A stretch of 37,688 nt of DNA from Verrucomicrobiota bacterium. GTDB lineage: Bacteria > Verrucomicrobiota > Verrucomicrobiia > Limisphaerales > AV2. Below the pieces are notes generated by a model, which saw only the letters and a list, made by a program, of their open reading frames with translations, had not been told where the DNA came from and searched no databases. The stretch is taken from the NCBI GenBank assembly GCA_003219345.1, contig QHOP01000093.1, positions 1 to 37,688 on the forward strand. Reading direction: 5' to 3'. Position numbers and translations under genes: made by a program. The first letter of the stretch is position 1. Each line of letters opens with the position of its first letter. Shown piece after piece: positions 1 through 37,688 of the stretch.

Positions 1-139
1 TCCAAACCAGCAATTTTTGCTCTTGTGATAGCAGGCCGTTCTAATAGAATGCGCAGGCCTTTGTGTTGACCAGACTGACCAACAGAGTTTTCCCGTTGGC
101 CCGATTGACGGCCGGACGTCGTCATCGTGTCGTTTGGCT

Positions 140-1429
140 ATGCCCGCCATGATTCATTTGGACACCACTGCCAGAGCAGTCGCCCCTGCGGACGAAGTCG
201 CGAAACCAAAAGGTACGCTGCTGATCGTGGACGACGAAGAGGGCCCGCGGCAATCGCTCCGCATCGTCTTCAAGGACGACTACAACATCCTGCTGGCGGA
301 CAACGGCAACAAAGCCATCGAATTGATGAAGCAACATTCCGTGGACGCGGCGGTGCTGGACATCCGCATGTCCGGGATGTCGGGAGTCGAATTGCTGGGC
401 AAGCTCAAGGAAATAAATCCTGCGGTCGAGGTCATCATGCTGACTGCCTACGAGACGATTGAAACGGCTCGGCAGGCGCTGCGGCTGGGAGCGTGCGATT
501 ATCTGACCAAGCCGTTCGACATTTCCACCATGCGCGCCGCCATTGCCAACGCGATGGAACGCCACCTGGTTTCCGAGGAGATCAACACCAACAACCAGAA
601 GCTGCACGAACTCCAGGAAGAACTCCACAACCAGAAGCTGCAGGAGGAAATCGTCCGGACCAAGGGCGAAATCTACGCCAGCGTCATCCACGACATCAAC
701 GGGCCGCTGACCATCATCTCGGGCTTCATCGAGATCATCAACCAGCACATCAGCAGCGCCACCACCCTCGAAGGAGGCGGCCTGGAGCTGGTCAAAGACC
801 GGCTGGCCCGCATCACCAGGCAGGTCAACAATTGCATCGAAATCTCCCAGCGCTACCTCAGTTTCCTGCGCAATCGCTCCACCGAAAGGGCCCCCATCGG
901 CACCAATCAGATCCTGTCCGACCTCGGCGAACTGCTGAAGGTCCATCCCAGCGCGCATAAGAACGAACTGGTCATCCATTCCCTCAAGGAAGACCTGTTC
1001 GCCGAAATCAACGGTACGGACCTCATTCAGATTCTCCTCAACCTCACGATCAACGCGCTGCAATGCAGTCCTGACCCGCATCGCGTGGAAATTTACGGCC
1101 AGCGCCTGACGCAGCCGGTCGGCCTGTCGCAGTTTCACGACAGTTCGGAAAGCCAGTTCGTTAATCGCGAGGGTCTGCACAACGTCGCGCCGCTCTTGGC
1201 CGTTTCCGTCCAGGACAACGGTCCCGGCATTTCGCCGGATGTCGTCCCCAAAATATTTCAGCCTTTTTTTACAACCAAGACGGCCAACAAAGGCACCGGT
1301 TTGGGGCTGGCCATCGTCCATCGGTTCGTTAAGGAAGGCAAAGGCGCTATCCACCTCCAAACCAAAGTTGGAAAGGGAACGACATTCACGGTTTACCTGC
1401 CCGCGCACGATTTCTCGGTGAAGAAATAA
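140..1429 (+). CDS. Hybrid two-component protein: N-terminal receiver domain fused to a HisKA/HATPase_c histidine kinase core, with no TM or sensor domain
   Basis: ORF 134..1429 (134 is TTG, first ATG at 140). REC signature LLIVDDEEG...LDIRMSGMSG...LTKPF. H-box VIHDINGPL, N-box LLNLTINALQC, G-boxes DNGPGI and GTGLGLAIV. Confidence 0.85.
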   Translation: MPAMIHLDTTARAVAPADEVAKPKGTLLIVDDEEGPRQSLRIVFKDDYNILLADNGNKAIELMKQHSVDAAVLDIRMSGMSGVELLGKLKEINPAVEVIMLTAYETIETARQALRLGACDYLTKPFDISTMRAAIANAMERHLVSEEINTNNQKLHELQEELHNQKLQEEIVRTKGEIYASVIHDINGPLTIISGFIEIINQHISSATTLEGGGLELVKDRLARITRQVNNCIEISQRYLSFLRNRSTERAPIGTNQILSDLGELLKVHPSAHKNELVIHSLKEDLFAEINGTDLIQILLNLTINALQCSPDPHRVEIYGQRLTQPVGLSQFHDSSESQFVNREGLHNVAPLLAVSVQDNGPGISPDVVPKIFQPFFTTKTANKGTGLGLAIVHRFVKEGKGAIHLQTKVGKGTTFTVYLPAHDFSVKK

Positions 1430-1513
1430 TCCCGCCGGTTGCACGGTGTCGGCGATGGGTTCGCGCTCCGAAATGGGCCTTGCGCCTCAACGCACGTGAG
1501 CGCACCTTCAAAC

Positions 1514-1882
1514 ATGAAAACCGTCGCCGTCATCGGCGCTTCCAACGACCGCGCCAAATTCGGCAACAAGGCCGTGCGCGCGTTTCGCCAGCAGGGCTAT
1601 ACCGTCTATCCGGTCAATCCGAAGGGAAAGGAAATCGAAGGCCTGCCGGCTTACCAGAGCATTCTCGATGTGCCGGTCCGGCCGCAAATGGTGAGCGTTT
1701 ATGTGGCGCCGGCGGTGCTGGTGAAAATCCTGCCCGACATCGCCGCCAAAGGATGCGACGAACTCTGGCTGAATCCAGGCGCCGAATCGCAGGAAGTGCT
1801 GGACGACGCGGAGCGGCTTGGCCTGAAAGTCGTTCAGGCCTGCAGCATTATGGGCGTTGGCATCTCGCCTGCCGCGCTGTGA
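1514..1882 (+). CDS. CoA-binding domain protein (YccU/YneT-like)
   Basis: MKTVAVIGASNDRAKFGNKAVRAFRQQGYTVYPVNPKG...EGLPAYQS is the typical CoA_binding_2 N-terminus. The internal ATG at 1514 is preferred over the ORF start at 1439. Confidence 0.8.
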   Translation: MKTVAVIGASNDRAKFGNKAVRAFRQQGYTVYPVNPKGKEIEGLPAYQSILDVPVRPQMVSVYVAPAVLVKILPDIAAKGCDELWLNPGAESQEVLDDAERLGLKVVQACSIMGVGISPAAL

Positions 1883-1978
1883 TGGCCCCCTGGGCTTGCG
1901 GTGAATAACTTTTTGCTTTTGGGCCGTTGAAAGCCTCGCGCCACGACTTATGTTAATCCGCAACCGGATGAGAGTGCC

Positions 1979-2176
1979 ATGAAATCGAAAACGCACAAAG
2001 CGGTCGAACAGCCCGAGCCGTTCACCCCAGGCATCACCAAGGGAATGGTTCGGCAGCATGCATTTGAACTCTATTGCGACAGGCTGCGCGACCGTCCGCT
2101 GACGCTGGAGGATTGGGTGCTCGCGGAAAAAGACCTGGTCAATTCGCTGGAAACCGACGGCTTGCTGAAGCGATGA
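1979..2176 (+). CDS. Small DUF2934-like protein
   Basis: 65-aa ORF. The segment RQHAFELYCDRLRDRPLTLEDWVLAEKDL resembles the DUF2934 ...A.ELW...G...G..LEDWL.AE motif. Confidence 0.5.
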   Translation: MKSKTHKAVEQPEPFTPGITKGMVRQHAFELYCDRLRDRPLTLEDWVLAEKDLVNSLETDGLLKR

Positions 2177-2192
2177 GCCGTCGCGTCCGACG

Positions 2193-2260
2193 CAAACTGC
2201 GCTGGTGCGGATGAAAGGCCCGTAAGATGGCTGAGCCTGTGCCAGCGCAGTTTGTTTTTC
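2193..2260 (+). terminator. Putative intrinsic terminator downstream of the DUF2934-like gene
   Basis: 13-bp perfect inverted repeat caaactgcgctgg (2193-2205) / ccagcgcagtttg (2242-2254), followed by tttttc. The 36-nt loop is long. Confidence 0.4.
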
Positions 2261-2392
2261 CCCGGCTGAAAATTTCTTTTCCCCGCACAGTCATTTCCTG
2301 ATTCAATCCCGCCGTCATGAAACTTCCAGTCGTCGGTCCCCGCGGGCGGGAGCATGCGCTGGTGTCGAACTGGCGCAATCACCGCACGACGC

Positions 2393-2420
2393 TTGACTTT
2401 TCAGCGAACGCCGACACAAT
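2393..2420 (+). promoter_or_regulatory. Possible sigma70-like promoter of the VapBC cassette
   Basis: TTGACT (2393-2398), 16-nt spacer, CACAAT (2415-2420). The predicted TSS falls near the second in-frame ATG (2428), which would give a leaderless antitoxin mRNA. Confidence 0.25.
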
Positions 2421-2670
2421 GTCCGACATGAAAACTTTCACGGTCAGGGAACTGGATCGCGAGCCGGCGGCGGTGCTGGATGCGGCGGATAAAGACGGCG
2501 TGGTGCGCATTAAGCGTCGCGATGGGCGGCTCTATTCTTTGCAACCGGTGGCGGCGCCGCGCAAAATCACGTCGCTGCCTGACTTCGCGGCCCGGCGCAA
2601 AGCCATTTTCCCCAGGACCATTCCGGCGTCTCGAGTCCGGTTGGCGGACAAACTCATCGCCGGCGAATGA
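2419..2670 (+). CDS. Type II antitoxin (VapB/Phd-YefM-like)
   Basis: 83-aa product MSDMKTFTVRELDREPAAVLDAADKDGVVRIKRRDG. Its stop overlaps the PIN toxin start by 4 nt (ATGA at 2667). Confidence 0.7.
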   Translation: MSDMKTFTVRELDREPAAVLDAADKDGVVRIKRRDGRLYSLQPVAAPRKITSLPDFAARRKAIFPRTIPASRVRLADKLIAGE

Positions 2671-3134
2671 GTCCTTACGCGGACACAAACTTCTTCACGC
2701 GGTCGTACCTCCAACTGCCCGACAGCCCGGAGGCGGATCGTCTCCTGGCGACGGCCAGACGAGGTGAAGCCGCCCCGCTTCCGCTGACCTGGTTGCACCG
2801 GCTGGAAGTTCTGAACGCATTTCAACTTCACGTTTTCATCGGACGCGAAGGCGGTCAGACCTTCGTCTCCCCGGAGCAGGCCGCGCTCGCCCACGCGAAT
2901 TTCCGCAGCGACATTCAAAGCGCAGAGTTTCTGCGGTCGGCTGTCATTCCTGCGGCGGAACTTGAAAAGCAATTCGAGGAACTCTCCCTCCGGCATACGG
3001 CGAAGCACGGCTTTCGCACCTACGACCTGTTGCACGTGGCCTCTGCCTTGTTGCTCAAGTGCGACAGCTTCTGGAGCTTCGATCCCAAGGCGTCGAAGCT
3101 GGCCGCGCTGGAAGGGTTCAAAGTCCGCCGCTGA
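2667..3134 (+). CDS. vapC: PIN-domain toxin (VapC-like ribonuclease)
   Basis: Acidic PIN residues are present: YADTNFF (D6), LHRLEVLNA, TYDLLHVASAL, WSFDPK. Translationally coupled to the upstream antitoxin. Confidence 0.8.
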   Translation: MSPYADTNFFTRSYLQLPDSPEADRLLATARRGEAAPLPLTWLHRLEVLNAFQLHVFIGREGGQTFVSPEQAALAHANFRSDIQSAEFLRSAVIPAAELEKQFEELSLRHTAKHGFRTYDLLHVASALLLKCDSFWSFDPKASKLAALEGFKVRR

Positions 3135-3138
3135 ATCA

Positions 3139-4431
3139 ATGAAACTCCTGGTCATCGGTTCGGGCGGACGCGAACACGCGTTGGTCTGGAAACTGGCGCA
3201 GTCGCCGCACGTCACTCGCATGTGGTGCGCGCCGGGGAACGCGGGGATTCAACAGGAGCAAACAGAGAAAACGAAGAGGCCTGTCGAGTGTGTGAATGTC
3301 GGCGCGGAGGATTTGCCTGGGCTGCTCGCGTTCGCGCAGGAGAAAAAACCCGATCTCACCGTCGTAGGACCGGATAATCCGCTCGCGCTGGGCATCGTGG
3401 ATTTATTTCAGCGGAACGGTCTGCGGGTTTGGGGAGCCAATCGGAAGGCGGCGCAGTTCGAGTCGTCCAAAGCTTTTTCCCAGCGGTTCATGGAGAAATA
3501 TGGCATCCCGACGGCGCGTTCGGGAACTTTCAGCGAGCCGGCAGCGGCCAGGAAGTTTGCGGCGTCGCTCGGCGGGCGCTGCGCGGTGAAGGCCGACGGC
3601 CTGGCGCTCGGCAAAGGCGTGTTGCTCACCACCAATTTAGCTGAGGCGGAGAAGGCCATCGACGAAATCATGGTTGGCAAAGTGTTTGGCGCTGCGGGCA
3701 CGAAAATCGTCATCCAGGAATTTCTCGAAGGCATGGAAATCTCTTTGCACGCGCTGTGTGACGGCAAAGTGGCGAAACTTTTTCCGACGGCGCAGGACCA
3801 CAAGCGTGCGCTGGACAATAACGAGGGATTGAACACCGGGGGCATGGGCGCGTATTCGCCCACGCCGTTCTTGACGGACGCGCAACTCGTTGACGTCGCC
3901 AAGATGATTCTCGACCCATTCCTGCGCGGTTGCACGGAGGAGGGGATTGATTTCCGCGGCATTATTTATCCGGGAGTGATGCTGACGAAGGACGAGCCGA
4001 AGGTGCTGGAGTTCAACGCACGTTTTGGCGACCCGGAAACGCAGGTCTATCTTACGCGGCTGGAAAACGACTTCGTCGAATTGCTCGATGCGAGCGTCAA
4101 CGGCACGCTCGGCACAATGGAATTGAAATGGAGTCCGCTGGCGTCGGTCTGCGTGGTGATGGCCTCAGGCGGTTATCCCGGCAGCTACGCGAAGGGCAAA
4201 CCGATTCACGGCCTGGATGGCGCAGCGCGGCTGCCGAACGTTAAAGTGTTCCACGCAGGCACAGCGCGGGCGGGTGAGCAAATCGTGACGAGCGGGGGTC
4301 GTGTGCTCGGAGTAACGGCGTGGGCGAAGGATTTACAGGCGGCGCAGTCAGCCGCCTACGCGGTAGTGGAGCGGATTAAGTTCGAAGGGGCTCATTTCCG
4401 CCGCGATATCGCCGCCAAAGCGCTGGGCTGA
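3139..4431 (+). CDS. purD: Phosphoribosylamine-glycine ligase
   Basis: MKLLVIGSGGREHALVWKLAQSP..., ATP-grasp core GLALGKGV, EFNARFGDPETQ, C-terminal GGRVLGVTA. ATG at 3139 is chosen over the 2962 ORF start, which overlaps vapC. Confidence 0.95.
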   Translation: MKLLVIGSGGREHALVWKLAQSPHVTRMWCAPGNAGIQQEQTEKTKRPVECVNVGAEDLPGLLAFAQEKKPDLTVVGPDNPLALGIVDLFQRNGLRVWGANRKAAQFESSKAFSQRFMEKYGIPTARSGTFSEPAAARKFAASLGGRCAVKADGLALGKGVLLTTNLAEAEKAIDEIMVGKVFGAAGTKIVIQEFLEGMEISLHALCDGKVAKLFPTAQDHKRALDNNEGLNTGGMGAYSPTPFLTDAQLVDVAKMILDPFLRGCTEEGIDFRGIIYPGVMLTKDEPKVLEFNARFGDPETQVYLTRLENDFVELLDASVNGTLGTMELKWSPLASVCVVMASGGYPGSYAKGKPIHGLDGAARLPNVKVFHAGTARAGEQIVTSGGRVLGVTAWAKDLQAAQSAAYAVVERIKFEGAHFRRDIAAKALG

Positions 4432-4432
4432 G

Positions 4433-5179
4433 TCATTGGCCCGCGGACTGCGGACTCGTATGCTGCTTTTCCCAGGCGTCGAAATTTCCATCATCTGACG
4501 TTGCCTCGACGATGCGTCCATCCCCATACGCATAAAGCCGCGCCCACTTCCCGTCCGGCTTGCGGTGCTCCTCCGGGTCGCGCAAGAGCAAAGCATTGGC
4601 TGGAACAACGATTTCTGGCCTATCTGAGACAAGCTGAAAGAGACGCAGTCCGAGCATGGATTCTCCCGCGGAGGTAGAGAAATAGTTTCTTAGTTGAAGC
4701 AAGTCGGTGGGGGTTTGATTGGTGTGATCGCTTGCGAACCTTTGCAACGCCTGCGGTAATTGAAGGCAAATGTTTCTCATGGCTTCCCGTTTCTCCGTCA
4801 GGAGCCCCTGCTGGAGTTCTCCCGGCGACATCGTGGTCGGCTGGTTTTGTGTCGTGTTCAACCGGGCCTCGAGCCGGCGATTTTCCTCCCGCAACAGTTG
4901 AGTCGCGTTTGTTTGCCGGCGAAGCATCCCCACTTCCCCCCGCAGTCTCATCAATTCCCTGAACTGTTCGTCGGAGAACGCTGCTTTCGCCTGGGCGACA
5001 AGGTTCGACAGGCGCCGGTTCTCCGCCGTTGACTCTGCCAGTCGGTCGGTTTGCTGCCGTAGAGCCGCGCGCTTTTCGCGCAATCCGGCCCTGGCATCGC
5101 GTTGGACCACCACCGGCGTCGCGAGGCTGGCCAAAATCACCGCGCTGACGATGCCGAGTTTGACCGGTATCATGTTCAT
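4433..5179 (-). CDS. Membrane-anchored coiled-coil protein with a type-A C-terminal domain; partner of the upstream ECF sigma fusion
   Basis: Start MNMIPVKLGIVSAVILASLATPVVV (N-terminal anchor). Heptad-rich LRQQTDRLAESTAENRRLSNLVAQ...LRGEVGMLRRQTN. C-terminus ...KWARLYAYGDGRIVEATSDDGNFDAWEKQH is paralogous to the C-terminus of 5176..6612. Its ATG overlaps the upstream stop (ATGA at 5176-5179). Confidence 0.75.
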   Translation of the reverse strand: MNMIPVKLGIVSAVILASLATPVVVQRDARAGLREKRAALRQQTDRLAESTAENRRLSNLVAQAKAAFSDEQFRELMRLRGEVGMLRRQTNATQLLREENRRLEARLNTTQNQPTTMSPGELQQGLLTEKREAMRNICLQLPQALQRFASDHTNQTPTDLLQLRNYFSTSAGESMLGLRLFQLVSDRPEIVVPANALLLRDPEEHRKPDGKWARLYAYGDGRIVEATSDDGNFDAWEKQHTSPQSAGQ

Positions 5180-6612
5180 TGGTTTGCCGGCGTGGCCGCA
5201 TGCTCTTTCTCCCACGCGTCGAAGTTTCCATCCGCTGAACTGTGGGTCTGGGAAGCGCCATCGGCAAAACCATAGACCCTTGACCAGGTGCCGTCCGGCC
5301 ATTGGTAGGCCTGCTTTTCCCGCAGCACAATGACGTTTCCCGCATTCGTAAGCGCATTTCGCGATCCTCGATAAACGATTTCGAACTGGTTGGTCACTTG
5401 AGTAAACTGAGCCAAATCGTCCAGAACCGGATCAGCGTTGAACGCCTCCGCGAAATAGCGGGCCGCCTGATCAAAACTCGCGGGAAACTGATCTTGGTTG
5501 TCCAAGGAATAAAGGAGAAACGCGAAGAGAAAATCCTTGGCGACACGCGCTCTAGCGACGACTTCCTCTTTTAACTGCAAGGGTGTTTTCGCTTGATCCG
5601 ACTGCTGTGCATTCTGCTCCCGCAGCCTGCGATTTTCCTCCTGCAACGCGGCCAGATCATTTGTCTGTTGCCGCAGCATCGCCGCTTCGTCGCGAAGTCT
5701 CAGCAGTTCGCTTGAGCGATCGTCCGCGCCTGGGGCCTGCGCCAGCAGATTGGACAGCCGCTCGCGCTCGCTCTGCAATCGAGCCAGCTCATCCGCCTGC
5801 TGCCGGGACGATGCGTCCGCTGCGCGCATCCTGGCCTGGGCTTGATGTTGAATCACCAAAGTCGTCGCCACGCTGGCAGCGGCGATGGCGCCGATAATGC
5901 CGGTTTTGAGTTTGGTCGCGGTCATGAATTTCAAGAGAGTGAGTGTCGTTCCGCCGGCAGCGGCGCCGCCGGCGATTGATCCGCCGGTGAGTGTCGCGAC
6001 AAAGGCGGTCGGAGCGGCAGTAGTGGCATTGCCCGTGAGTGCCAGAGCCAGGGCTGTCGCTGTCGAGGTCACGCCTTTACGCGCGAGTTGGGCGCGCAGT
6101 TTTTCCAGCGCGCGCTCCACGCGCATTCGCGCCGCGTTCTCGCTCAGTCCCAACCTGGCGCCCACTTCCTTAAGGCTTTGGTTCTGGAAATAGCGGAGCA
6201 ACACAGCGACGCGGTCCTTTTCGCCGAGTCTGTGCATGGCTTCGTCCAGCACGGGAAGGAGGTCGTCCCAGGCCGGCTCGGATGCGGGATTGCGGAGGAG
6301 TTCATTCATGGAATTGGCCTCCTGTTCGCGCGCCTTCCGCCGTTGTTCCGTGCGATTGGCGCGCAGCGCTACCAGGCGCGTCGTCGTGTAGAGCCAGCCG
6401 GCCAGCGCGGGATGGTTCCTGAGGCGTCGCGCCTGCCGGGCGAGCTCAGTGAAGACTTGCTGCGTCACGTCCTGGGCGCGATGGATGTCGCCGCCTGCCA
6501 GTCGCAACGCGGCGGAATAGACAAGGTCCACGTGCCGCCGAATCAGTTCGGTGAAGGCGGATTCCGACCGCTCGGAGGCGTACCGGCCCAACAATTCAGC
6601 GTCTTCACTCAT
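5176..6612 (-). CDS. ECF sigma factor fused to a hydrophobic anchor, coiled coil and type-A C-terminal domain
   Basis: Sigma70 region 2 (FTELIRRHVDLVYSAALRL...DVTQQVF...AGWLYTTTRL). Region 4 (LLRYFQNQSLKEVGARLGLSENAARMRVERALEKLR). Then TATKLKTGIIGAIAAASVATTLVI, the coiled coil LARLQSERERLSNLLAQ...LRDEAAMLRQQTNDLAALQEENRRLREQ, and ...WSRVYGFADGASQTHSSADGNFDAWEKEH. Confidence 0.9.
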   Translation of the reverse strand: MSEDAELLGRYASERSESAFTELIRRHVDLVYSAALRLAGGDIHRAQDVTQQVFTELARQARRLRNHPALAGWLYTTTRLVALRANRTEQRRKAREQEANSMNELLRNPASEPAWDDLLPVLDEAMHRLGEKDRVAVLLRYFQNQSLKEVGARLGLSENAARMRVERALEKLRAQLARKGVTSTATALALALTGNATTAAPTAFVATLTGGSIAGGAAAGGTTLTLLKFMTATKLKTGIIGAIAAASVATTLVIQHQAQARMRAADASSRQQADELARLQSERERLSNLLAQAPGADDRSSELLRLRDEAAMLRQQTNDLAALQEENRRLREQNAQQSDQAKTPLQLKEEVVARARVAKDFLFAFLLYSLDNQDQFPASFDQAARYFAEAFNADPVLDDLAQFTQVTNQFEIVYRGSRNALTNAGNVIVLREKQAYQWPDGTWSRVYGFADGASQTHSSADGNFDAWEKEHAATPANQ

Positions 6613-6625
6613 CGCGTCTCATTAG

Positions 6626-6655
6626 TTAATGCCCGCGGGACGTGAAAATCGCACT
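6626..6655 (-). promoter_or_regulatory. Conserved upstream element of the sigma array (copy for 5176..6612)
   Basis: Minus-strand AGTGCGATTTT, 18-nt spacer, CATTAA. The -10-like hexamer ends 13 nt before the ATG. See the motif finding. Confidence 0.3.
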
Positions 6656-6801
6656 GGAAAATTTTTGGTGTTTATCGCGCGGAATGGCACGACGCGGGGG
6701 CGAAGGGATTTTCGGAGCGCGCGCGATACGGGCAGCCATCGGAAAAATTCATTTCCGCCGACGCGCATTTCCGCGCTACAATGCGCCAAGGATGCGACGG
6801 C

Positions 6802-7445
6802 TTATTGCCGGGCGGGTGTCGAAATGATGTGTTCTGCCTCCCAGGCCTTAAAGTCGTCGTCCGACTCAATAATCTGCGAGCTTCCGTCAGCCATGCAGTA
6901 AACGCGCGCCTGCTTTCCACTGGGTGCAATAAAAGTTTGCCGGTCGCGAATTACGGCCACTGCGCCTCGTGGAATGCCTTTCAGTTCGTTGAGCGATCCA
7001 CGATAGACGATGTCAAATTGGTTTGTGCCGCTCAGCGGATAGTCGCGCAGATACTTGGCGACCTGATCCAGGCTTGAGGGGAAACGGTCTTGATGGTCCA
7101 AGGCATACATGCCGAATGCGAGGCCGAGATTCCGGGCATCGATGGGCCCTGGCGATTGCTTTTAAGTTGGGCTGCCAGTTCGTTGGTTTGTTTTTGCAGC
7201 ATCTCCGCCCGACTGCGCAGTTTGGCCAGTTCGTTCCACTGGCTGTTCGTCGAGCTCTTCGCCTCAGCGATCCGATTGGAAAGCTGTTCTCCTTCTGCGA
7301 TCAGCTCGGTCAGTTGCTTGTCTTGCCGGCGGAACACCCCATCGTTTTCGCGCATCTTCGCCTGGGAGTTGAGGTGGAGGATCAAGGTTATTGCCAGACC
7401 GATGGCGATAGTGGCGATGATTAGAGTGATTTTGAGTTTTTTCAT
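6802..7445 (-). pseudogene. Frameshifted type-A membrane-anchored coiled-coil partner gene
   Basis: ORF 7032..7445 gives the anchor and coiled coil (MKKLKITLIIATIAIGLAITLIL...LRSRAEMLQKQTNELAAQL). ORF 6802..7110, in another frame, gives the type-A domain (MYALDHQDRFPSSLDQVAKY...NQFDIVYRGS...ARVYCMADGSSQIIESDDDFKAWEAEH). Homology in the second frame extends upstream to a TAA at 7162-7164, so the shift lies in 7144-7161 (cgccagggccc). Confidence 0.75.
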
Positions 7446-7485
7446 AATTCGATTCCAATGAGACGTGAAGGTTCGACTTTCCCCG

Positions 7486-8988
7486 TCAGCGAGTTTTTAC
7501 CCACCGATTGGTCACCCTGCTATCAGCCATGCCCCCGTACGTCATGCCGATCGTGAAACGCAAATCCCACGTTTCATCCACTGGTGCTTTTTGCGTAATC
7601 ACCCACTCGTCCCCTTGCTGCAATTTGCTGACTAGGCTGTCTGCCTGCACAATCTCGTAACGTTCCAGAATGGCCTCATCTACGGGCGATCTAAAATAGG
7701 GTGACAGTTCTGAAAGTGCGCTCGGGAACTGGCCATTGTTGGCTTTGCTGTAATTGCGTAACGCGCCGGCCAGGATGTCGAGGACGCGCGATTCCGCATT
7801 TGCCCTGACGATACTCATGGCGCGGCGACATTCCTCGTCGCTGCTGAGGGTGTTCGGATAAATTGAGTCGATCCAATCCTGCTCGCCGAGAAACTGAAGT
7901 TCTGGAATTTTCCCGGCGGGATTTGCTTCCAGCCATTGCTTAAGATGATTTGCGCGCTCCGACCAGACTTCTTCTGCCGTTGCCAGCGCATTGCTTCCAG
8001 TCGCCGGATCTGAGGCCATCAGTCGCGTCAATTCCCGAACATCCCGGTTCAAACGACCGACTTGGCCCCGGAGTCGCAGCAGGTCGTTGTACTGGCCGCT
8101 GGGAAGTGATCTTGAACTGTTTGCCTCCGCGAGCAGGTTTGCGAGGCGCTCATTTTCTTTTTGAAGCTCAGCCAACCGGCCTGCTTGTCGTTGCAGCGCG
8201 CGGTCTTGTTCGGCCAGTTTCGTTTGAGCGCGGTGCTGAACCAACACCGGCGTTATTACGCTTGCAACGACGATCGCGGCGACCAGAAGTTTTTGTGTTG
8301 CAGTCATGGCGATGGTTTCGACGGTGGTCGCGATGGTTGTTCCGACAAGAGCGGCGGCAGTCGAAATGGTAACCGCCAGCCCAACCGGCGCGGCTTGGAC
8401 GGCATTGGCCGAGATGACGACGACCAGTCCGCTTGCGCCGATGGTGACGCCGCGTTTGGCGAAGAAGTCGCGCAGGCGTTCCACGGCGCGGCTGACGCGT
8501 TTTTGCGCAGCGTCTTCGCTCGTGCCGAGAGTTTGGGCCATCTCTCGCGCGGACATGCGTTCAAAGTAGCGCAGCAAAAGCGCGTCGCGGTCCGCCTCGC
8601 TCAGTTCGCCAATGGCGGCATCGAGGTGCGGGGCGATGTGTTCCCAGAGAGCGTTGGGTTCGGCGGAAAGCAGTTCGTTCATGGCGACGGCCTCCTGTTC
8701 GCGGGCGCGACGGCGCACATCGGTGCGGACGGTCTGCGCGGCGATGTTTTGCGCGGTGCGGTGCAGCCAACCGGACAGCACCGGACGATCCGCGAGTTGG
8801 GCGAAGTTTTTCGCGAGCGCGACGAACACGCCTTGAGTCACATCTTCCGCGAGGTGCGAATCACAAACCATCCGAAGCGCGGCGGAATAGACGAAATCGA
8901 CATGGCGGCGCACCAGTTCGGCGAACGCTGGTTCGGAGCGGTGTTCAGCGTAGGCGCGCAGCAGTTGTGAGTCGGTCTGGTCGTTCAC
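7486..8988 (-). CDS. ECF sigma factor fused to an anchor, coiled coil and type-B C-terminal domain
   Basis: GTG start. Region 2 FAELVRRHVDFVYSAALRM...DVTQGVF...SGWLHRTAQN. Region 4 LLRYFERMSAREMAQTLGTSEDAAQKRVSRAVERLR. Conserved SANAVQAAPVGLA, anchor LLVAAIVVASVITPVLV, coiled coil LAELQKENERLANLLAE...LRLRGQVGRLNRDV. Type-B domain IPELQFLGEQDWIDS...NNGQFPSALSELSPYF...ILERYEIV...EWVITQKAPV. Confidence 0.9.
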   Translation of the reverse strand: MNDQTDSQLLRAYAEHRSEPAFAELVRRHVDFVYSAALRMVCDSHLAEDVTQGVFVALAKNFAQLADRPVLSGWLHRTAQNIAAQTVRTDVRRRAREQEAVAMNELLSAEPNALWEHIAPHLDAAIGELSEADRDALLLRYFERMSAREMAQTLGTSEDAAQKRVSRAVERLRDFFAKRGVTIGASGLVVVISANAVQAAPVGLAVTISTAAALVGTTIATTVETIAMTATQKLLVAAIVVASVITPVLVQHRAQTKLAEQDRALQRQAGRLAELQKENERLANLLAEANSSRSLPSGQYNDLLRLRGQVGRLNRDVRELTRLMASDPATGSNALATAEEVWSERANHLKQWLEANPAGKIPELQFLGEQDWIDSIYPNTLSSDEECRRAMSIVRANAESRVLDILAGALRNYSKANNGQFPSALSELSPYFRSPVDEAILERYEIVQADSLVSKLQQGDEWVITQKAPVDETWDLRFTIGMTYGGMADSRVTNRWVKTR

Positions 8989-9035
8989 TCACCCAATAGT
9001 AGCCGCCGCCGCCCAAATCGGACAGGGAATGTAGC
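8809..9035. repeat. Direct repeat copy A: promoter region plus the first ~180 nt of sigma gene 7486..8988
   Basis: 8942-9035 matches 9724-9817 over 94 bp with no mismatch seen by eye. 8809-8868 matches 9664-9723 with one mismatch. 8869-8941 has no counterpart in copy B. Confidence 0.9.
8996..9024 (-). promoter_or_regulatory. Conserved upstream element of the sigma array (copy for 7486..8988)
   Basis: Minus-strand TGTCCGATTT, 17-nt spacer, TACTAT. The -10-like hexamer ends 7 nt before the GTG start. Confidence 0.3.
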
Positions 9036-9054
9036 GGTGGGAGAGCAACGGACC

Positions 9055-9345
9055 TTACTCGCGTTCCATTCCAAAACGTGGGTCGCGCCGGTGATGGCGC
9101 ACGAGCGTCACTCGGATTCCACCAGCTATTTCGCGATAGATAACGTGATACGGGAAGCGTCTGAGGTTTGCTCGATGGAACCCGGTCTTAATCAAGTGAA
9201 ATCTACTGGGCTTCGCTGCTGCCACGGCGATCAGCCGGCGCATCTCCACCTTGAACTCCTCCCCCAACCTCTGCGACAGCGCGTCGTAACGCCGCAGCGC
9301 CTCAGCCACATCCTGCTCGACGGCGGGATGGTATTCGACCCTCAC
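9055..9345 (-). CDS. ParE/RelE-family type II toxin
   Basis: 96 aa, MRVEYHPAVEQDVAEALRRYD...FHRANLRRFPYHVIYREIAGGIRVTLVRHHRRDP, the typical plasmid-stabilisation toxin pattern. 4-nt overlap with the upstream antitoxin. Confidence 0.8.
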   Translation of the reverse strand: MRVEYHPAVEQDVAEALRRYDALSQRLGEEFKVEMRRLIAVAAAKPSRFHLIKTGFHRANLRRFPYHVIYREIAGGIRVTLVRHHRRDPRFGMERE

Positions 9346-9572
9346 CGTTGGCGGCCGGTCTCGACTCGTCTCCAGAACTCGGCTTCCGGGAGCGGTTGAA
9401 CTTTGCCGCTTTCGATCTCACGTTCCCGCCGTTCCACTTCGGCCAGTTCCTCCGCTTCGGACCACGCCTCGCTCATCGGCGGCAGCGAACTCAACAGCGA
9501 CTCGGCCAGCAGGACTCGCTGCTCCACCGGCAAAGCGAGCACGGTCTTTTCGATTTCCTCAATCGCTGACAT
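9342..9572 (-). CDS. Addiction-module antitoxin (putative addiction module component family)
   Basis: 76 aa, MSAIEEIEKTVLALPVEQRVLLAESLLSSL...AWSEAEELAEVERREREIESGKVQPLP, the characteristic family pattern. Coupled to the toxin. Confidence 0.75.
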   Translation of the reverse strand: MSAIEEIEKTVLALPVEQRVLLAESLLSSLPPMSEAWSEAEELAEVERREREIESGKVQPLPEAEFWRRVETGRQR

Positions 9573-9663
9573 GCCGACAGGCTACGACCTACAGGGCGGG
9601 TTTGCAAGACCGGACGCGAGCTTGGCGTGATGGCGCTGGGCAGGGATTTAATGAGCGCACAAA

Positions 9664-9817
9664 TTTCGCGAGCGCGACGAACACGCCTTGAGTTACATCT
9701 TCCGCGAGGTGCGAATCACAAACTGTTCAGCGTAGGCGCGCAGCAGTTGTGAGTCGGTCTGGTCGTTCACTCACCCAATAGTAGCCGCCGCCGCCCAAAT
9801 CGGACAGGGAATGTAGC
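9664..9817. repeat. Direct repeat copy B: degenerate duplicate of the promoter and 5' end of the sigma gene, with a 73-bp internal deletion
   Basis: See copy A. It keeps the GTG (9767-9769) and would encode only MNDQTDSQLLRAYAEQFVIRTSRKM before a stop, so it is a gene remnant. Confidence 0.9.
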
Positions 9818-10730
9818 TTTGATGGCAAGAGCATGAATCGGAACTGGGTTGCGAAAGCCGGGGCCAAGGGACGGTATCCCACCGCCCGCCCTCCAGGCTT
9901 AAGGGGATAAGCCCGCGGAGACTAATGGCCGAGCGATGATCCAAGTCCCGATTCACCGGCGCTTTCTGGGTGATCACCCAATCTTCCCCGGAATCCACAC
10001 CGCTTTCGATGTTCAGGTTTTTCGCTGGGACGATTTCATAGCGTTCCAGTAATGCATCATCCATGGGCGAGGCGAAATAGGGTTTCAACTGCGAGAGATC
10101 GGCGGGGAATTGGCCATGATTGGCCTGGGCGTATTGCCGGAGCGCCTGGAATGCCGCTTTTGAAAACGCGAGTTCCCCCTGGGAGCGAAGGTGACTCATC
10201 GTTTGACGGTATTCGTCGTCCGTGACTGAGAGATTTTCGACAGAGTCAATCCAATTGAAGTCGGAAAGGAATTGCAGCTCCGGGATCATTTCCGACGGCG
10301 TGTCCTCCAGCCACTGCCTGAGCTGAGCAACGCGCGCCCGCCTCATTTCCATTTCGTCTACCAACGGAGCGGTGAGGTTGATGCTGGCGGCCAACTCTTC
10401 CATTTGCTGAAGCCCCTCGCGGATGCGGCGGACTTGGCGACGGAGCGGTTCCATTTCCTGGACGGCCTTGCGAAGTTGACCGACCTCGGCCCGCAGTTTC
10501 ATCAATTCACTGAGTGCTGCGTCGTCGAGCGAATGGGAACTCTTCACCTGAGCGACGTTATTCGACAGGCGTTGGTTCTCTGACGACAATTGCTCCAACA
10601 GAACAGCCTGCTGCTGCAACGTCAATCTCTTCGAAACCAAAAGGCCTTCCGCCCGCTTTTGAATCAGCCACGGCAACACCAAGACCGCGGCTAGAATCGT
10701 GCCCAGTATGCCAAATCTCAGCTTTTTCAT
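9771..10730 (-). CDS. Membrane-anchored coiled-coil protein with a type-B C-terminal domain; partner of the upstream ECF sigma fusion
   Basis: MKKLRFGILGTILAAVLVLPWLI anchor. Coiled coil LLEQLSSENQRLSNNVAQ...LRAEVGQLRKAVQEME. Type-B domain IPELQFLSDFNWIDS...NHGQFPADLSQLKPYF...LLERYEIV...DWVITQKAPV. ATG overlaps the upstream stop (TAATG at 10728-10732). The last 16 codons are encoded by repeat copy B and the ~40-aa tail looks like read-through. Confidence 0.7.
   Translation of the reverse strand: MKKLRFGILGTILAAVLVLPWLIQKRAEGLLVSKRLTLQQQAVLLEQLSSENQRLSNNVAQVKSSHSLDDAALSELMKLRAEVGQLRKAVQEMEPLRRQVRRIREGLQQMEELAASINLTAPLVDEMEMRRARVAQLRQWLEDTPSEMIPELQFLSDFNWIDSVENLSVTDDEYRQTMSHLRSQGELAFSKAAFQALRQYAQANHGQFPADLSQLKPYFASPMDDALLERYEIVPAKNLNIESGVDSGEDWVITQKAPVNRDLDHRSAISLRGLIPLSLEGGRWDTVPWPRLSQPSSDSCSCHQSYIPCPIWAAAATIG
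9778..9806 (-). promoter_or_regulatory. Duplicated copy of the sigma upstream element, now upstream of the TA cassette
   Basis: Identical to 8996-9024 because it lies inside repeat copy B. Confidence 0.3.
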
Positions 10731-12082
10731 TATTTCGATGCCTCAGGTGGGACGATCCGCCGTTTTTCCCAGGCGTCAAAATTGCCATCGGCCTCGCTAT
10801 GTTGCATGCCGATGCCGCCAAGCATGGTGTATACCTTCACCCACTTGCCGTCGGTGTTTTTCCACGGATGCTTTTGCCTGATCAGGATGATGTCGTTCGG
10901 ATGAGCATACTTGTCGGGAGCGGGCAGCGGCCCCTGGAAAACGATTTCAAATTGGTCGGGAGAAAAATTGGCAAAATTGGTTCGGTTCCCGTACTCGGTG
11001 GACATGATGCCGGCCACCTGCGCGAGGTTGGTGGGAAACTGGCGGTGTTGACTGGCGTACCCGCGCGTCACACCACCGAGTCTCATGCAATAATCCGTTC
11101 TGGCGTTAAGCTCGGGACTGTCCACGGTTTGCTGGTCCTGGGGGCCGTGCAGGTCTTCGCGGAACCTGGTTCGCGCCCGGTTCAGTGACGCCTGGAGTTG
11201 CCTGTCTTCTTCCCGTAACGCGGCCAGGTCGTTGTTTTGCTCTCGGAGCGCTGCCACTTCATCACGCAATCTTTGCAACTCTTCCCCAGTATTTACTGAC
11301 GGACGGCTTAGCAATGCAGCGAGACTTGAAAGCCGTTCGTGCTCCGCTTGCAGTGGCGCCGATGCAGCCACTTGTTGGCGCACCGTCCCGTCCGCCTCCC
11401 GGATTGTGGTTCCCGTCCCCGCAGCGGCGCTCGCAAGGGACGCAGCGGAAAGCGTTGCTGCCAATCCGACCGGCGCGGCCTGGCAGGCATTGGCCGCAAG
11501 CACCACGGAGAGCGCGGCAGCTGAAGTTGTGATTCCCCGTTGGGACAGCAAATCACGCAGTTTGTCGAGCGCGCGCGACACGCGCTTTTGCGCGGCGTCG
11601 TCGCTCACACCGAGCCCCAAACCCACGGATCGCAAATCCTGGTTTTTGAAGAAGCGCAGCACCAGCGCGTCGTAGTCCGATTCGCTCAATTCGGCCATGG
11701 CTTCGTCCAGCACCGGACGCAGGCGCTCCCAGTCAGATGTGGTGTCGGGCGTCGAGTCGAGGTTTTCCATAGCCTGCCTTTCGCGGGAATGCCGGCGGAA
11801 TTCATCGCGCCGGAGATTGAGCGAGATGTTGCGCGCACTGCGGCAAAGCCAGCCAGCGAGCGAACCGTTCCCGGCCAGCTTTGGGGACAAGGACCGCGCG
11901 CCGCGCGCCAGACCGATGAAGACACTTTGGGCGACCTCGGCGGCAATGTCCGGCGAATCCACCTGCCGCAAGGCGGCGGAATACACGAGGTTCGTGTGCC
12001 GGGCGACGATTTCCGCGAAGGCGGATTCCGCGCCGTTTTGCACGTATTCGCGGAGGAGTTGGGCGTCGGACTTTGGTTGCAT
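10730..12082 (-). CDS. ECF sigma factor fused to a coiled coil and type-A C-terminal domain, lacking the anchor helix seen in its paralogs
   Basis: Region 2 FAEIVARHTNLVYSAALRQ...AGWLCRSARN. Region 4 VLRFFKNQDLRSVGLGLGVSDDAAQKRVSRALDKLR. Coiled coil LQRLRDEVAALREQNNDLAALREEDRQLQ. C-terminus ...KWVKVYTMLGGIGMQHSEADGNFDAWEKRR. Confidence 0.9.
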   Translation of the reverse strand: MQPKSDAQLLREYVQNGAESAFAEIVARHTNLVYSAALRQVDSPDIAAEVAQSVFIGLARGARSLSPKLAGNGSLAGWLCRSARNISLNLRRDEFRRHSRERQAMENLDSTPDTTSDWERLRPVLDEAMAELSESDYDALVLRFFKNQDLRSVGLGLGVSDDAAQKRVSRALDKLRDLLSQRGITTSAAALSVVLAANACQAAPVGLAATLSAASLASAAAGTGTTIREADGTVRQQVAASAPLQAEHERLSSLAALLSRPSVNTGEELQRLRDEVAALREQNNDLAALREEDRQLQASLNRARTRFREDLHGPQDQQTVDSPELNARTDYCMRLGGVTRGYASQHRQFPTNLAQVAGIMSTEYGNRTNFANFSPDQFEIVFQGPLPAPDKYAHPNDIILIRQKHPWKNTDGKWVKVYTMLGGIGMQHSEADGNFDAWEKRRIVPPEASK

Positions 12083-12091
12083 CTCACTTAT

Positions 12092-12120
12092 TTAATAACC
12101 GTCCGCTGCAAAATCCGACA
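12092..12120 (-). promoter_or_regulatory. Conserved upstream element of the sigma array (copy for 10730..12082)
   Basis: Minus-strand TGTCGGATTTT, 17-nt spacer, TATTAA. The -10-like hexamer ends 9 nt before the ATG. Confidence 0.3.
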
Positions 12121-12169
12121 AAGCTTTTGTAGCGTCAGCGTCCTGTCTGACGTAGAGGGCGGCACGCCG

Positions 12170-13342
12170 TCATCCGCAGGAAGAAATGGTATCGCGTCTG
12201 AATCGTCGAAGCATTACCCAAAGCCAGATGACTACAAATGTCAGACCGCTCCCGAATACTCCCCAAAACAGCAGTAATGAAAGATGCGGCGGCACTTGGC
12301 GATTGGCGTGAGCGATCAACAGATGAACCCCGATCATGAAAATCGCCTCGAAACAGGCCAGCCAAAGCAGGTGTCGAAACAGAAAATCAAACGTAACTTC
12401 CCGTCGTTCCGGCGCGAGCCAGTAGTTGCGATTGGGTATTTTGATCGAGTTGACTGGCAGGAAGCGCACAAAATAGCCAAGCCCAATCAAGAGCAGTGGC
12501 AACCCGATGCCCAATGCCATTGAGAAAAAAAGGTAAGTGGAACGATCCATCCAAATGTCGGGGCGTCCCTCCAAATCAAAATGGGTGGCGACGACTTTCT
12601 GCGAAACAATTGCATTGGTTAGAATTGCCGCGGCGGTCGCTTTCAGTCCCGCAGTTCCTTTGGTTGCGGTTGCCGTGGACAGGGCGGTTGTTGCGGCAGT
12701 GATCGAAACTGAGGTAGCCAAGCCGACGGGGGCGGCCTGGACGGCATTGGCGGATAGGACGACGACGAGGCCGCTGGCTCCGACGGGGACGCCGCGTTTG
12801 GAGAAGAACTCACGCAGGCGTTCGACGGCGCGGCTAACGCGTTTTTGCGCGGCGTCTTCGGATGTTCCCAGGGTTTGTCCGACTTCGCGAAGGCTTTTGT
12901 TTTCGAAGTAGCGCAGGAGTACGGCGGTGCGGTCGGTTTCGTCGAGCGATTCCATCGCTTCGTCGAGCAGCGGTTCGATGTCAGCCCAGACGGGCTGGAA
13001 GCCTGTCCCACTGTCAGCCTGCAAATTCATCGCATTCATCTCGGTGGCAATTTGCTCGCGGAGCTGGCGTCGCGATTCCCGGCGGATTACGTCCACAGCA
13101 GTCCGGCGTGTGACCTGATAAAGCCACGCCGTCAGAACGGTGTCCGGTTTCAGCTTGTGAGCGTTTCGAGCGAGGTCGGCAAAGACCGATTGCGCGATTT
13201 CCTCGGCCAATGGCGGCGAGCGGACCTGGCGCAACGCCGCGGAATAGACCAAATTCAAATGGCGCCGGACCAGCGCTGCGAAAGCTTCCTCTGAGCGTTG
13301 TCGCGTGTATTGCTGTAATAAGTCCAAGTCGCTCGCTGTCAT
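12170..13342 (-). CDS. ECF sigma factor fused to a polytopic membrane domain (DUF1648-like)
   Basis: Region 2 FAALVRRHLNLVYSAALRQ...TAWLYQVTRR. Region 4 LLRYFENKSLREVGQTLGTSEDAAQKRVSRAVERLR. SANAVQAAPVGLA, then HFDLEGRPDIWMDRSTYLFFSMALGIGLPLLLIGLGYF... with about 4 hydrophobic helices. ATG at 13342; an alternative GTG lies at 13348. Confidence 0.85.
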   Translation of the reverse strand: MTASDLDLLQQYTRQRSEEAFAALVRRHLNLVYSAALRQVRSPPLAEEIAQSVFADLARNAHKLKPDTVLTAWLYQVTRRTAVDVIRRESRRQLREQIATEMNAMNLQADSGTGFQPVWADIEPLLDEAMESLDETDRTAVLLRYFENKSLREVGQTLGTSEDAAQKRVSRAVERLREFFSKRGVPVGASGLVVVLSANAVQAAPVGLATSVSITAATTALSTATATKGTAGLKATAAAILTNAIVSQKVVATHFDLEGRPDIWMDRSTYLFFSMALGIGLPLLLIGLGYFVRFLPVNSIKIPNRNYWLAPERREVTFDFLFRHLLWLACFEAIFMIGVHLLIAHANRQVPPHLSLLLFWGVFGSGLTFVVIWLWVMLRRFRRDTISSCG

Positions 13343-13351
13343 CTTCACAAG

Positions 13352-13381
13352 TGTATCGCCACAGACGCTGAAAATCCGACA
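13352..13381 (-). promoter_or_regulatory. Conserved upstream element of the sigma array (copy for 12170..13342)
   Basis: Minus-strand TGTCGGATTTT, 18-nt spacer, GATACA. The -10-like hexamer ends 9 nt before the ATG. Confidence 0.3.
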
Positions 13382-13464
13382 AGATTTGCTGAAACCGGGT
13401 AATATCGAGATGGGGTTGCTCGTGGCTTTACTTTCCCGCCTCGGTCGCGCAATTTGGAGCCGGC

Positions 13465-14544
13465 ATGAAACAAAGCGGGTTTAACCTGTGGCTGGCGGGG
13501 TGGCTGATCTTTGGGGCAATTCAGTCGGGCATTGGCGCGGAGACCAATGCGCTACCGCATTTTCAGGAGGTGTTTCGCCTCCTACGTGCCAATCTGCCGA
13601 ACGCGAGCGAAGAGGAGTTGAACCAGGCAGCCGTGCAGGGGTTATTGAATCAATTTTATCCGCGAGTGATTCTTGTCACCAATGGGGCGCCGGCCGGCGT
13701 CCGTCCGGAAGGGTCGCTGTTGAGCAGGACGAGAGTGTACGATGACTCGTATGGATACCTGCGCGTGGCCAGGGTTGCGACCGGGCTGGCAGACGAGATT
13801 AAATCGGCTCACGACAGGCTCGACGCCACGAACAAGCTGAAAGGCGTGGTTCTGGATTTACGCTTCGCCGACGGCCAGGATTATACCGCGGCGGCGAACG
13901 CGGCGGACCGATTCTTAAGCAGGGAACAACCGCTTCTGGACTGGGACGAAGGTTCAATTCATTCGACCGGGAAAGCGGACGCGATCAACGTTCCGGTTGC
14001 AGTGCTCGTGAATCGACGAACGACTGGCGCGGCCGAGGCGCTGGCAGCGGCGCTGCGCGAAACAGACGCGGCGGTGTTGATCGGCTCGCGGACGGCGGGG
14101 CAGGCGCGGATTTTCAAAGAGTTCGATTTGTCGAACGGCCAGCGGCTGCGCGTTGCCACCGGTCAGGTCAGCGTCGGCAAAGGCAAACCGTTGTCCGCAA
14201 CGGGAGTCGCGCCGGACATAGAGGTCCTCGTCAGCGGCGAAGATGAAACGGCGTATTTTGTCGATGCGTTCAAAGTCTTATCCAGGCCTATCGCCCAGTT
14301 GAGAGTGACGAACAATGTTGCGCCGACCGCTTCGACAAACCGGGGGTCGCGGCGGCCCCGCAACGAGGCCGATCTCGTCCGGATGCAGCGCGAAGGTTTG
14401 AGTCCGGACGATCAAGATGCGCCAACACCTGCAGCCAAAACGGATGAGGATTCGCCGGAGCAGCTCGTGCGCGATCCGGCGCTGGCGCGGGCTCTCGATC
14501 TGTTGAAGGGCATCGCGATCGTGGAACGGTCGCTTCCGCGCTGA
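13465..14544 (+). CDS. Secreted S41 (C-terminal processing peptidase)-like protein, predicted catalytically inactive
   Basis: Signal peptide MKQSGFNLWLAGWLIFGAIQSGIGA. S41 core GVVLDLRFADGQ...VAVLVNRRTTGAAEALAAALRE...AVLIGSRTAGQA. Gly188 and Gln213 sit at the nucleophile Ser and general-base Lys positions. Confidence 0.7.
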   Translation: MKQSGFNLWLAGWLIFGAIQSGIGAETNALPHFQEVFRLLRANLPNASEEELNQAAVQGLLNQFYPRVILVTNGAPAGVRPEGSLLSRTRVYDDSYGYLRVARVATGLADEIKSAHDRLDATNKLKGVVLDLRFADGQDYTAAANAADRFLSREQPLLDWDEGSIHSTGKADAINVPVAVLVNRRTTGAAEALAAALRETDAAVLIGSRTAGQARIFKEFDLSNGQRLRVATGQVSVGKGKPLSATGVAPDIEVLVSGEDETAYFVDAFKVLSRPIAQLRVTNNVAPTASTNRGSRRPRNEADLVRMQREGLSPDDQDAPTPAAKTDEDSPEQLVRDPALARALDLLKGIAIVERSLPR

Positions 14545-14598
14545 TTTCGCCGTTGACATTTCCCCCGCGCGACCCAAGTTGAAATCATTGTTGCGAGC

Positions 14599-16770
14599 AT
14601 GAGAACCATTCTTTTCGTTTGCACCGGAAACGTTTGTCGCAGCCCCATGGCGGAGGGCCTTTTCCGGAACGCCGTCAAAGGTCGCGGGGACTTCCGCGTG
14701 TTTTCGGCGGGGGTGGGGGCGATTGAAGGCCAGCCGCCCAGCGCGTATGCAGTGCAGGCCTTGAGGGAATTGGGCATTGACATCTCGCAGCAGCGCAGCC
14801 GCATGCTCACCGCGGACGTGGTGAACGAGGCCGATTACATTTTCGGCATGACGCACGGGCACGTCGATGCGGTCAACCTGCTCTACCCCCACGCGACCGA
14901 GAAGACTTTCCTGCTCCGCGAATTTGATGAAACGCTGGACGTTTTTGAGAAGGACATTTCCGACCCCATTGGCGGATCGTATGAAATTTATCTCGATTGC
15001 CGCGACCAGATCGAACAAGGGATCGCTTCGATACTGAAATTCATCGACCAGACTTCCGGCGGCGCCGCTGCCGGCGCGGCCCCGGACCGGACCGTGACCG
15101 TGGCGCTCGGCGCGGACCATGCCGGCTACGAGTTGAAGGAGGCGCTCAGGCAACATCTGGAACAACGCGGCTTGAAGGTCCTGGACTTCGGCACCACCTC
15201 GATGGACTCGGCCGACTATCCTGATTTCGCGCAGGCCGTGGCGCACAACGTGGCCGATCAGAAAAGCGACCTCGGGCTTTTGGTTTGCGCCACGGGCCTC
15301 GGCATGAGCATCGCGGCCAACAAAGTGCCGGGCGCCCGCGCGGCGTTGGTTTTCGACGAAAAAATGGCGGCGTTGGCCCGGCAGCACAATGACGCCAATG
15401 TGCTTTGTCTCGGCGGCAAATTCGTCGGCGCGGAGCAGGCGAAGAAGATGGTGGACGCCTTTCTCGACGCCCATTTCGAAGGCGGACGTCACGCGCGTCG
15501 CGTGGCCAAGGTGGAGCGCATCGAAGCTGCGGGGAGGTTGCGGTTGGGAATGGTTGACCCGGACGTCGCCGAGGCGATCCGTTCGGAGCGACAACGGCAA
15601 CAGGAGAACATCGAACTGATAGCCAGCGAAAACTTCACCAGTCCGGCGGTCCTGGAGGCGCAAGGCTCGGTGCTCACGAACAAATACGCCGAAGGCTACC
15701 CGCGCAAACGCTGGTATGGTGGTTGTGAAAACGTGGATATCGCCGAGCAACTGGCAATAGATCGCGCCAAACAGCTTTTCGGCGCCGAACACGCGAACGT
15801 GCAGCCACACTGCGGCAGCAGCGCGAACATGGCGGTCTATTTCGCGTTTCTCAAGCCAGGCGACAAAATGCTGACGATGGACCTGAGCCACGGCGGCCAT
15901 CTCACGCATGGCAATAAAGCAAATTTTTCCGGCAAATTTTTCGAAATCATCCATTACGGCGTGCGCAAAGCAGATGAGCAGATCGATTACGATCAGCTCG
16001 CTAAAATGGCGCAGGAACACCGGCCCAGGATGATTACGGTCGGCGCCAGCGCTTATCCGCGCAGCGTTGACTTCAAACGGATGGGCGAAATTGCGCGCGA
16101 AGCAGGCGCGCTGCTGCTGGCGGACATTGCGCATGTCGCCGGATTAGTGGCTGCGGGGTTGCATCCGAGTCCGATTGAGCACGCTGATTTCGTGACGACG
16201 ACCACGCACAAAACGCTGCGCGGACCGCGCGGCGGACTGATTCTGTGCCAGGAGAAATACGCGAAGGAAGTGGATTCGCAGGTGTTCCCCGGCATTCAAG
16301 GTGGACCGCTGATGCACGTCATCGCCGCGAAAGCGGTCTGTTTTCACGAAGCCTTGCAGCCGGCGTTCAAAGAGTACCAGCGGCAGATCGTGAAGAATGC
16401 GAGGGCGCTGGCCGAAGGGATGAAGCGAAACGGCTTCCGCCTGGTCAGCGGTGGCACTGACAATCATCTCATGCTGGTGGACGTCGGCTCGCGCGGCCTG
16501 ACCGGCAAGGAATGTCAGACAGCCCTGGACGATGCGGGCATCACGGTGAACAAGAATACCATCCCGTTTGAAACGCGCTCGCCGTTTCAGGCCAGCGGCG
16601 TGCGATTGGGCACGCCCGCGGTGACCACGCGCGGCATGAAGGAGCCTGAAATGGCCGCCATTGCGGACATGGTCAGCGAAGTTCTGTTCGACATTAAAAA
16701 TGTTGACGGGGCGCGGAAGGTGCGCCAACGTGTTCGTGAATTAACCGCAAGATTTCCCTTGCCGTATTGA
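14599..16770 (+). CDS. glyA: Single-ORF fusion: LMW protein (Tyr/Arg) phosphatase, ribose-5-phosphate isomerase B and serine hydroxymethyltransferase
   Basis: aa 1-150: [14 protein letters not shown]-loop plus DISDP. aa ~165-310: [15 protein letters not shown]...[24 protein letters not shown]...DANVLCLGG (RpiB/LacAB). aa 318-723: [39 protein letters not shown]...[14 protein letters not shown] (SHMT PLP lysine). No stop codon between the modules. Confidence 0.85.
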
Positions 16771-16852
16771 TTTTTAACTAAATGACCCCTGGCAGTTTTT
16801 TTGAAACTGCGCCAGATTGAACGGATTTTTCCTTCTGGTGGACTAAGAGGAA

Positions 16853-18373
16853 GTGTCGGCAGTCCCTCAGCCGTGTCCGCCAGGGTCAGTAACCTGCCCT
16901 TTACAAATTATGCCACGAGTTGCCAAAAAAAACGCCCGACCCAGAGGCAAGGCGAAGAGAGATGAATTGATGGAGGGATTGCCGGAAGACGCCTCACTAA
17001 CGCAAACCGCAGGAGAGGAAGCGGCCGCTCCGAAATCGTCCGAGGACCTCCCGCGGCCGACGAAACCGGCTGAGCCGGACGAGGGCGCTCCCGGCGCGGA
17101 GTTGACGACCGCGAACACCATCAACATCAGCCAACTGCAGGCGATGTCCATGGCCGAATTGAACCAGATGGCCAAGGAGATGGGCATTGAAAACTTCGGC
17201 ACGATGAAGAAGCACGAAGTGATCTTCCAGATCCTCCAGAAGAACGCCGAACGCAGCGGCATTCTGTTCGCCGAAGGCGTGCTGGAAATCCTGCCGGAAG
17301 GTTTCGGCTTTCTCCGCTCGCAGAGTTTCAACTACCTGCCGTGCCCGGAGGACATCTACGTCTCGCCTTCGCAGATTCGTCGCTTCGATTTGCAGACAGG
17401 AGACGCCGTCTCCGGCCAGATTCGTCCGCCGAAGGAGAAGGAGCGTTTTTTTGCGCTGCTGAAAGTCGAAGCGGTCGGCCACGAGGATCCGGACCGGGCG
17501 AAAGACAAGACGCATTTCGACAATCTGACCCCGCTCTTCCCGACCAGGCGCTTCATCCTCGAGACCGCGCAGGACGAGCTTTCGACGCGTGTGCTGGATT
17601 TGGTTTGTCCCATCGGCAAAGGCACGCGCGGATTGATCGTCGCGCCGCCGCGCACCGGCAAGACGGTTTTGTTGCAGAAAGTGGCCAACGCCATCATCAA
17701 GAACAATCCGGATTCGTATCTCTTCATCCTGCTGATCGATGAACGCCCGGAGGAAGTGACCGACATGGAGCGCAGTTGCAAGCCGGCGGAGGTGATCAGC
17801 TCGACGTTCGACGAGCCGCCCGAACGCCACGTGCAGGTGGCGGAGATGGTCATTGAAAAGGCGCGACGCATGGTCGAGCACAAAAAGGACGTGGTGATCC
17901 TGCTCGACTCGATCACGCGTCTGGCCCGCGCTTACAATACTGTGCAGCCGCACTCCGGCAAAATCCTGTCTGGCGGCGTGGATGCCAACGCGTTGCACAA
18001 GCCAAAGCGGTTCTTCGGCGCGGCGCGCAACATCGAGGAGGGCGGTTCGCTGACGATCCTGGCCACGGCGCTCGTCGATACCGGTTCGCGCATGGACGAA
18101 GTCATTTTTGAAGAGTTCAAAGGCACGGGCAACATGGAAGTGCATTTGGACCGCGCGCTGGTGGACCGCCGCATTTTCCCGTCCATCAACATCGAACGCT
18201 CCGGGACGCGCAAAGAGGAACTGCTCTATCATCCGGACGAATGCAGCCGCGTGGTGATTCTCCGCCGGGCGTTGACCGGCGTGCCGCCGGTCGAAGCGAT
18301 GGAACTGCTGCTCAATAAATTGAAGAAGACCAAAAGCAACATTGAGTTCCTGCTGTCGATGGCGATGGGTTGA
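16853..18373 (+). CDS. rho: Transcription termination factor Rho with an N-terminal acidic/proline-rich extension
   Basis: Rho N-terminal and RNA-binding region [23 protein letters not shown]...[14 protein letters not shown]. Walker [20 protein letters not shown], Walker [12 protein letters not shown]-terminus SGTRKEELL. Start is ambiguous: GTG at 16853 or ATG at 16910. Confidence 0.95.
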
Positions 18374-18444
18374 TGTCGCTCCTCATACCCGTAGGAGCCT
18401 ATCGAGTCCGCTCTGCAAGATTTCCGCAAGACCCCTCTCCCTGT

Positions 18445-18471
18445 CCCTCTCCCCATCCGATGGGGAGAGGG
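18445..18471. repeat. Perfect 12-bp-stem hairpin in the rho-downstream intergenic region
   Basis: ccctctccccat (18445-18456), ccg loop, atggggagaggg (18460-18471). Immediately followed by the palindrome ggcctttaggcc. No U-tract. Confidence 0.6.
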
Positions 18472-18749
18472 TGGCCTTTAGGCCGGGTGAGGGGAATGCG
18501 TGCGTTATATCACTTGGTGGGGGTGTCGCCTCGTCCGCTCCTGGAGCCAGAGGGTGGGTAGCCACTGCCGGCTGTGAAACCGAAGGTTGGCGGGATTGGA
18601 AATTGGAAAGTTTCACGTTCAAGGCCTCAATGGTGGGCCCTTTTGCCGGCCCCAACAACGGCTTCGCCCCTGGAGCTTCGCGGGCTGCCACTTTTCCGTT
18701 GCTCCTCAAATAAGGCGCGCGCTATCCTTGTCAAACTGGACTCATTGTT

Positions 18750-19862
18750 GTGATTAAACGGTTGCTAACGAAAATCGGCGCAGCGCGGTGCGCAGGCCTT
18801 TTCCTGCTGGCAGTGTTGTTGGCCGGCTGTCGGAGGGAGGAAATCACGGTTTACCGTGTGCCGAAGGAAAAAGAGCCGGAACTGGCCGACACCCAGCCCC
18901 GGATAGAGTGGCAGACGCCTCCCGGCTGGGAGGAGCAAGCGCCCAGCAAAATGAGTCTCGCGAACTTCTCGGTTCCCGGCGAGGCGGGCCGCCAGGCGCA
19001 GCTCTCGGTGATGACGTTTCCGGGCGAGGGCGCCAGTGAGTTGAGTTTGGTGAACATCGTTCGCGAGAACGCAGGTCTGCCGCCGGTCAGTGACGAGGAA
19101 CTGGCCAAACTGGTCGAGACCGTAAACGTTGGCCCTGTCTCGGCCAAGCTGGTTGATTTGACCGGCGCGATGAAAGCGTCGAGCAACGCCGCGCCGAACC
19201 GCATTCTGGTGACCGTTTTTGCGCGCGGCGGCACAACCTGGTTTTTCAAACTGGCGGGAGATGCGGGAGTAGTCACCGCGCAGAAACAGGCCTTTATCGG
19301 TTTTTTGAACTCGGTCACGTTCGTGGAACCCCGCGGAACTCGGGTCCGCGCCGCTCATTTCGCGAGCACGAATGCCAAGCGGGTTCCGATCGCGCCAGAT
19401 GGCGACGCGGGAGTTTCGGATAATCCGCTGAACAAGCCGTCGTGGGATGCCCCCGCCCGGTGGCAGGAAGTGCCGGCCACGCAAATGTTGCTGGCGAAGT
19501 TCGTCATTAGCGGGAGCGACGGCAAGGCCGAGGTCACTGTTAGCGCGCTTCCTGGCGACGCAGGAGGGGTGTTGGCGAATGTGAATCGATGGCGGGTGCA
19601 ACAACTCGGATTGAGCGCTGCAAGTGAAGCGAACCTGTCGCAATTGATCACGGCCCTTGACGTGATGGGAGGCAAAGCCATGTTACTGGATATGAGCGGC
19701 CAGAATCAAATGACCAAAGAAAAAGTCCGGCTTATCAGCGTCATCGTCCCGCGAGAAGAGCAAACCTGGTTTTACAAATTGATGGGCGACCCGGCGATCG
19801 CTGAGCGTGAGAAAACCGCGTTTATCAAATTCGTCCAATCCGTGCGCTATCCAAATGTTTGA
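18750..19862 (+). CDS. Lipoprotein with an internally duplicated domain, coupled to ccsB
   Basis: GTG start and lipobox LLAGC. Two homologous halves (aa ~50-195 and ~228-368), each W..P..W.E.P...M.LA.F...G.....V...PG....N..R......TWF.KL.GD....K.AFI.F..SV. The stop overlaps the ccsB start region by 8 nt. Confidence 0.75.
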   Translation: MIKRLLTKIGAARCAGLFLLAVLLAGCRREEITVYRVPKEKEPELADTQPRIEWQTPPGWEEQAPSKMSLANFSVPGEAGRQAQLSVMTFPGEGASELSLVNIVRENAGLPPVSDEELAKLVETVNVGPVSAKLVDLTGAMKASSNAAPNRILVTVFARGGTTWFFKLAGDAGVVTAQKQAFIGFLNSVTFVEPRGTRVRAAHFASTNAKRVPIAPDGDAGVSDNPLNKPSWDAPARWQEVPATQMLLAKFVISGSDGKAEVTVSALPGDAGGVLANVNRWRVQQLGLSAASEANLSQLITALDVMGGKAMLLDMSGQNQMTKEKVRLISVIVPREEQTWFYKLMGDPAIAEREKTAFIKFVQSVRYPNV

Positions 19863-21114
19863 TCGTCTCTTCAGATTTTTTACGTCGCTTCGGCTGACGG
19901 TGGTGTTGCTGGCGTTCGGCATCGTGCTCGTGTTTGTCGGGACAGTGGCGCAAGCGGACGAAGGGCTTTACAACGCGCAGGCCCGTTATTTCAAACATTG
20001 GTTCGTCTGGGGCATCACGATGTTTGGCCACCGGATTCCCATTGGGCTGCCGGGCGGTTACCTCATTGGCACGCTGCTCCTCATCAACCTCGTCGCCGCC
20101 CATATCAAGCGTTTTCAACTCACAACGAAGAAAATCGGCATCCAGCTCACGCACGCGGGCGTCATCCTCCTGCTCGTCGGCCAGCTGACGACCGACCTCT
20201 TTTCGCGCGAGACGCAAATCCGCTTTTCCGAGGGTCAAACCAGGTCTTACGCCGAGAGCGGGATGAATTACGAACTGGCCTTCATCACCGACGCGGACGC
20301 GGACACCGAGGAAGTGGTCGCGATTCCCGCCAGGCTCCTGGCGAAGGGCGGCGAGCTGAAACACGAGAAACTGCCGTTCGCCGTCCACGTGAAGCGCTAC
20401 TGGCTGAACTCCGACCCGTCGTTCCGCGCGCCGATGATTCAGAATGAGCCGCCCGTCACGACGAATGGTCTGGCGCGCAGCTTCGATTTCCGGCCGGCGG
20501 CCGAGACGAAGAGCATGGACAGCAAAAACGTCCCGACTGCCCTGATTGAGATCGTGGCGCCCGGTGGCTCATTGGGCGCGTGGGTTGTGTCGGGTTGGGC
20601 GGGTGATGACCTGATGGTTGAGGCATTGCGCGAGAGTTTCAGCCGCCAGATGGGCGAGCAGATGGCCACGAGCATCATCAACCGCCTCACCGAACCGCAA
20701 ACTGTGGAGGCGGGCGGAAAGCAATTCGCCTTCGTGCTGCGCCCGGCGCGCGTTTACGAGCCGTATTCGCTGACCCTCCTCAAGGCGACACACTCGATTT
20801 ATCGCGGCACGGACATCCCGAAGGACTTCCGGAGTCGCGTGCGTCTGGAGAACTCCCGGACCGGCGAGAGCCGCGAGGTCGAAATCTTCATGAACAGTCC
20901 GCTGCGCTACGGCGGCCAGACGTTTTATCAATACCAGATGGCGGCAGGCGAGCTGGCTCGCCGGGCAGGGCAGGTGCCGTCGTCCACGTTGCAGGTGGTG
21001 CGGAATCCGAGCTGGCTCACGCCTTATGCCGGTTGCATCATGGTCGCAGCGGGGCTGGTGACTCAGTTCATGATTCACCTCGTTGGATTTGTTGCCCGAA
21101 GGAAAACCGCATGA
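19855..21114 (+). CDS. ccsB: System II cytochrome c biogenesis protein CcsB/ResB
   Basis: MFDRLFRFFTSLRLTVVLLAFGIVLVFVGTVAQ is a ResB-type N-terminus. Large periplasmic domain, C-terminal TM NPSWLTPYAGCIMVAAGLV. Stop overlaps the ccsA start (ATGA at 21111-21114). Confidence 0.8.
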   Translation: MFDRLFRFFTSLRLTVVLLAFGIVLVFVGTVAQADEGLYNAQARYFKHWFVWGITMFGHRIPIGLPGGYLIGTLLLINLVAAHIKRFQLTTKKIGIQLTHAGVILLLVGQLTTDLFSRETQIRFSEGQTRSYAESGMNYELAFITDADADTEEVVAIPARLLAKGGELKHEKLPFAVHVKRYWLNSDPSFRAPMIQNEPPVTTNGLARSFDFRPAAETKSMDSKNVPTALIEIVAPGGSLGAWVVSGWAGDDLMVEALRESFSRQMGEQMATSIINRLTEPQTVEAGGKQFAFVLRPARVYEPYSLTLLKATHSIYRGTDIPKDFRSRVRLENSRTGESREVEIFMNSPLRYGGQTFYQYQMAAGELARRAGQVPSSTLQVVRNPSWLTPYAGCIMVAAGLVTQFMIHLVGFVARRKTA

Positions 21115-23054
21115 AGAAACGGCTGCCTCTCATTCTGACCGGCTTGATGGCCGCGTGGTTTCTGTGCACCCTGCGCGCGCCGAAGGAAAAAGACTTTGCC
21201 TACGCCGAATTCGGCGGCCTGCCGATTGTGTTCAACGGTCGCGTTCAGCCGATCGATTCGCTCGCGCGCAACTCGCTCCTGCAACTGCGCGAGAAACAGA
21301 CCGCCAACCTTGAACCGTGGAAGGGTTGGAACGAAAAGCCGAAGATCATCCCCGCCATTGAATGGCTCGCCAACGTGATGATGAAACCGGACGCGGCCGA
21401 TGAGTGGCCCGTGTTCCGTGTCGATCACCCCGAACTCATCGCCTTGCTCAAGCTGCCAGAGAAGGACAAACAGAATCGCCAGGACGGCAAACATTACTCG
21501 TGGAACCAGATCCAGCCGTCGCTCGAAGCGATGGACCGGGAGAGCAAACGCATCGGCGGCCGGGAACAACGGAAGGAGACCGACCCCAGTCAGCGCACGC
21601 CTTATGAGAACGCAGTGATGAAAATGCACGAGCGTTTGGTGCTTTATATCCGGCTCAAGAACGCGCTCCAGCCGCAGGACGCGGGCGACTGGGCGCAGGA
21701 ACTGGGCGAATTCGAGAGCGCCGTCCCGGCTGGCGTCGCCGCCGTGCGCGCGCAACAGGCCGGGCAAAAGTACGACGACGCTGCGTTCGGGAAGTTCGTT
21801 GGTTTCGTGCGAAGGTTCGACGTAATGAGGCGCTTCGAGCCGCCGCTGCTGGTGCCGCCGCGGCACCCGGACATTTCCCGTGACAACTGGATGCGTGTGG
21901 GGGATGCGCTGATCGGCACCGCCCGCGGCGAGAGCATCCATCCCTCTGTCCGCTACTACGCGGCGATGGCGAGCGCGTTCCAGGAGGGAAAGGCCGATGA
22001 TTTCAACCAGAAAGTCGCCGAGTATCGCGCGGCCCTCACGCCGAGCTTCGCACCCGAACTCGCGAAGGCCAGCCGCGAACTGTTCTTCAACCGGATGCAG
22101 CCGTTTTATAAAGCAATGGTTTTCTACGTGCTCGCAGGAGTTCTCGCAGGTGCCTCGTGGTTCGGTTTGTCGGACCTGCTGCGGCGTTCCGCAGTGTGGC
22201 TCATCGGGTTGGCCCTGGTGATTCACACCTGCGGTCTGGTCATGCGCATGGTACTCGAAGGCCGTCCGCCGGTGACGAACCTTTACTCCTCGGCGATCTT
22301 CATTGGTTGGGGCGCATGCGTGCTGGGCCTCGTGCTCGAACGGTTCTATAAGGACGGCATTGGAGCAGTCGTCTCATCGGGGGTCGGTTTCATCACCCTC
22401 ATCATCGCCCACCACCTTGCTCTCGGCGGCGACACGATGGAAATGATGCGCGCGGTGCTGGACACCAATTTCTGGCTCGCCACGCACGTCGTCGTGGTGA
22501 CGCTGGGCTACGCGAGCACATTCGTTGCCGGCGCCCTCGCGCTCATCTACATCGTGCGCGGCGTGTTCACCCGGACCTTGAATGCGGCGAGGGGCAAAAG
22601 TCTGACGCGGATGGTCTATGGCATCGTTTGCTTCGCCACGCTGTTCAGTTTTGTCGGCACGGTGCTGGGTGGCATCTGGGCGGACCAATCATGGGGCCGG
22701 TTCTGGGGTTGGGACCCGAAGGAGAACGGCGCCCTCATCATCGTGCTTTGGAATGCGCTTATCCTGCACCTGCGCTGGGGCGGGATGATCCGCGAACGTG
22801 GCCTTATCAACTGCGCCATCGTCGGCAACATTGTCACGAGCTGGTCGTGGTTCGGTGTGAACATGCTCGAAATCGGCCTGCACTCCTACGGTTTCACGCA
22901 GGCTGCCTTCAAATGGCTCATTGGGTTCGTCGTGAGCCAGCTCTTCATCATCGCTCTCGGATTGTTGCCGCGACATCTGTGGGTGAGCTTCCGCGACCAG
23001 GCAGTCGCTCCCGCGGCTGTGGGCGCCAAAGGCAAGCCCGCGCCCGCCACCTGA
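21111..23054 (+). CDS. ccsA: System II cytochrome c synthase subunit CcsA with a ~330-aa N-terminal periplasmic extension
   Basis: WWD heme-handling motif WGRFWGWDPKENGALI, multiple TM helices, conserved His residues flanking the motif. Confidence 0.85.
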   Translation: MKKRLPLILTGLMAAWFLCTLRAPKEKDFAYAEFGGLPIVFNGRVQPIDSLARNSLLQLREKQTANLEPWKGWNEKPKIIPAIEWLANVMMKPDAADEWPVFRVDHPELIALLKLPEKDKQNRQDGKHYSWNQIQPSLEAMDRESKRIGGREQRKETDPSQRTPYENAVMKMHERLVLYIRLKNALQPQDAGDWAQELGEFESAVPAGVAAVRAQQAGQKYDDAAFGKFVGFVRRFDVMRRFEPPLLVPPRHPDISRDNWMRVGDALIGTARGESIHPSVRYYAAMASAFQEGKADDFNQKVAEYRAALTPSFAPELAKASRELFFNRMQPFYKAMVFYVLAGVLAGASWFGLSDLLRRSAVWLIGLALVIHTCGLVMRMVLEGRPPVTNLYSSAIFIGWGACVLGLVLERFYKDGIGAVVSSGVGFITLIIAHHLALGGDTMEMMRAVLDTNFWLATHVVVVTLGYASTFVAGALALIYIVRGVFTRTLNAARGKSLTRMVYGIVCFATLFSFVGTVLGGIWADQSWGRFWGWDPKENGALIIVLWNALILHLRWGGMIRERGLINCAIVGNIVTSWSWFGVNMLEIGLHSYGFTQAAFKWLIGFVVSQLFIIALGLLPRHLWVSFRDQAVAPAAVGAKGKPAPAT

Positions 23055-23070
23055 ACCCCCGTTAAATCCT

Positions 23071-23099
23071 TTGACGCTTCGCTGCTCATCCCGTACGCT
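23071..23099 (+). promoter_or_regulatory. Sigma70-like promoter (repeat copy 1) in front of the Uma2 gene
   Basis: TTGACG, 17-nt spacer, TACGCT. The -10 ends 6 nt before the ATG at 23106, implying a near-leaderless mRNA. Part of the 38-bp repeat 23062-23099. Confidence 0.4.
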
Positions 23100-23105
23100 G
23101 CGACC

Positions 23106-23582
23106 ATGAACTGGCTGGATTTGTGCAAAGATAAAAATCTGCAAGACCTGCCGTACCGTCTTGAGTTAAGCAGGGAAGGGAAAATCGTCATGAGCCCGAC
23201 ACGCAATCGGCATGGCTATCTGCAAAGCAGAATCGCCCGCGTGCTGGGCGAGTTGATGTCCACCGGCGAGACGCTGGTGGAATGCGCCATCGAAACCGAA
23301 GACGCCACCAAGGTGGCGGATGTCGTCTGGGTTTCGGACGAGCGGTTCAGAATCATCAAAGACGAAGCCAGTTGTTCGGTCGCGCCGGAAATTTGCATCG
23401 AGGTCTTGTCGCCGTTCAACACCGAAGAAGAAATGGCCCGCAAGCGGGAGTTGTATTTGCGTCCTGGCGCGAAGGAATGCTGGTTGTGCGACGAGGACGG
23501 ACGCACGCGGTTTTTCGACGCCGGCGGGCTGATGAAGGAATCGGTTCTGTGCCCCGAATTTCCGGCTCGATTGTCGGTTTGA
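23106..23582 (+). CDS. Uma2-family (DUF820) putative restriction-like endonuclease
   Basis: ELSREGKIVMSPTRNRHGYLQSRI...ADVVWVSDERF...APEICIEVLSPFNTEEEMARKRELYLRPGAKECWL is the typical PD-(D/E)xK Uma2 layout. Confidence 0.8.
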   Translation: MNWLDLCKDKNLQDLPYRLELSREGKIVMSPTRNRHGYLQSRIARVLGELMSTGETLVECAIETEDATKVADVVWVSDERFRIIKDEASCSVAPEICIEVLSPFNTEEEMARKRELYLRPGAKECWLCDEDGRTRFFDAGGLMKESVLCPEFPARLSV

Positions 23583-23619
23583 CGGCCAGCCGGGCAGGCA
23601 TCTCGAGTCCTTAAATCTT

Positions 23620-23648
23620 TTGACGCTTCACGGCTCATCCCGTAGCTT
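23620..23648 (+). promoter_or_regulatory. Sigma70-like promoter (repeat copy 2) in front of secA
   Basis: TTGACG, 17-nt spacer, TAGCTT, 23 nt upstream of the secA ATG. Part of repeat 23611-23647, about 88% identical to 23062-23099. Confidence 0.4.
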
Positions 23649-23671
23649 TCCCCACGCTTTTTGAGGCCGGA

Positions 23672-26600
23672 ATGATTGGTTTTATCATAAAAAAAATAAT
23701 CGGATCGAAGAACGACCGGGAAGTCCGGCGGCTGCGCCCGTTGGTTGCCAAGATCAACGAGATCGAAATGTCGCTGCAGTCATTGCCGGAAGAGGTGTTG
23801 CGCGAAAAGACAGCGGCCTGGAAAGAGCGCCTTTCCAAAATCGAAGACGACGCCGAACTGGCCGCGGCGCTGGACGAAATCCTGCCCGAAGCGTTCGCGG
23901 TCGTGAAAAACGCCTGCCGCCGGCTTTGGGGAACAGAGATAACCGTGCGCGGCCATCCGTCGAAGTGGGAGATGATCCCGTTCGATGTCCAGCTCATCGG
24001 TGGTTATGCGCTGCACTCCGGGCGGATCGCGGAAATGGCGACCGGCGAAGGCAAAACGCTGGTTATCTCGCCGCGCGTGACAGCGAGTGGATGGGTGCGG
24101 TTTACAAGATGGTAGGGTTGACCGTGGGATGCATTCTGCACGACCAGCCGCCGTCCGTGCGACGCGAGCAATACAGCCGCGACATCACCTACGGCACGAA
24201 CGCGGAGTTCGGTTTCGATTACCTGCGCGACAACGGGATGGCCACGAGCAAAGAGGAGCAGGTGCAGCGCGGCCATTACTACGCCATCGTGGACGAGGTG
24301 GACTCGATTCTCATTGATGAAGCACGTGTTCCGCTGATCATCAGCGGGCCCGCGGTGGTGGCGTATGATGACCAATACGGGAAATTTAAACCTGCCGTTG
24401 AATCGCTCGTCCACGCTCAGGAAAGGCTCTGCAGCCGTTTTCTCTCGGAAGCTGAAGAGTTGATGAGAAAACTGAGTCCCGCCGACGGCTCGGCGCCCGG
24501 CAACCCCGAATCGCTCGAGCGCGAAGCCGGTCTGCTGCTTTACCGTGTCAAGATGGGCCAGCCGAGGTCCGATGGGCTGTTGAAATTGCTTGAAGACCCG
24601 GAAAATCTCCGGTTGATGAACAAGGCGGAGTTGGAATTGCACGCTGACCAGTCGAAGAAGGAACTTTACGCGCAGAAGGAGGAACTCTTCTTCGCGATGG
24701 ACGAAAAGAGCCACGACGCCGATCTGACGGAGAAAGGACGCAATTTTCTCAGCCCCAAAGACCCGGACGCGTTTGTGTTGCCGGACCTGACGCTGGTTTT
24801 CCACGACATCGATGCGAGGACTGAACTGGACGCGCGCCAGCGCATGGAAATGAAGGCGAAGATTCAGGCCGAGTTCGAAGCGCGCGCGCAGCAGATTCAC
24901 TGTATCGCGCAATTGCTCAAGGCCTACTGCCTTTATCAGAAGGACGTGCAGTATGTGCTGCAGGACAACAAGGTCATCATCGTGGACGAGAACACCGGCC
25001 GTTTGATGACCGGTCGGCGTTGGAGCGATGGCTTGCATCAGGCGGTCGAAGCGAAGGAAGGCGTCGAAATCGAGCGCGAAACGCAGACGCTGGCGACCAT
25101 CACGATTCAAAATTATTTCCGCCTTTACCAGAAGCTCGCCGGCATGACCGGCACCGCCGAGACCGAGGCGCAGGAATTTTACGACATCTACAAGCTCGGC
25201 GTGCTGGTTATTCCGACCAATAAACCGGTCGCGCGCAAAGACGCGAACGATGCCGTCTATAAGACCAAGCGCGAGAAATACAGCGCGGTGCTCGGGGAGA
25301 TTCAAGACGTGCACGCGCAGGGCCGACCTATTCTCGTCGGCACCATTTCCGTCGAGGTCAGCGAGCACCTTTCGCGGATGCTGAAACGGACGGGAATCAT
25401 CCACTCCGTGCTGAACGCAAAGTATCACCAGCAGGAAGCGGAAATCGTCGCGCGCGCCGGCCAGCGCGGCTCGGTTACCATCGCGACGAACATGGCGGGC
25501 CGTGGCACGGACATCAAACTGGGCACTGGCGTAGCCGAAGTCGGCGGATTGCACGTCATCGGCACGGAGCGTCACGAAGCCCGCCGTATTGACCGCCAGT
25601 TGCGCGGACGTTGCGCGCGCCAGGGCGACCCCGGCTCGTCCCATTTCTTCATTTCGCTCGAAGACGATCTAATGCGGTTGTTCGGTTCGGACCGGATTGT
25701 GAAAGTGATGGAGCGGGTCGGCCTCGAAGAAGGCCAGGAGCTGACGCATCCGCTGTTAAACCGCTCCATTCAGCAAGCGCAAAAGCGCGTCGAGCAGCAC
25801 AACTTTCAGCGGCGCAAGCACACGCTCGAATACGACGACGTGATGAACAAGCAGCGGGAGGTCATCTACGGCTTCCGCAATGAAATCATCCACGGCGAAG
25901 ATGTGCGCGACCGGCTGATGGACATCATGGAGGAGGTCGTGCTGCAAAAGGTCGAGGAATTCACCGCGCGCGACGCCGAGGTGAGCGAGTGGGAGGTGCG
26001 GGGTCTGGCCGATTGGGTGAACCTGACGTTCCCCCTTGGCATGCCCGAGAGCGAAGTCGTCAAGGCGGCCAGGAGCGGTCAGGAGGAACCGGTGCGCGGC
26101 TCGATGTTCGCCCACTTGAGTCCCGCGCAGTTCGCTGTCTGCCAGTTCATCGCGGAGAGCGTGCGCAAGGCTTACGAGCTGAAAATCAGCTTTGAAAATC
26201 CGGAGCAGCTCAAAACCGTCGAACGTTACACGATTCTCAGCGCGATTGACCGCCTGTGGCAGGAGCATCTCTACGGCATGGACAGTCTGCGGAACAGCAT
26301 TGGCCTGCGGCAGTATGGCCAGCGCGACCCGCTCATCGAATACAAGGCCGAGGCGTTCAAGGTGTTTGATGAACTGATGGTCAACATCAAGACGGAGATT
26401 TGCCACAACATCTTCCGCAGCGCGTCGAGCCTGATGGCGTTCGAGCAGTTCCTGCGCAGCGTGCCGCAGAAGACGATGCACCAATCCACCAGCGCCTTCG
26501 GCGGAAACGAGCCGGCGAGCGACTCGGCGCCTCCCAAGGGGAGTGAAATGGTCAGCGAAGCGATGGCCGCGACGGAGAAGGCCAAGCCGGTCCGCACCGG

Positions 26601-26679
26601 ACCGAAAGTCGGACGCAACGATCCGTGCCCGTGCGGCAGCGGCAGGAAGTACAAGCATTGCTGCGGGAAGAACGCTTGA
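23672..26679 (+). pseudogene. secA: Preprotein translocase ATPase SecA, interrupted by a deletion plus frameshift just after Walker A
   Basis: Frame 1 (23672..24115): [21 protein letters not shown]...[28 protein letters not shown], then out-of-frame residues and a TAG. Frame 2 (from ~24061): [22 protein letters not shown]...DEVDSILIDEARVPLIISG...TNMAGRGTDI...GRNDPCPCGSGRKYKHCCG. The conserved [21 protein letters not shown] block is absent. Confidence 0.85.
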
Positions 26680-26747
26680 GCAGGAGTTGAACTGCAAAAC
26701 CGATTTTGCGGTTGCTCACTCTACCGGCCGGCTGATAGGAACAGCGC

Positions 26748-27857
26748 ATGTTTGTGCTTCTTTTTTTGGCGGCCTGCTTCCTGGCGTACTCCAACGGCGC
26801 GAATGACAACTTCAAAGGGGTCGCGTCGCTCTTTAGCAGTAAGACATGCAATTACAGGACCGCGATTGGGTGGGCCACGGTCACGACGTTCGGCGGTTCT
26901 GTCTGCTCCATTTTTCTCGCGCGATCGCTGTTGAAAAAATTCTCCGGCCAGGGCTTTGTCCCTGACGCGGTTGTCGGCTCGGAATATTTTGTTTTGGCAG
27001 TGGCCGTCGGCACCGGCCTCACCGTCATTTTGGCTGCGGTCACCGGGTTTCCGGTCTCGACGACGCATGGATTAATAGGCGCGATCATCGGCAGCGGCCT
27101 GATCACGGTTGGCGCGCAAGTGAACTTTGGATTTCTGAGGGAGAGTTTTTTTCTCCCGCTCTTGCTCAGCCCCATTCTGGCTGTCGTTCTGTCACCGCTG
27201 CTTTACATCTTCTTTCGGCTCGTTCGACTTCGTCTGGGTATCACCAAAGAATGGTGCGTTTGTGCGGGCCGGAAACAAGAGGTCATTCCCATTCCTCAGC
27301 CGTCGGTGATGGCAATGCCAACCGCCCCGATGGTGAGCTTGTCGGTGGACAAAGCAGCCGCCTGTGCGGAGCGTTACGTGGGGACTTACCTGGGCATTAA
27401 TTGCCAGAAGGCCATGGAGGCGGCGCATTTCCTCAGCGCCGGCGCGGTAAGTTTTGCACGTGGACTGAACGACACGCCCAAGATTGCCGCGCTGCTGCTC
27501 CTGGTCAAGGCGATGGATATTCGCTGGGGCATGGCTGCCGTGGCTGCGGCCATCGCCATCGGCGGGCTGGTCAACGCGAAGAAAGTGGCGGAGACGATGA
27601 GTCACAAGATTACCGGAATGAACGCCGGTCAGGGATTCGCCGCGAACCTCTCAACGAGCATTTTGGTGATTTTGGCGAGCCTGATTGGTTTGCCGGTTTC
27701 CACGACGCACGTTTCAGTCGGTTCACTTTTCGGCATCGGGATGGCAACGCGCCAGGCAAACATTCGTGTGGTCAATGGGATTTTGCTGTCGTGGGTGCTG
27801 ACGATTCCGTGCGCGGCGCTCATGAGTGGATTGGTCTATTGTCTGGTGCGCCGCTGA
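26748..27857 (+). CDS. PiT-family inorganic phosphate (or sulfate) transporter
   Basis: PHO4 signature repeated at both ends: AYSNGANDNFKGVA... and FARGLNDTPKIAA...GLPVSTTHVSVGSLFG. About 10 hydrophobic helices. Confidence 0.85.
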   Translation: MFVLLFLAACFLAYSNGANDNFKGVASLFSSKTCNYRTAIGWATVTTFGGSVCSIFLARSLLKKFSGQGFVPDAVVGSEYFVLAVAVGTGLTVILAAVTGFPVSTTHGLIGAIIGSGLITVGAQVNFGFLRESFFLPLLLSPILAVVLSPLLYIFFRLVRLRLGITKEWCVCAGRKQEVIPIPQPSVMAMPTAPMVSLSVDKAAACAERYVGTYLGINCQKAMEAAHFLSAGAVSFARGLNDTPKIAALLLLVKAMDIRWGMAAVAAAIAIGGLVNAKKVAETMSHKITGMNAGQGFAANLSTSILVILASLIGLPVSTTHVSVGSLFGIGMATRQANIRVVNGILLSWVLTIPCAALMSGLVYCLVRR

Positions 27858-28072
27858 TAAAGCGCCGGGTCAAGCAGCAGTACCTGGCGATCAACGGCAC
27901 AATGTCAATTCTGCGCGTTTTGAACGTTAAAACGGGGTTTTTCAGGAAAAATTCGAACGCAGGTGAAAATTGGGCGCAATTCAGCTCCGGCTTGATTTGA
28001 ACGCGGCTGATGAAACGCTGTCTATTGAATGTCAGCAGTGCTGACAACCGAACCAAACGAAAGGAATACACC

Positions 28073-28417
28073 ATGAGAATGCAAAAGTCATTGGCGTTGG
28101 TTGCTGGAGTGGCGGCGGTGTTATTGGTCGCGAGCGCGGTGCGCAGCTTCGCGGCGGATCGAGCCGTGACCATCACCGGCGAGGGCAAGTGCGCCAAGTG
28201 CGCCTTGAAAGAGGCCAAAGAGTGCCAGAACGTTATCCAGGTGACAAAGGATGACAAGACGGTGAACTACTGGTTGGTCGCGAATGACGTGAGCAAGGAG
28301 TTCCACGGCAAACTGTGCAGAGAGACCAAAAAGGTCACCGCCACCGGCACGGTCAAAGAGGTGGACGGCAAACTGCAACTGACGGCCACCAAGATCGAGT
28401 TGGCGGAGAAAGAATAA
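28073..28417 (+). CDS. Small secreted Cys/Lys-rich protein of unknown function
   Basis: AAGGAA Shine-Dalgarno 7 nt upstream. Signal peptide MRMQKSLALVAGVAAVLLVASAVRSFA. Mature part has GEGKCAKCALKEAKECQN and KLCRETKK. Terminator follows. Confidence 0.65.
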   Translation: MRMQKSLALVAGVAAVLLVASAVRSFAADRAVTITGEGKCAKCALKEAKECQNVIQVTKDDKTVNYWLVANDVSKEFHGKLCRETKKVTATGTVKEVDGKLQLTATKIELAEKE

Positions 28418-28434
28418 TCGAACAAGAAAAGGAC

Positions 28435-28483
28435 CCGCCCGCAGTTCGGACCGGATCGGTCGAGCTGCGGGCGGTTTGTTTTT
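28435..28483. terminator. Bidirectional intrinsic terminator between convergent genes
   Basis: Stem ccgcccgcag (28435-28444) / ctgcgggcgg (28465-28474), then tttgttttt. On the opposite strand the stem is followed by ttttcttgtt. Confidence 0.75.
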
Positions 28484-28576
28484 GAGAGAGGAGTTCGTGC
28501 TGCGGATTTTATTGCGGAGCTGCGCTCATTGCGCGCGACATTGGCGGTGAGCTTTTGAAATCCTGCCGTTCGGGAT

Positions 28577-29230
28577 TCAAGCGCCTGGTTTTGGATTTCC
28601 CGGCGGCTGTTGGCCGATTTGCCAGCGCGACGTCATCCCGTGAGCGGCCAATCCCATCACAATCCCGAAAATGCAAATCCCCAGCTCGAGCCCCGCGGCC
28701 ATCGCCACGGCCCAAATCCAGCGGCTTTTCGTGACTTCCCCCAGCATGGCCACGAACATCACGCCGAAGGTCATTCCATTGCTGAAATGATACGCCCAGC
28801 CTGTCAAATGAGCGGCCAGCGCATAATGGGTTTGTGCAGCAGTCTGCCCCAGGATCATCGCGCCAAACGCGGGAAAGACTTTGAAGAGATTCAACGGCGC
28901 AACCATCGAGTCGATCCCCCACGTCGTTGCGAAGACAAAGGGCAGACGAAACAGGTCATAAGCGAGGGCCGCAAGCAGACCCGATGCGACGCCGATCCCT
29001 ACGCCGCGCCAGAGTTGTCTGTCGCCATGAATTAAATCGGCAAGGGAAAGCGCGGCGAGTCCGGCCAGTGCCGGCAGGAAGATGAACAGCGTGAACTCAC
29101 GCATCGGGCAGAGTCGGTAGAAATCGGCAAGGAGGCAAGCGATGGAGGTTGCTGCCAGGATGAAGGCAATCGAGCGCCCCGTTCGAGACCATAAATTCCA
29201 GGGCCGCCGGTTAAAACTCTTCGCCTGCAT
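28577..29230 (-). CDS. Polytopic membrane protein of unknown function
   Basis: 217 aa with 5-6 hydrophobic helices and His-rich loops (HYALAAHLTGWAYHFSNG). Last gene of the co-oriented LOX block. Confidence 0.6.
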   Translation of the reverse strand: MQAKSFNRRPWNLWSRTGRSIAFILAATSIACLLADFYRLCPMREFTLFIFLPALAGLAALSLADLIHGDRQLWRGVGIGVASGLLAALAYDLFRLPFVFATTWGIDSMVAPLNLFKVFPAFGAMILGQTAAQTHYALAAHLTGWAYHFSNGMTFGVMFVAMLGEVTKSRWIWAVAMAAGLELGICIFGIVMGLAAHGMTSRWQIGQQPPGNPKPGA

Positions 29231-29413
29231 GATGTAAAGATGAAGCCAGGATAAACCGGAGAGCGCGGCATAGCCAGTTTGGTTCTTTACTCTCCGACAA
29301 CCGCGAAGCGACTTTTCCGGAACAGAGCATTGACATTTGCATCGGACCTACACCCCGCAATACTCGAGCCCAATAAATCCCGGAGTCTGGTCGAACCTGA
29401 CCACCATTGCAAC

Positions 29414-30745
29414 TCATGGCAGAATTTGGACGCCAAAGGGAGCGAACCGTGAACGTCCATCAATCTGCACTTGGGCGAAGAGCCGAACAAATCCGGGTTG
29501 TAACGCAAAAATCTGAAAAAGCAGCTCCGGCCCGCCGCGTGCAGACGGGTTCAAGACCGGCGGACCCGTCGGATGCATGTGCAGCACGGTCTTGTAGTCT
29601 TCGCTGAAGCCGACGATGTGAGCAAAAGTTGCCATGATCGGCTCCAGTTGGGTGAAGCCTTTTCCGTCTGCGGTGGTGATCCGCAGCCTGGCAACCGCAG
29701 GCCTCCCAACCTTGAGTTGGTTTTGGTCGAGGAACAATTCATAATTCAGTCCGTCCACAATGGCTTTGAACTTGACGGCGCGATCCGTCAGCGGTTGGCC
29801 CGTCGTGAGCGAAGGAATGTCCGTCATCGCGTATAGCTGCAGCCCGAGCGGGTACGGTCGCAAGTCCGCCCAAACGCGGTAGCCGCCCGGTTTTCGGGGA
29901 GTAAAACTGAAGACGTACTCACCGGGCGTGCCCGTTGGCTGCGGGTGTTCGTGGTGATAATCCGTCAAGCTCGAATCGATGATGAGCAGATGTATTTTCT
30001 GAGAATGGGTTTCAATGAGATCGGCAGGCAGCATCGATTGTCCGGTTACCCTTTCCAGCCGGAGAAACACTGTGACCGCCTGACCCGCCGCCAGGGGACC
30101 GGCGGTCCGGACCGATGCGCGAACCGTTTGCTGCATCGCCAAAGCAGTGCCGGAGTCGGCCGGGAGGACTCTAACCAGTTGATCCAGTTCCATGCCACAT
30201 TTTGGGCAGAGTGCCGTCTGCTTCCCGGTGACATTCGGGTGCATCGGACACCTGTATCGGTAGGCGAGTGTCTGCGCCGAGGTCCTTATGCTTTCAGTGA
30301 AATAGGCCCTGACCTTATAGAACAACGCCAAAACGTTCCGAAGCTCCGCTTCCGACTGGGCCTGCTTCATTCTGTCTGCCTGGCCGTGCAGTGCGGAAAC
30401 AGCCTGGCCAAGCGCCGTCAAATCCGCTTTAAACGCGCCGGCGTGTTCCCGGCCTTCGGTGTTGGCATTGGCCAGCAGCCCGTTCAACGCCACGCCCAGA
30501 ATCGTATCTTCGTTGTGAATCGAACCAAGGTCTTTCGTCTTTACGTAGTGCTCAAGCCGGTTAACGACCTGCAGCAACATCGCCAGCGCTTCAACCGAAG
30601 ACGACAACGGAGGTGCTGGCATAACGGTGTTTGTGCCGGGGACATTCTGTGTCTGCGCGGCTTCGGCTCCGCGCACAACGCACATCCCGAGCACGAATGA
30701 CCAGATGATTGGTTTCGCACTTACTCGGCGGACGAATCGTTTCAT
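29414..30745 (-). CDS. Secreted heavy-metal-binding-domain (HMBD) protein with two C-terminal beta-sandwich-like repeats
   Basis: Signal peptide. Helical N-terminal region. HMBD motif YRCPMHPNVTGKQTALCPKCGMEL. Two repeats, each with an H.HP motif (DYHHEHPQP...GGYRVWADL and VLHMHPTGP...GFVRLFAQVQIDG). Confidence 0.75.
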   Translation of the reverse strand: MKRFVRRVSAKPIIWSFVLGMCVVRGAEAAQTQNVPGTNTVMPAPPLSSSVEALAMLLQVVNRLEHYVKTKDLGSIHNEDTILGVALNGLLANANTEGREHAGAFKADLTALGQAVSALHGQADRMKQAQSEAELRNVLALFYKVRAYFTESIRTSAQTLAYRYRCPMHPNVTGKQTALCPKCGMELDQLVRVLPADSGTALAMQQTVRASVRTAGPLAAGQAVTVFLRLERVTGQSMLPADLIETHSQKIHLLIIDSSLTDYHHEHPQPTGTPGEYVFSFTPRKPGGYRVWADLRPYPLGLQLYAMTDIPSLTTGQPLTDRAVKFKAIVDGLNYELFLDQNQLKVGRPAVARLRITTADGKGFTQLEPIMATFAHIVGFSEDYKTVLHMHPTGPPVLNPSARGGPELLFQIFALQPGFVRLFAQVQIDGRSRFAPFGVQILP

Positions 30746-30987
30746 GCGTTGAGCCAGTAGTCGGGTTGCAGTTTCATCAGTTAGTTAAGCCGATCAAGCA
30801 CAGGGAATATAGTTCATATTTCCGCAACGGTGTCCTGGTCATCCTGGTGAAAAGATTGTTTGTCGACGTTTGCCTTGCGACCTTAACGCGATACTGCCAG
30901 TCGATCTGCCTCGGGGTGCACGGCTGAAATGGCGACGACGCGGTCTGCGGCCGGAAATTCTCCGGAGTTTGGCTTCTTCCGGTCGAT

Positions 30988-31950
30988 TCAAAACCGCCAG
31001 TTCACCGCGGCACGCACGCGATAATCCGGGACGCTTTGCAGCGCGGTGTTGTCGATGCTCATCGGCAGGTCCGCTCCAACCTCCGCGCTTAGACGCTCAC
31101 CCCACGTAACGCTGATTTGCGGGCCGAGAAAGACCGAGGTGATGCCGGTGTCGTCAGCTTTCGCCCCCTGAAACGTGTCGCGGCCCTTGCTTTCCCCGGA
31201 GACGTTGAGTTGAAGGGCGACGGTGTCGTTTTCGTTTAACGAGAGGTAAACGCCTGGCCCGCCCCACCAGGTCAAATCGTTGGCGTACTGATAATCGAAG
31301 TCGCCTTTCGTGCGAATCGTGTACTGGGCGTTAACGGTAAGGAACGAGCGATGGCGGCGTGCAAAAATGCCGGTGCCAACGATGCCATCGACCGAGCCGC
31401 TGCCGAGCGCCAGGTCGTGCCCGTGAATGCCGCTTTCCGCTGCGCCAGGCGGGGGCGGCGGCGCGGTCAATTCATCCTGCTCCTCCTTCAATCGGTCGCT
31501 GCGGCCGGTCGGGAATTTCACCCCGGCGTGCAGGGTCCACGCGAACGTGTCGTTTTTCGTTGCCTGGCGATACGCCAAAAAGTTCGCGACGAGTGAAACG
31601 TCGCCGACGCCTGATTCTGTGCCGTGCTCGACTCGACCGGAATCGTCGGCGCGTTGAAACGAGCGATAGATGATTGGCAGGTTGATTTGCACTCCGAAAC
31701 GGTCGGTGAAGTTATAGCCGGCGAAGAGTTGTGAGATCGAACTATCCAGATGCTGGTTGAGGGAGTTGGGCACTTGGCGGCCGTCCTCCTGCAACGTGCC
31801 GTAATGCGTGACCTGTTCCGCCACGCCCAGAGTGAACCCTTTGTTAACTTCCCCGCGCGCCTGCATCGCGGAATAGACCGAGCACAAATCGCAGGCTGTC
31901 GCCGGCGCCGCCACGACACCGGCCAAAACAGACAAACTCAAAATTTTCAT
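30988..31950 (-). CDS. Outer-membrane beta-barrel protein (MetA-pathway/transporter-like family) with an N-terminal CxxC
   Basis: Signal peptide MKILSLSVLAGVVAAPATA, then CDLCSVY. Alternating-hydrophobic strands and terminal ...RAAVNWRF with an aromatic C-terminus. Confidence 0.65.
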   Translation of the reverse strand: MKILSLSVLAGVVAAPATACDLCSVYSAMQARGEVNKGFTLGVAEQVTHYGTLQEDGRQVPNSLNQHLDSSISQLFAGYNFTDRFGVQINLPIIYRSFQRADDSGRVEHGTESGVGDVSLVANFLAYRQATKNDTFAWTLHAGVKFPTGRSDRLKEEQDELTAPPPPPGAAESGIHGHDLALGSGSVDGIVGTGIFARRHRSFLTVNAQYTIRTKGDFDYQYANDLTWWGGPGVYLSLNENDTVALQLNVSGESKGRDTFQGAKADDTGITSVFLGPQISVTWGERLSAEVGADLPMSIDNTALQSVPDYRVRAAVNWRF

Positions 31951-32053
31951 TCAGAAACTCCACGATTGCGAGGAAGCCAAAGGCTTCGCTCAAGATGAGC
32001 GGAACAGAATGTGGGTGCCGCCCCCACGGCGACGCCCGGACAAAAGAAGTGCC

Positions 32054-32432
32054 TTAACCGTGGAGATTTCGCGGCGGAGGAGTGGGAGGGGTTTCGCTAC
32101 GCGCGCCAGCCGAGTGTGGCGGAAAGAATTGAAGAGTATCGCGAGCGGGCGGAAAGATACCGACCGGCGAAGACGCCAGGAAGAAGTCGAGTTTGGTCTG
32201 CAGTTTTTGTGTCTCCTGCTTTTGCTCGGACTTCTTTCCCTGGGCGACGAATTTGCAAATCGGGCAGGGATGCTTGCCATCGAACGTTTTGACCAGCGCT
32301 TCCTTGAACGGGTCGGCTTGCGAATAACCCGCTACCATCGTCACCCAAGCGACGGATTGAAGGATAGCCCAATGCCCGCCCAGCACGAAGGTGAGCGTCA
32401 CGACTGTCAACCATTTGAGCAGCCTCGATGAC
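32054..32432 (-). CDS. Small membrane protein with a CPxC motif
   Basis: The ORF 32054..32647 overlaps the LOX gene 3' end, so it is trimmed to the GTG at 32432. LKWLTVVTLTFVLGGHWAILQSVAWVTMVAGY helix, then DGKHPCPICKFVAQGKK. The start codon is uncertain. Confidence 0.45.
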
Positions 32433-32537
32433 ACGGCAAACAAACTATGGTCCGAACCGCGCGCGTCAATGGAAAACTGGCGCCGTATCCTGTGCACTGG
32501 TCCACTCACAGCGGCAGGCGTAGAGGCACATTCGTCC

Positions 32538-34754
32538 TCACCGCGCTCCCACCGCACGGTAAAAGCGGTTTTCGCCCGGTCTGGCTGCGCCTGCGGAAGC
32601 GCTCGCGCGCGCCACACCGCAGACCGGGTCGTAACTGCGGCTCTCAATCAGTCCGGCTGCTCCAATAATATCAGCGGCTTCGCTCTGGACATGCACGGCC
32701 GCTTTGTCGCGAAAATAAGCTTTGCCGGCCTCGTCGGCCAACGTCGTCGCCAGCGGCGCCCAATCGATCAGGTCGTAAGAGACTTCGACGGTGTAGCGAC
32801 GCAGCGGCTGGCCGGCGATGGCCAGTTCATATTCGCCGGCGGCAAGGAAATGATAGCTTAGAGTGGGACGCTCGCCCGCTCCGCCAACTTCTTTGGGAGA
32901 GCTGACCGCGGGCGTGGAAACTTGCAGCAGCAGGCTCGTCGCCAGGTTCCAGTTGAGCGTCGTGTCGCCGGAAGCGCCGTTGTAGCCATCGATCGCGACG
33001 TGATATTGGGTGGTTGCCACTGCAGGGAAGGTTACGCGACTTTGGAGAACGTTATCGGCGATGTTGTCGTTGCTGGCCACCGGCGTCAGGCGGTTGACTG
33101 AATTGCCGATGTAAACGGCCAGCAGTGTGTTGAATGTGCTGCCAATCGTGTCAAAGGTCACGTAACCGGTCTCCGGTGCCGTCCAGCAATACCAGATTGA
33201 ACTCCCACCCGCGTTGTCGGCGTGATTCGGCTCGCCGCTTTCCTTGGAAGCGGAGACGTTGCTGCCTGTGACCGAGCCGTTGGCGCCGCCGATAAACTCG
33301 CAATTGGCGAAATCGTCGTTGACCGGGCTTTGGTCCAGCGTGAGGACGATGTTACCAGTGACACCGCTCTTGCCGTCCACGGCGATGCGGTAAGTTGCGC
33401 CGGCGACGGGAGTAAAGGCCGCCCGGCTTTGCTTGGTTGTCGAAGAGAGGTCGTCATTGCTCGCGACGGTCGTCAGGGCACTGACACTGCTGCCGGTATA
33501 GACTGCCAGCAGCGTGTCAAAACTGCTCCCCACCGTATCGACCGTCACGGTCCTGCTGCTGGGCGCGGTCCAGACGTACCAAACCGAATGCCCACCCGGG
33601 TTGCCAGCGTGGTTCGGCTCGCCAGCTTCCCTGGTGGCGCCGACGCTTGTGCCGCTCACACTGGCTGAACTGCCGGACAGGCCTTGAGCATCGGCGAAGT
33701 TATCATTGGCGGGCCGTGTGTTGCCGATGGTGATCTGGATGCGCGTGATGTTGTTGTCGTAATTGGACTCCGGCAATCTGTGTTCGGGATTGACTTCCAT
33801 TTCGAGCGTATAGTTGCCGTCAGGGACGCCGGTAATGTCAATCCATTGGCCGTCCAGTGTGGAATCGTAAACATCCCCCCAGCCCTGTTGGATGCCTTGA
33901 TTGCCGCAGTCGTATTTGGCTCTGGAGGGGGCGTTGGCGTCCCAGCGGATGGAGTCCAGCAGACAAAAGCCGATCTTCAGTCCGGCGGCCACCTGCTGCC
34001 CGTTGCTGTTGAGCAGCCGGTAGTTGGCGTAGTTGTTGAAGTGGTAATGACCGTGACAAGGCGCCCACACGAACTGTGGATTCGTGGCCGGGTTCCCCAG
34101 GGAGATGTCCGCCGTCCCCTGATTGCGCGTCTCGGTTGAGAAGCGAAGGAGTTTGCGTGTGCCGGCTTGCACCAGCCCTTCGACGACCGCACAACTGCTG
34201 GAAGAAAAGGTGACGGTTGTGATGCGTGGACTGATTGATGGTCCCCAGATCATCAAGTCCGGCAGGTCCTGGACCGTCTGGACCCAATTCAACGTGATCG
34301 TTCCTGTGGCGCCGTTCCAACCGTCCACAGCGATTTGATAGGTGGCGCCCGCCACGGGTGTGAAGCTCACGCGGCTGGGTTGGTTGGGGCCGTCGATGTC
34401 GTCGTTGCTGGCGATGGTTGTGAGGGTGCTCACACTGCTGCCGGTGTAAACGCCCAGCAAGGTGTCGAAACTGCTGCCAATCGTGTCGATTGTCACCGGC
34501 GTGTTCGCTGGCGCGGTCCAGCGATACCAAACCGAATGTCCGCCCGGATCCCCGGCGTGGTTGGGTTCACCGGATTCCTTGGTCGCATTGACATTGCTGC
34601 CGGAGACGCTGCCCGTGCTGCCGCTGAGCGATTGGCCATTGGCGAAAGCGTCATTCGGCGGCGGCGCGGGGTTCGTCGCGGATACCAGTAGAAGTGCAGG
34701 GATGAGGACGGGCAGATACTGCCATACGGCATAGCTCGTGCGTTTGTGCTTCAT
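32538..34754 (-). CDS. Secreted lysyl-oxidase-like copper amine oxidase flanked by three pre-peptidase-C-terminal-like repeat domains
   Basis: Signal peptide. LOX catalytic domain aa ~163-343 (nt 33726-34268): RKLLRFSTETRNQGTADI, WAPCHGHYHF (Cu His triad, nt 34041-34055), AAGLKIGFCLLDS (LTQ Lys position), QGWGDVYDSTLDGQWIDITGVPDGNYTLEMEVNPEHRLPESNYDNN. A ~120-aa repeat (NDxFAN...ESGEPNHAG.PGGHSVWY.WTAP...VT.DT.GSSFDTLL.VYTGSSVS.LT..ASNDD...) occurs three times. Confidence 0.85.
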   Translation of the reverse strand: MKHKRTSYAVWQYLPVLIPALLLVSATNPAPPPNDAFANGQSLSGSTGSVSGSNVNATKESGEPNHAGDPGGHSVWYRWTAPANTPVTIDTIGSSFDTLLGVYTGSSVSTLTTIASNDDIDGPNQPSRVSFTPVAGATYQIAVDGWNGATGTITLNWVQTVQDLPDLMIWGPSISPRITTVTFSSSSCAVVEGLVQAGTRKLLRFSTETRNQGTADISLGNPATNPQFVWAPCHGHYHFNNYANYRLLNSNGQQVAAGLKIGFCLLDSIRWDANAPSRAKYDCGNQGIQQGWGDVYDSTLDGQWIDITGVPDGNYTLEMEVNPEHRLPESNYDNNITRIQITIGNTRPANDNFADAQGLSGSSASVSGTSVGATREAGEPNHAGNPGGHSVWYVWTAPSSRTVTVDTVGSSFDTLLAVYTGSSVSALTTVASNDDLSSTTKQSRAAFTPVAGATYRIAVDGKSGVTGNIVLTLDQSPVNDDFANCEFIGGANGSVTGSNVSASKESGEPNHADNAGGSSIWYCWTAPETGYVTFDTIGSTFNTLLAVYIGNSVNRLTPVASNDNIADNVLQSRVTFPAVATTQYHVAIDGYNGASGDTTLNWNLATSLLLQVSTPAVSSPKEVGGAGERPTLSYHFLAAGEYELAIAGQPLRRYTVEVSYDLIDWAPLATTLADEAGKAYFRDKAAVHVQSEAADIIGAAGLIESRSYDPVCGVARASASAGAARPGENRFYRAVGAR

Positions 34755-35124
34755 AAATACTTATTCAATACTGGCTCAGCTCAGCCTCTCCTTCTTCCCT
34801 GAAGGTTCCTCTTCCTGGCAAACGTTCTGGTTTGTCGAGTTGTCATTCTGATACGGCCGCCACGACTGCGACTCACAAACCATAGCAGTGCTCCGCGTGC
34901 TGCATCCAGTTGGGTGAGAACCTGAAATGCGTCGCAAATTGACCTTAGAAGGGGCAGGTAAACACCGGAGAAAGACCTACTGTGATCACCCCGACTAACG
35001 CGATCGTGCGGATTGAGAACGCAAAGACCGGGAGCGCGGCTCAAAGTGAAGGGCACTTTCCTCGTTCATCTCGCTGGTCAGCATCCGTGAAAATAAAACT
35101 TGCGGGGGCTCGGGCGGTCTGGTT

Positions 35125-35463
35125 GTGTTTGCAAAGAGATTGCAACTGGAACGAAAATCCTTCGCCTGCGTTGCAAAATCAGCGCTGGCTGGTTTGCTGG
35201 CCCTCCTGTTGCTGTCGTCCTCCGTGCTGGCCGTCAGCTCGGCCCACCGCCAATCCCATCACTCGGATCGCGCGAAACCGGGCGACCAATGTGTGTTCTG
35301 CCTCTTCGCGCACGGCCAGGTCATCGCGGCTGAAGCCCAGCCGGCATTGTCGCGAATCGCCGCCTTGTTTGGCGGTTGTCAGTTGCCAGCCGACCAGACC
35401 CCGGTTCTCACATCCGATTACCGGCTTTCACCCAGCCGCGCCCCGCCTGTCAGCTTCTCCTGA
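35125..35463 (+). CDS. Small membrane-anchored His/Cys protein (DUF2946-like flavour)
   Basis: GTG start, anchor ALAGLLALLLLSSSVLAV, then HRQSHHSDRAKPGDQCVFCLFAHGQV. First gene of the divergent porin/ZnuA-like unit. Confidence 0.5.
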   Translation: MFAKRLQLERKSFACVAKSALAGLLALLLLSSSVLAVSSAHRQSHHSDRAKPGDQCVFCLFAHGQVIAAEAQPALSRIAALFGGCQLPADQTPVLTSDYRLSPSRAPPVSFS

Positions 35464-35540
35464 ACGTAGTCGGTTCGTCCTTTCGTTTGTCGTGAACCTT
35501 TGCGCGAACGCCGGTCGTTTGCGCCCAACCCGGAGAAGCT

Positions 35541-36974
35541 ATGAAATTGGGAAAAGTTTTGGGATTGTCCGCTGCGCTTTGCCTCGGGGTGTTGCCGCTG
35601 GCGGCCCAGGAGACGAACAACGTGGAGCAGTTGAAAAAGCAGTTGCAGGAATTGCAGCAGAAGTTTCAGAAGCAACAGGAGGAGCAGCGCCAGCAAATCG
35701 AGGCGTTGCAAAAACAGCTTGAAGCGCTGCTGCAGCAGCACAAGCCGGAGCAAGCGGCGGCAACGAATCAATCGAGCGCCACCGACCCCACGGCCGCCGT
35801 CCCGTCCCTAGGTCCCCCAGCGGAACAGCCGTGGTCGCCGTCGCAACCGATCTCGCTCGGACGTGCCGGGTCGGCCTATATGAACGTCAGCTTTGATGCG
35901 TTGATGGACTTCGGCGGATCTACGGCCAGTGATCCGTCGGCCCGGCTTCAGCTCGGCGATCACGACCCGATCCAACGCGGTTTTTCGCTGCGCAATGCCG
36001 AGATTGCGCTCGATGGCGCGGTGGACCCGTATCTCAAAGGGTTCGCCAACATCGTGTTCAAACTGGAAAAGGACCAGAGCACCACAGTCGAACTCGAAGA
36101 GACGTATTTGCAGTCCGTGACGCTGCCAGCCAACCTGCAAGTCAAAGCCGGTCAGTTTTTCGCCAATTTCGGGCGCCAAAACCCGCAACACCCGCACACA
36201 TGGGCGTTCGTGGATGAACCGCTGGTTCTGAGCCGCGCGTTCGGCCCGGATGGGTTGCGCAACATCGGTGGCCAGTTATCGTGGCTGCTGCCGACGCCGT
36301 TTTATACCGAAGGGTTCCTCGGCGTGTTTAACGGTCAAGGTGGGACTGCGTTCAGTTTTCGCAATCCGGAGCAGGAGGGAAACCACGGTCGAACTCCGAT
36401 TGACCGTGGTCTTCGCGGCCCGGGCGATTTGCTTTACGCGCCGCGGATCACATCGTCCTTCGATTTGACGGACCAGCAAACGCTGGTCGTCGGCGCTTCA
36501 GCGGCGTTCGGACCGAACGACAGCGGCCCGCACAGTCGCACCGAGGTCTATGGTGTCGATGGCTACTGGAAATGGAAGTCCGCTCATGCCAATCAAGGAT
36601 TCCCGTTTGTCTCCTGGCAAACCGAGGCCCTTTACCAGCGGTTCGGCGCGGGTGAAGACGTGTCCGCCGGGCTCTCCGCCGAGAACCTCCGCGACTGGGG
36701 GTTTTACTCTCAATTGTTGTGGGGCATCAAGCCGCGTTGGGTGGCCGGTCTGCGCGGCGAGTTCGTCACCGGCAACGACGGCGCGTTCGACGCGAGCGAC
36801 ATTTTCCGCGGTGACCGCACGCGCGTTTCCCCGAATCTCACCTGGTATCCGAGCGAGTTTTCAAAGATCCGGCTCCAATACAATTACGATCACGGCCAGT
36901 TGTTCGGAGACGACCACTCCGTTTGGATGCAGGTGGAATTTCTCCTCGGCTCGCATGCCGCGCACAAGTTTTAA
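35541..36974 (+). CDS. Outer-membrane porin with an N-terminal Gln/Glu-rich coiled coil (OprO/P-like architecture)
   Basis: GGAGAAG Shine-Dalgarno. Signal peptide MKLGKVLGLSAALCLGVLPLAAQ. Coiled coil VEQLKKQLQELQQKFQKQQEEQRQQIEALQKQLEALLQQ. Beta-rich body and C-terminal ...VWMQVEFLLGSHAAHKF. Confidence 0.7.
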   Translation: MKLGKVLGLSAALCLGVLPLAAQETNNVEQLKKQLQELQQKFQKQQEEQRQQIEALQKQLEALLQQHKPEQAAATNQSSATDPTAAVPSLGPPAEQPWSPSQPISLGRAGSAYMNVSFDALMDFGGSTASDPSARLQLGDHDPIQRGFSLRNAEIALDGAVDPYLKGFANIVFKLEKDQSTTVELEETYLQSVTLPANLQVKAGQFFANFGRQNPQHPHTWAFVDEPLVLSRAFGPDGLRNIGGQLSWLLPTPFYTEGFLGVFNGQGGTAFSFRNPEQEGNHGRTPIDRGLRGPGDLLYAPRITSSFDLTDQQTLVVGASAAFGPNDSGPHSRTEVYGVDGYWKWKSAHANQGFPFVSWQTEALYQRFGAGEDVSAGLSAENLRDWGFYSQLLWGIKPRWVAGLRGEFVTGNDGAFDASDIFRGDRTRVSPNLTWYPSEFSKIRLQYNYDHGQLFGDDHSVWMQVEFLLGSHAAHKF

Positions 36975-36991
36975 GTCTCGTTGAATCATCG

Positions 36992-37688
36992 ATGCGAAAG
37001 ACAGTCAAACCCAACACGCTTATGAATAAAGTTTTCCCCCTTCTCGTGCTGTGCGCGCTCGCTATTGTGGCCCCTGCCGCTCAGGCGAAGCTCGATGTCG
37101 TCGCCACCACGCCGGACTTTGGTTTGATCGCGACGGAAATCGGCGGCAATCGCGCCTCGATAACGACTTTGGCCAAGCCGACGGAGGACCCGCACTTCGT
37201 CGATGCCAAGCCGAGTTTCATTGTGAAACTGAATCGCGCCGACGCGGTGGTCGAGGGCGGGGCGGAGCTGGAAATCGGCTGGCTGCCCGCGCTGCTGGAC
37301 CAGTCCCGCAACTCGAAGTTGGCGCTCGGAGCGCCGGGCCGGATTTATTGCTCGCAAGGGATTTCGTTGGTGGAAATTCCCGCGACACTCGACCGCTCGC
37401 GCGGTGACATCCACGCGGCGGGGAATCCGCATTACATGACGGACCCCGTCAACGCGAAGATCGTGGCGGAACACATCGCCAACGCGTTCTGCCAGTTGGA
37501 TGCCAAATCCTGCGACACGTATCGCGCCAACTTGAAAAAGTTTACGGATGAATTGGACAAAAAGACGGTCGAGTGGGCGAAACGGCTGGCGCCGTTCGAA
37601 GGCCAGCGGGTCGTTGCTTATCACAACACCTGGCCTTACTTCGCGCGTCGGTTCGGATTAAGCATCGACCTGTTTCTCGAACCGAAGC
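36992..37688 (+). CDS. Metal ABC transporter substrate-binding protein (ZnuA/TroA family), 3'-truncated by the window end
   Basis: Manual translation: (MRKTVKPNTL)MNKVFPLLVLCALAIVAPAAQAKLDVVATTPDFGLIATEIGGNRASITTLAKPTEDPHFVDAKPS...GDIHAAGNPHYMTDP...VVAYHNTWPYFARRFGL. Alternative ATG at 37022. It is open-ended, so it is absent from the ORF track. Confidence 0.8.
   Translation, partial: MRKTVKPNTLMNKVFPLLVLCALAIVAPAAQAKLDVVATTPDFGLIATEIGGNRASITTLAKPTEDPHFVDAKPSFIVKLNRADAVVEGGAELEIGWLPALLDQSRNSKLALGAPGRIYCSQGISLVEIPATLDRSRGDIHAAGNPHYMTDPVNAKIVAEHIANAFCQLDAKSCDTYRANLKKFTDELDKKTVEWAKRLAPFEGQRVVAYHNTWPYFARRFGLSIDLFLEPK

What the first reader, a model, noticed from the sequence alone, without database searches (positions are those of the whole stretch)
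4433..13381. Tandem array of four extended ECF sigma factors, three coupled to free-standing paralogs of their own C-terminal extension
Seven co-oriented minus-strand genes form repeating units of sigma fusion then partner. The units are 12170-13342 (sigma only), 10730-12082 plus 9771-10730, 7486-8988 plus 6802-7445, and 5176-6612 plus 4433-5179. Each sigma has a canonical region 2/region 4 ECF core, then a conserved Ala-rich segment (SANAVQAAPVGLA or a variant), a hydrophobic anchor, a heptad coiled coil (LxxLxxENxRLxNLLAQ ... LRxxVxxLRxQxN) and a ~110-150 aa globular domain. The downstream gene repeats only the anchor, coiled coil and globular domain, and its start overlaps the sigma stop (ATGA at 5176-5179, TAATG at 10728-10732). 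No classical zinc-binding or RskA-type anti-sigma gene is present. A sigma covalently tethered to a membrane or extracytoplasmic module, plus a stoichiometrically co-translated paralog of that module, suggests regulation by coiled-coil hetero-oligomerisation. The partner could act as a decoy, co-sensor or release factor. I do not recognise this as a characterised ECF mechanism. Sigma cores 7486-8988 and 12170-13342 share very high nucleotide identity in the ~75-nt stretch 8446-8519 versus 12788-12861, so duplication or gene conversion is recent.
Basis: partly seen in the sequence, partly recalled or inferred. Interest (0 to 1): 0.85.

Follow-up and report, generated by a model that had tools for sequence, protein, structure and literature searches.

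The report
Membrane-tethered ECF sigma factors with partners
A soil Verrucomicrobium carries a row of alternative sigma factors, each fused to a membrane anchor, a stalk and an outward-facing domain, and most are followed by an unfused relative of that module; this sigma-plus-partner cassette recurs in many related genomes and probably forms a two-protein envelope sensor that has not been described for sigma factors.

Summary
Four minus-strand ECF sigma genes (S1-S4) carry C-terminal extensions. S2, S3 and S4 carry a stalk (coiled coil, plus a TM anchor in S3 and S4) and an alpha/beta head. P2, P3 and P4 are free-standing homologues of that module.

Corrections:
- P3 is frameshifted (82 nt missing relative to a 95%-identical relative).
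- S2 has lost its TM anchor (38 aa).
- S1's extension is an unrelated DUF1648 membrane protein.
- A toxin-antitoxin cassette and a sigma remnant lie between P2 and S3.
- Partners are usually not copies of their own sigma's head. There are head types A, B and C, and pairs are mostly heterotypic.

The window is a whole contig of a Verrucomicrobia MAG. The module family is large (4,339 clusters at 50% identity), about half of them sigma-fused, with no Pfam, PDB-sequence or Foldseek match. The sigma-then-partner cassette, with overlapping stop and start, recurs in unrelated genomic contexts. A conserved promoter-like motif (TGTCGGATTT-N8-9-GCGGnT) precedes sigma genes only.

My best reading is a ToxR/ToxS-like "co-component" sensor with an ECF sigma as output, possibly activated by proteolytic release. 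That mechanism is inferred, not shown. I rate it a new variant of a known kind, of moderately high interest.

The parts
12170..13342 (-). S1: ECF sigma core plus Ala-rich linker, fused to a DUF1648-type multi-TM membrane protein. It has no coiled coil, no head and no partner.
   Evidence: Pfam r2/r4_2 and weak DUF1648. Hydrophobic segments at residues 270-381. Of 28 homologues of the C-terminal part, 26 are free-standing 161-231 aa proteins with a DUF1648 Pfam annotation. ATG at 13342 fits the orthologues' start.
13350..13385 (-). Conserved promoter-like motif upstream of S1 (TGTCGGATTTT...GGCGATAC)
   Evidence: PWM score 30.5. The motif was derived from 40 sigma-fusion upstream regions in many genomes.
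10730..12082 (-). S2: ECF sigma, linker, coiled coil and head B. The TM anchor is deleted (38 aa) relative to the AV7 orthologue.
12089..12124 (-). Promoter-like motif upstream of S2
   Evidence: PWM score 34.8.
9771..10730 (-). P2: free-standing TM anchor, coiled coil and head A. Its start overlaps the S2 stop (TAATG). A 31-aa C-terminal tail, absent from the 286-288 aa orthologues, reads through the next sigma's promoter motif.
9664..9817 (-). Duplicated junction: P2 3' end, promoter motif (9775-9810) and the 5' remnant of a fifth sigma gene (S3'). That gene is full length in the relative L023.
   Evidence: tblastn remnants; 94-nt perfect and 60-nt 98% repeats; L023 comparison; PWM score 29.4.
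9055..9572 (-). Inserted toxin-antitoxin pair: antitoxin 9342-9572 (Unstab_antitox) and a putative toxin 9055-9345 with a 4-nt overlap.
   Evidence: The toxin has no Pfam hit and is assigned by position only.
8993..9028 (-). Promoter-like motif upstream of S3, lying inside repeat copy 8942-9035
   Evidence: PWM score 29.4; repeat.
7486..8988 (-). S3: ECF sigma (GTG start), linker (8329-8472), TM anchor (8233-8295), coiled coil and head A (7489-7980). It is a hybrid relative to AV7: the 5' part matches L023 gene A and the 3' part matches gene B, with the crossover in sigma4/linker.
6802..7445 (-). P3: TM anchor, coiled coil and head B partner, disrupted by a frameshift (82 nt missing at 7148|7147). 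It is intact in L023 as far as that contig reaches (226 aa, to the contig end).
6624..6659 (-). Weaker copy of the promoter-like motif upstream of S4
   Evidence: PWM score 10.7, against about 0.35 hits per shuffled window.
5176..6612 (-). S4: complete example. Sigma2 6337-6546, sigma4 6091-6249, Ala-rich linker 5947-6090, TM anchor 5845-5910, coiled coil 5599-5844, head B 5179-5550.
   Evidence: AF2 model of the head: pLDDT 88, pTM 0.82.
4433..5179 (-). P4: free-standing TM anchor, coiled coil and head B. Its ATG overlaps the S4 TGA (ATGA).
   Evidence: AF2 model of the full protein.
13465..14544 (+). Divergently transcribed Peptidase_S41 protein with an N-terminal hydrophobic segment that I read as a signal sequence (no predictor run). 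It is a candidate accessory protease, not shown to belong to the system.
   Evidence: Pfam 3.9e-25. The same divergent adjacency to an S1-clade sigma fusion is seen in L008, L019, L020, L021, L036 and L037, and by overlapping coordinates in L015.

Best explanation
WHAT IT IS
The locus is a chromosomal array of single-promoter cassettes. Each cassette encodes an ECF sigma factor covalently tethered to the inner membrane, with the layout sigma2-sigma4, a conserved roughly 50-aa Ala/Gly/Thr-rich linker, one TM anchor, a helical stalk and a small alpha/beta head that faces the periplasm. In about a third of cases the cassette also encodes a translationally coupled, unfused member of the same anchor-stalk-head family, usually with a different head (types A, B or C).

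HOW I THINK IT WORKS
- The fused protein and its partner pair through their homologous anchor and stalk. This would give a heterodimeric envelope sensor analogous to the 'co-component' ToxR/ToxS, TcpP/TcpH and VtrA/VtrC systems, with an ECF sigma in place of the winged-helix output domain.
- Signal state or partner occupancy would control whether the tethered sigma is cut free, by a periplasmic site-1 cut followed by intramembrane cleavage as for IutY. The free sigma would then drive its own promoter.
- On the evolutionary side, a mobile sigma-core-plus-linker module has repeatedly been joined to the N-terminal TM helix of pre-existing membrane proteins (stalk-head proteins, DUF1648). The conserved sigma4/linker DNA acts as the recombination point.

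SHOWN VERSUS INFERRED
Shown here: the architecture, the homology, cassette conservation, the promoter motif and the module shuffling. Inferred: the topology, heterodimerisation, proteolytic release and which sigma reads the motif.

My confidence by layer is: architecture about 0.9, functional coupling of sigma and partner about 0.7, stalk heterodimer about 0.45, proteolytic release about 0.4.
For: SIGMA IDENTITY AND EXTENSIONS
- The sigma domains are confirmed by Pfam and NCBIfam.
- Extension and partner are homologous, and head families A and B are homologous (hhalign probability 99.9, E 1.5e-37).
- The anchor has a Kyte-Doolittle mean of 1.7-2.4. The linker averages only 1.0-1.3, below the 1.5 cut-off I used to call hydrophobic segments.

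FAMILY SIZE
- The family has 4,339 clusters at 50% identity. Among the best 150, about 76 are free-standing and about 43 are full-length fusions.
- 68 loci were recovered from GTDB genomes, nearly all from Verrucomicrobiota.

CASSETTE CONSERVATION
- 24 of 66 fusions have a directly following partner at a gap of 0-44 nt in all but one case. Pair types are B+A 6, A+B 6, B+other 7 (six of these share head C), B+B 4, and one A+other that is the window's frameshifted S3/P3. There are no A+A pairs.
- P2 orthologues at 43-53% identity sit with a 4-nt overlap behind an S-B fusion in three unrelated neighbourhoods.
- P-B sits behind a sigma in L077 and L078.

PROMOTER MOTIF
- The motif was found (two or fewer mismatches to the TGTCGGATTT core) upstream of 43 of 77 sigma genes scanned. 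In the window it occurs only upstream of S1, S2, the S3' remnant, S3 and S4, and never before a partner gene.

MODULE CAPTURE AND SWAPPING
- Homologues of S1's C-terminal part are almost all free-standing DUF1648 proteins.
- One sigma-core clade carries head A, head B, DUF1648 or other extensions.
- Window S3 is a core/extension hybrid of two AV7 genes, with the crossover in sigma4/linker.
- The highest paralogue nucleotide identity lies in that same segment.

PRECEDENTS
- IutY is released by Prc (S41 family, from my own knowledge) and RseP, and ECF52 SCO4117 is similar (PMC8999054).
- ToxS stabilises ToxR against proteolysis, and co-component genes overlap (PMC9214523).
- ECF cores in Planctomycetes acquire unrelated C-terminal extensions (PMC7671368).
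- An S41 peptidase is conserved next to S1-clade sigmas.
Against: - No interaction, cleavage or topology was tested. No multimer structure model could be run.
- 42 of 66 fusions lack a partner, and some partners are solo (L031, L053, L076, L079). The pairing is therefore not obligatory.
- In this window two of three units are damaged (S2 has no anchor, P3 is frameshifted). The local copies may be decaying, or the MAG assembly may be imperfect.
- The S41 peptidase accompanies only one sigma clade in one syntenic block. It is absent from the cassettes in other contexts.
- The motif's downstream half resembles a housekeeping extended -10 element (TGnTATAAA) in one clade. Autoregulation by these ECFs is therefore not established.
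- The stalk has low model confidence (block-mean pLDDT 55-69).
- Loci were collected through head-B or P-A matches, which biases the pair counts.
Confidence: 0.5

Rival explanations
1. Tethered and active. The sigma is never released. Like ToxR or CadC, the full-length membrane protein recruits RNA polymerase to promoters near the membrane, and the head with its partner modulates activity allosterically or through oligomerisation.
For: The architecture matches membrane-tethered one-component and co-component regulators (PMC9214523). The flexible linker of about 50 aa could give the sigma reach. No protease gene is consistently linked to the cassettes. Leaderless, self-contained operons would suit local action.
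Against: A sigma must assemble into RNA polymerase holoenzyme. The characterised membrane-fused ECF (IutY), and by inference SCO4117, are reported to be activated by proteolytic processing (PMC8999054). I found no example of a membrane-bound active ECF in the papers read.
Confidence: 0.2
2. Evolutionary by-product without partner-dependent regulation. Anchor-stalk-head proteins are an independent envelope protein family that often sits in tandem. A promiscuous sigma-core-plus-linker module was inserted in front of some of them, as in the Pinto and da Fonseca model. On this view the neighbouring unfused copy is just the next family member, not a regulator of the sigma.
For: About half of the family is unfused. 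Solo partners exist with no sigma nearby. S1 shows capture of an unrelated DUF1648 protein. Core and extension phylogenies disagree. The array gains and loses members between 95%-identical genomes. The model has been published for Planctomycetes (PMC7671368).
Against: The specific S-B then P-A cassette with a 4-nt overlap is retained at 43-53% identity in three unrelated genomic contexts. Heterotypic pairing is non-random: there are no A+A pairs, and in this set head C was seen only in partners. Partner genes never carry the promoter motif. All of this indicates selection on the pair as a unit. This rival explains the origin and is compatible with a later regulatory role.
Confidence: 0.2
3. 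Fused minimal anti-sigma. The conserved Ala-rich linker, or the whole extension, is an in-cis inhibitory segment that occludes sigma2/sigma4 in the way a class I anti-sigma domain does. The partner is irrelevant to inhibition.
For: The linker is the most conserved non-sigma element and accompanies every extension type, including DUF1648. ECF48, ECF52 and ECF53 and IutY are interpreted as sigma/anti-sigma fusions (PMC8999054).
Against: There is no Pfam or NCBIfam hit to RskA, zf-HC2, FecR or another anti-sigma domain and no HxxxCxxC motif. From my own knowledge, a low-complexity A/G/T-rich segment of about 50 aa is much shorter than a class I anti-sigma domain of three to four helices.
Confidence: 0.12
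4. Artefact. The fusions and overlaps come from MAG mis-assembly or frameshift errors that merge a sigma gene with a downstream anti-sigma-like gene.
For: The window is a metagenome-assembled contig. It contains a frameshift, an in-frame deletion, a hybrid gene and a perfect 94-nt repeat, all at repeated sequence.
Against: More than 60 independent assemblies from different studies show the same uninterrupted sigma-linker-anchor-stalk-head ORFs, including complete chromosomes (L041, L047, L055).
Confidence: 0.03

Closest known systems
IutY of Pseudomonas putida (ECF243 sigma/anti-sigma hybrid) and ECF52 SCO4117 of Streptomyces coelicolor
   Same: An ECF sigma is covalently fused through a TM segment to an extracytoplasmic C-terminal region. 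No separate classical anti-sigma gene is present. Activation by proteolytic release (Prc, an S41-family protease from my own knowledge, plus RseP) is shown for IutY and inferred for SCO4117 (PMC8999054). An S41 peptidase neighbours one sigma clade here.
   Different: Those proteins carry a recognisable anti-sigma domain (FecR-like or zinc-finger) between sigma4 and the TM. Here there is only an Ala/Gly/Thr-rich linker with no such domain. The periplasmic part is an unrelated stalk-plus-head family with no Pfam or PDB match. A paralogous unfused partner is co-encoded. The organisms are Verrucomicrobiota, not Proteobacteria or Actinobacteria.
Co-component signal transduction systems (ToxR/ToxS, TcpP/TcpH, VtrA/VtrC)
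   Same: A cytoplasmic transcription module, one TM and a periplasmic domain are encoded upstream of an overlapping gene for a TM-anchored periplasmic partner. The cassette is fast-evolving and sits in variable genomic contexts. The partner is known to protect the regulator from proteolysis in ToxR/ToxS (PMC9214523).
   Different: The output domain is an ECF sigma factor, not a CadC-like winged helix. The partner is homologous to the regulator's own periplasmic part (same anchor and stalk), rather than an unrelated lipocalin-like protein. There is no sequence relationship to these families. Interaction is untested here.
Planctomycetes ECF sigma factors with duplicated cores and unrelated C-terminal extensions (Pinto and da Fonseca 2020, PMC7671368)
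   Same: Conserved sigma2/sigma4 cores are combined with different extensions. The extensions have non-sigma homologues elsewhere, and the core and extension trees disagree. Verrucomicrobia and Planctomycetes both belong to the PVC superphylum (from my own knowledge).
   Different: Here a conserved linker travels with the core. The junction is always at the N-terminal TM helix of a membrane protein. A likely crossover in sigma4/linker is caught between two 95%-identical genomes. A dominant extension family with a co-encoded partner is defined. Membership of the same ECF group could not be tested.
Canonical ECF sigma with a single-pass anti-sigma factor (RpoE/RseA, SigW/RsiW type)
   Same: The system has an ECF sigma and a downstream overlapping gene for a single-pass membrane protein, and a group-specific promoter motif lies upstream of the sigma gene. 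A response to an envelope signal is likely but inferred.
   Different: The downstream protein has no cytoplasmic anti-sigma domain at all (it starts at the TM helix), so it cannot sequester sigma in the classical way. The sigma itself carries the membrane anchor.

Membership tests
ECF (group 4) sigma-70 factors | Sigma2 and sigma4 domains present, with no sigma1.1 or sigma3 | tested here: met
   Pfam Sigma70_r2 (E 5e-14 to 1e-7) and Sigma70_r4/r4_2 above the gathering score in S1-S4. TIGR02937 scores 71-87 bits against a cut-off of 42.9.
ECF (group 4) sigma-70 factors | Assignment to a named ECF group (ECF classification 2.0 HMMs) | not testable with these tools
   No ECF-group HMM library is available, and the supplement of PMC7826278 is not held. 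The main text does not mention Verrucomicrobia.
ECF sigma fused to its anti-sigma factor (IutY/ECF243, ECF48/52/53) | A recognisable anti-sigma domain (FecR-like or ZAS HxxxCxxC) between sigma4 and the TM helix | tested here: not met
   No such Pfam or NCBIfam hit at E <= 0.1. No HxxxCxxC motif, and S4 has no cysteine at all.
ECF sigma fused to its anti-sigma factor (IutY/ECF243, ECF48/52/53) | TM segment and extracytoplasmic C-terminal region in the same polypeptide | tested here: met
   Hydropathy peaks of 1.7-2.2 in S3 and S4 and in the consensus of 52 fusions. Not met in window S2, where the anchor is deleted.
ECF sigma fused to its anti-sigma factor (IutY/ECF243, ECF48/52/53) | Activation by site-1 (Prc/S41) and site-2 (RseP) proteolysis | not testable with these tools
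   Only circumstantial: an S41 peptidase is conserved next to S1-clade sigmas.
Co-component systems (ToxR/ToxS, VtrA/VtrC) | Membrane-tethered transcription protein followed by an overlapping gene for a TM-anchored periplasmic partner | tested here: met
   ATGA and TAATG overlaps. 24 of 66 fusions have such a partner. 4-nt overlaps in L071, L072 and L074.
Co-component systems (ToxR/ToxS, VtrA/VtrC) | Homology to a CadC-like winged-helix domain or a VtrC/ToxS lipocalin-like domain | tested here: not met
   No such Pfam hits. Foldseek of the head model found nothing at E <= 1e-3.
Co-component systems (ToxR/ToxS, VtrA/VtrC) | Obligate periplasmic heterodimer | not testable with these tools
PVC-type ECF cores with captured C-terminal extensions (PMC7671368) | Similar cores, dissimilar extensions, and extensions with non-sigma homologues | tested here: met
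   Cores are 46-57% identical, while the extensions are DUF1648, head A or head B. Free-standing homologues of each extension exist. One core clade carries four extension types.
Type II secretion pseudopilin / H-X9-DG proteins (suggested by JGI names on some homologues) | Prepilin N-terminal methylation motif and pilin fold | tested here: not met
   No N_methyl, T2SSG or H-X9-DG hit in Pfam or NCBIfam. No G-F-T-L-I-E-type motif. No pilin among the Foldseek hits for a model with pLDDT 88. The names are seen only.
Type II toxin-antitoxin module (inserted cassette 9055-9572) | Antitoxin domain plus an overlapping small toxin gene | tested here: inconclusive
   The antitoxin matches PF09720 at 2.5e-10. 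The 96-aa downstream ORF overlaps it by 4 nt but has no Pfam hit.

The most novel reading that the evidence does not exclude
A previously undescribed signalling architecture that is abundant in soil Verrucomicrobiota. It would consist of heterodimeric 'stalked' envelope receptors built from a common TM-plus-coiled-coil stalk with interchangeable heads (A, B, C). One subunit carries an ECF sigma factor as a covalently attached, proteolytically releasable output. New receptors would arise by recombination at a conserved sigma4/linker joint. This would be a co-component system for sigma factors, with combinatorial head pairing setting signal specificity.
Probability: 0.35. Interest if true: 0.75.

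Novelty: new variant of a known kind. Interest (0 to 1): 0.62.

Why it matters
ECF sigma factors are described as the third main route of bacterial signal transduction (PMC3426412). In almost all characterised systems the membrane sensor is a separate anti-sigma factor (PMC8999054).

This family has thousands of sequence clusters, in a phylum I know to be abundant in soil but poorly studied, and it has three unusual properties:
- The sigma itself is the membrane protein.
- There is no recognisable anti-sigma domain.
- A homologous unfused subunit is co-encoded.

If the pair forms a heterodimeric sensor, the ToxR/ToxS-type 'co-component' logic extends to sigma factors. It would also give a simple, modular way to evolve new envelope sensors, with swappable heads and a recombination-prone joint.

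The promoter motif and the compact two-gene cassettes make the idea directly testable. Orthogonal ECF sigma factors are already used as building blocks for synthetic circuits (PMC6101570), so these cassettes could also be useful there. The head and stalk domains have no Pfam, PDB-sequence or Foldseek match, so they are candidates for new domain families.

Tried and rejected
1. Pseudopilin or H-X9-DG origin of the heads. This was suggested by the 'QFP' and 'ADG' motifs and by JGI names. Pfam, NCBIfam, PDB-sequence HMM and two Foldseek searches gave nothing significant, and there is no prepilin motif. Rejected as unsupported.
2. Recent tandem duplication. The cores are 46-57% identical and fall in four separate clades with orthologues elsewhere. 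Rejected.
3. 'Partner then sigma' as the true unit, because P2 resembles S3 and P3 resembles S4. The promoter motif precedes the sigmas only, and the S-then-P overlap is conserved in other genomes. Rejected. L002 does show a P-B directly upstream of an S-B.
4. Additional regulon targets. A PWM scan of the whole 37.7-kb window found the motif only upstream of the sigma genes.
5. First attempt to fetch related loci with the 18-sequence alignment failed because there was no conserved 7-10 column stretch. A 7-sequence subset worked.
6. ECF group assignment from the literature. The supplement is not held, and the main text is silent on Verrucomicrobia. The search for ECF01-Gob gave only passing mentions.
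7. The S41 peptidase as a general component. It is found only in one syntenic block with S1-clade sigmas and not in the other cassettes. Kept as a lead only.
8. Simple sigma-70 promoter and terminator scans of 4300-13600 were at background level.
9. The full-length AF2 model of P4 had too low confidence in the stalk (pLDDT about 55-69) to say whether the stalk is a hairpin or an extended coiled coil.

Full report
**Source and setting**

The window is a complete 37,688-bp contig of a metagenome-assembled Verrucomicrobia bacterium. P2 is 100% identical to a protein named 'DME22_04295' whose longest contig is 37,688 bp. The flanks are ordinary chromosomal genes:
- purD, a LMWPc-RpiB-SHMT fusion and rho
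- cytochrome c assembly genes, secA and a PHO4 transporter

G+C content is flat at 57-62%.

**Check of the observation**

ORF listing and domain scans confirm four minus-strand ECF sigma genes:
- S1, 12170-13342
- S2, 10730-12082
- S3, 7486-8988, with a GTG start
- S4, 5176-6612

Three downstream frames (P2 9771-10730, P3 6802-7445, P4 4433-5179) have no sigma domain. The stop/start overlaps ATGA (S4/P4) and TAATG (S2/P2) are real.

All-against-all BLAST shows that the partners are homologous to the sigma extensions, but there are two head types:
- Head A: the S3 extension and P2, 39% identity, E 4e-54.
- Head B: S2, S4, P3 and P4.

A profile comparison shows that A and B belong to one superfamily. 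They share the TM anchor, the helical stalk and the first 'QFP' helix of the head (hhalign probability 99.9, E 1.5e-37).

The corrections are as follows:
- **P3 is broken.** It is 644 nt long and split over two frames. It lacks 82 nt that are present in the 95%-identical MAG AV7.
- **S2 has no anchor.** It lacks exactly the 38 aa that form the TM anchor in its AV7 orthologue.
- **S1 is different.** Its extension is a DUF1648 multi-TM protein, and 26 of its 28 homologues are free-standing.
- **The P2-S3 gap is occupied.** The segment 8989-9770 holds an Unstab_antitox antitoxin, a putative toxin and the 5' stump of a fifth sigma gene, bracketed by a perfect 94-nt repeat.
- **The similar stretch is conserved sequence.**
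- **The array is old.** The cores overall are 46-57% identical and sit in four old clades, so it is not a recent duplication.

**Anatomy**

An alignment of 52 fusions gives this consensus from sigma4 to the stalk:

...AQKRVxRALEKLRxxLAKRGVT-xxAxALAxxLSANAVQAAPAGLAA...GTGTTLTLLKLMxxTKLK-[hydrophobic anchor]-QHQAQxKLR...

- The linker averages 1.0-1.3 on the Kyte-Doolittle scale, below the 1.5 cut-off I used to call hydrophobic segments.
- The anchor reaches 2.1.
- Partners begin at the anchor.

On this basis I infer a cytoplasmic sigma and linker, one TM helix, and a periplasmic stalk and head. No topology predictor was available.

AlphaFold gives a confident alpha/beta head B (pLDDT 88, pTM 0.82) but an unreliable stalk.

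Neither model, nor HMM searches of Pfam, NCBIfam and PDB sequences, finds any known relative. The pseudopilin names that JGI attaches to a few homologues are therefore not supported.

**Distribution**

- An exhaustive profile search finds 4,339 clusters at 50% identity, of which 612 have E <= 1e-30. Among the best 150, about half are free-standing proteins of roughly 240-250 aa and about half are sigma fusions.
- 68 loci were recovered from GTDB species representatives. Nearly all are Verrucomicrobiota such as Limisphaerales, Pedosphaera and 'subdivision 3'.

**Is the sigma-plus-partner unit real?**

I used my own HMMs for the core, linker, stalk and heads on stop-to-stop ORFs. Of 66 fusions with enough downstream sequence, 24 are followed directly by an unfused stalk protein. 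All but one have a gap of 0-44 nt, and several overlap. The pair types were:

| Sigma head | Partner head | Count |
|---|---|---|
| B | A | 6 |
| A | B | 6 |
| B | other (six of the seven share head C) | 7 |
| B | B | 4 |
| A | other (the window's frameshifted S3/P3, really A+B) | 1 |
| A | A | 0 |

Three further observations bear on this:
- Orthologues of P2 at 43-53% identity lie in three unrelated neighbourhoods (thiamine genes, aromatic amino-acid genes, a PAS/dCache sensor). Each overlaps the stop of an S-B fusion by 4 nt.
- Free-standing P-B proteins follow a sigma in two of four further contexts and are solo in two.
- L031 and L053 also have solo partners.

The cassette is therefore conserved and mobile. 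However, the partner is accessory, and it typically carries a different head from its sigma.

**Promoter**

A bipartite motif, TTGTCGGATTT-N8-9-GCGGnTnnTA, was found upstream of 43 of 77 sigma genes scanned (two or fewer mismatches to the core), across many genomes. In the sequences printed there it ends roughly 8-15 nt before the start codon.

In the window it occurs only upstream of S1, S2, the S3' remnant, S3 and (weakly) S4. It is never found before a partner gene or anywhere else in the 37.7 kb. This supports S-then-P operons, and the spacing suggests near-leaderless mRNAs.

Which sigma reads the motif is unknown. Autoregulation is typical of ECFs (PMC7826278), but in one clade the downstream half looks like an extended -10 element.

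**Module shuffling**

- The core tree places S1 with sigmas from other genomes that sit next to an S41 peptidase. Those sigmas carry head A, head B or other extensions.
- Compared with AV7, the window's S3 is a hybrid. Its promoter and core match one AV7 gene at 78-100% identity and its anchor, stalk and head match the next gene at 88-100%. The switch occurs at about 8345-8465, which is the sigma4/linker segment.
- AV7 also has an extra fusion between P4 and purD.
- This fits, and sharpens, the published idea that ECF cores in Planctomycetes pick up unrelated extensions (PMC7671368).
- As a caveat, these junctions lie in repeats of a MAG assembly and need read-level confirmation.

**Mechanism**

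The shown parts are the architecture, the homology, the cassette conservation, the motif and the shuffling.

The rest is inferred. A sigma tethered by one TM helix, with no anti-sigma domain and co-translated with a protein that shares its anchor and stalk but carries another head, most resembles the co-component regulators ToxR/ToxS and VtrA/VtrC (PMC9214523). In ToxR/ToxS the partner stabilises the regulator against proteolysis.

The characterised membrane-fused ECF IutY is activated by cleavage by Prc and RseP, and the same is inferred for SCO4117 (PMC8999054). Prc belongs to the S41 family (from my own knowledge).

I therefore favour a stalk-mediated heterodimeric sensor that gates proteolytic release of the sigma. 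The conserved divergent S41 peptidase next to S1-clade sigmas is a lead for a site-1 protease, but it is confined to one syntenic block.

The rivals, each weighed in the rival-explanations section, are:
- a never-released, ToxR-like active tether
- a purely evolutionary adjacency without regulation
- a linker acting as a minimal anti-sigma segment in cis
- an assembly artefact

**Verdict**

Membrane-fused ECFs, and extension swapping among ECF cores in Planctomycetes, are already known. The new elements are:
- the conserved stalk-head family
- its heterotypic co-encoded partner
- the common linker joint
- the promoter motif

I rate it a new variant of a known kind, with interest 0.62.

Noticed in passing
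window 9055-9572 (-), repeats 8942-9035 and 9724-9817: A toxin-antitoxin pair (Unstab_antitox antitoxin plus an overlapping 96-aa ORF) sits between P2 and S3. It is flanked by a perfect 94-nt direct repeat of the P2-end/promoter/sigma-start junction. A further 60-nt repeat (98%) lies at 8809-8868 and 9664-9723.
   Followed up: partly
window 7486-9035 vs L023 2400-6272: Window S3 is a hybrid of two adjacent sigma-A genes of the 95%-identical MAG AV7, with the crossover at about 8345-8465 in the sigma4/linker segment. This is either a recombinational deletion or an assembly join at a repeat.
   Followed up: yes
window ~11406 (S2) and 7147/7148 (P3): Relative to AV7, S2 has a clean 38-aa in-frame deletion that removes exactly the TM anchor, and P3 lacks 82 nt, which causes a frameshift. 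These could be real decay or MAG consensus artefacts.
   Followed up: yes
L003 2019-3905: The AV7 relative has an additional 629-aa sigma fusion (core, linker, weak stalk, other extension) between P4 and purD. It is absent from the window, so array content differs between genomes that are about 95% identical.
   Followed up: partly
window 13465-14544 (+): A Peptidase_S41 protein with no PDZ hit lies divergent to S1, and its N-terminus looks like a signal sequence. The same divergent pairing with an S1-clade sigma fusion recurs in L008, L019, L020, L021, L036 and L037, and by overlapping coordinates in L015. L079 has the S41 gene next to the SHMT fusion and a P-B gene.
   Followed up: partly
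window 14599-16770 (+): A single 723-aa ORF fuses a low-molecular-weight phosphotyrosine phosphatase, RpiB and serine hydroxymethyltransferase. The same triple fusion is called in L079 (727 aa).
   Followed up: no
L001 2521-3402, L013 8785-9603, L016 8495-9463, L034/L035 8675-9448, L051 8664-9401: A third head type ('C') occurs in this set only in partner proteins downstream of S-B fusions. Its consensus is W..DQL..G...PE.ALKT.LWA...GD ... F.GEG..R.F.L.K.G.EWK. The six proteins are 30-37% identical to each other across genomes (73% between the close pair L034/L035).
   Followed up: partly
window 9771-9866 (P2 C-terminus): P2 has a 31-aa tail that is absent from all 286-288 aa orthologues. The tail is the translation of the next sigma gene's promoter motif region, so the ancestral stop codon seems to have been lost.
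   Followed up: partly
window 32538-34754 (-): A 738-aa protein has a lysyl-oxidase domain (E 3e-37) and a pre-peptidase C-terminal (PPC) domain. I know lysyl oxidase mainly as an animal enzyme.
   Followed up: no
window 2667-3134 (+) and 2962-4431 (+): A weak PIN-domain ORF (E 7e-4, below the gathering score) lies just upstream of purD and overlaps its longest ORF. The purD start is probably the internal ATG (MKLLVIG...) rather than the TTG at 2962.
   Followed up: no
L002 10001-12206: One locus has the reverse order: a free-standing P-B is followed 74 nt later by an S-B fusion. The P-B start overlaps a DHFR gene's end.
   Followed up: no

Follow-up and report, generated by a model that had tools for sequence, protein, structure and literature searches.

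The window, that is the whole stretch of 37,688 nucleotides analysed here, stems from a soil member of the Verrucomicrobiota and harbours a locus in which genes of ECF sigma factors are arranged in tandem, each being followed by a gene for a sigma-less twin (Table 1). All six genes S1 to S3 and P1 to P3 are located on the minus strand with the boundaries that an earlier note on this DNA had assigned to them. The stop codon of S1 overlaps with the start codon of P1 (ATGA), as does that of S3 with the start codon of P3 (TAATG), and P1 comprises 248 amino acids as called in a related scaffold designated L006. The sigma genes are preceded by a conserved upstream element (TGTCSGRTTT-N17-TAtTAAt), whose copy ahead of S2, GTCCGATTT, occurs a second time at 9797-9805 within a 94-nt repeat; a search upstream of the sigma genes for the canonical ECF promoter GGAAC-N16-CGT found none. 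Within the array a toxin-antitoxin cassette is inserted and the 5' end of S2 is partly duplicated. A gene of an S41 peptidase (13465-14544) adjoins the array. We considered this peptidase as a dedicated site-1 protease but dropped the idea because the adjacency is not kept beside the loci of relatives.

Table 1. Genes and sequence elements of the sigma factor array (window coordinates).
Feature	Position	Strand	Description
S4	12170..13348	(-)	ECF sigma; post-sigma linker same as in S1-S3; no A/B module
S3	10730..12082	(-)	ECF sigma fused to type A module (module 10733-11143)
P3	9771..10730	(-)	free partner; N-terminal TM helix 10659-10715, helical stalk, type B module 9864-10358
S2	7486..8988	(-)	ECF sigma, linker, TM helix 8233-8289, helical stalk, type B module 7489-7983
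P2	6802..7445	(-)	free partner; TM helix 7374-7430, stalk, type A module; broken gene
S1	5176..6612	(-)	ECF sigma, linker, TM helix 5848-5904, helical stalk, type A module 5179-5595
P1	4433..5179	(-)	free partner; TM helix 5102-5158, stalk, divergent type A module 4436-4822
upstream box GTGCGATTT	6646..6654	(-)	about 32 nt ahead of S1 start codon
upstream box GTCCGATTT	9015..9023	(-)	ahead of S2
upstream box GTCGGATTT	12111..12119	(-)	ahead of S3
upstream box GTCGGATTT	13372..13380	(-)	ahead of S4

ECF sigma factors consist of the sigma2 and sigma4 domains only and comprise about 170-190 amino acids. Sigma70_r2 and Sigma70_r4 are both found in S1, S2, S3 and S4 by Pfam (PF04542 plus PF08281/PF04545), which assigns all four to the ECF (group IV) sigma factors, and TIGR02937 matches each of them over its cut-off (E 1e-20 to 1e-25). 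In a full copy, sigma2 and sigma4 are succeeded by a conserved Ala/Thr-rich linker of about 55 residues (RGV...AVQAAPxGLA), a juxtamembrane motif (M-T-x-T-K-L-K), a TM helix, a stalk made up of two charge-rich helical, coiled-coil-like segments and, at the C-terminus, a globular module comprising some 130-165 residues, for which the Pfam scan did not return any match. The linker, the Met-TKLK motif and the motifs of the stalk are kept across 41 fused proteins, and a clear heptad signal is present in S2 and P3 only. Hydropathy analysis reveals a single strong TM helix in S1 (residues 237-255) and in S2 (residues 234-252), which is missing from S3 of the window, as well as an N-terminal TM helix in each of P1 to P3. 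A partner constitutes a paralogue of the fused protein minus sigma domain and linker which begins at the conserved Met. The earlier claim that the module follows something other than a prepilin helix is borne out, since it is preceded by the TM helix and the helical stalk. From the positive-inside rule and the free partners, the module is predicted to reside outside the cytoplasm. S4 (sigma HMM 1e-95) differs in its C-terminal region, which is multi-TM, residues 273-374 containing three strong TM segments.

In the strain studied here, S3 and P2 look degenerate. P2 had been described as frameshifted; while the gene is indeed broken, the cause is an 82-bp deletion at window position 7147/7148. 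In the near-identical scaffold L006, which BLAST aligns to the window in two flanking segments of 100% and 99.7% identity, P2 is intact (241 aa), and its orthologue in the related locus L005 comprises 247 aa. S3 has been deprived of both the TM helix and the juxtamembrane motif by deletion, whereas its orthologue in L004, like the rest of the family, retains a TM helix. In addition, the FADGH motif is degenerate in the modules of P1 and S3.

BLASTP groups the modules into a type A, present in S1, S3, P1 and P2 (S1 with P1, E 1e-43; S1 with the C-terminal part of P2, 2e-25; P1 with S3, 3e-25; the C-terminal part of P2 with S3, 3e-9), and a type B, present in S2 and P3 (39% identity across 279 aa, E 4e-54). 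Both this distribution, for which the E values amount to 1e-9 to 1e-54 overall, and the resulting pairings A+A (S1/P1), B+A (S2/P2) and A+B (S3/P3) agree with what had been claimed from the sequence before. The notion of two independent module types had to be abandoned, though, as profile-profile comparison reveals a common homologous core (96.5% probability, E 7e-10). As judged by these profiles, types A and B are divergent subfamilies of a single domain, an outcome which the earlier note had listed among those that would refute it.

The earlier note had likened both types to DUF1559 proteins and to GspG. PF07596 (SBP_bac_10; JGI name "prepilin-type processing-associated H-X9-DG protein") served as reference in the form of an alignment of 120 PF07596/H-X9-DG proteins. 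Against it, a deep profile of the type A helix is matched by hhalign with 98.1% probability (E 1e-13; official hhalign: 97.7%, E 2.5e-12) and the beta-sheet half with 96.3% probability (E 1.5e-9), both blocks being collinear with those of DUF1559/H-X9-DG. Column shuffles, 30 for each block, never scored above 20, compared to 88.6 and 55.1 for the unshuffled profiles. The nine residues FADGHSEIH are identical in the consensus of type A and of DUF1559/H-X9-DG, and plain hmmsearch with the HX9DG model matches two sigma-type A proteins, each in two collinear segments. We therefore consider the relationship of type A to the globular domain of DUF1559/H-X9-DG pseudopilins real homology. For type B, direct hhalign against DUF1559/HX9DG is not significant (P 0.07); this part of the claim is not supported, and type B is tied to pseudopilins only through A.

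By these alignments, the module is a shortened descendant of the globular domain of DUF1559/H-X9-DG. It retains the alpha1-C helix, which ends in Y-A-x-D-N-x-x-Q-F-P (MYA.DNN in DUF1559), and the C-terminal beta-strands ending in F-A-D-G-H-S-E-x-H, but has lost the prepilin leader, the alpha1-N helix, some 130 residues that form a central insert, and the H of H-X9-DG; an ordinary TM helix and the stalk take the place of the GFTLIE/prepilin leader. The near-invariant D-G continues as H-S-E in the family consensus, from which S1, P1 and S3 also depart after DG. The H ten residues ahead of D-G falls in the deleted stretch, so the H-X9-DG motif is absent. Hosts of both families belong to the PVC superphylum, and the module differs from its DUF1559 relatives in being joined to an ECF sigma factor or forming a pair with one and in falling under the Pfam/NCBIfam thresholds. 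At E<=10, PF07596 does not match any of 27 type A and 29 type B members, nor do the Pfam PF07596/T2SSG, pilin and NCBIfam models detect the module in the modules themselves or in any alignment member; the family is absent from Pfam and NCBIfam. No prepilin leader was recognised by PF07963/TIGR02532 (N_methyl) in any protein of the window or by a regular expression in 144 representatives (0/144), and the modules are hence pilin-derived domains, not pilins.

The likeness to GspG did not hold up to the same degree. The alpha1 helix of DUF1559 matches that of solved pilins and of GspG via the MY..DNN motif, and the module shares with GspG/PulG (PDB 1T92, 3G20, 3FU1) the motif Y-x-x-D-N-x-x-(F/Y)-P at the end of alpha1-C as well as the general layout, in which a small beta-sheet comes after a long helix. 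Although type A aligns in register, hhalign against GspG, in a shallow alignment of four PDB sequences, is not significant for either type (P 0.02-0.03 for type A, 0.13 for type B). Neither a prepilin signal nor any sign of the GspG calcium loop is found in the module, and HMM searches with the family profiles of A and B against PDB sequences gave noise only. Two AF2 models (pLDDT 92 and 94) display one long helix packed on four strands. The Foldseek check proposed beforehand did not show a pilin fold for the module as a whole, as neither model retrieved anything from the PDB at E<=1e-3, pilins being found at noise level only (PilA4, 6xxd, TM 0.35; PilW, 7t31, E 3.8). We know of no solved structure of any DUF1559 globular domain.

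In an exhaustive search, the type A family came to at least 1,536 clusters when grouped at 50% identity, with sigma-fused forms of about 470 aa and free forms of about 240 aa. Both are abundant and interspersed on the module tree, in agreement with the proposal that modules are shuffled between fused and free-standing forms. A scan for related loci with single sequences led to six, all from Verrucomicrobiota. The pair of fused protein and partner recurs in L001, L004, L005, L008, L009 and L011, and in the recurring pairs of other Verrucomicrobiota genomes stop and start codons often overlap. In L002, type A and type C proteins occur in free form without a sigma gene in their neighbourhood, which implies that partners also lead a sigma-independent life.

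We lean towards regarding the array as a set of paralogous one-component, membrane-tethered ECF sigma factors, each endowed with a periplasmic pseudopilin-derived sensor and a paralogous partner. The module would be situated in the periplasm while the sigma domain is held inactive at the membrane. Via the homologous TM helix and stalk, the free partner would pair with the fused protein, giving rise to a hetero-oligomeric sensor whose heads are alike (A+A) or unlike (A+B, B+A). Once the heads sense an envelope cue, the sigma domain would be set free, regulated proteolysis in analogy to sigma/anti-sigma hybrids of the IutY or ECF52 type being the most plausible route, and the freed sigma factor may then act on the promoter-like element that is conserved ahead of every sigma gene. 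There is precedent for ECF sigma factors with a membrane-bound fusion being activated by proteolysis (PMC8999054). As in those hybrids (IutY of Pseudomonas putida, ECF243; SCO4117, ECF52; ECF48/53), for which a logic of tethering and release is likely (PMC8999054), the ECF core is followed by a C-terminal TM segment and, as predicted for the present proteins, an extracytoplasmic domain. In contrast to them, the present locus belongs to the phylum Verrucomicrobiota and contains no ZAS, FecR or RskA domain (Pfam and NCBIfam did not reveal any ZAS/zf-HC2, RskA or FecR anti-sigma domain between sigma4 and the TM helix), and here the sensor is pilin-derived, sits on a helical stalk and is accompanied by a sigma-less paralogue immediately downstream. 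In the ECF classification 2.0 (Casas-Pastor et al. 2021, PMC7826278), groups that are extended at the C-terminus likewise carry an extension in place of a separate anti-sigma factor; the main text of PMC7826278 makes no mention of a pilin-like one ("pilin", 0 occurrences). It is unlikely, albeit conceivable, that the modules act as pilin mimics whose heads dock on a pseudopilus or type IV-like machinery or bind the ligands of DUF1559 paralogues. The state or cargo of a PVC-wide system would thereby be coupled to ECF transcription, with A, B and C heads and fused and free partners forming a combinatorial receptor set.

With respect to the role of the partner, we regard it as rather doubtful, but by no means far-fetched, that the free protein is a negative regulator or decoy instead of a co-sensor, which shields the fused sigma factor from an activating protease or signal by pairing with it or by competing for the cue, similar to the action of RseB on RseA. 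Architecture and translational coupling are equally expected in either case, the partner does not possess an output domain and the presence of unlike heads within one pair (A+B, B+A) suits a modulator; the present data, however, fit activation and inhibition alike, and the sigma-independent occurrence of free proteins in L002 speaks against this reading. A different topology, in which the Ala-rich linker forms a first TM helix and stalk and module regulate sigma directly from the cytoplasm like the C-terminal extensions of ECF41/ECF42, seems improbable to us. The linkers of S2 and S4, with a KD of 1.6-1.9 over 19 residues, are hydrophobic enough for a second TM helix, which would place the module in the cytoplasm, and S3 has kept its open reading frame despite the loss of the main TM helix. 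Yet the linker of S1 stays below a KD of 1.2 and that of S3 reaches a maximum of 1.55, under the cut-off of 1.6 used for TM helices in the hydropathy scan. Moreover, the single N-terminal anchor of the free partners follows Lys/Arg, by which the homologous module is predicted to be outside, and the parent DUF1559 domain is extracytoplasmic.

That the pseudopilin likeness reflects convergence on a short motif, the module representing an unrelated new fold, is highly improbable and already disfavoured. Such a reading would be in line with Foldseek, the comparison to GspG and the Pfam/NCBIfam scans, none of which yielded a significant pilin match, but it is at odds with two separate collinear blocks being significant against DUF1559, with the outcome of the shuffles, with the identical consensus string and with the two members found by HMMER alone. 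Little credit is also given to the array being a decaying set of paralogues with scant present function, as might be read from the frameshifting deletion in P2, the lost TM helix of S3, the toxin-antitoxin insertion and the degenerate FADGH motifs, because S1, S2, P1 and P3 are unbroken and conserved with respect to L006 and the very large family has kept its key motifs.

DUF1559 proteins form the largest paralogue family of planctomycetes. In P. limnophila they number 68, of which two are essential (PMC10632474). Recruitment of their globular domain to serve a large membrane-spanning ECF sigma family as extracytoplasmic head would provide ECF signalling with a new type of sensor and with a new architecture consisting of a fused sigma factor and its sigma-less twin. 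The family may further serve as a clean natural case of a signalling protein which repeatedly interconverts between fused and split forms, and sigma-dependent transcription would offer a genetically tractable read-out for the ligands of DUF1559-type domains.

Seven related genes on the minus strand, flanked by the plus-strand gene purD (2962-4431) on one side and by an S41 peptidase gene (13465-14544) on the other, are arranged in the transcriptional order S4, S3, P3, S2, P2, S1, P1. Judged by their sequence, S1 to S4 encode ECF sigma factors, since Sigma70_r2 and Sigma70_r4 are present and TIGR02937 is matched, while P1 to P3 are sigma-less partners. Neither the C-terminal regions of S1 to S4 nor P1 to P3 in their entirety match any Pfam or NCBIfam family. 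The sorting of the C-terminal globular modules into types A and B, proposed in the earlier note, is reproduced by BLASTP within the window, both for type A in S1, P1, P2C and S3 (S1-P1 E 1e-43, S1-P2C 2e-25, P1-S3 3e-25) and for type B in S2 and P3 (39% identity over 279 aa, E 4e-54). The homology of P1 to P3 reaches beyond the module alone and covers the entire C-terminal half of the fused proteins, namely TM helix, stalk and module. Head type is not tracked by the sigma cores: S1 and S3, both type A, have 38% identity when aligned at full length, whereas identity between S2 (type B) and the module-less S4 reaches 57% in the sigma regions. Stop and start codons overlap as ATGA in S1/P1 and as TAATG in S3/P3. 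P2 had been described as frameshifted; the gene is indeed broken, though by an 82-bp deletion at 7147/7148 and not by a single-base frameshift, and the near-identical locus L006 harbours the intact 241-aa gene in otherwise identical sequence.

Positions of array genes, upstream boxes and type C modules
Feature	Position	Strand	Content
S4	12170-13348	-	Sigma70_r2 + Sigma70_r4, TIGR02937
S3	10730-12082	-	Sigma70_r2 + Sigma70_r4, TIGR02937; type A module
P3	9771-10730	-	free partner, type B module
S2	7486-8988	-	Sigma70_r2 + Sigma70_r4, TIGR02937; type B module
P2	6802-7445	-	free partner, type A module
S1	5176-6612	-	Sigma70_r2 + Sigma70_r4, TIGR02937; type A module
P1	4433-5179	-	free partner, type A module
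Upstream box, S1	6646-6654	-	
Upstream box, S2	9015-9023	-	
Upstream box, S3	12111-12119	-	
Upstream box, S4	13372-13380	-	
Type C, sigma-fused	L001:2055-3908		
Type C, free	L002:8630-9832		directly behind free type A gene

The sigma genes, and not the partner genes, are preceded by a conserved element composed of TGTC(C/G)G(G/A)TTT, about 17 nt and an AT-rich TAtTAAt-like box directly before the start codon. It is present at all four sigma genes of the window, where six matches compare with 2.1 expected (none of 100 shuffles reaches six), as well as at seven other loci (L001, L004, L005, L008-L011), and is a candidate for a group-specific promoter or a nearly leaderless start.

Several further features of the window deserve mention. 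A cassette of about 690 bp (9036-9723), absent from L006, separates P3 from S2. On its borders are a perfect 94-nt direct repeat (8942-9035/9724-9817) and an incomplete, 60-nt copy of the 5' end of S2 (8809-8868/9664-9723); it carries an antitoxin gene (9342-9572; PF09720 Unstab_antitox, E 2.5e-10) adjoined by a 96-aa ORF (9055-9345), ParE/RelE-like by eye and without Pfam match. Near residue 225, about 38 alignment columns holding the juxtamembrane motif and TM helix are missing from S3, whereas the L004 orthologue and the family consensus retain them; S3 also has a degenerate FADGH motif (TMLGGIGMQH). The S41 (Prc/Ctp-type) peptidase gene, on the plus strand, divergently adjoins S4, an adjacency not kept in relatives. 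An unusual triple fusion of low-molecular-weight phosphotyrosine phosphatase (LMWPc), ribose-5-phosphate isomerase B (LacAB_rpiB) and serine hydroxymethyltransferase domains is encoded by a single 723-aa ORF at 14599-16770 (plus strand). At 32538-34754 (minus strand) lies the gene of a 738-aa protein that combines a lysyl oxidase domain (E 3e-37) with a PPC pre-peptidase domain.

The treatment of A and B as two separate module types gives way to a single domain. Comparison by hhalign of the domain alignments of type A (A1, 27 sequences) and type B homologues (A2, 29 sequences) yields 96.5% probability (E 7e-10, 93 columns), the common region comprising a long helix ending in Y..N.GQFP..L.Q...YF, an (F/Y)EIV strand and a VI.(R/Q)(E/K) strand. 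The confident AlphaFold2 models (type A: pLDDT 91.9, pTM 0.85; type B: pLDDT 94.4, pTM 0.89) share a layout of one long helix and one or two short ones, followed by four strands. The GNFDAWE helix at the C-terminus is an addition of type A, the helical extension IPELQFL..DWI at the N-terminus one of type B. Six type B relatives (P0055, P0056, P0059, P0060, P0067, P0076) possess an additional C-terminal Y..ANNGQFP..LSQLLPY unit.

The earlier note had further ascribed to both types a pseudopilin-like flavour resembling GspG, to be checked by Foldseek on AlphaFold models. Against the PDB, neither model gave a match at E<=1e-3: the highest TM-score for type A (0.35, T. thermophilus pilin PilA4) and the first entry listed for type B (PilW, a minor pilin of C. 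difficile, E 3.8) are at noise level, an empty result which we attribute to no DUF1559 globular domain having been solved. Profile (HMM) searches of PDB sequences, Pfam and NCBIfam matched nothing, and the likeness to GspG was not borne out by hhalign against four PDB GspG sequences, which places the motif in register with ALDMYKLDNSRYPTTEQGL at a P of only 0.02 (A) and 0.13 (B). The comparator was an N_methyl protein of 273 aa, encoded next to a relative at locus L002 and ending in a textbook H-X9-DG motif, whose 1,814 relatives are annotated as PF07963 plus PF07596 (DUF1559) or "H-X9-DG protein". Between a deep type A profile (172 sequences, exhaustive search) and a DUF1559/H-X9-DG profile (120 sequences) the alpha1-C helix matches with 98.1% probability (E 1e-13, 39 columns; score 88.6, compared with at most 19.8 for 30 column-shuffled queries and 12.9 for the reversed query), and so do the C-terminal halves alone (96.3%, E 1.5e-9, 43 columns; score 55.1, shuffles at most 19.6). 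The string FADGHSEIH is common to both family consensus sequences. A second hhalign run of A1 against the DUF1559/H-X9-DG alignment gave 97.7% (E 2.5e-12), and hmmsearch with the H-X9-DG model matched two sigma-type A proteins of a small database (L010, E 1e-6; L009, E 1.5e-4) in two collinear segments each. The H-X9-DG profile itself aligns, right through MY..DNN, with alpha1 helices known from type IV pilin and GspG structures. The pseudopilin relationship thus stands for type A, which is a truncated DUF1559/H-X9-DG globular domain: the prepilin leader and alpha1-N helix are gone, as are the upstream His and some 130 residues of central insert. For type B it does not stand directly (hhalign versus DUF1559 without significant match, P 0.07), this type being tied to DUF1559 via type A only. 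L002 is the only examined locus physically linking the module family with a real DUF1559-type pseudopilin: there, free type A and type C genes adjoin the bona fide H-X9-DG prepilin-type gene and that of a 1,735-aa Flg_new_2/Glug protein (L002:1678-7737, minus strand).

The pairings A+A, B+A and A+B recur in independent loci, with sigma-A followed by free A in L001 (the S1/P1 pair), sigma-B by free A in L005 (orthologous to S2/P2) and sigma-A by free B in L004 (orthologous to S3/P3). A free A-like gene comes after sigma-A in L008, L009 and L011; exceptions without a partner are L010 and the sigma-C gene of L001. Type C is a third, all-helical C-terminal module of about 290 aa without Pfam or NCBIfam match, fused in L001 (617 aa) and free in L002 (400 aa; 44% identity, E 6e-72). 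Three other assemblies have the orthologous fused genes broken between sigma part and module, with a frameshift in L004 (6564-8004), an in-frame stop in L005 (6960-8468) and, in L001 (1-948), a sigma fragment lying inverted where the contig ends; sequencing error, paralogue-driven misassembly and real fission are indistinguishable here. The P3-like protein P0073 has a 23-aa S3-type patch (MYARQHGQFPTNLAQVAGI) directly after its TM helix, due either to gene conversion or to a chimeric assembly.

An exhaustive type A profile search returned 1,536 representative clusters (50% identity) at E<=1e-3, 974 of them at E<=1e-10; genome matches of a single-sequence scan (six loci) are all Verrucomicrobiota MAGs. 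Among the best 144 new representatives, 54 are sigma-fused (about 460-500 aa), at least 34 belong to the free, TM-anchored form (about 230-260 aa), and one, the sigma factor P0080, bears two tandem type A modules. Fused and free forms are mixed on a neighbour-joining tree built from 98 modules whose architecture is known: the character requires 32 changes, compared with a mean of 31.5 for random labels. These modules are short, divergent sequences clustered at 50% identity, and some "free" forms may be truncated calls from short contigs. The nearest neighbour has the same architecture for 48 of the 98, and clusters at or above about 40% identity hold both forms.

Hydropathy reveals one strong TM helix each in S1 (residues 237-255) and S2 (residues 234-252) and an N-terminal anchor preceded by Lys/Arg in P1, P2 and P3. 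In an alignment of 41 fused proteins the linker RGV...AVQAAPxGLA, the juxtamembrane motif lk.MtmTKlk followed by the TM helix, QHQAQARLR directly after it, and two helical segments, LxxLxxENxRLS and ELLRLRGEVGxLRxQ, are conserved. Of 54 fused proteins, 41 have a Met no more than 16 residues ahead of the TM helix (chance expectation about 32%), and the free partners start exactly at this conserved Met (MKKLKI, MKKLRFG, MATTKLK), so that the sigma domain and linker upstream of it are what sets the fused form apart from the free one. Of the suggestion that the module follows a coiled coil instead of a prepilin helix, the second part holds, as none of the best 144 new representatives has a prepilin N-terminus, whereas a crude heptad test is clear only for S2 and P3 (0/200 shuffles reach the observed value) and weaker for the others. 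The positive-inside rule and the extracytoplasmic nature of pseudopilins point to a periplasmic location of the modules. A two-TM topology, with the linker as additional TM helix in S2 and S4, where it is more hydrophobic, is a possible alternative.

ECF sigma factors with fused membrane-spanning extensions are already known. The module domain is absent from Pfam and NCBIfam. Neither the ECF classification paper, whose main text contains no occurrence of "pilin", nor the ECF review describes a pilin-derived head, the stalk or an obligatory sigma-less twin. The function of DUF1559 itself is not known. With the modules placed in the periplasm, the array would encode ECF sigma factors that are tethered to the membrane and bear a periplasmic head derived from a pseudopilin. 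Release of the sigma factor would probably proceed by regulated proteolysis, in analogy to the precedent of IutY and ECF52 (PMC8999054). Each fused sigma factor would cooperate with a co-translated sigma-less paralogue, which probably pairs with it through the homologous TM helix and stalk.
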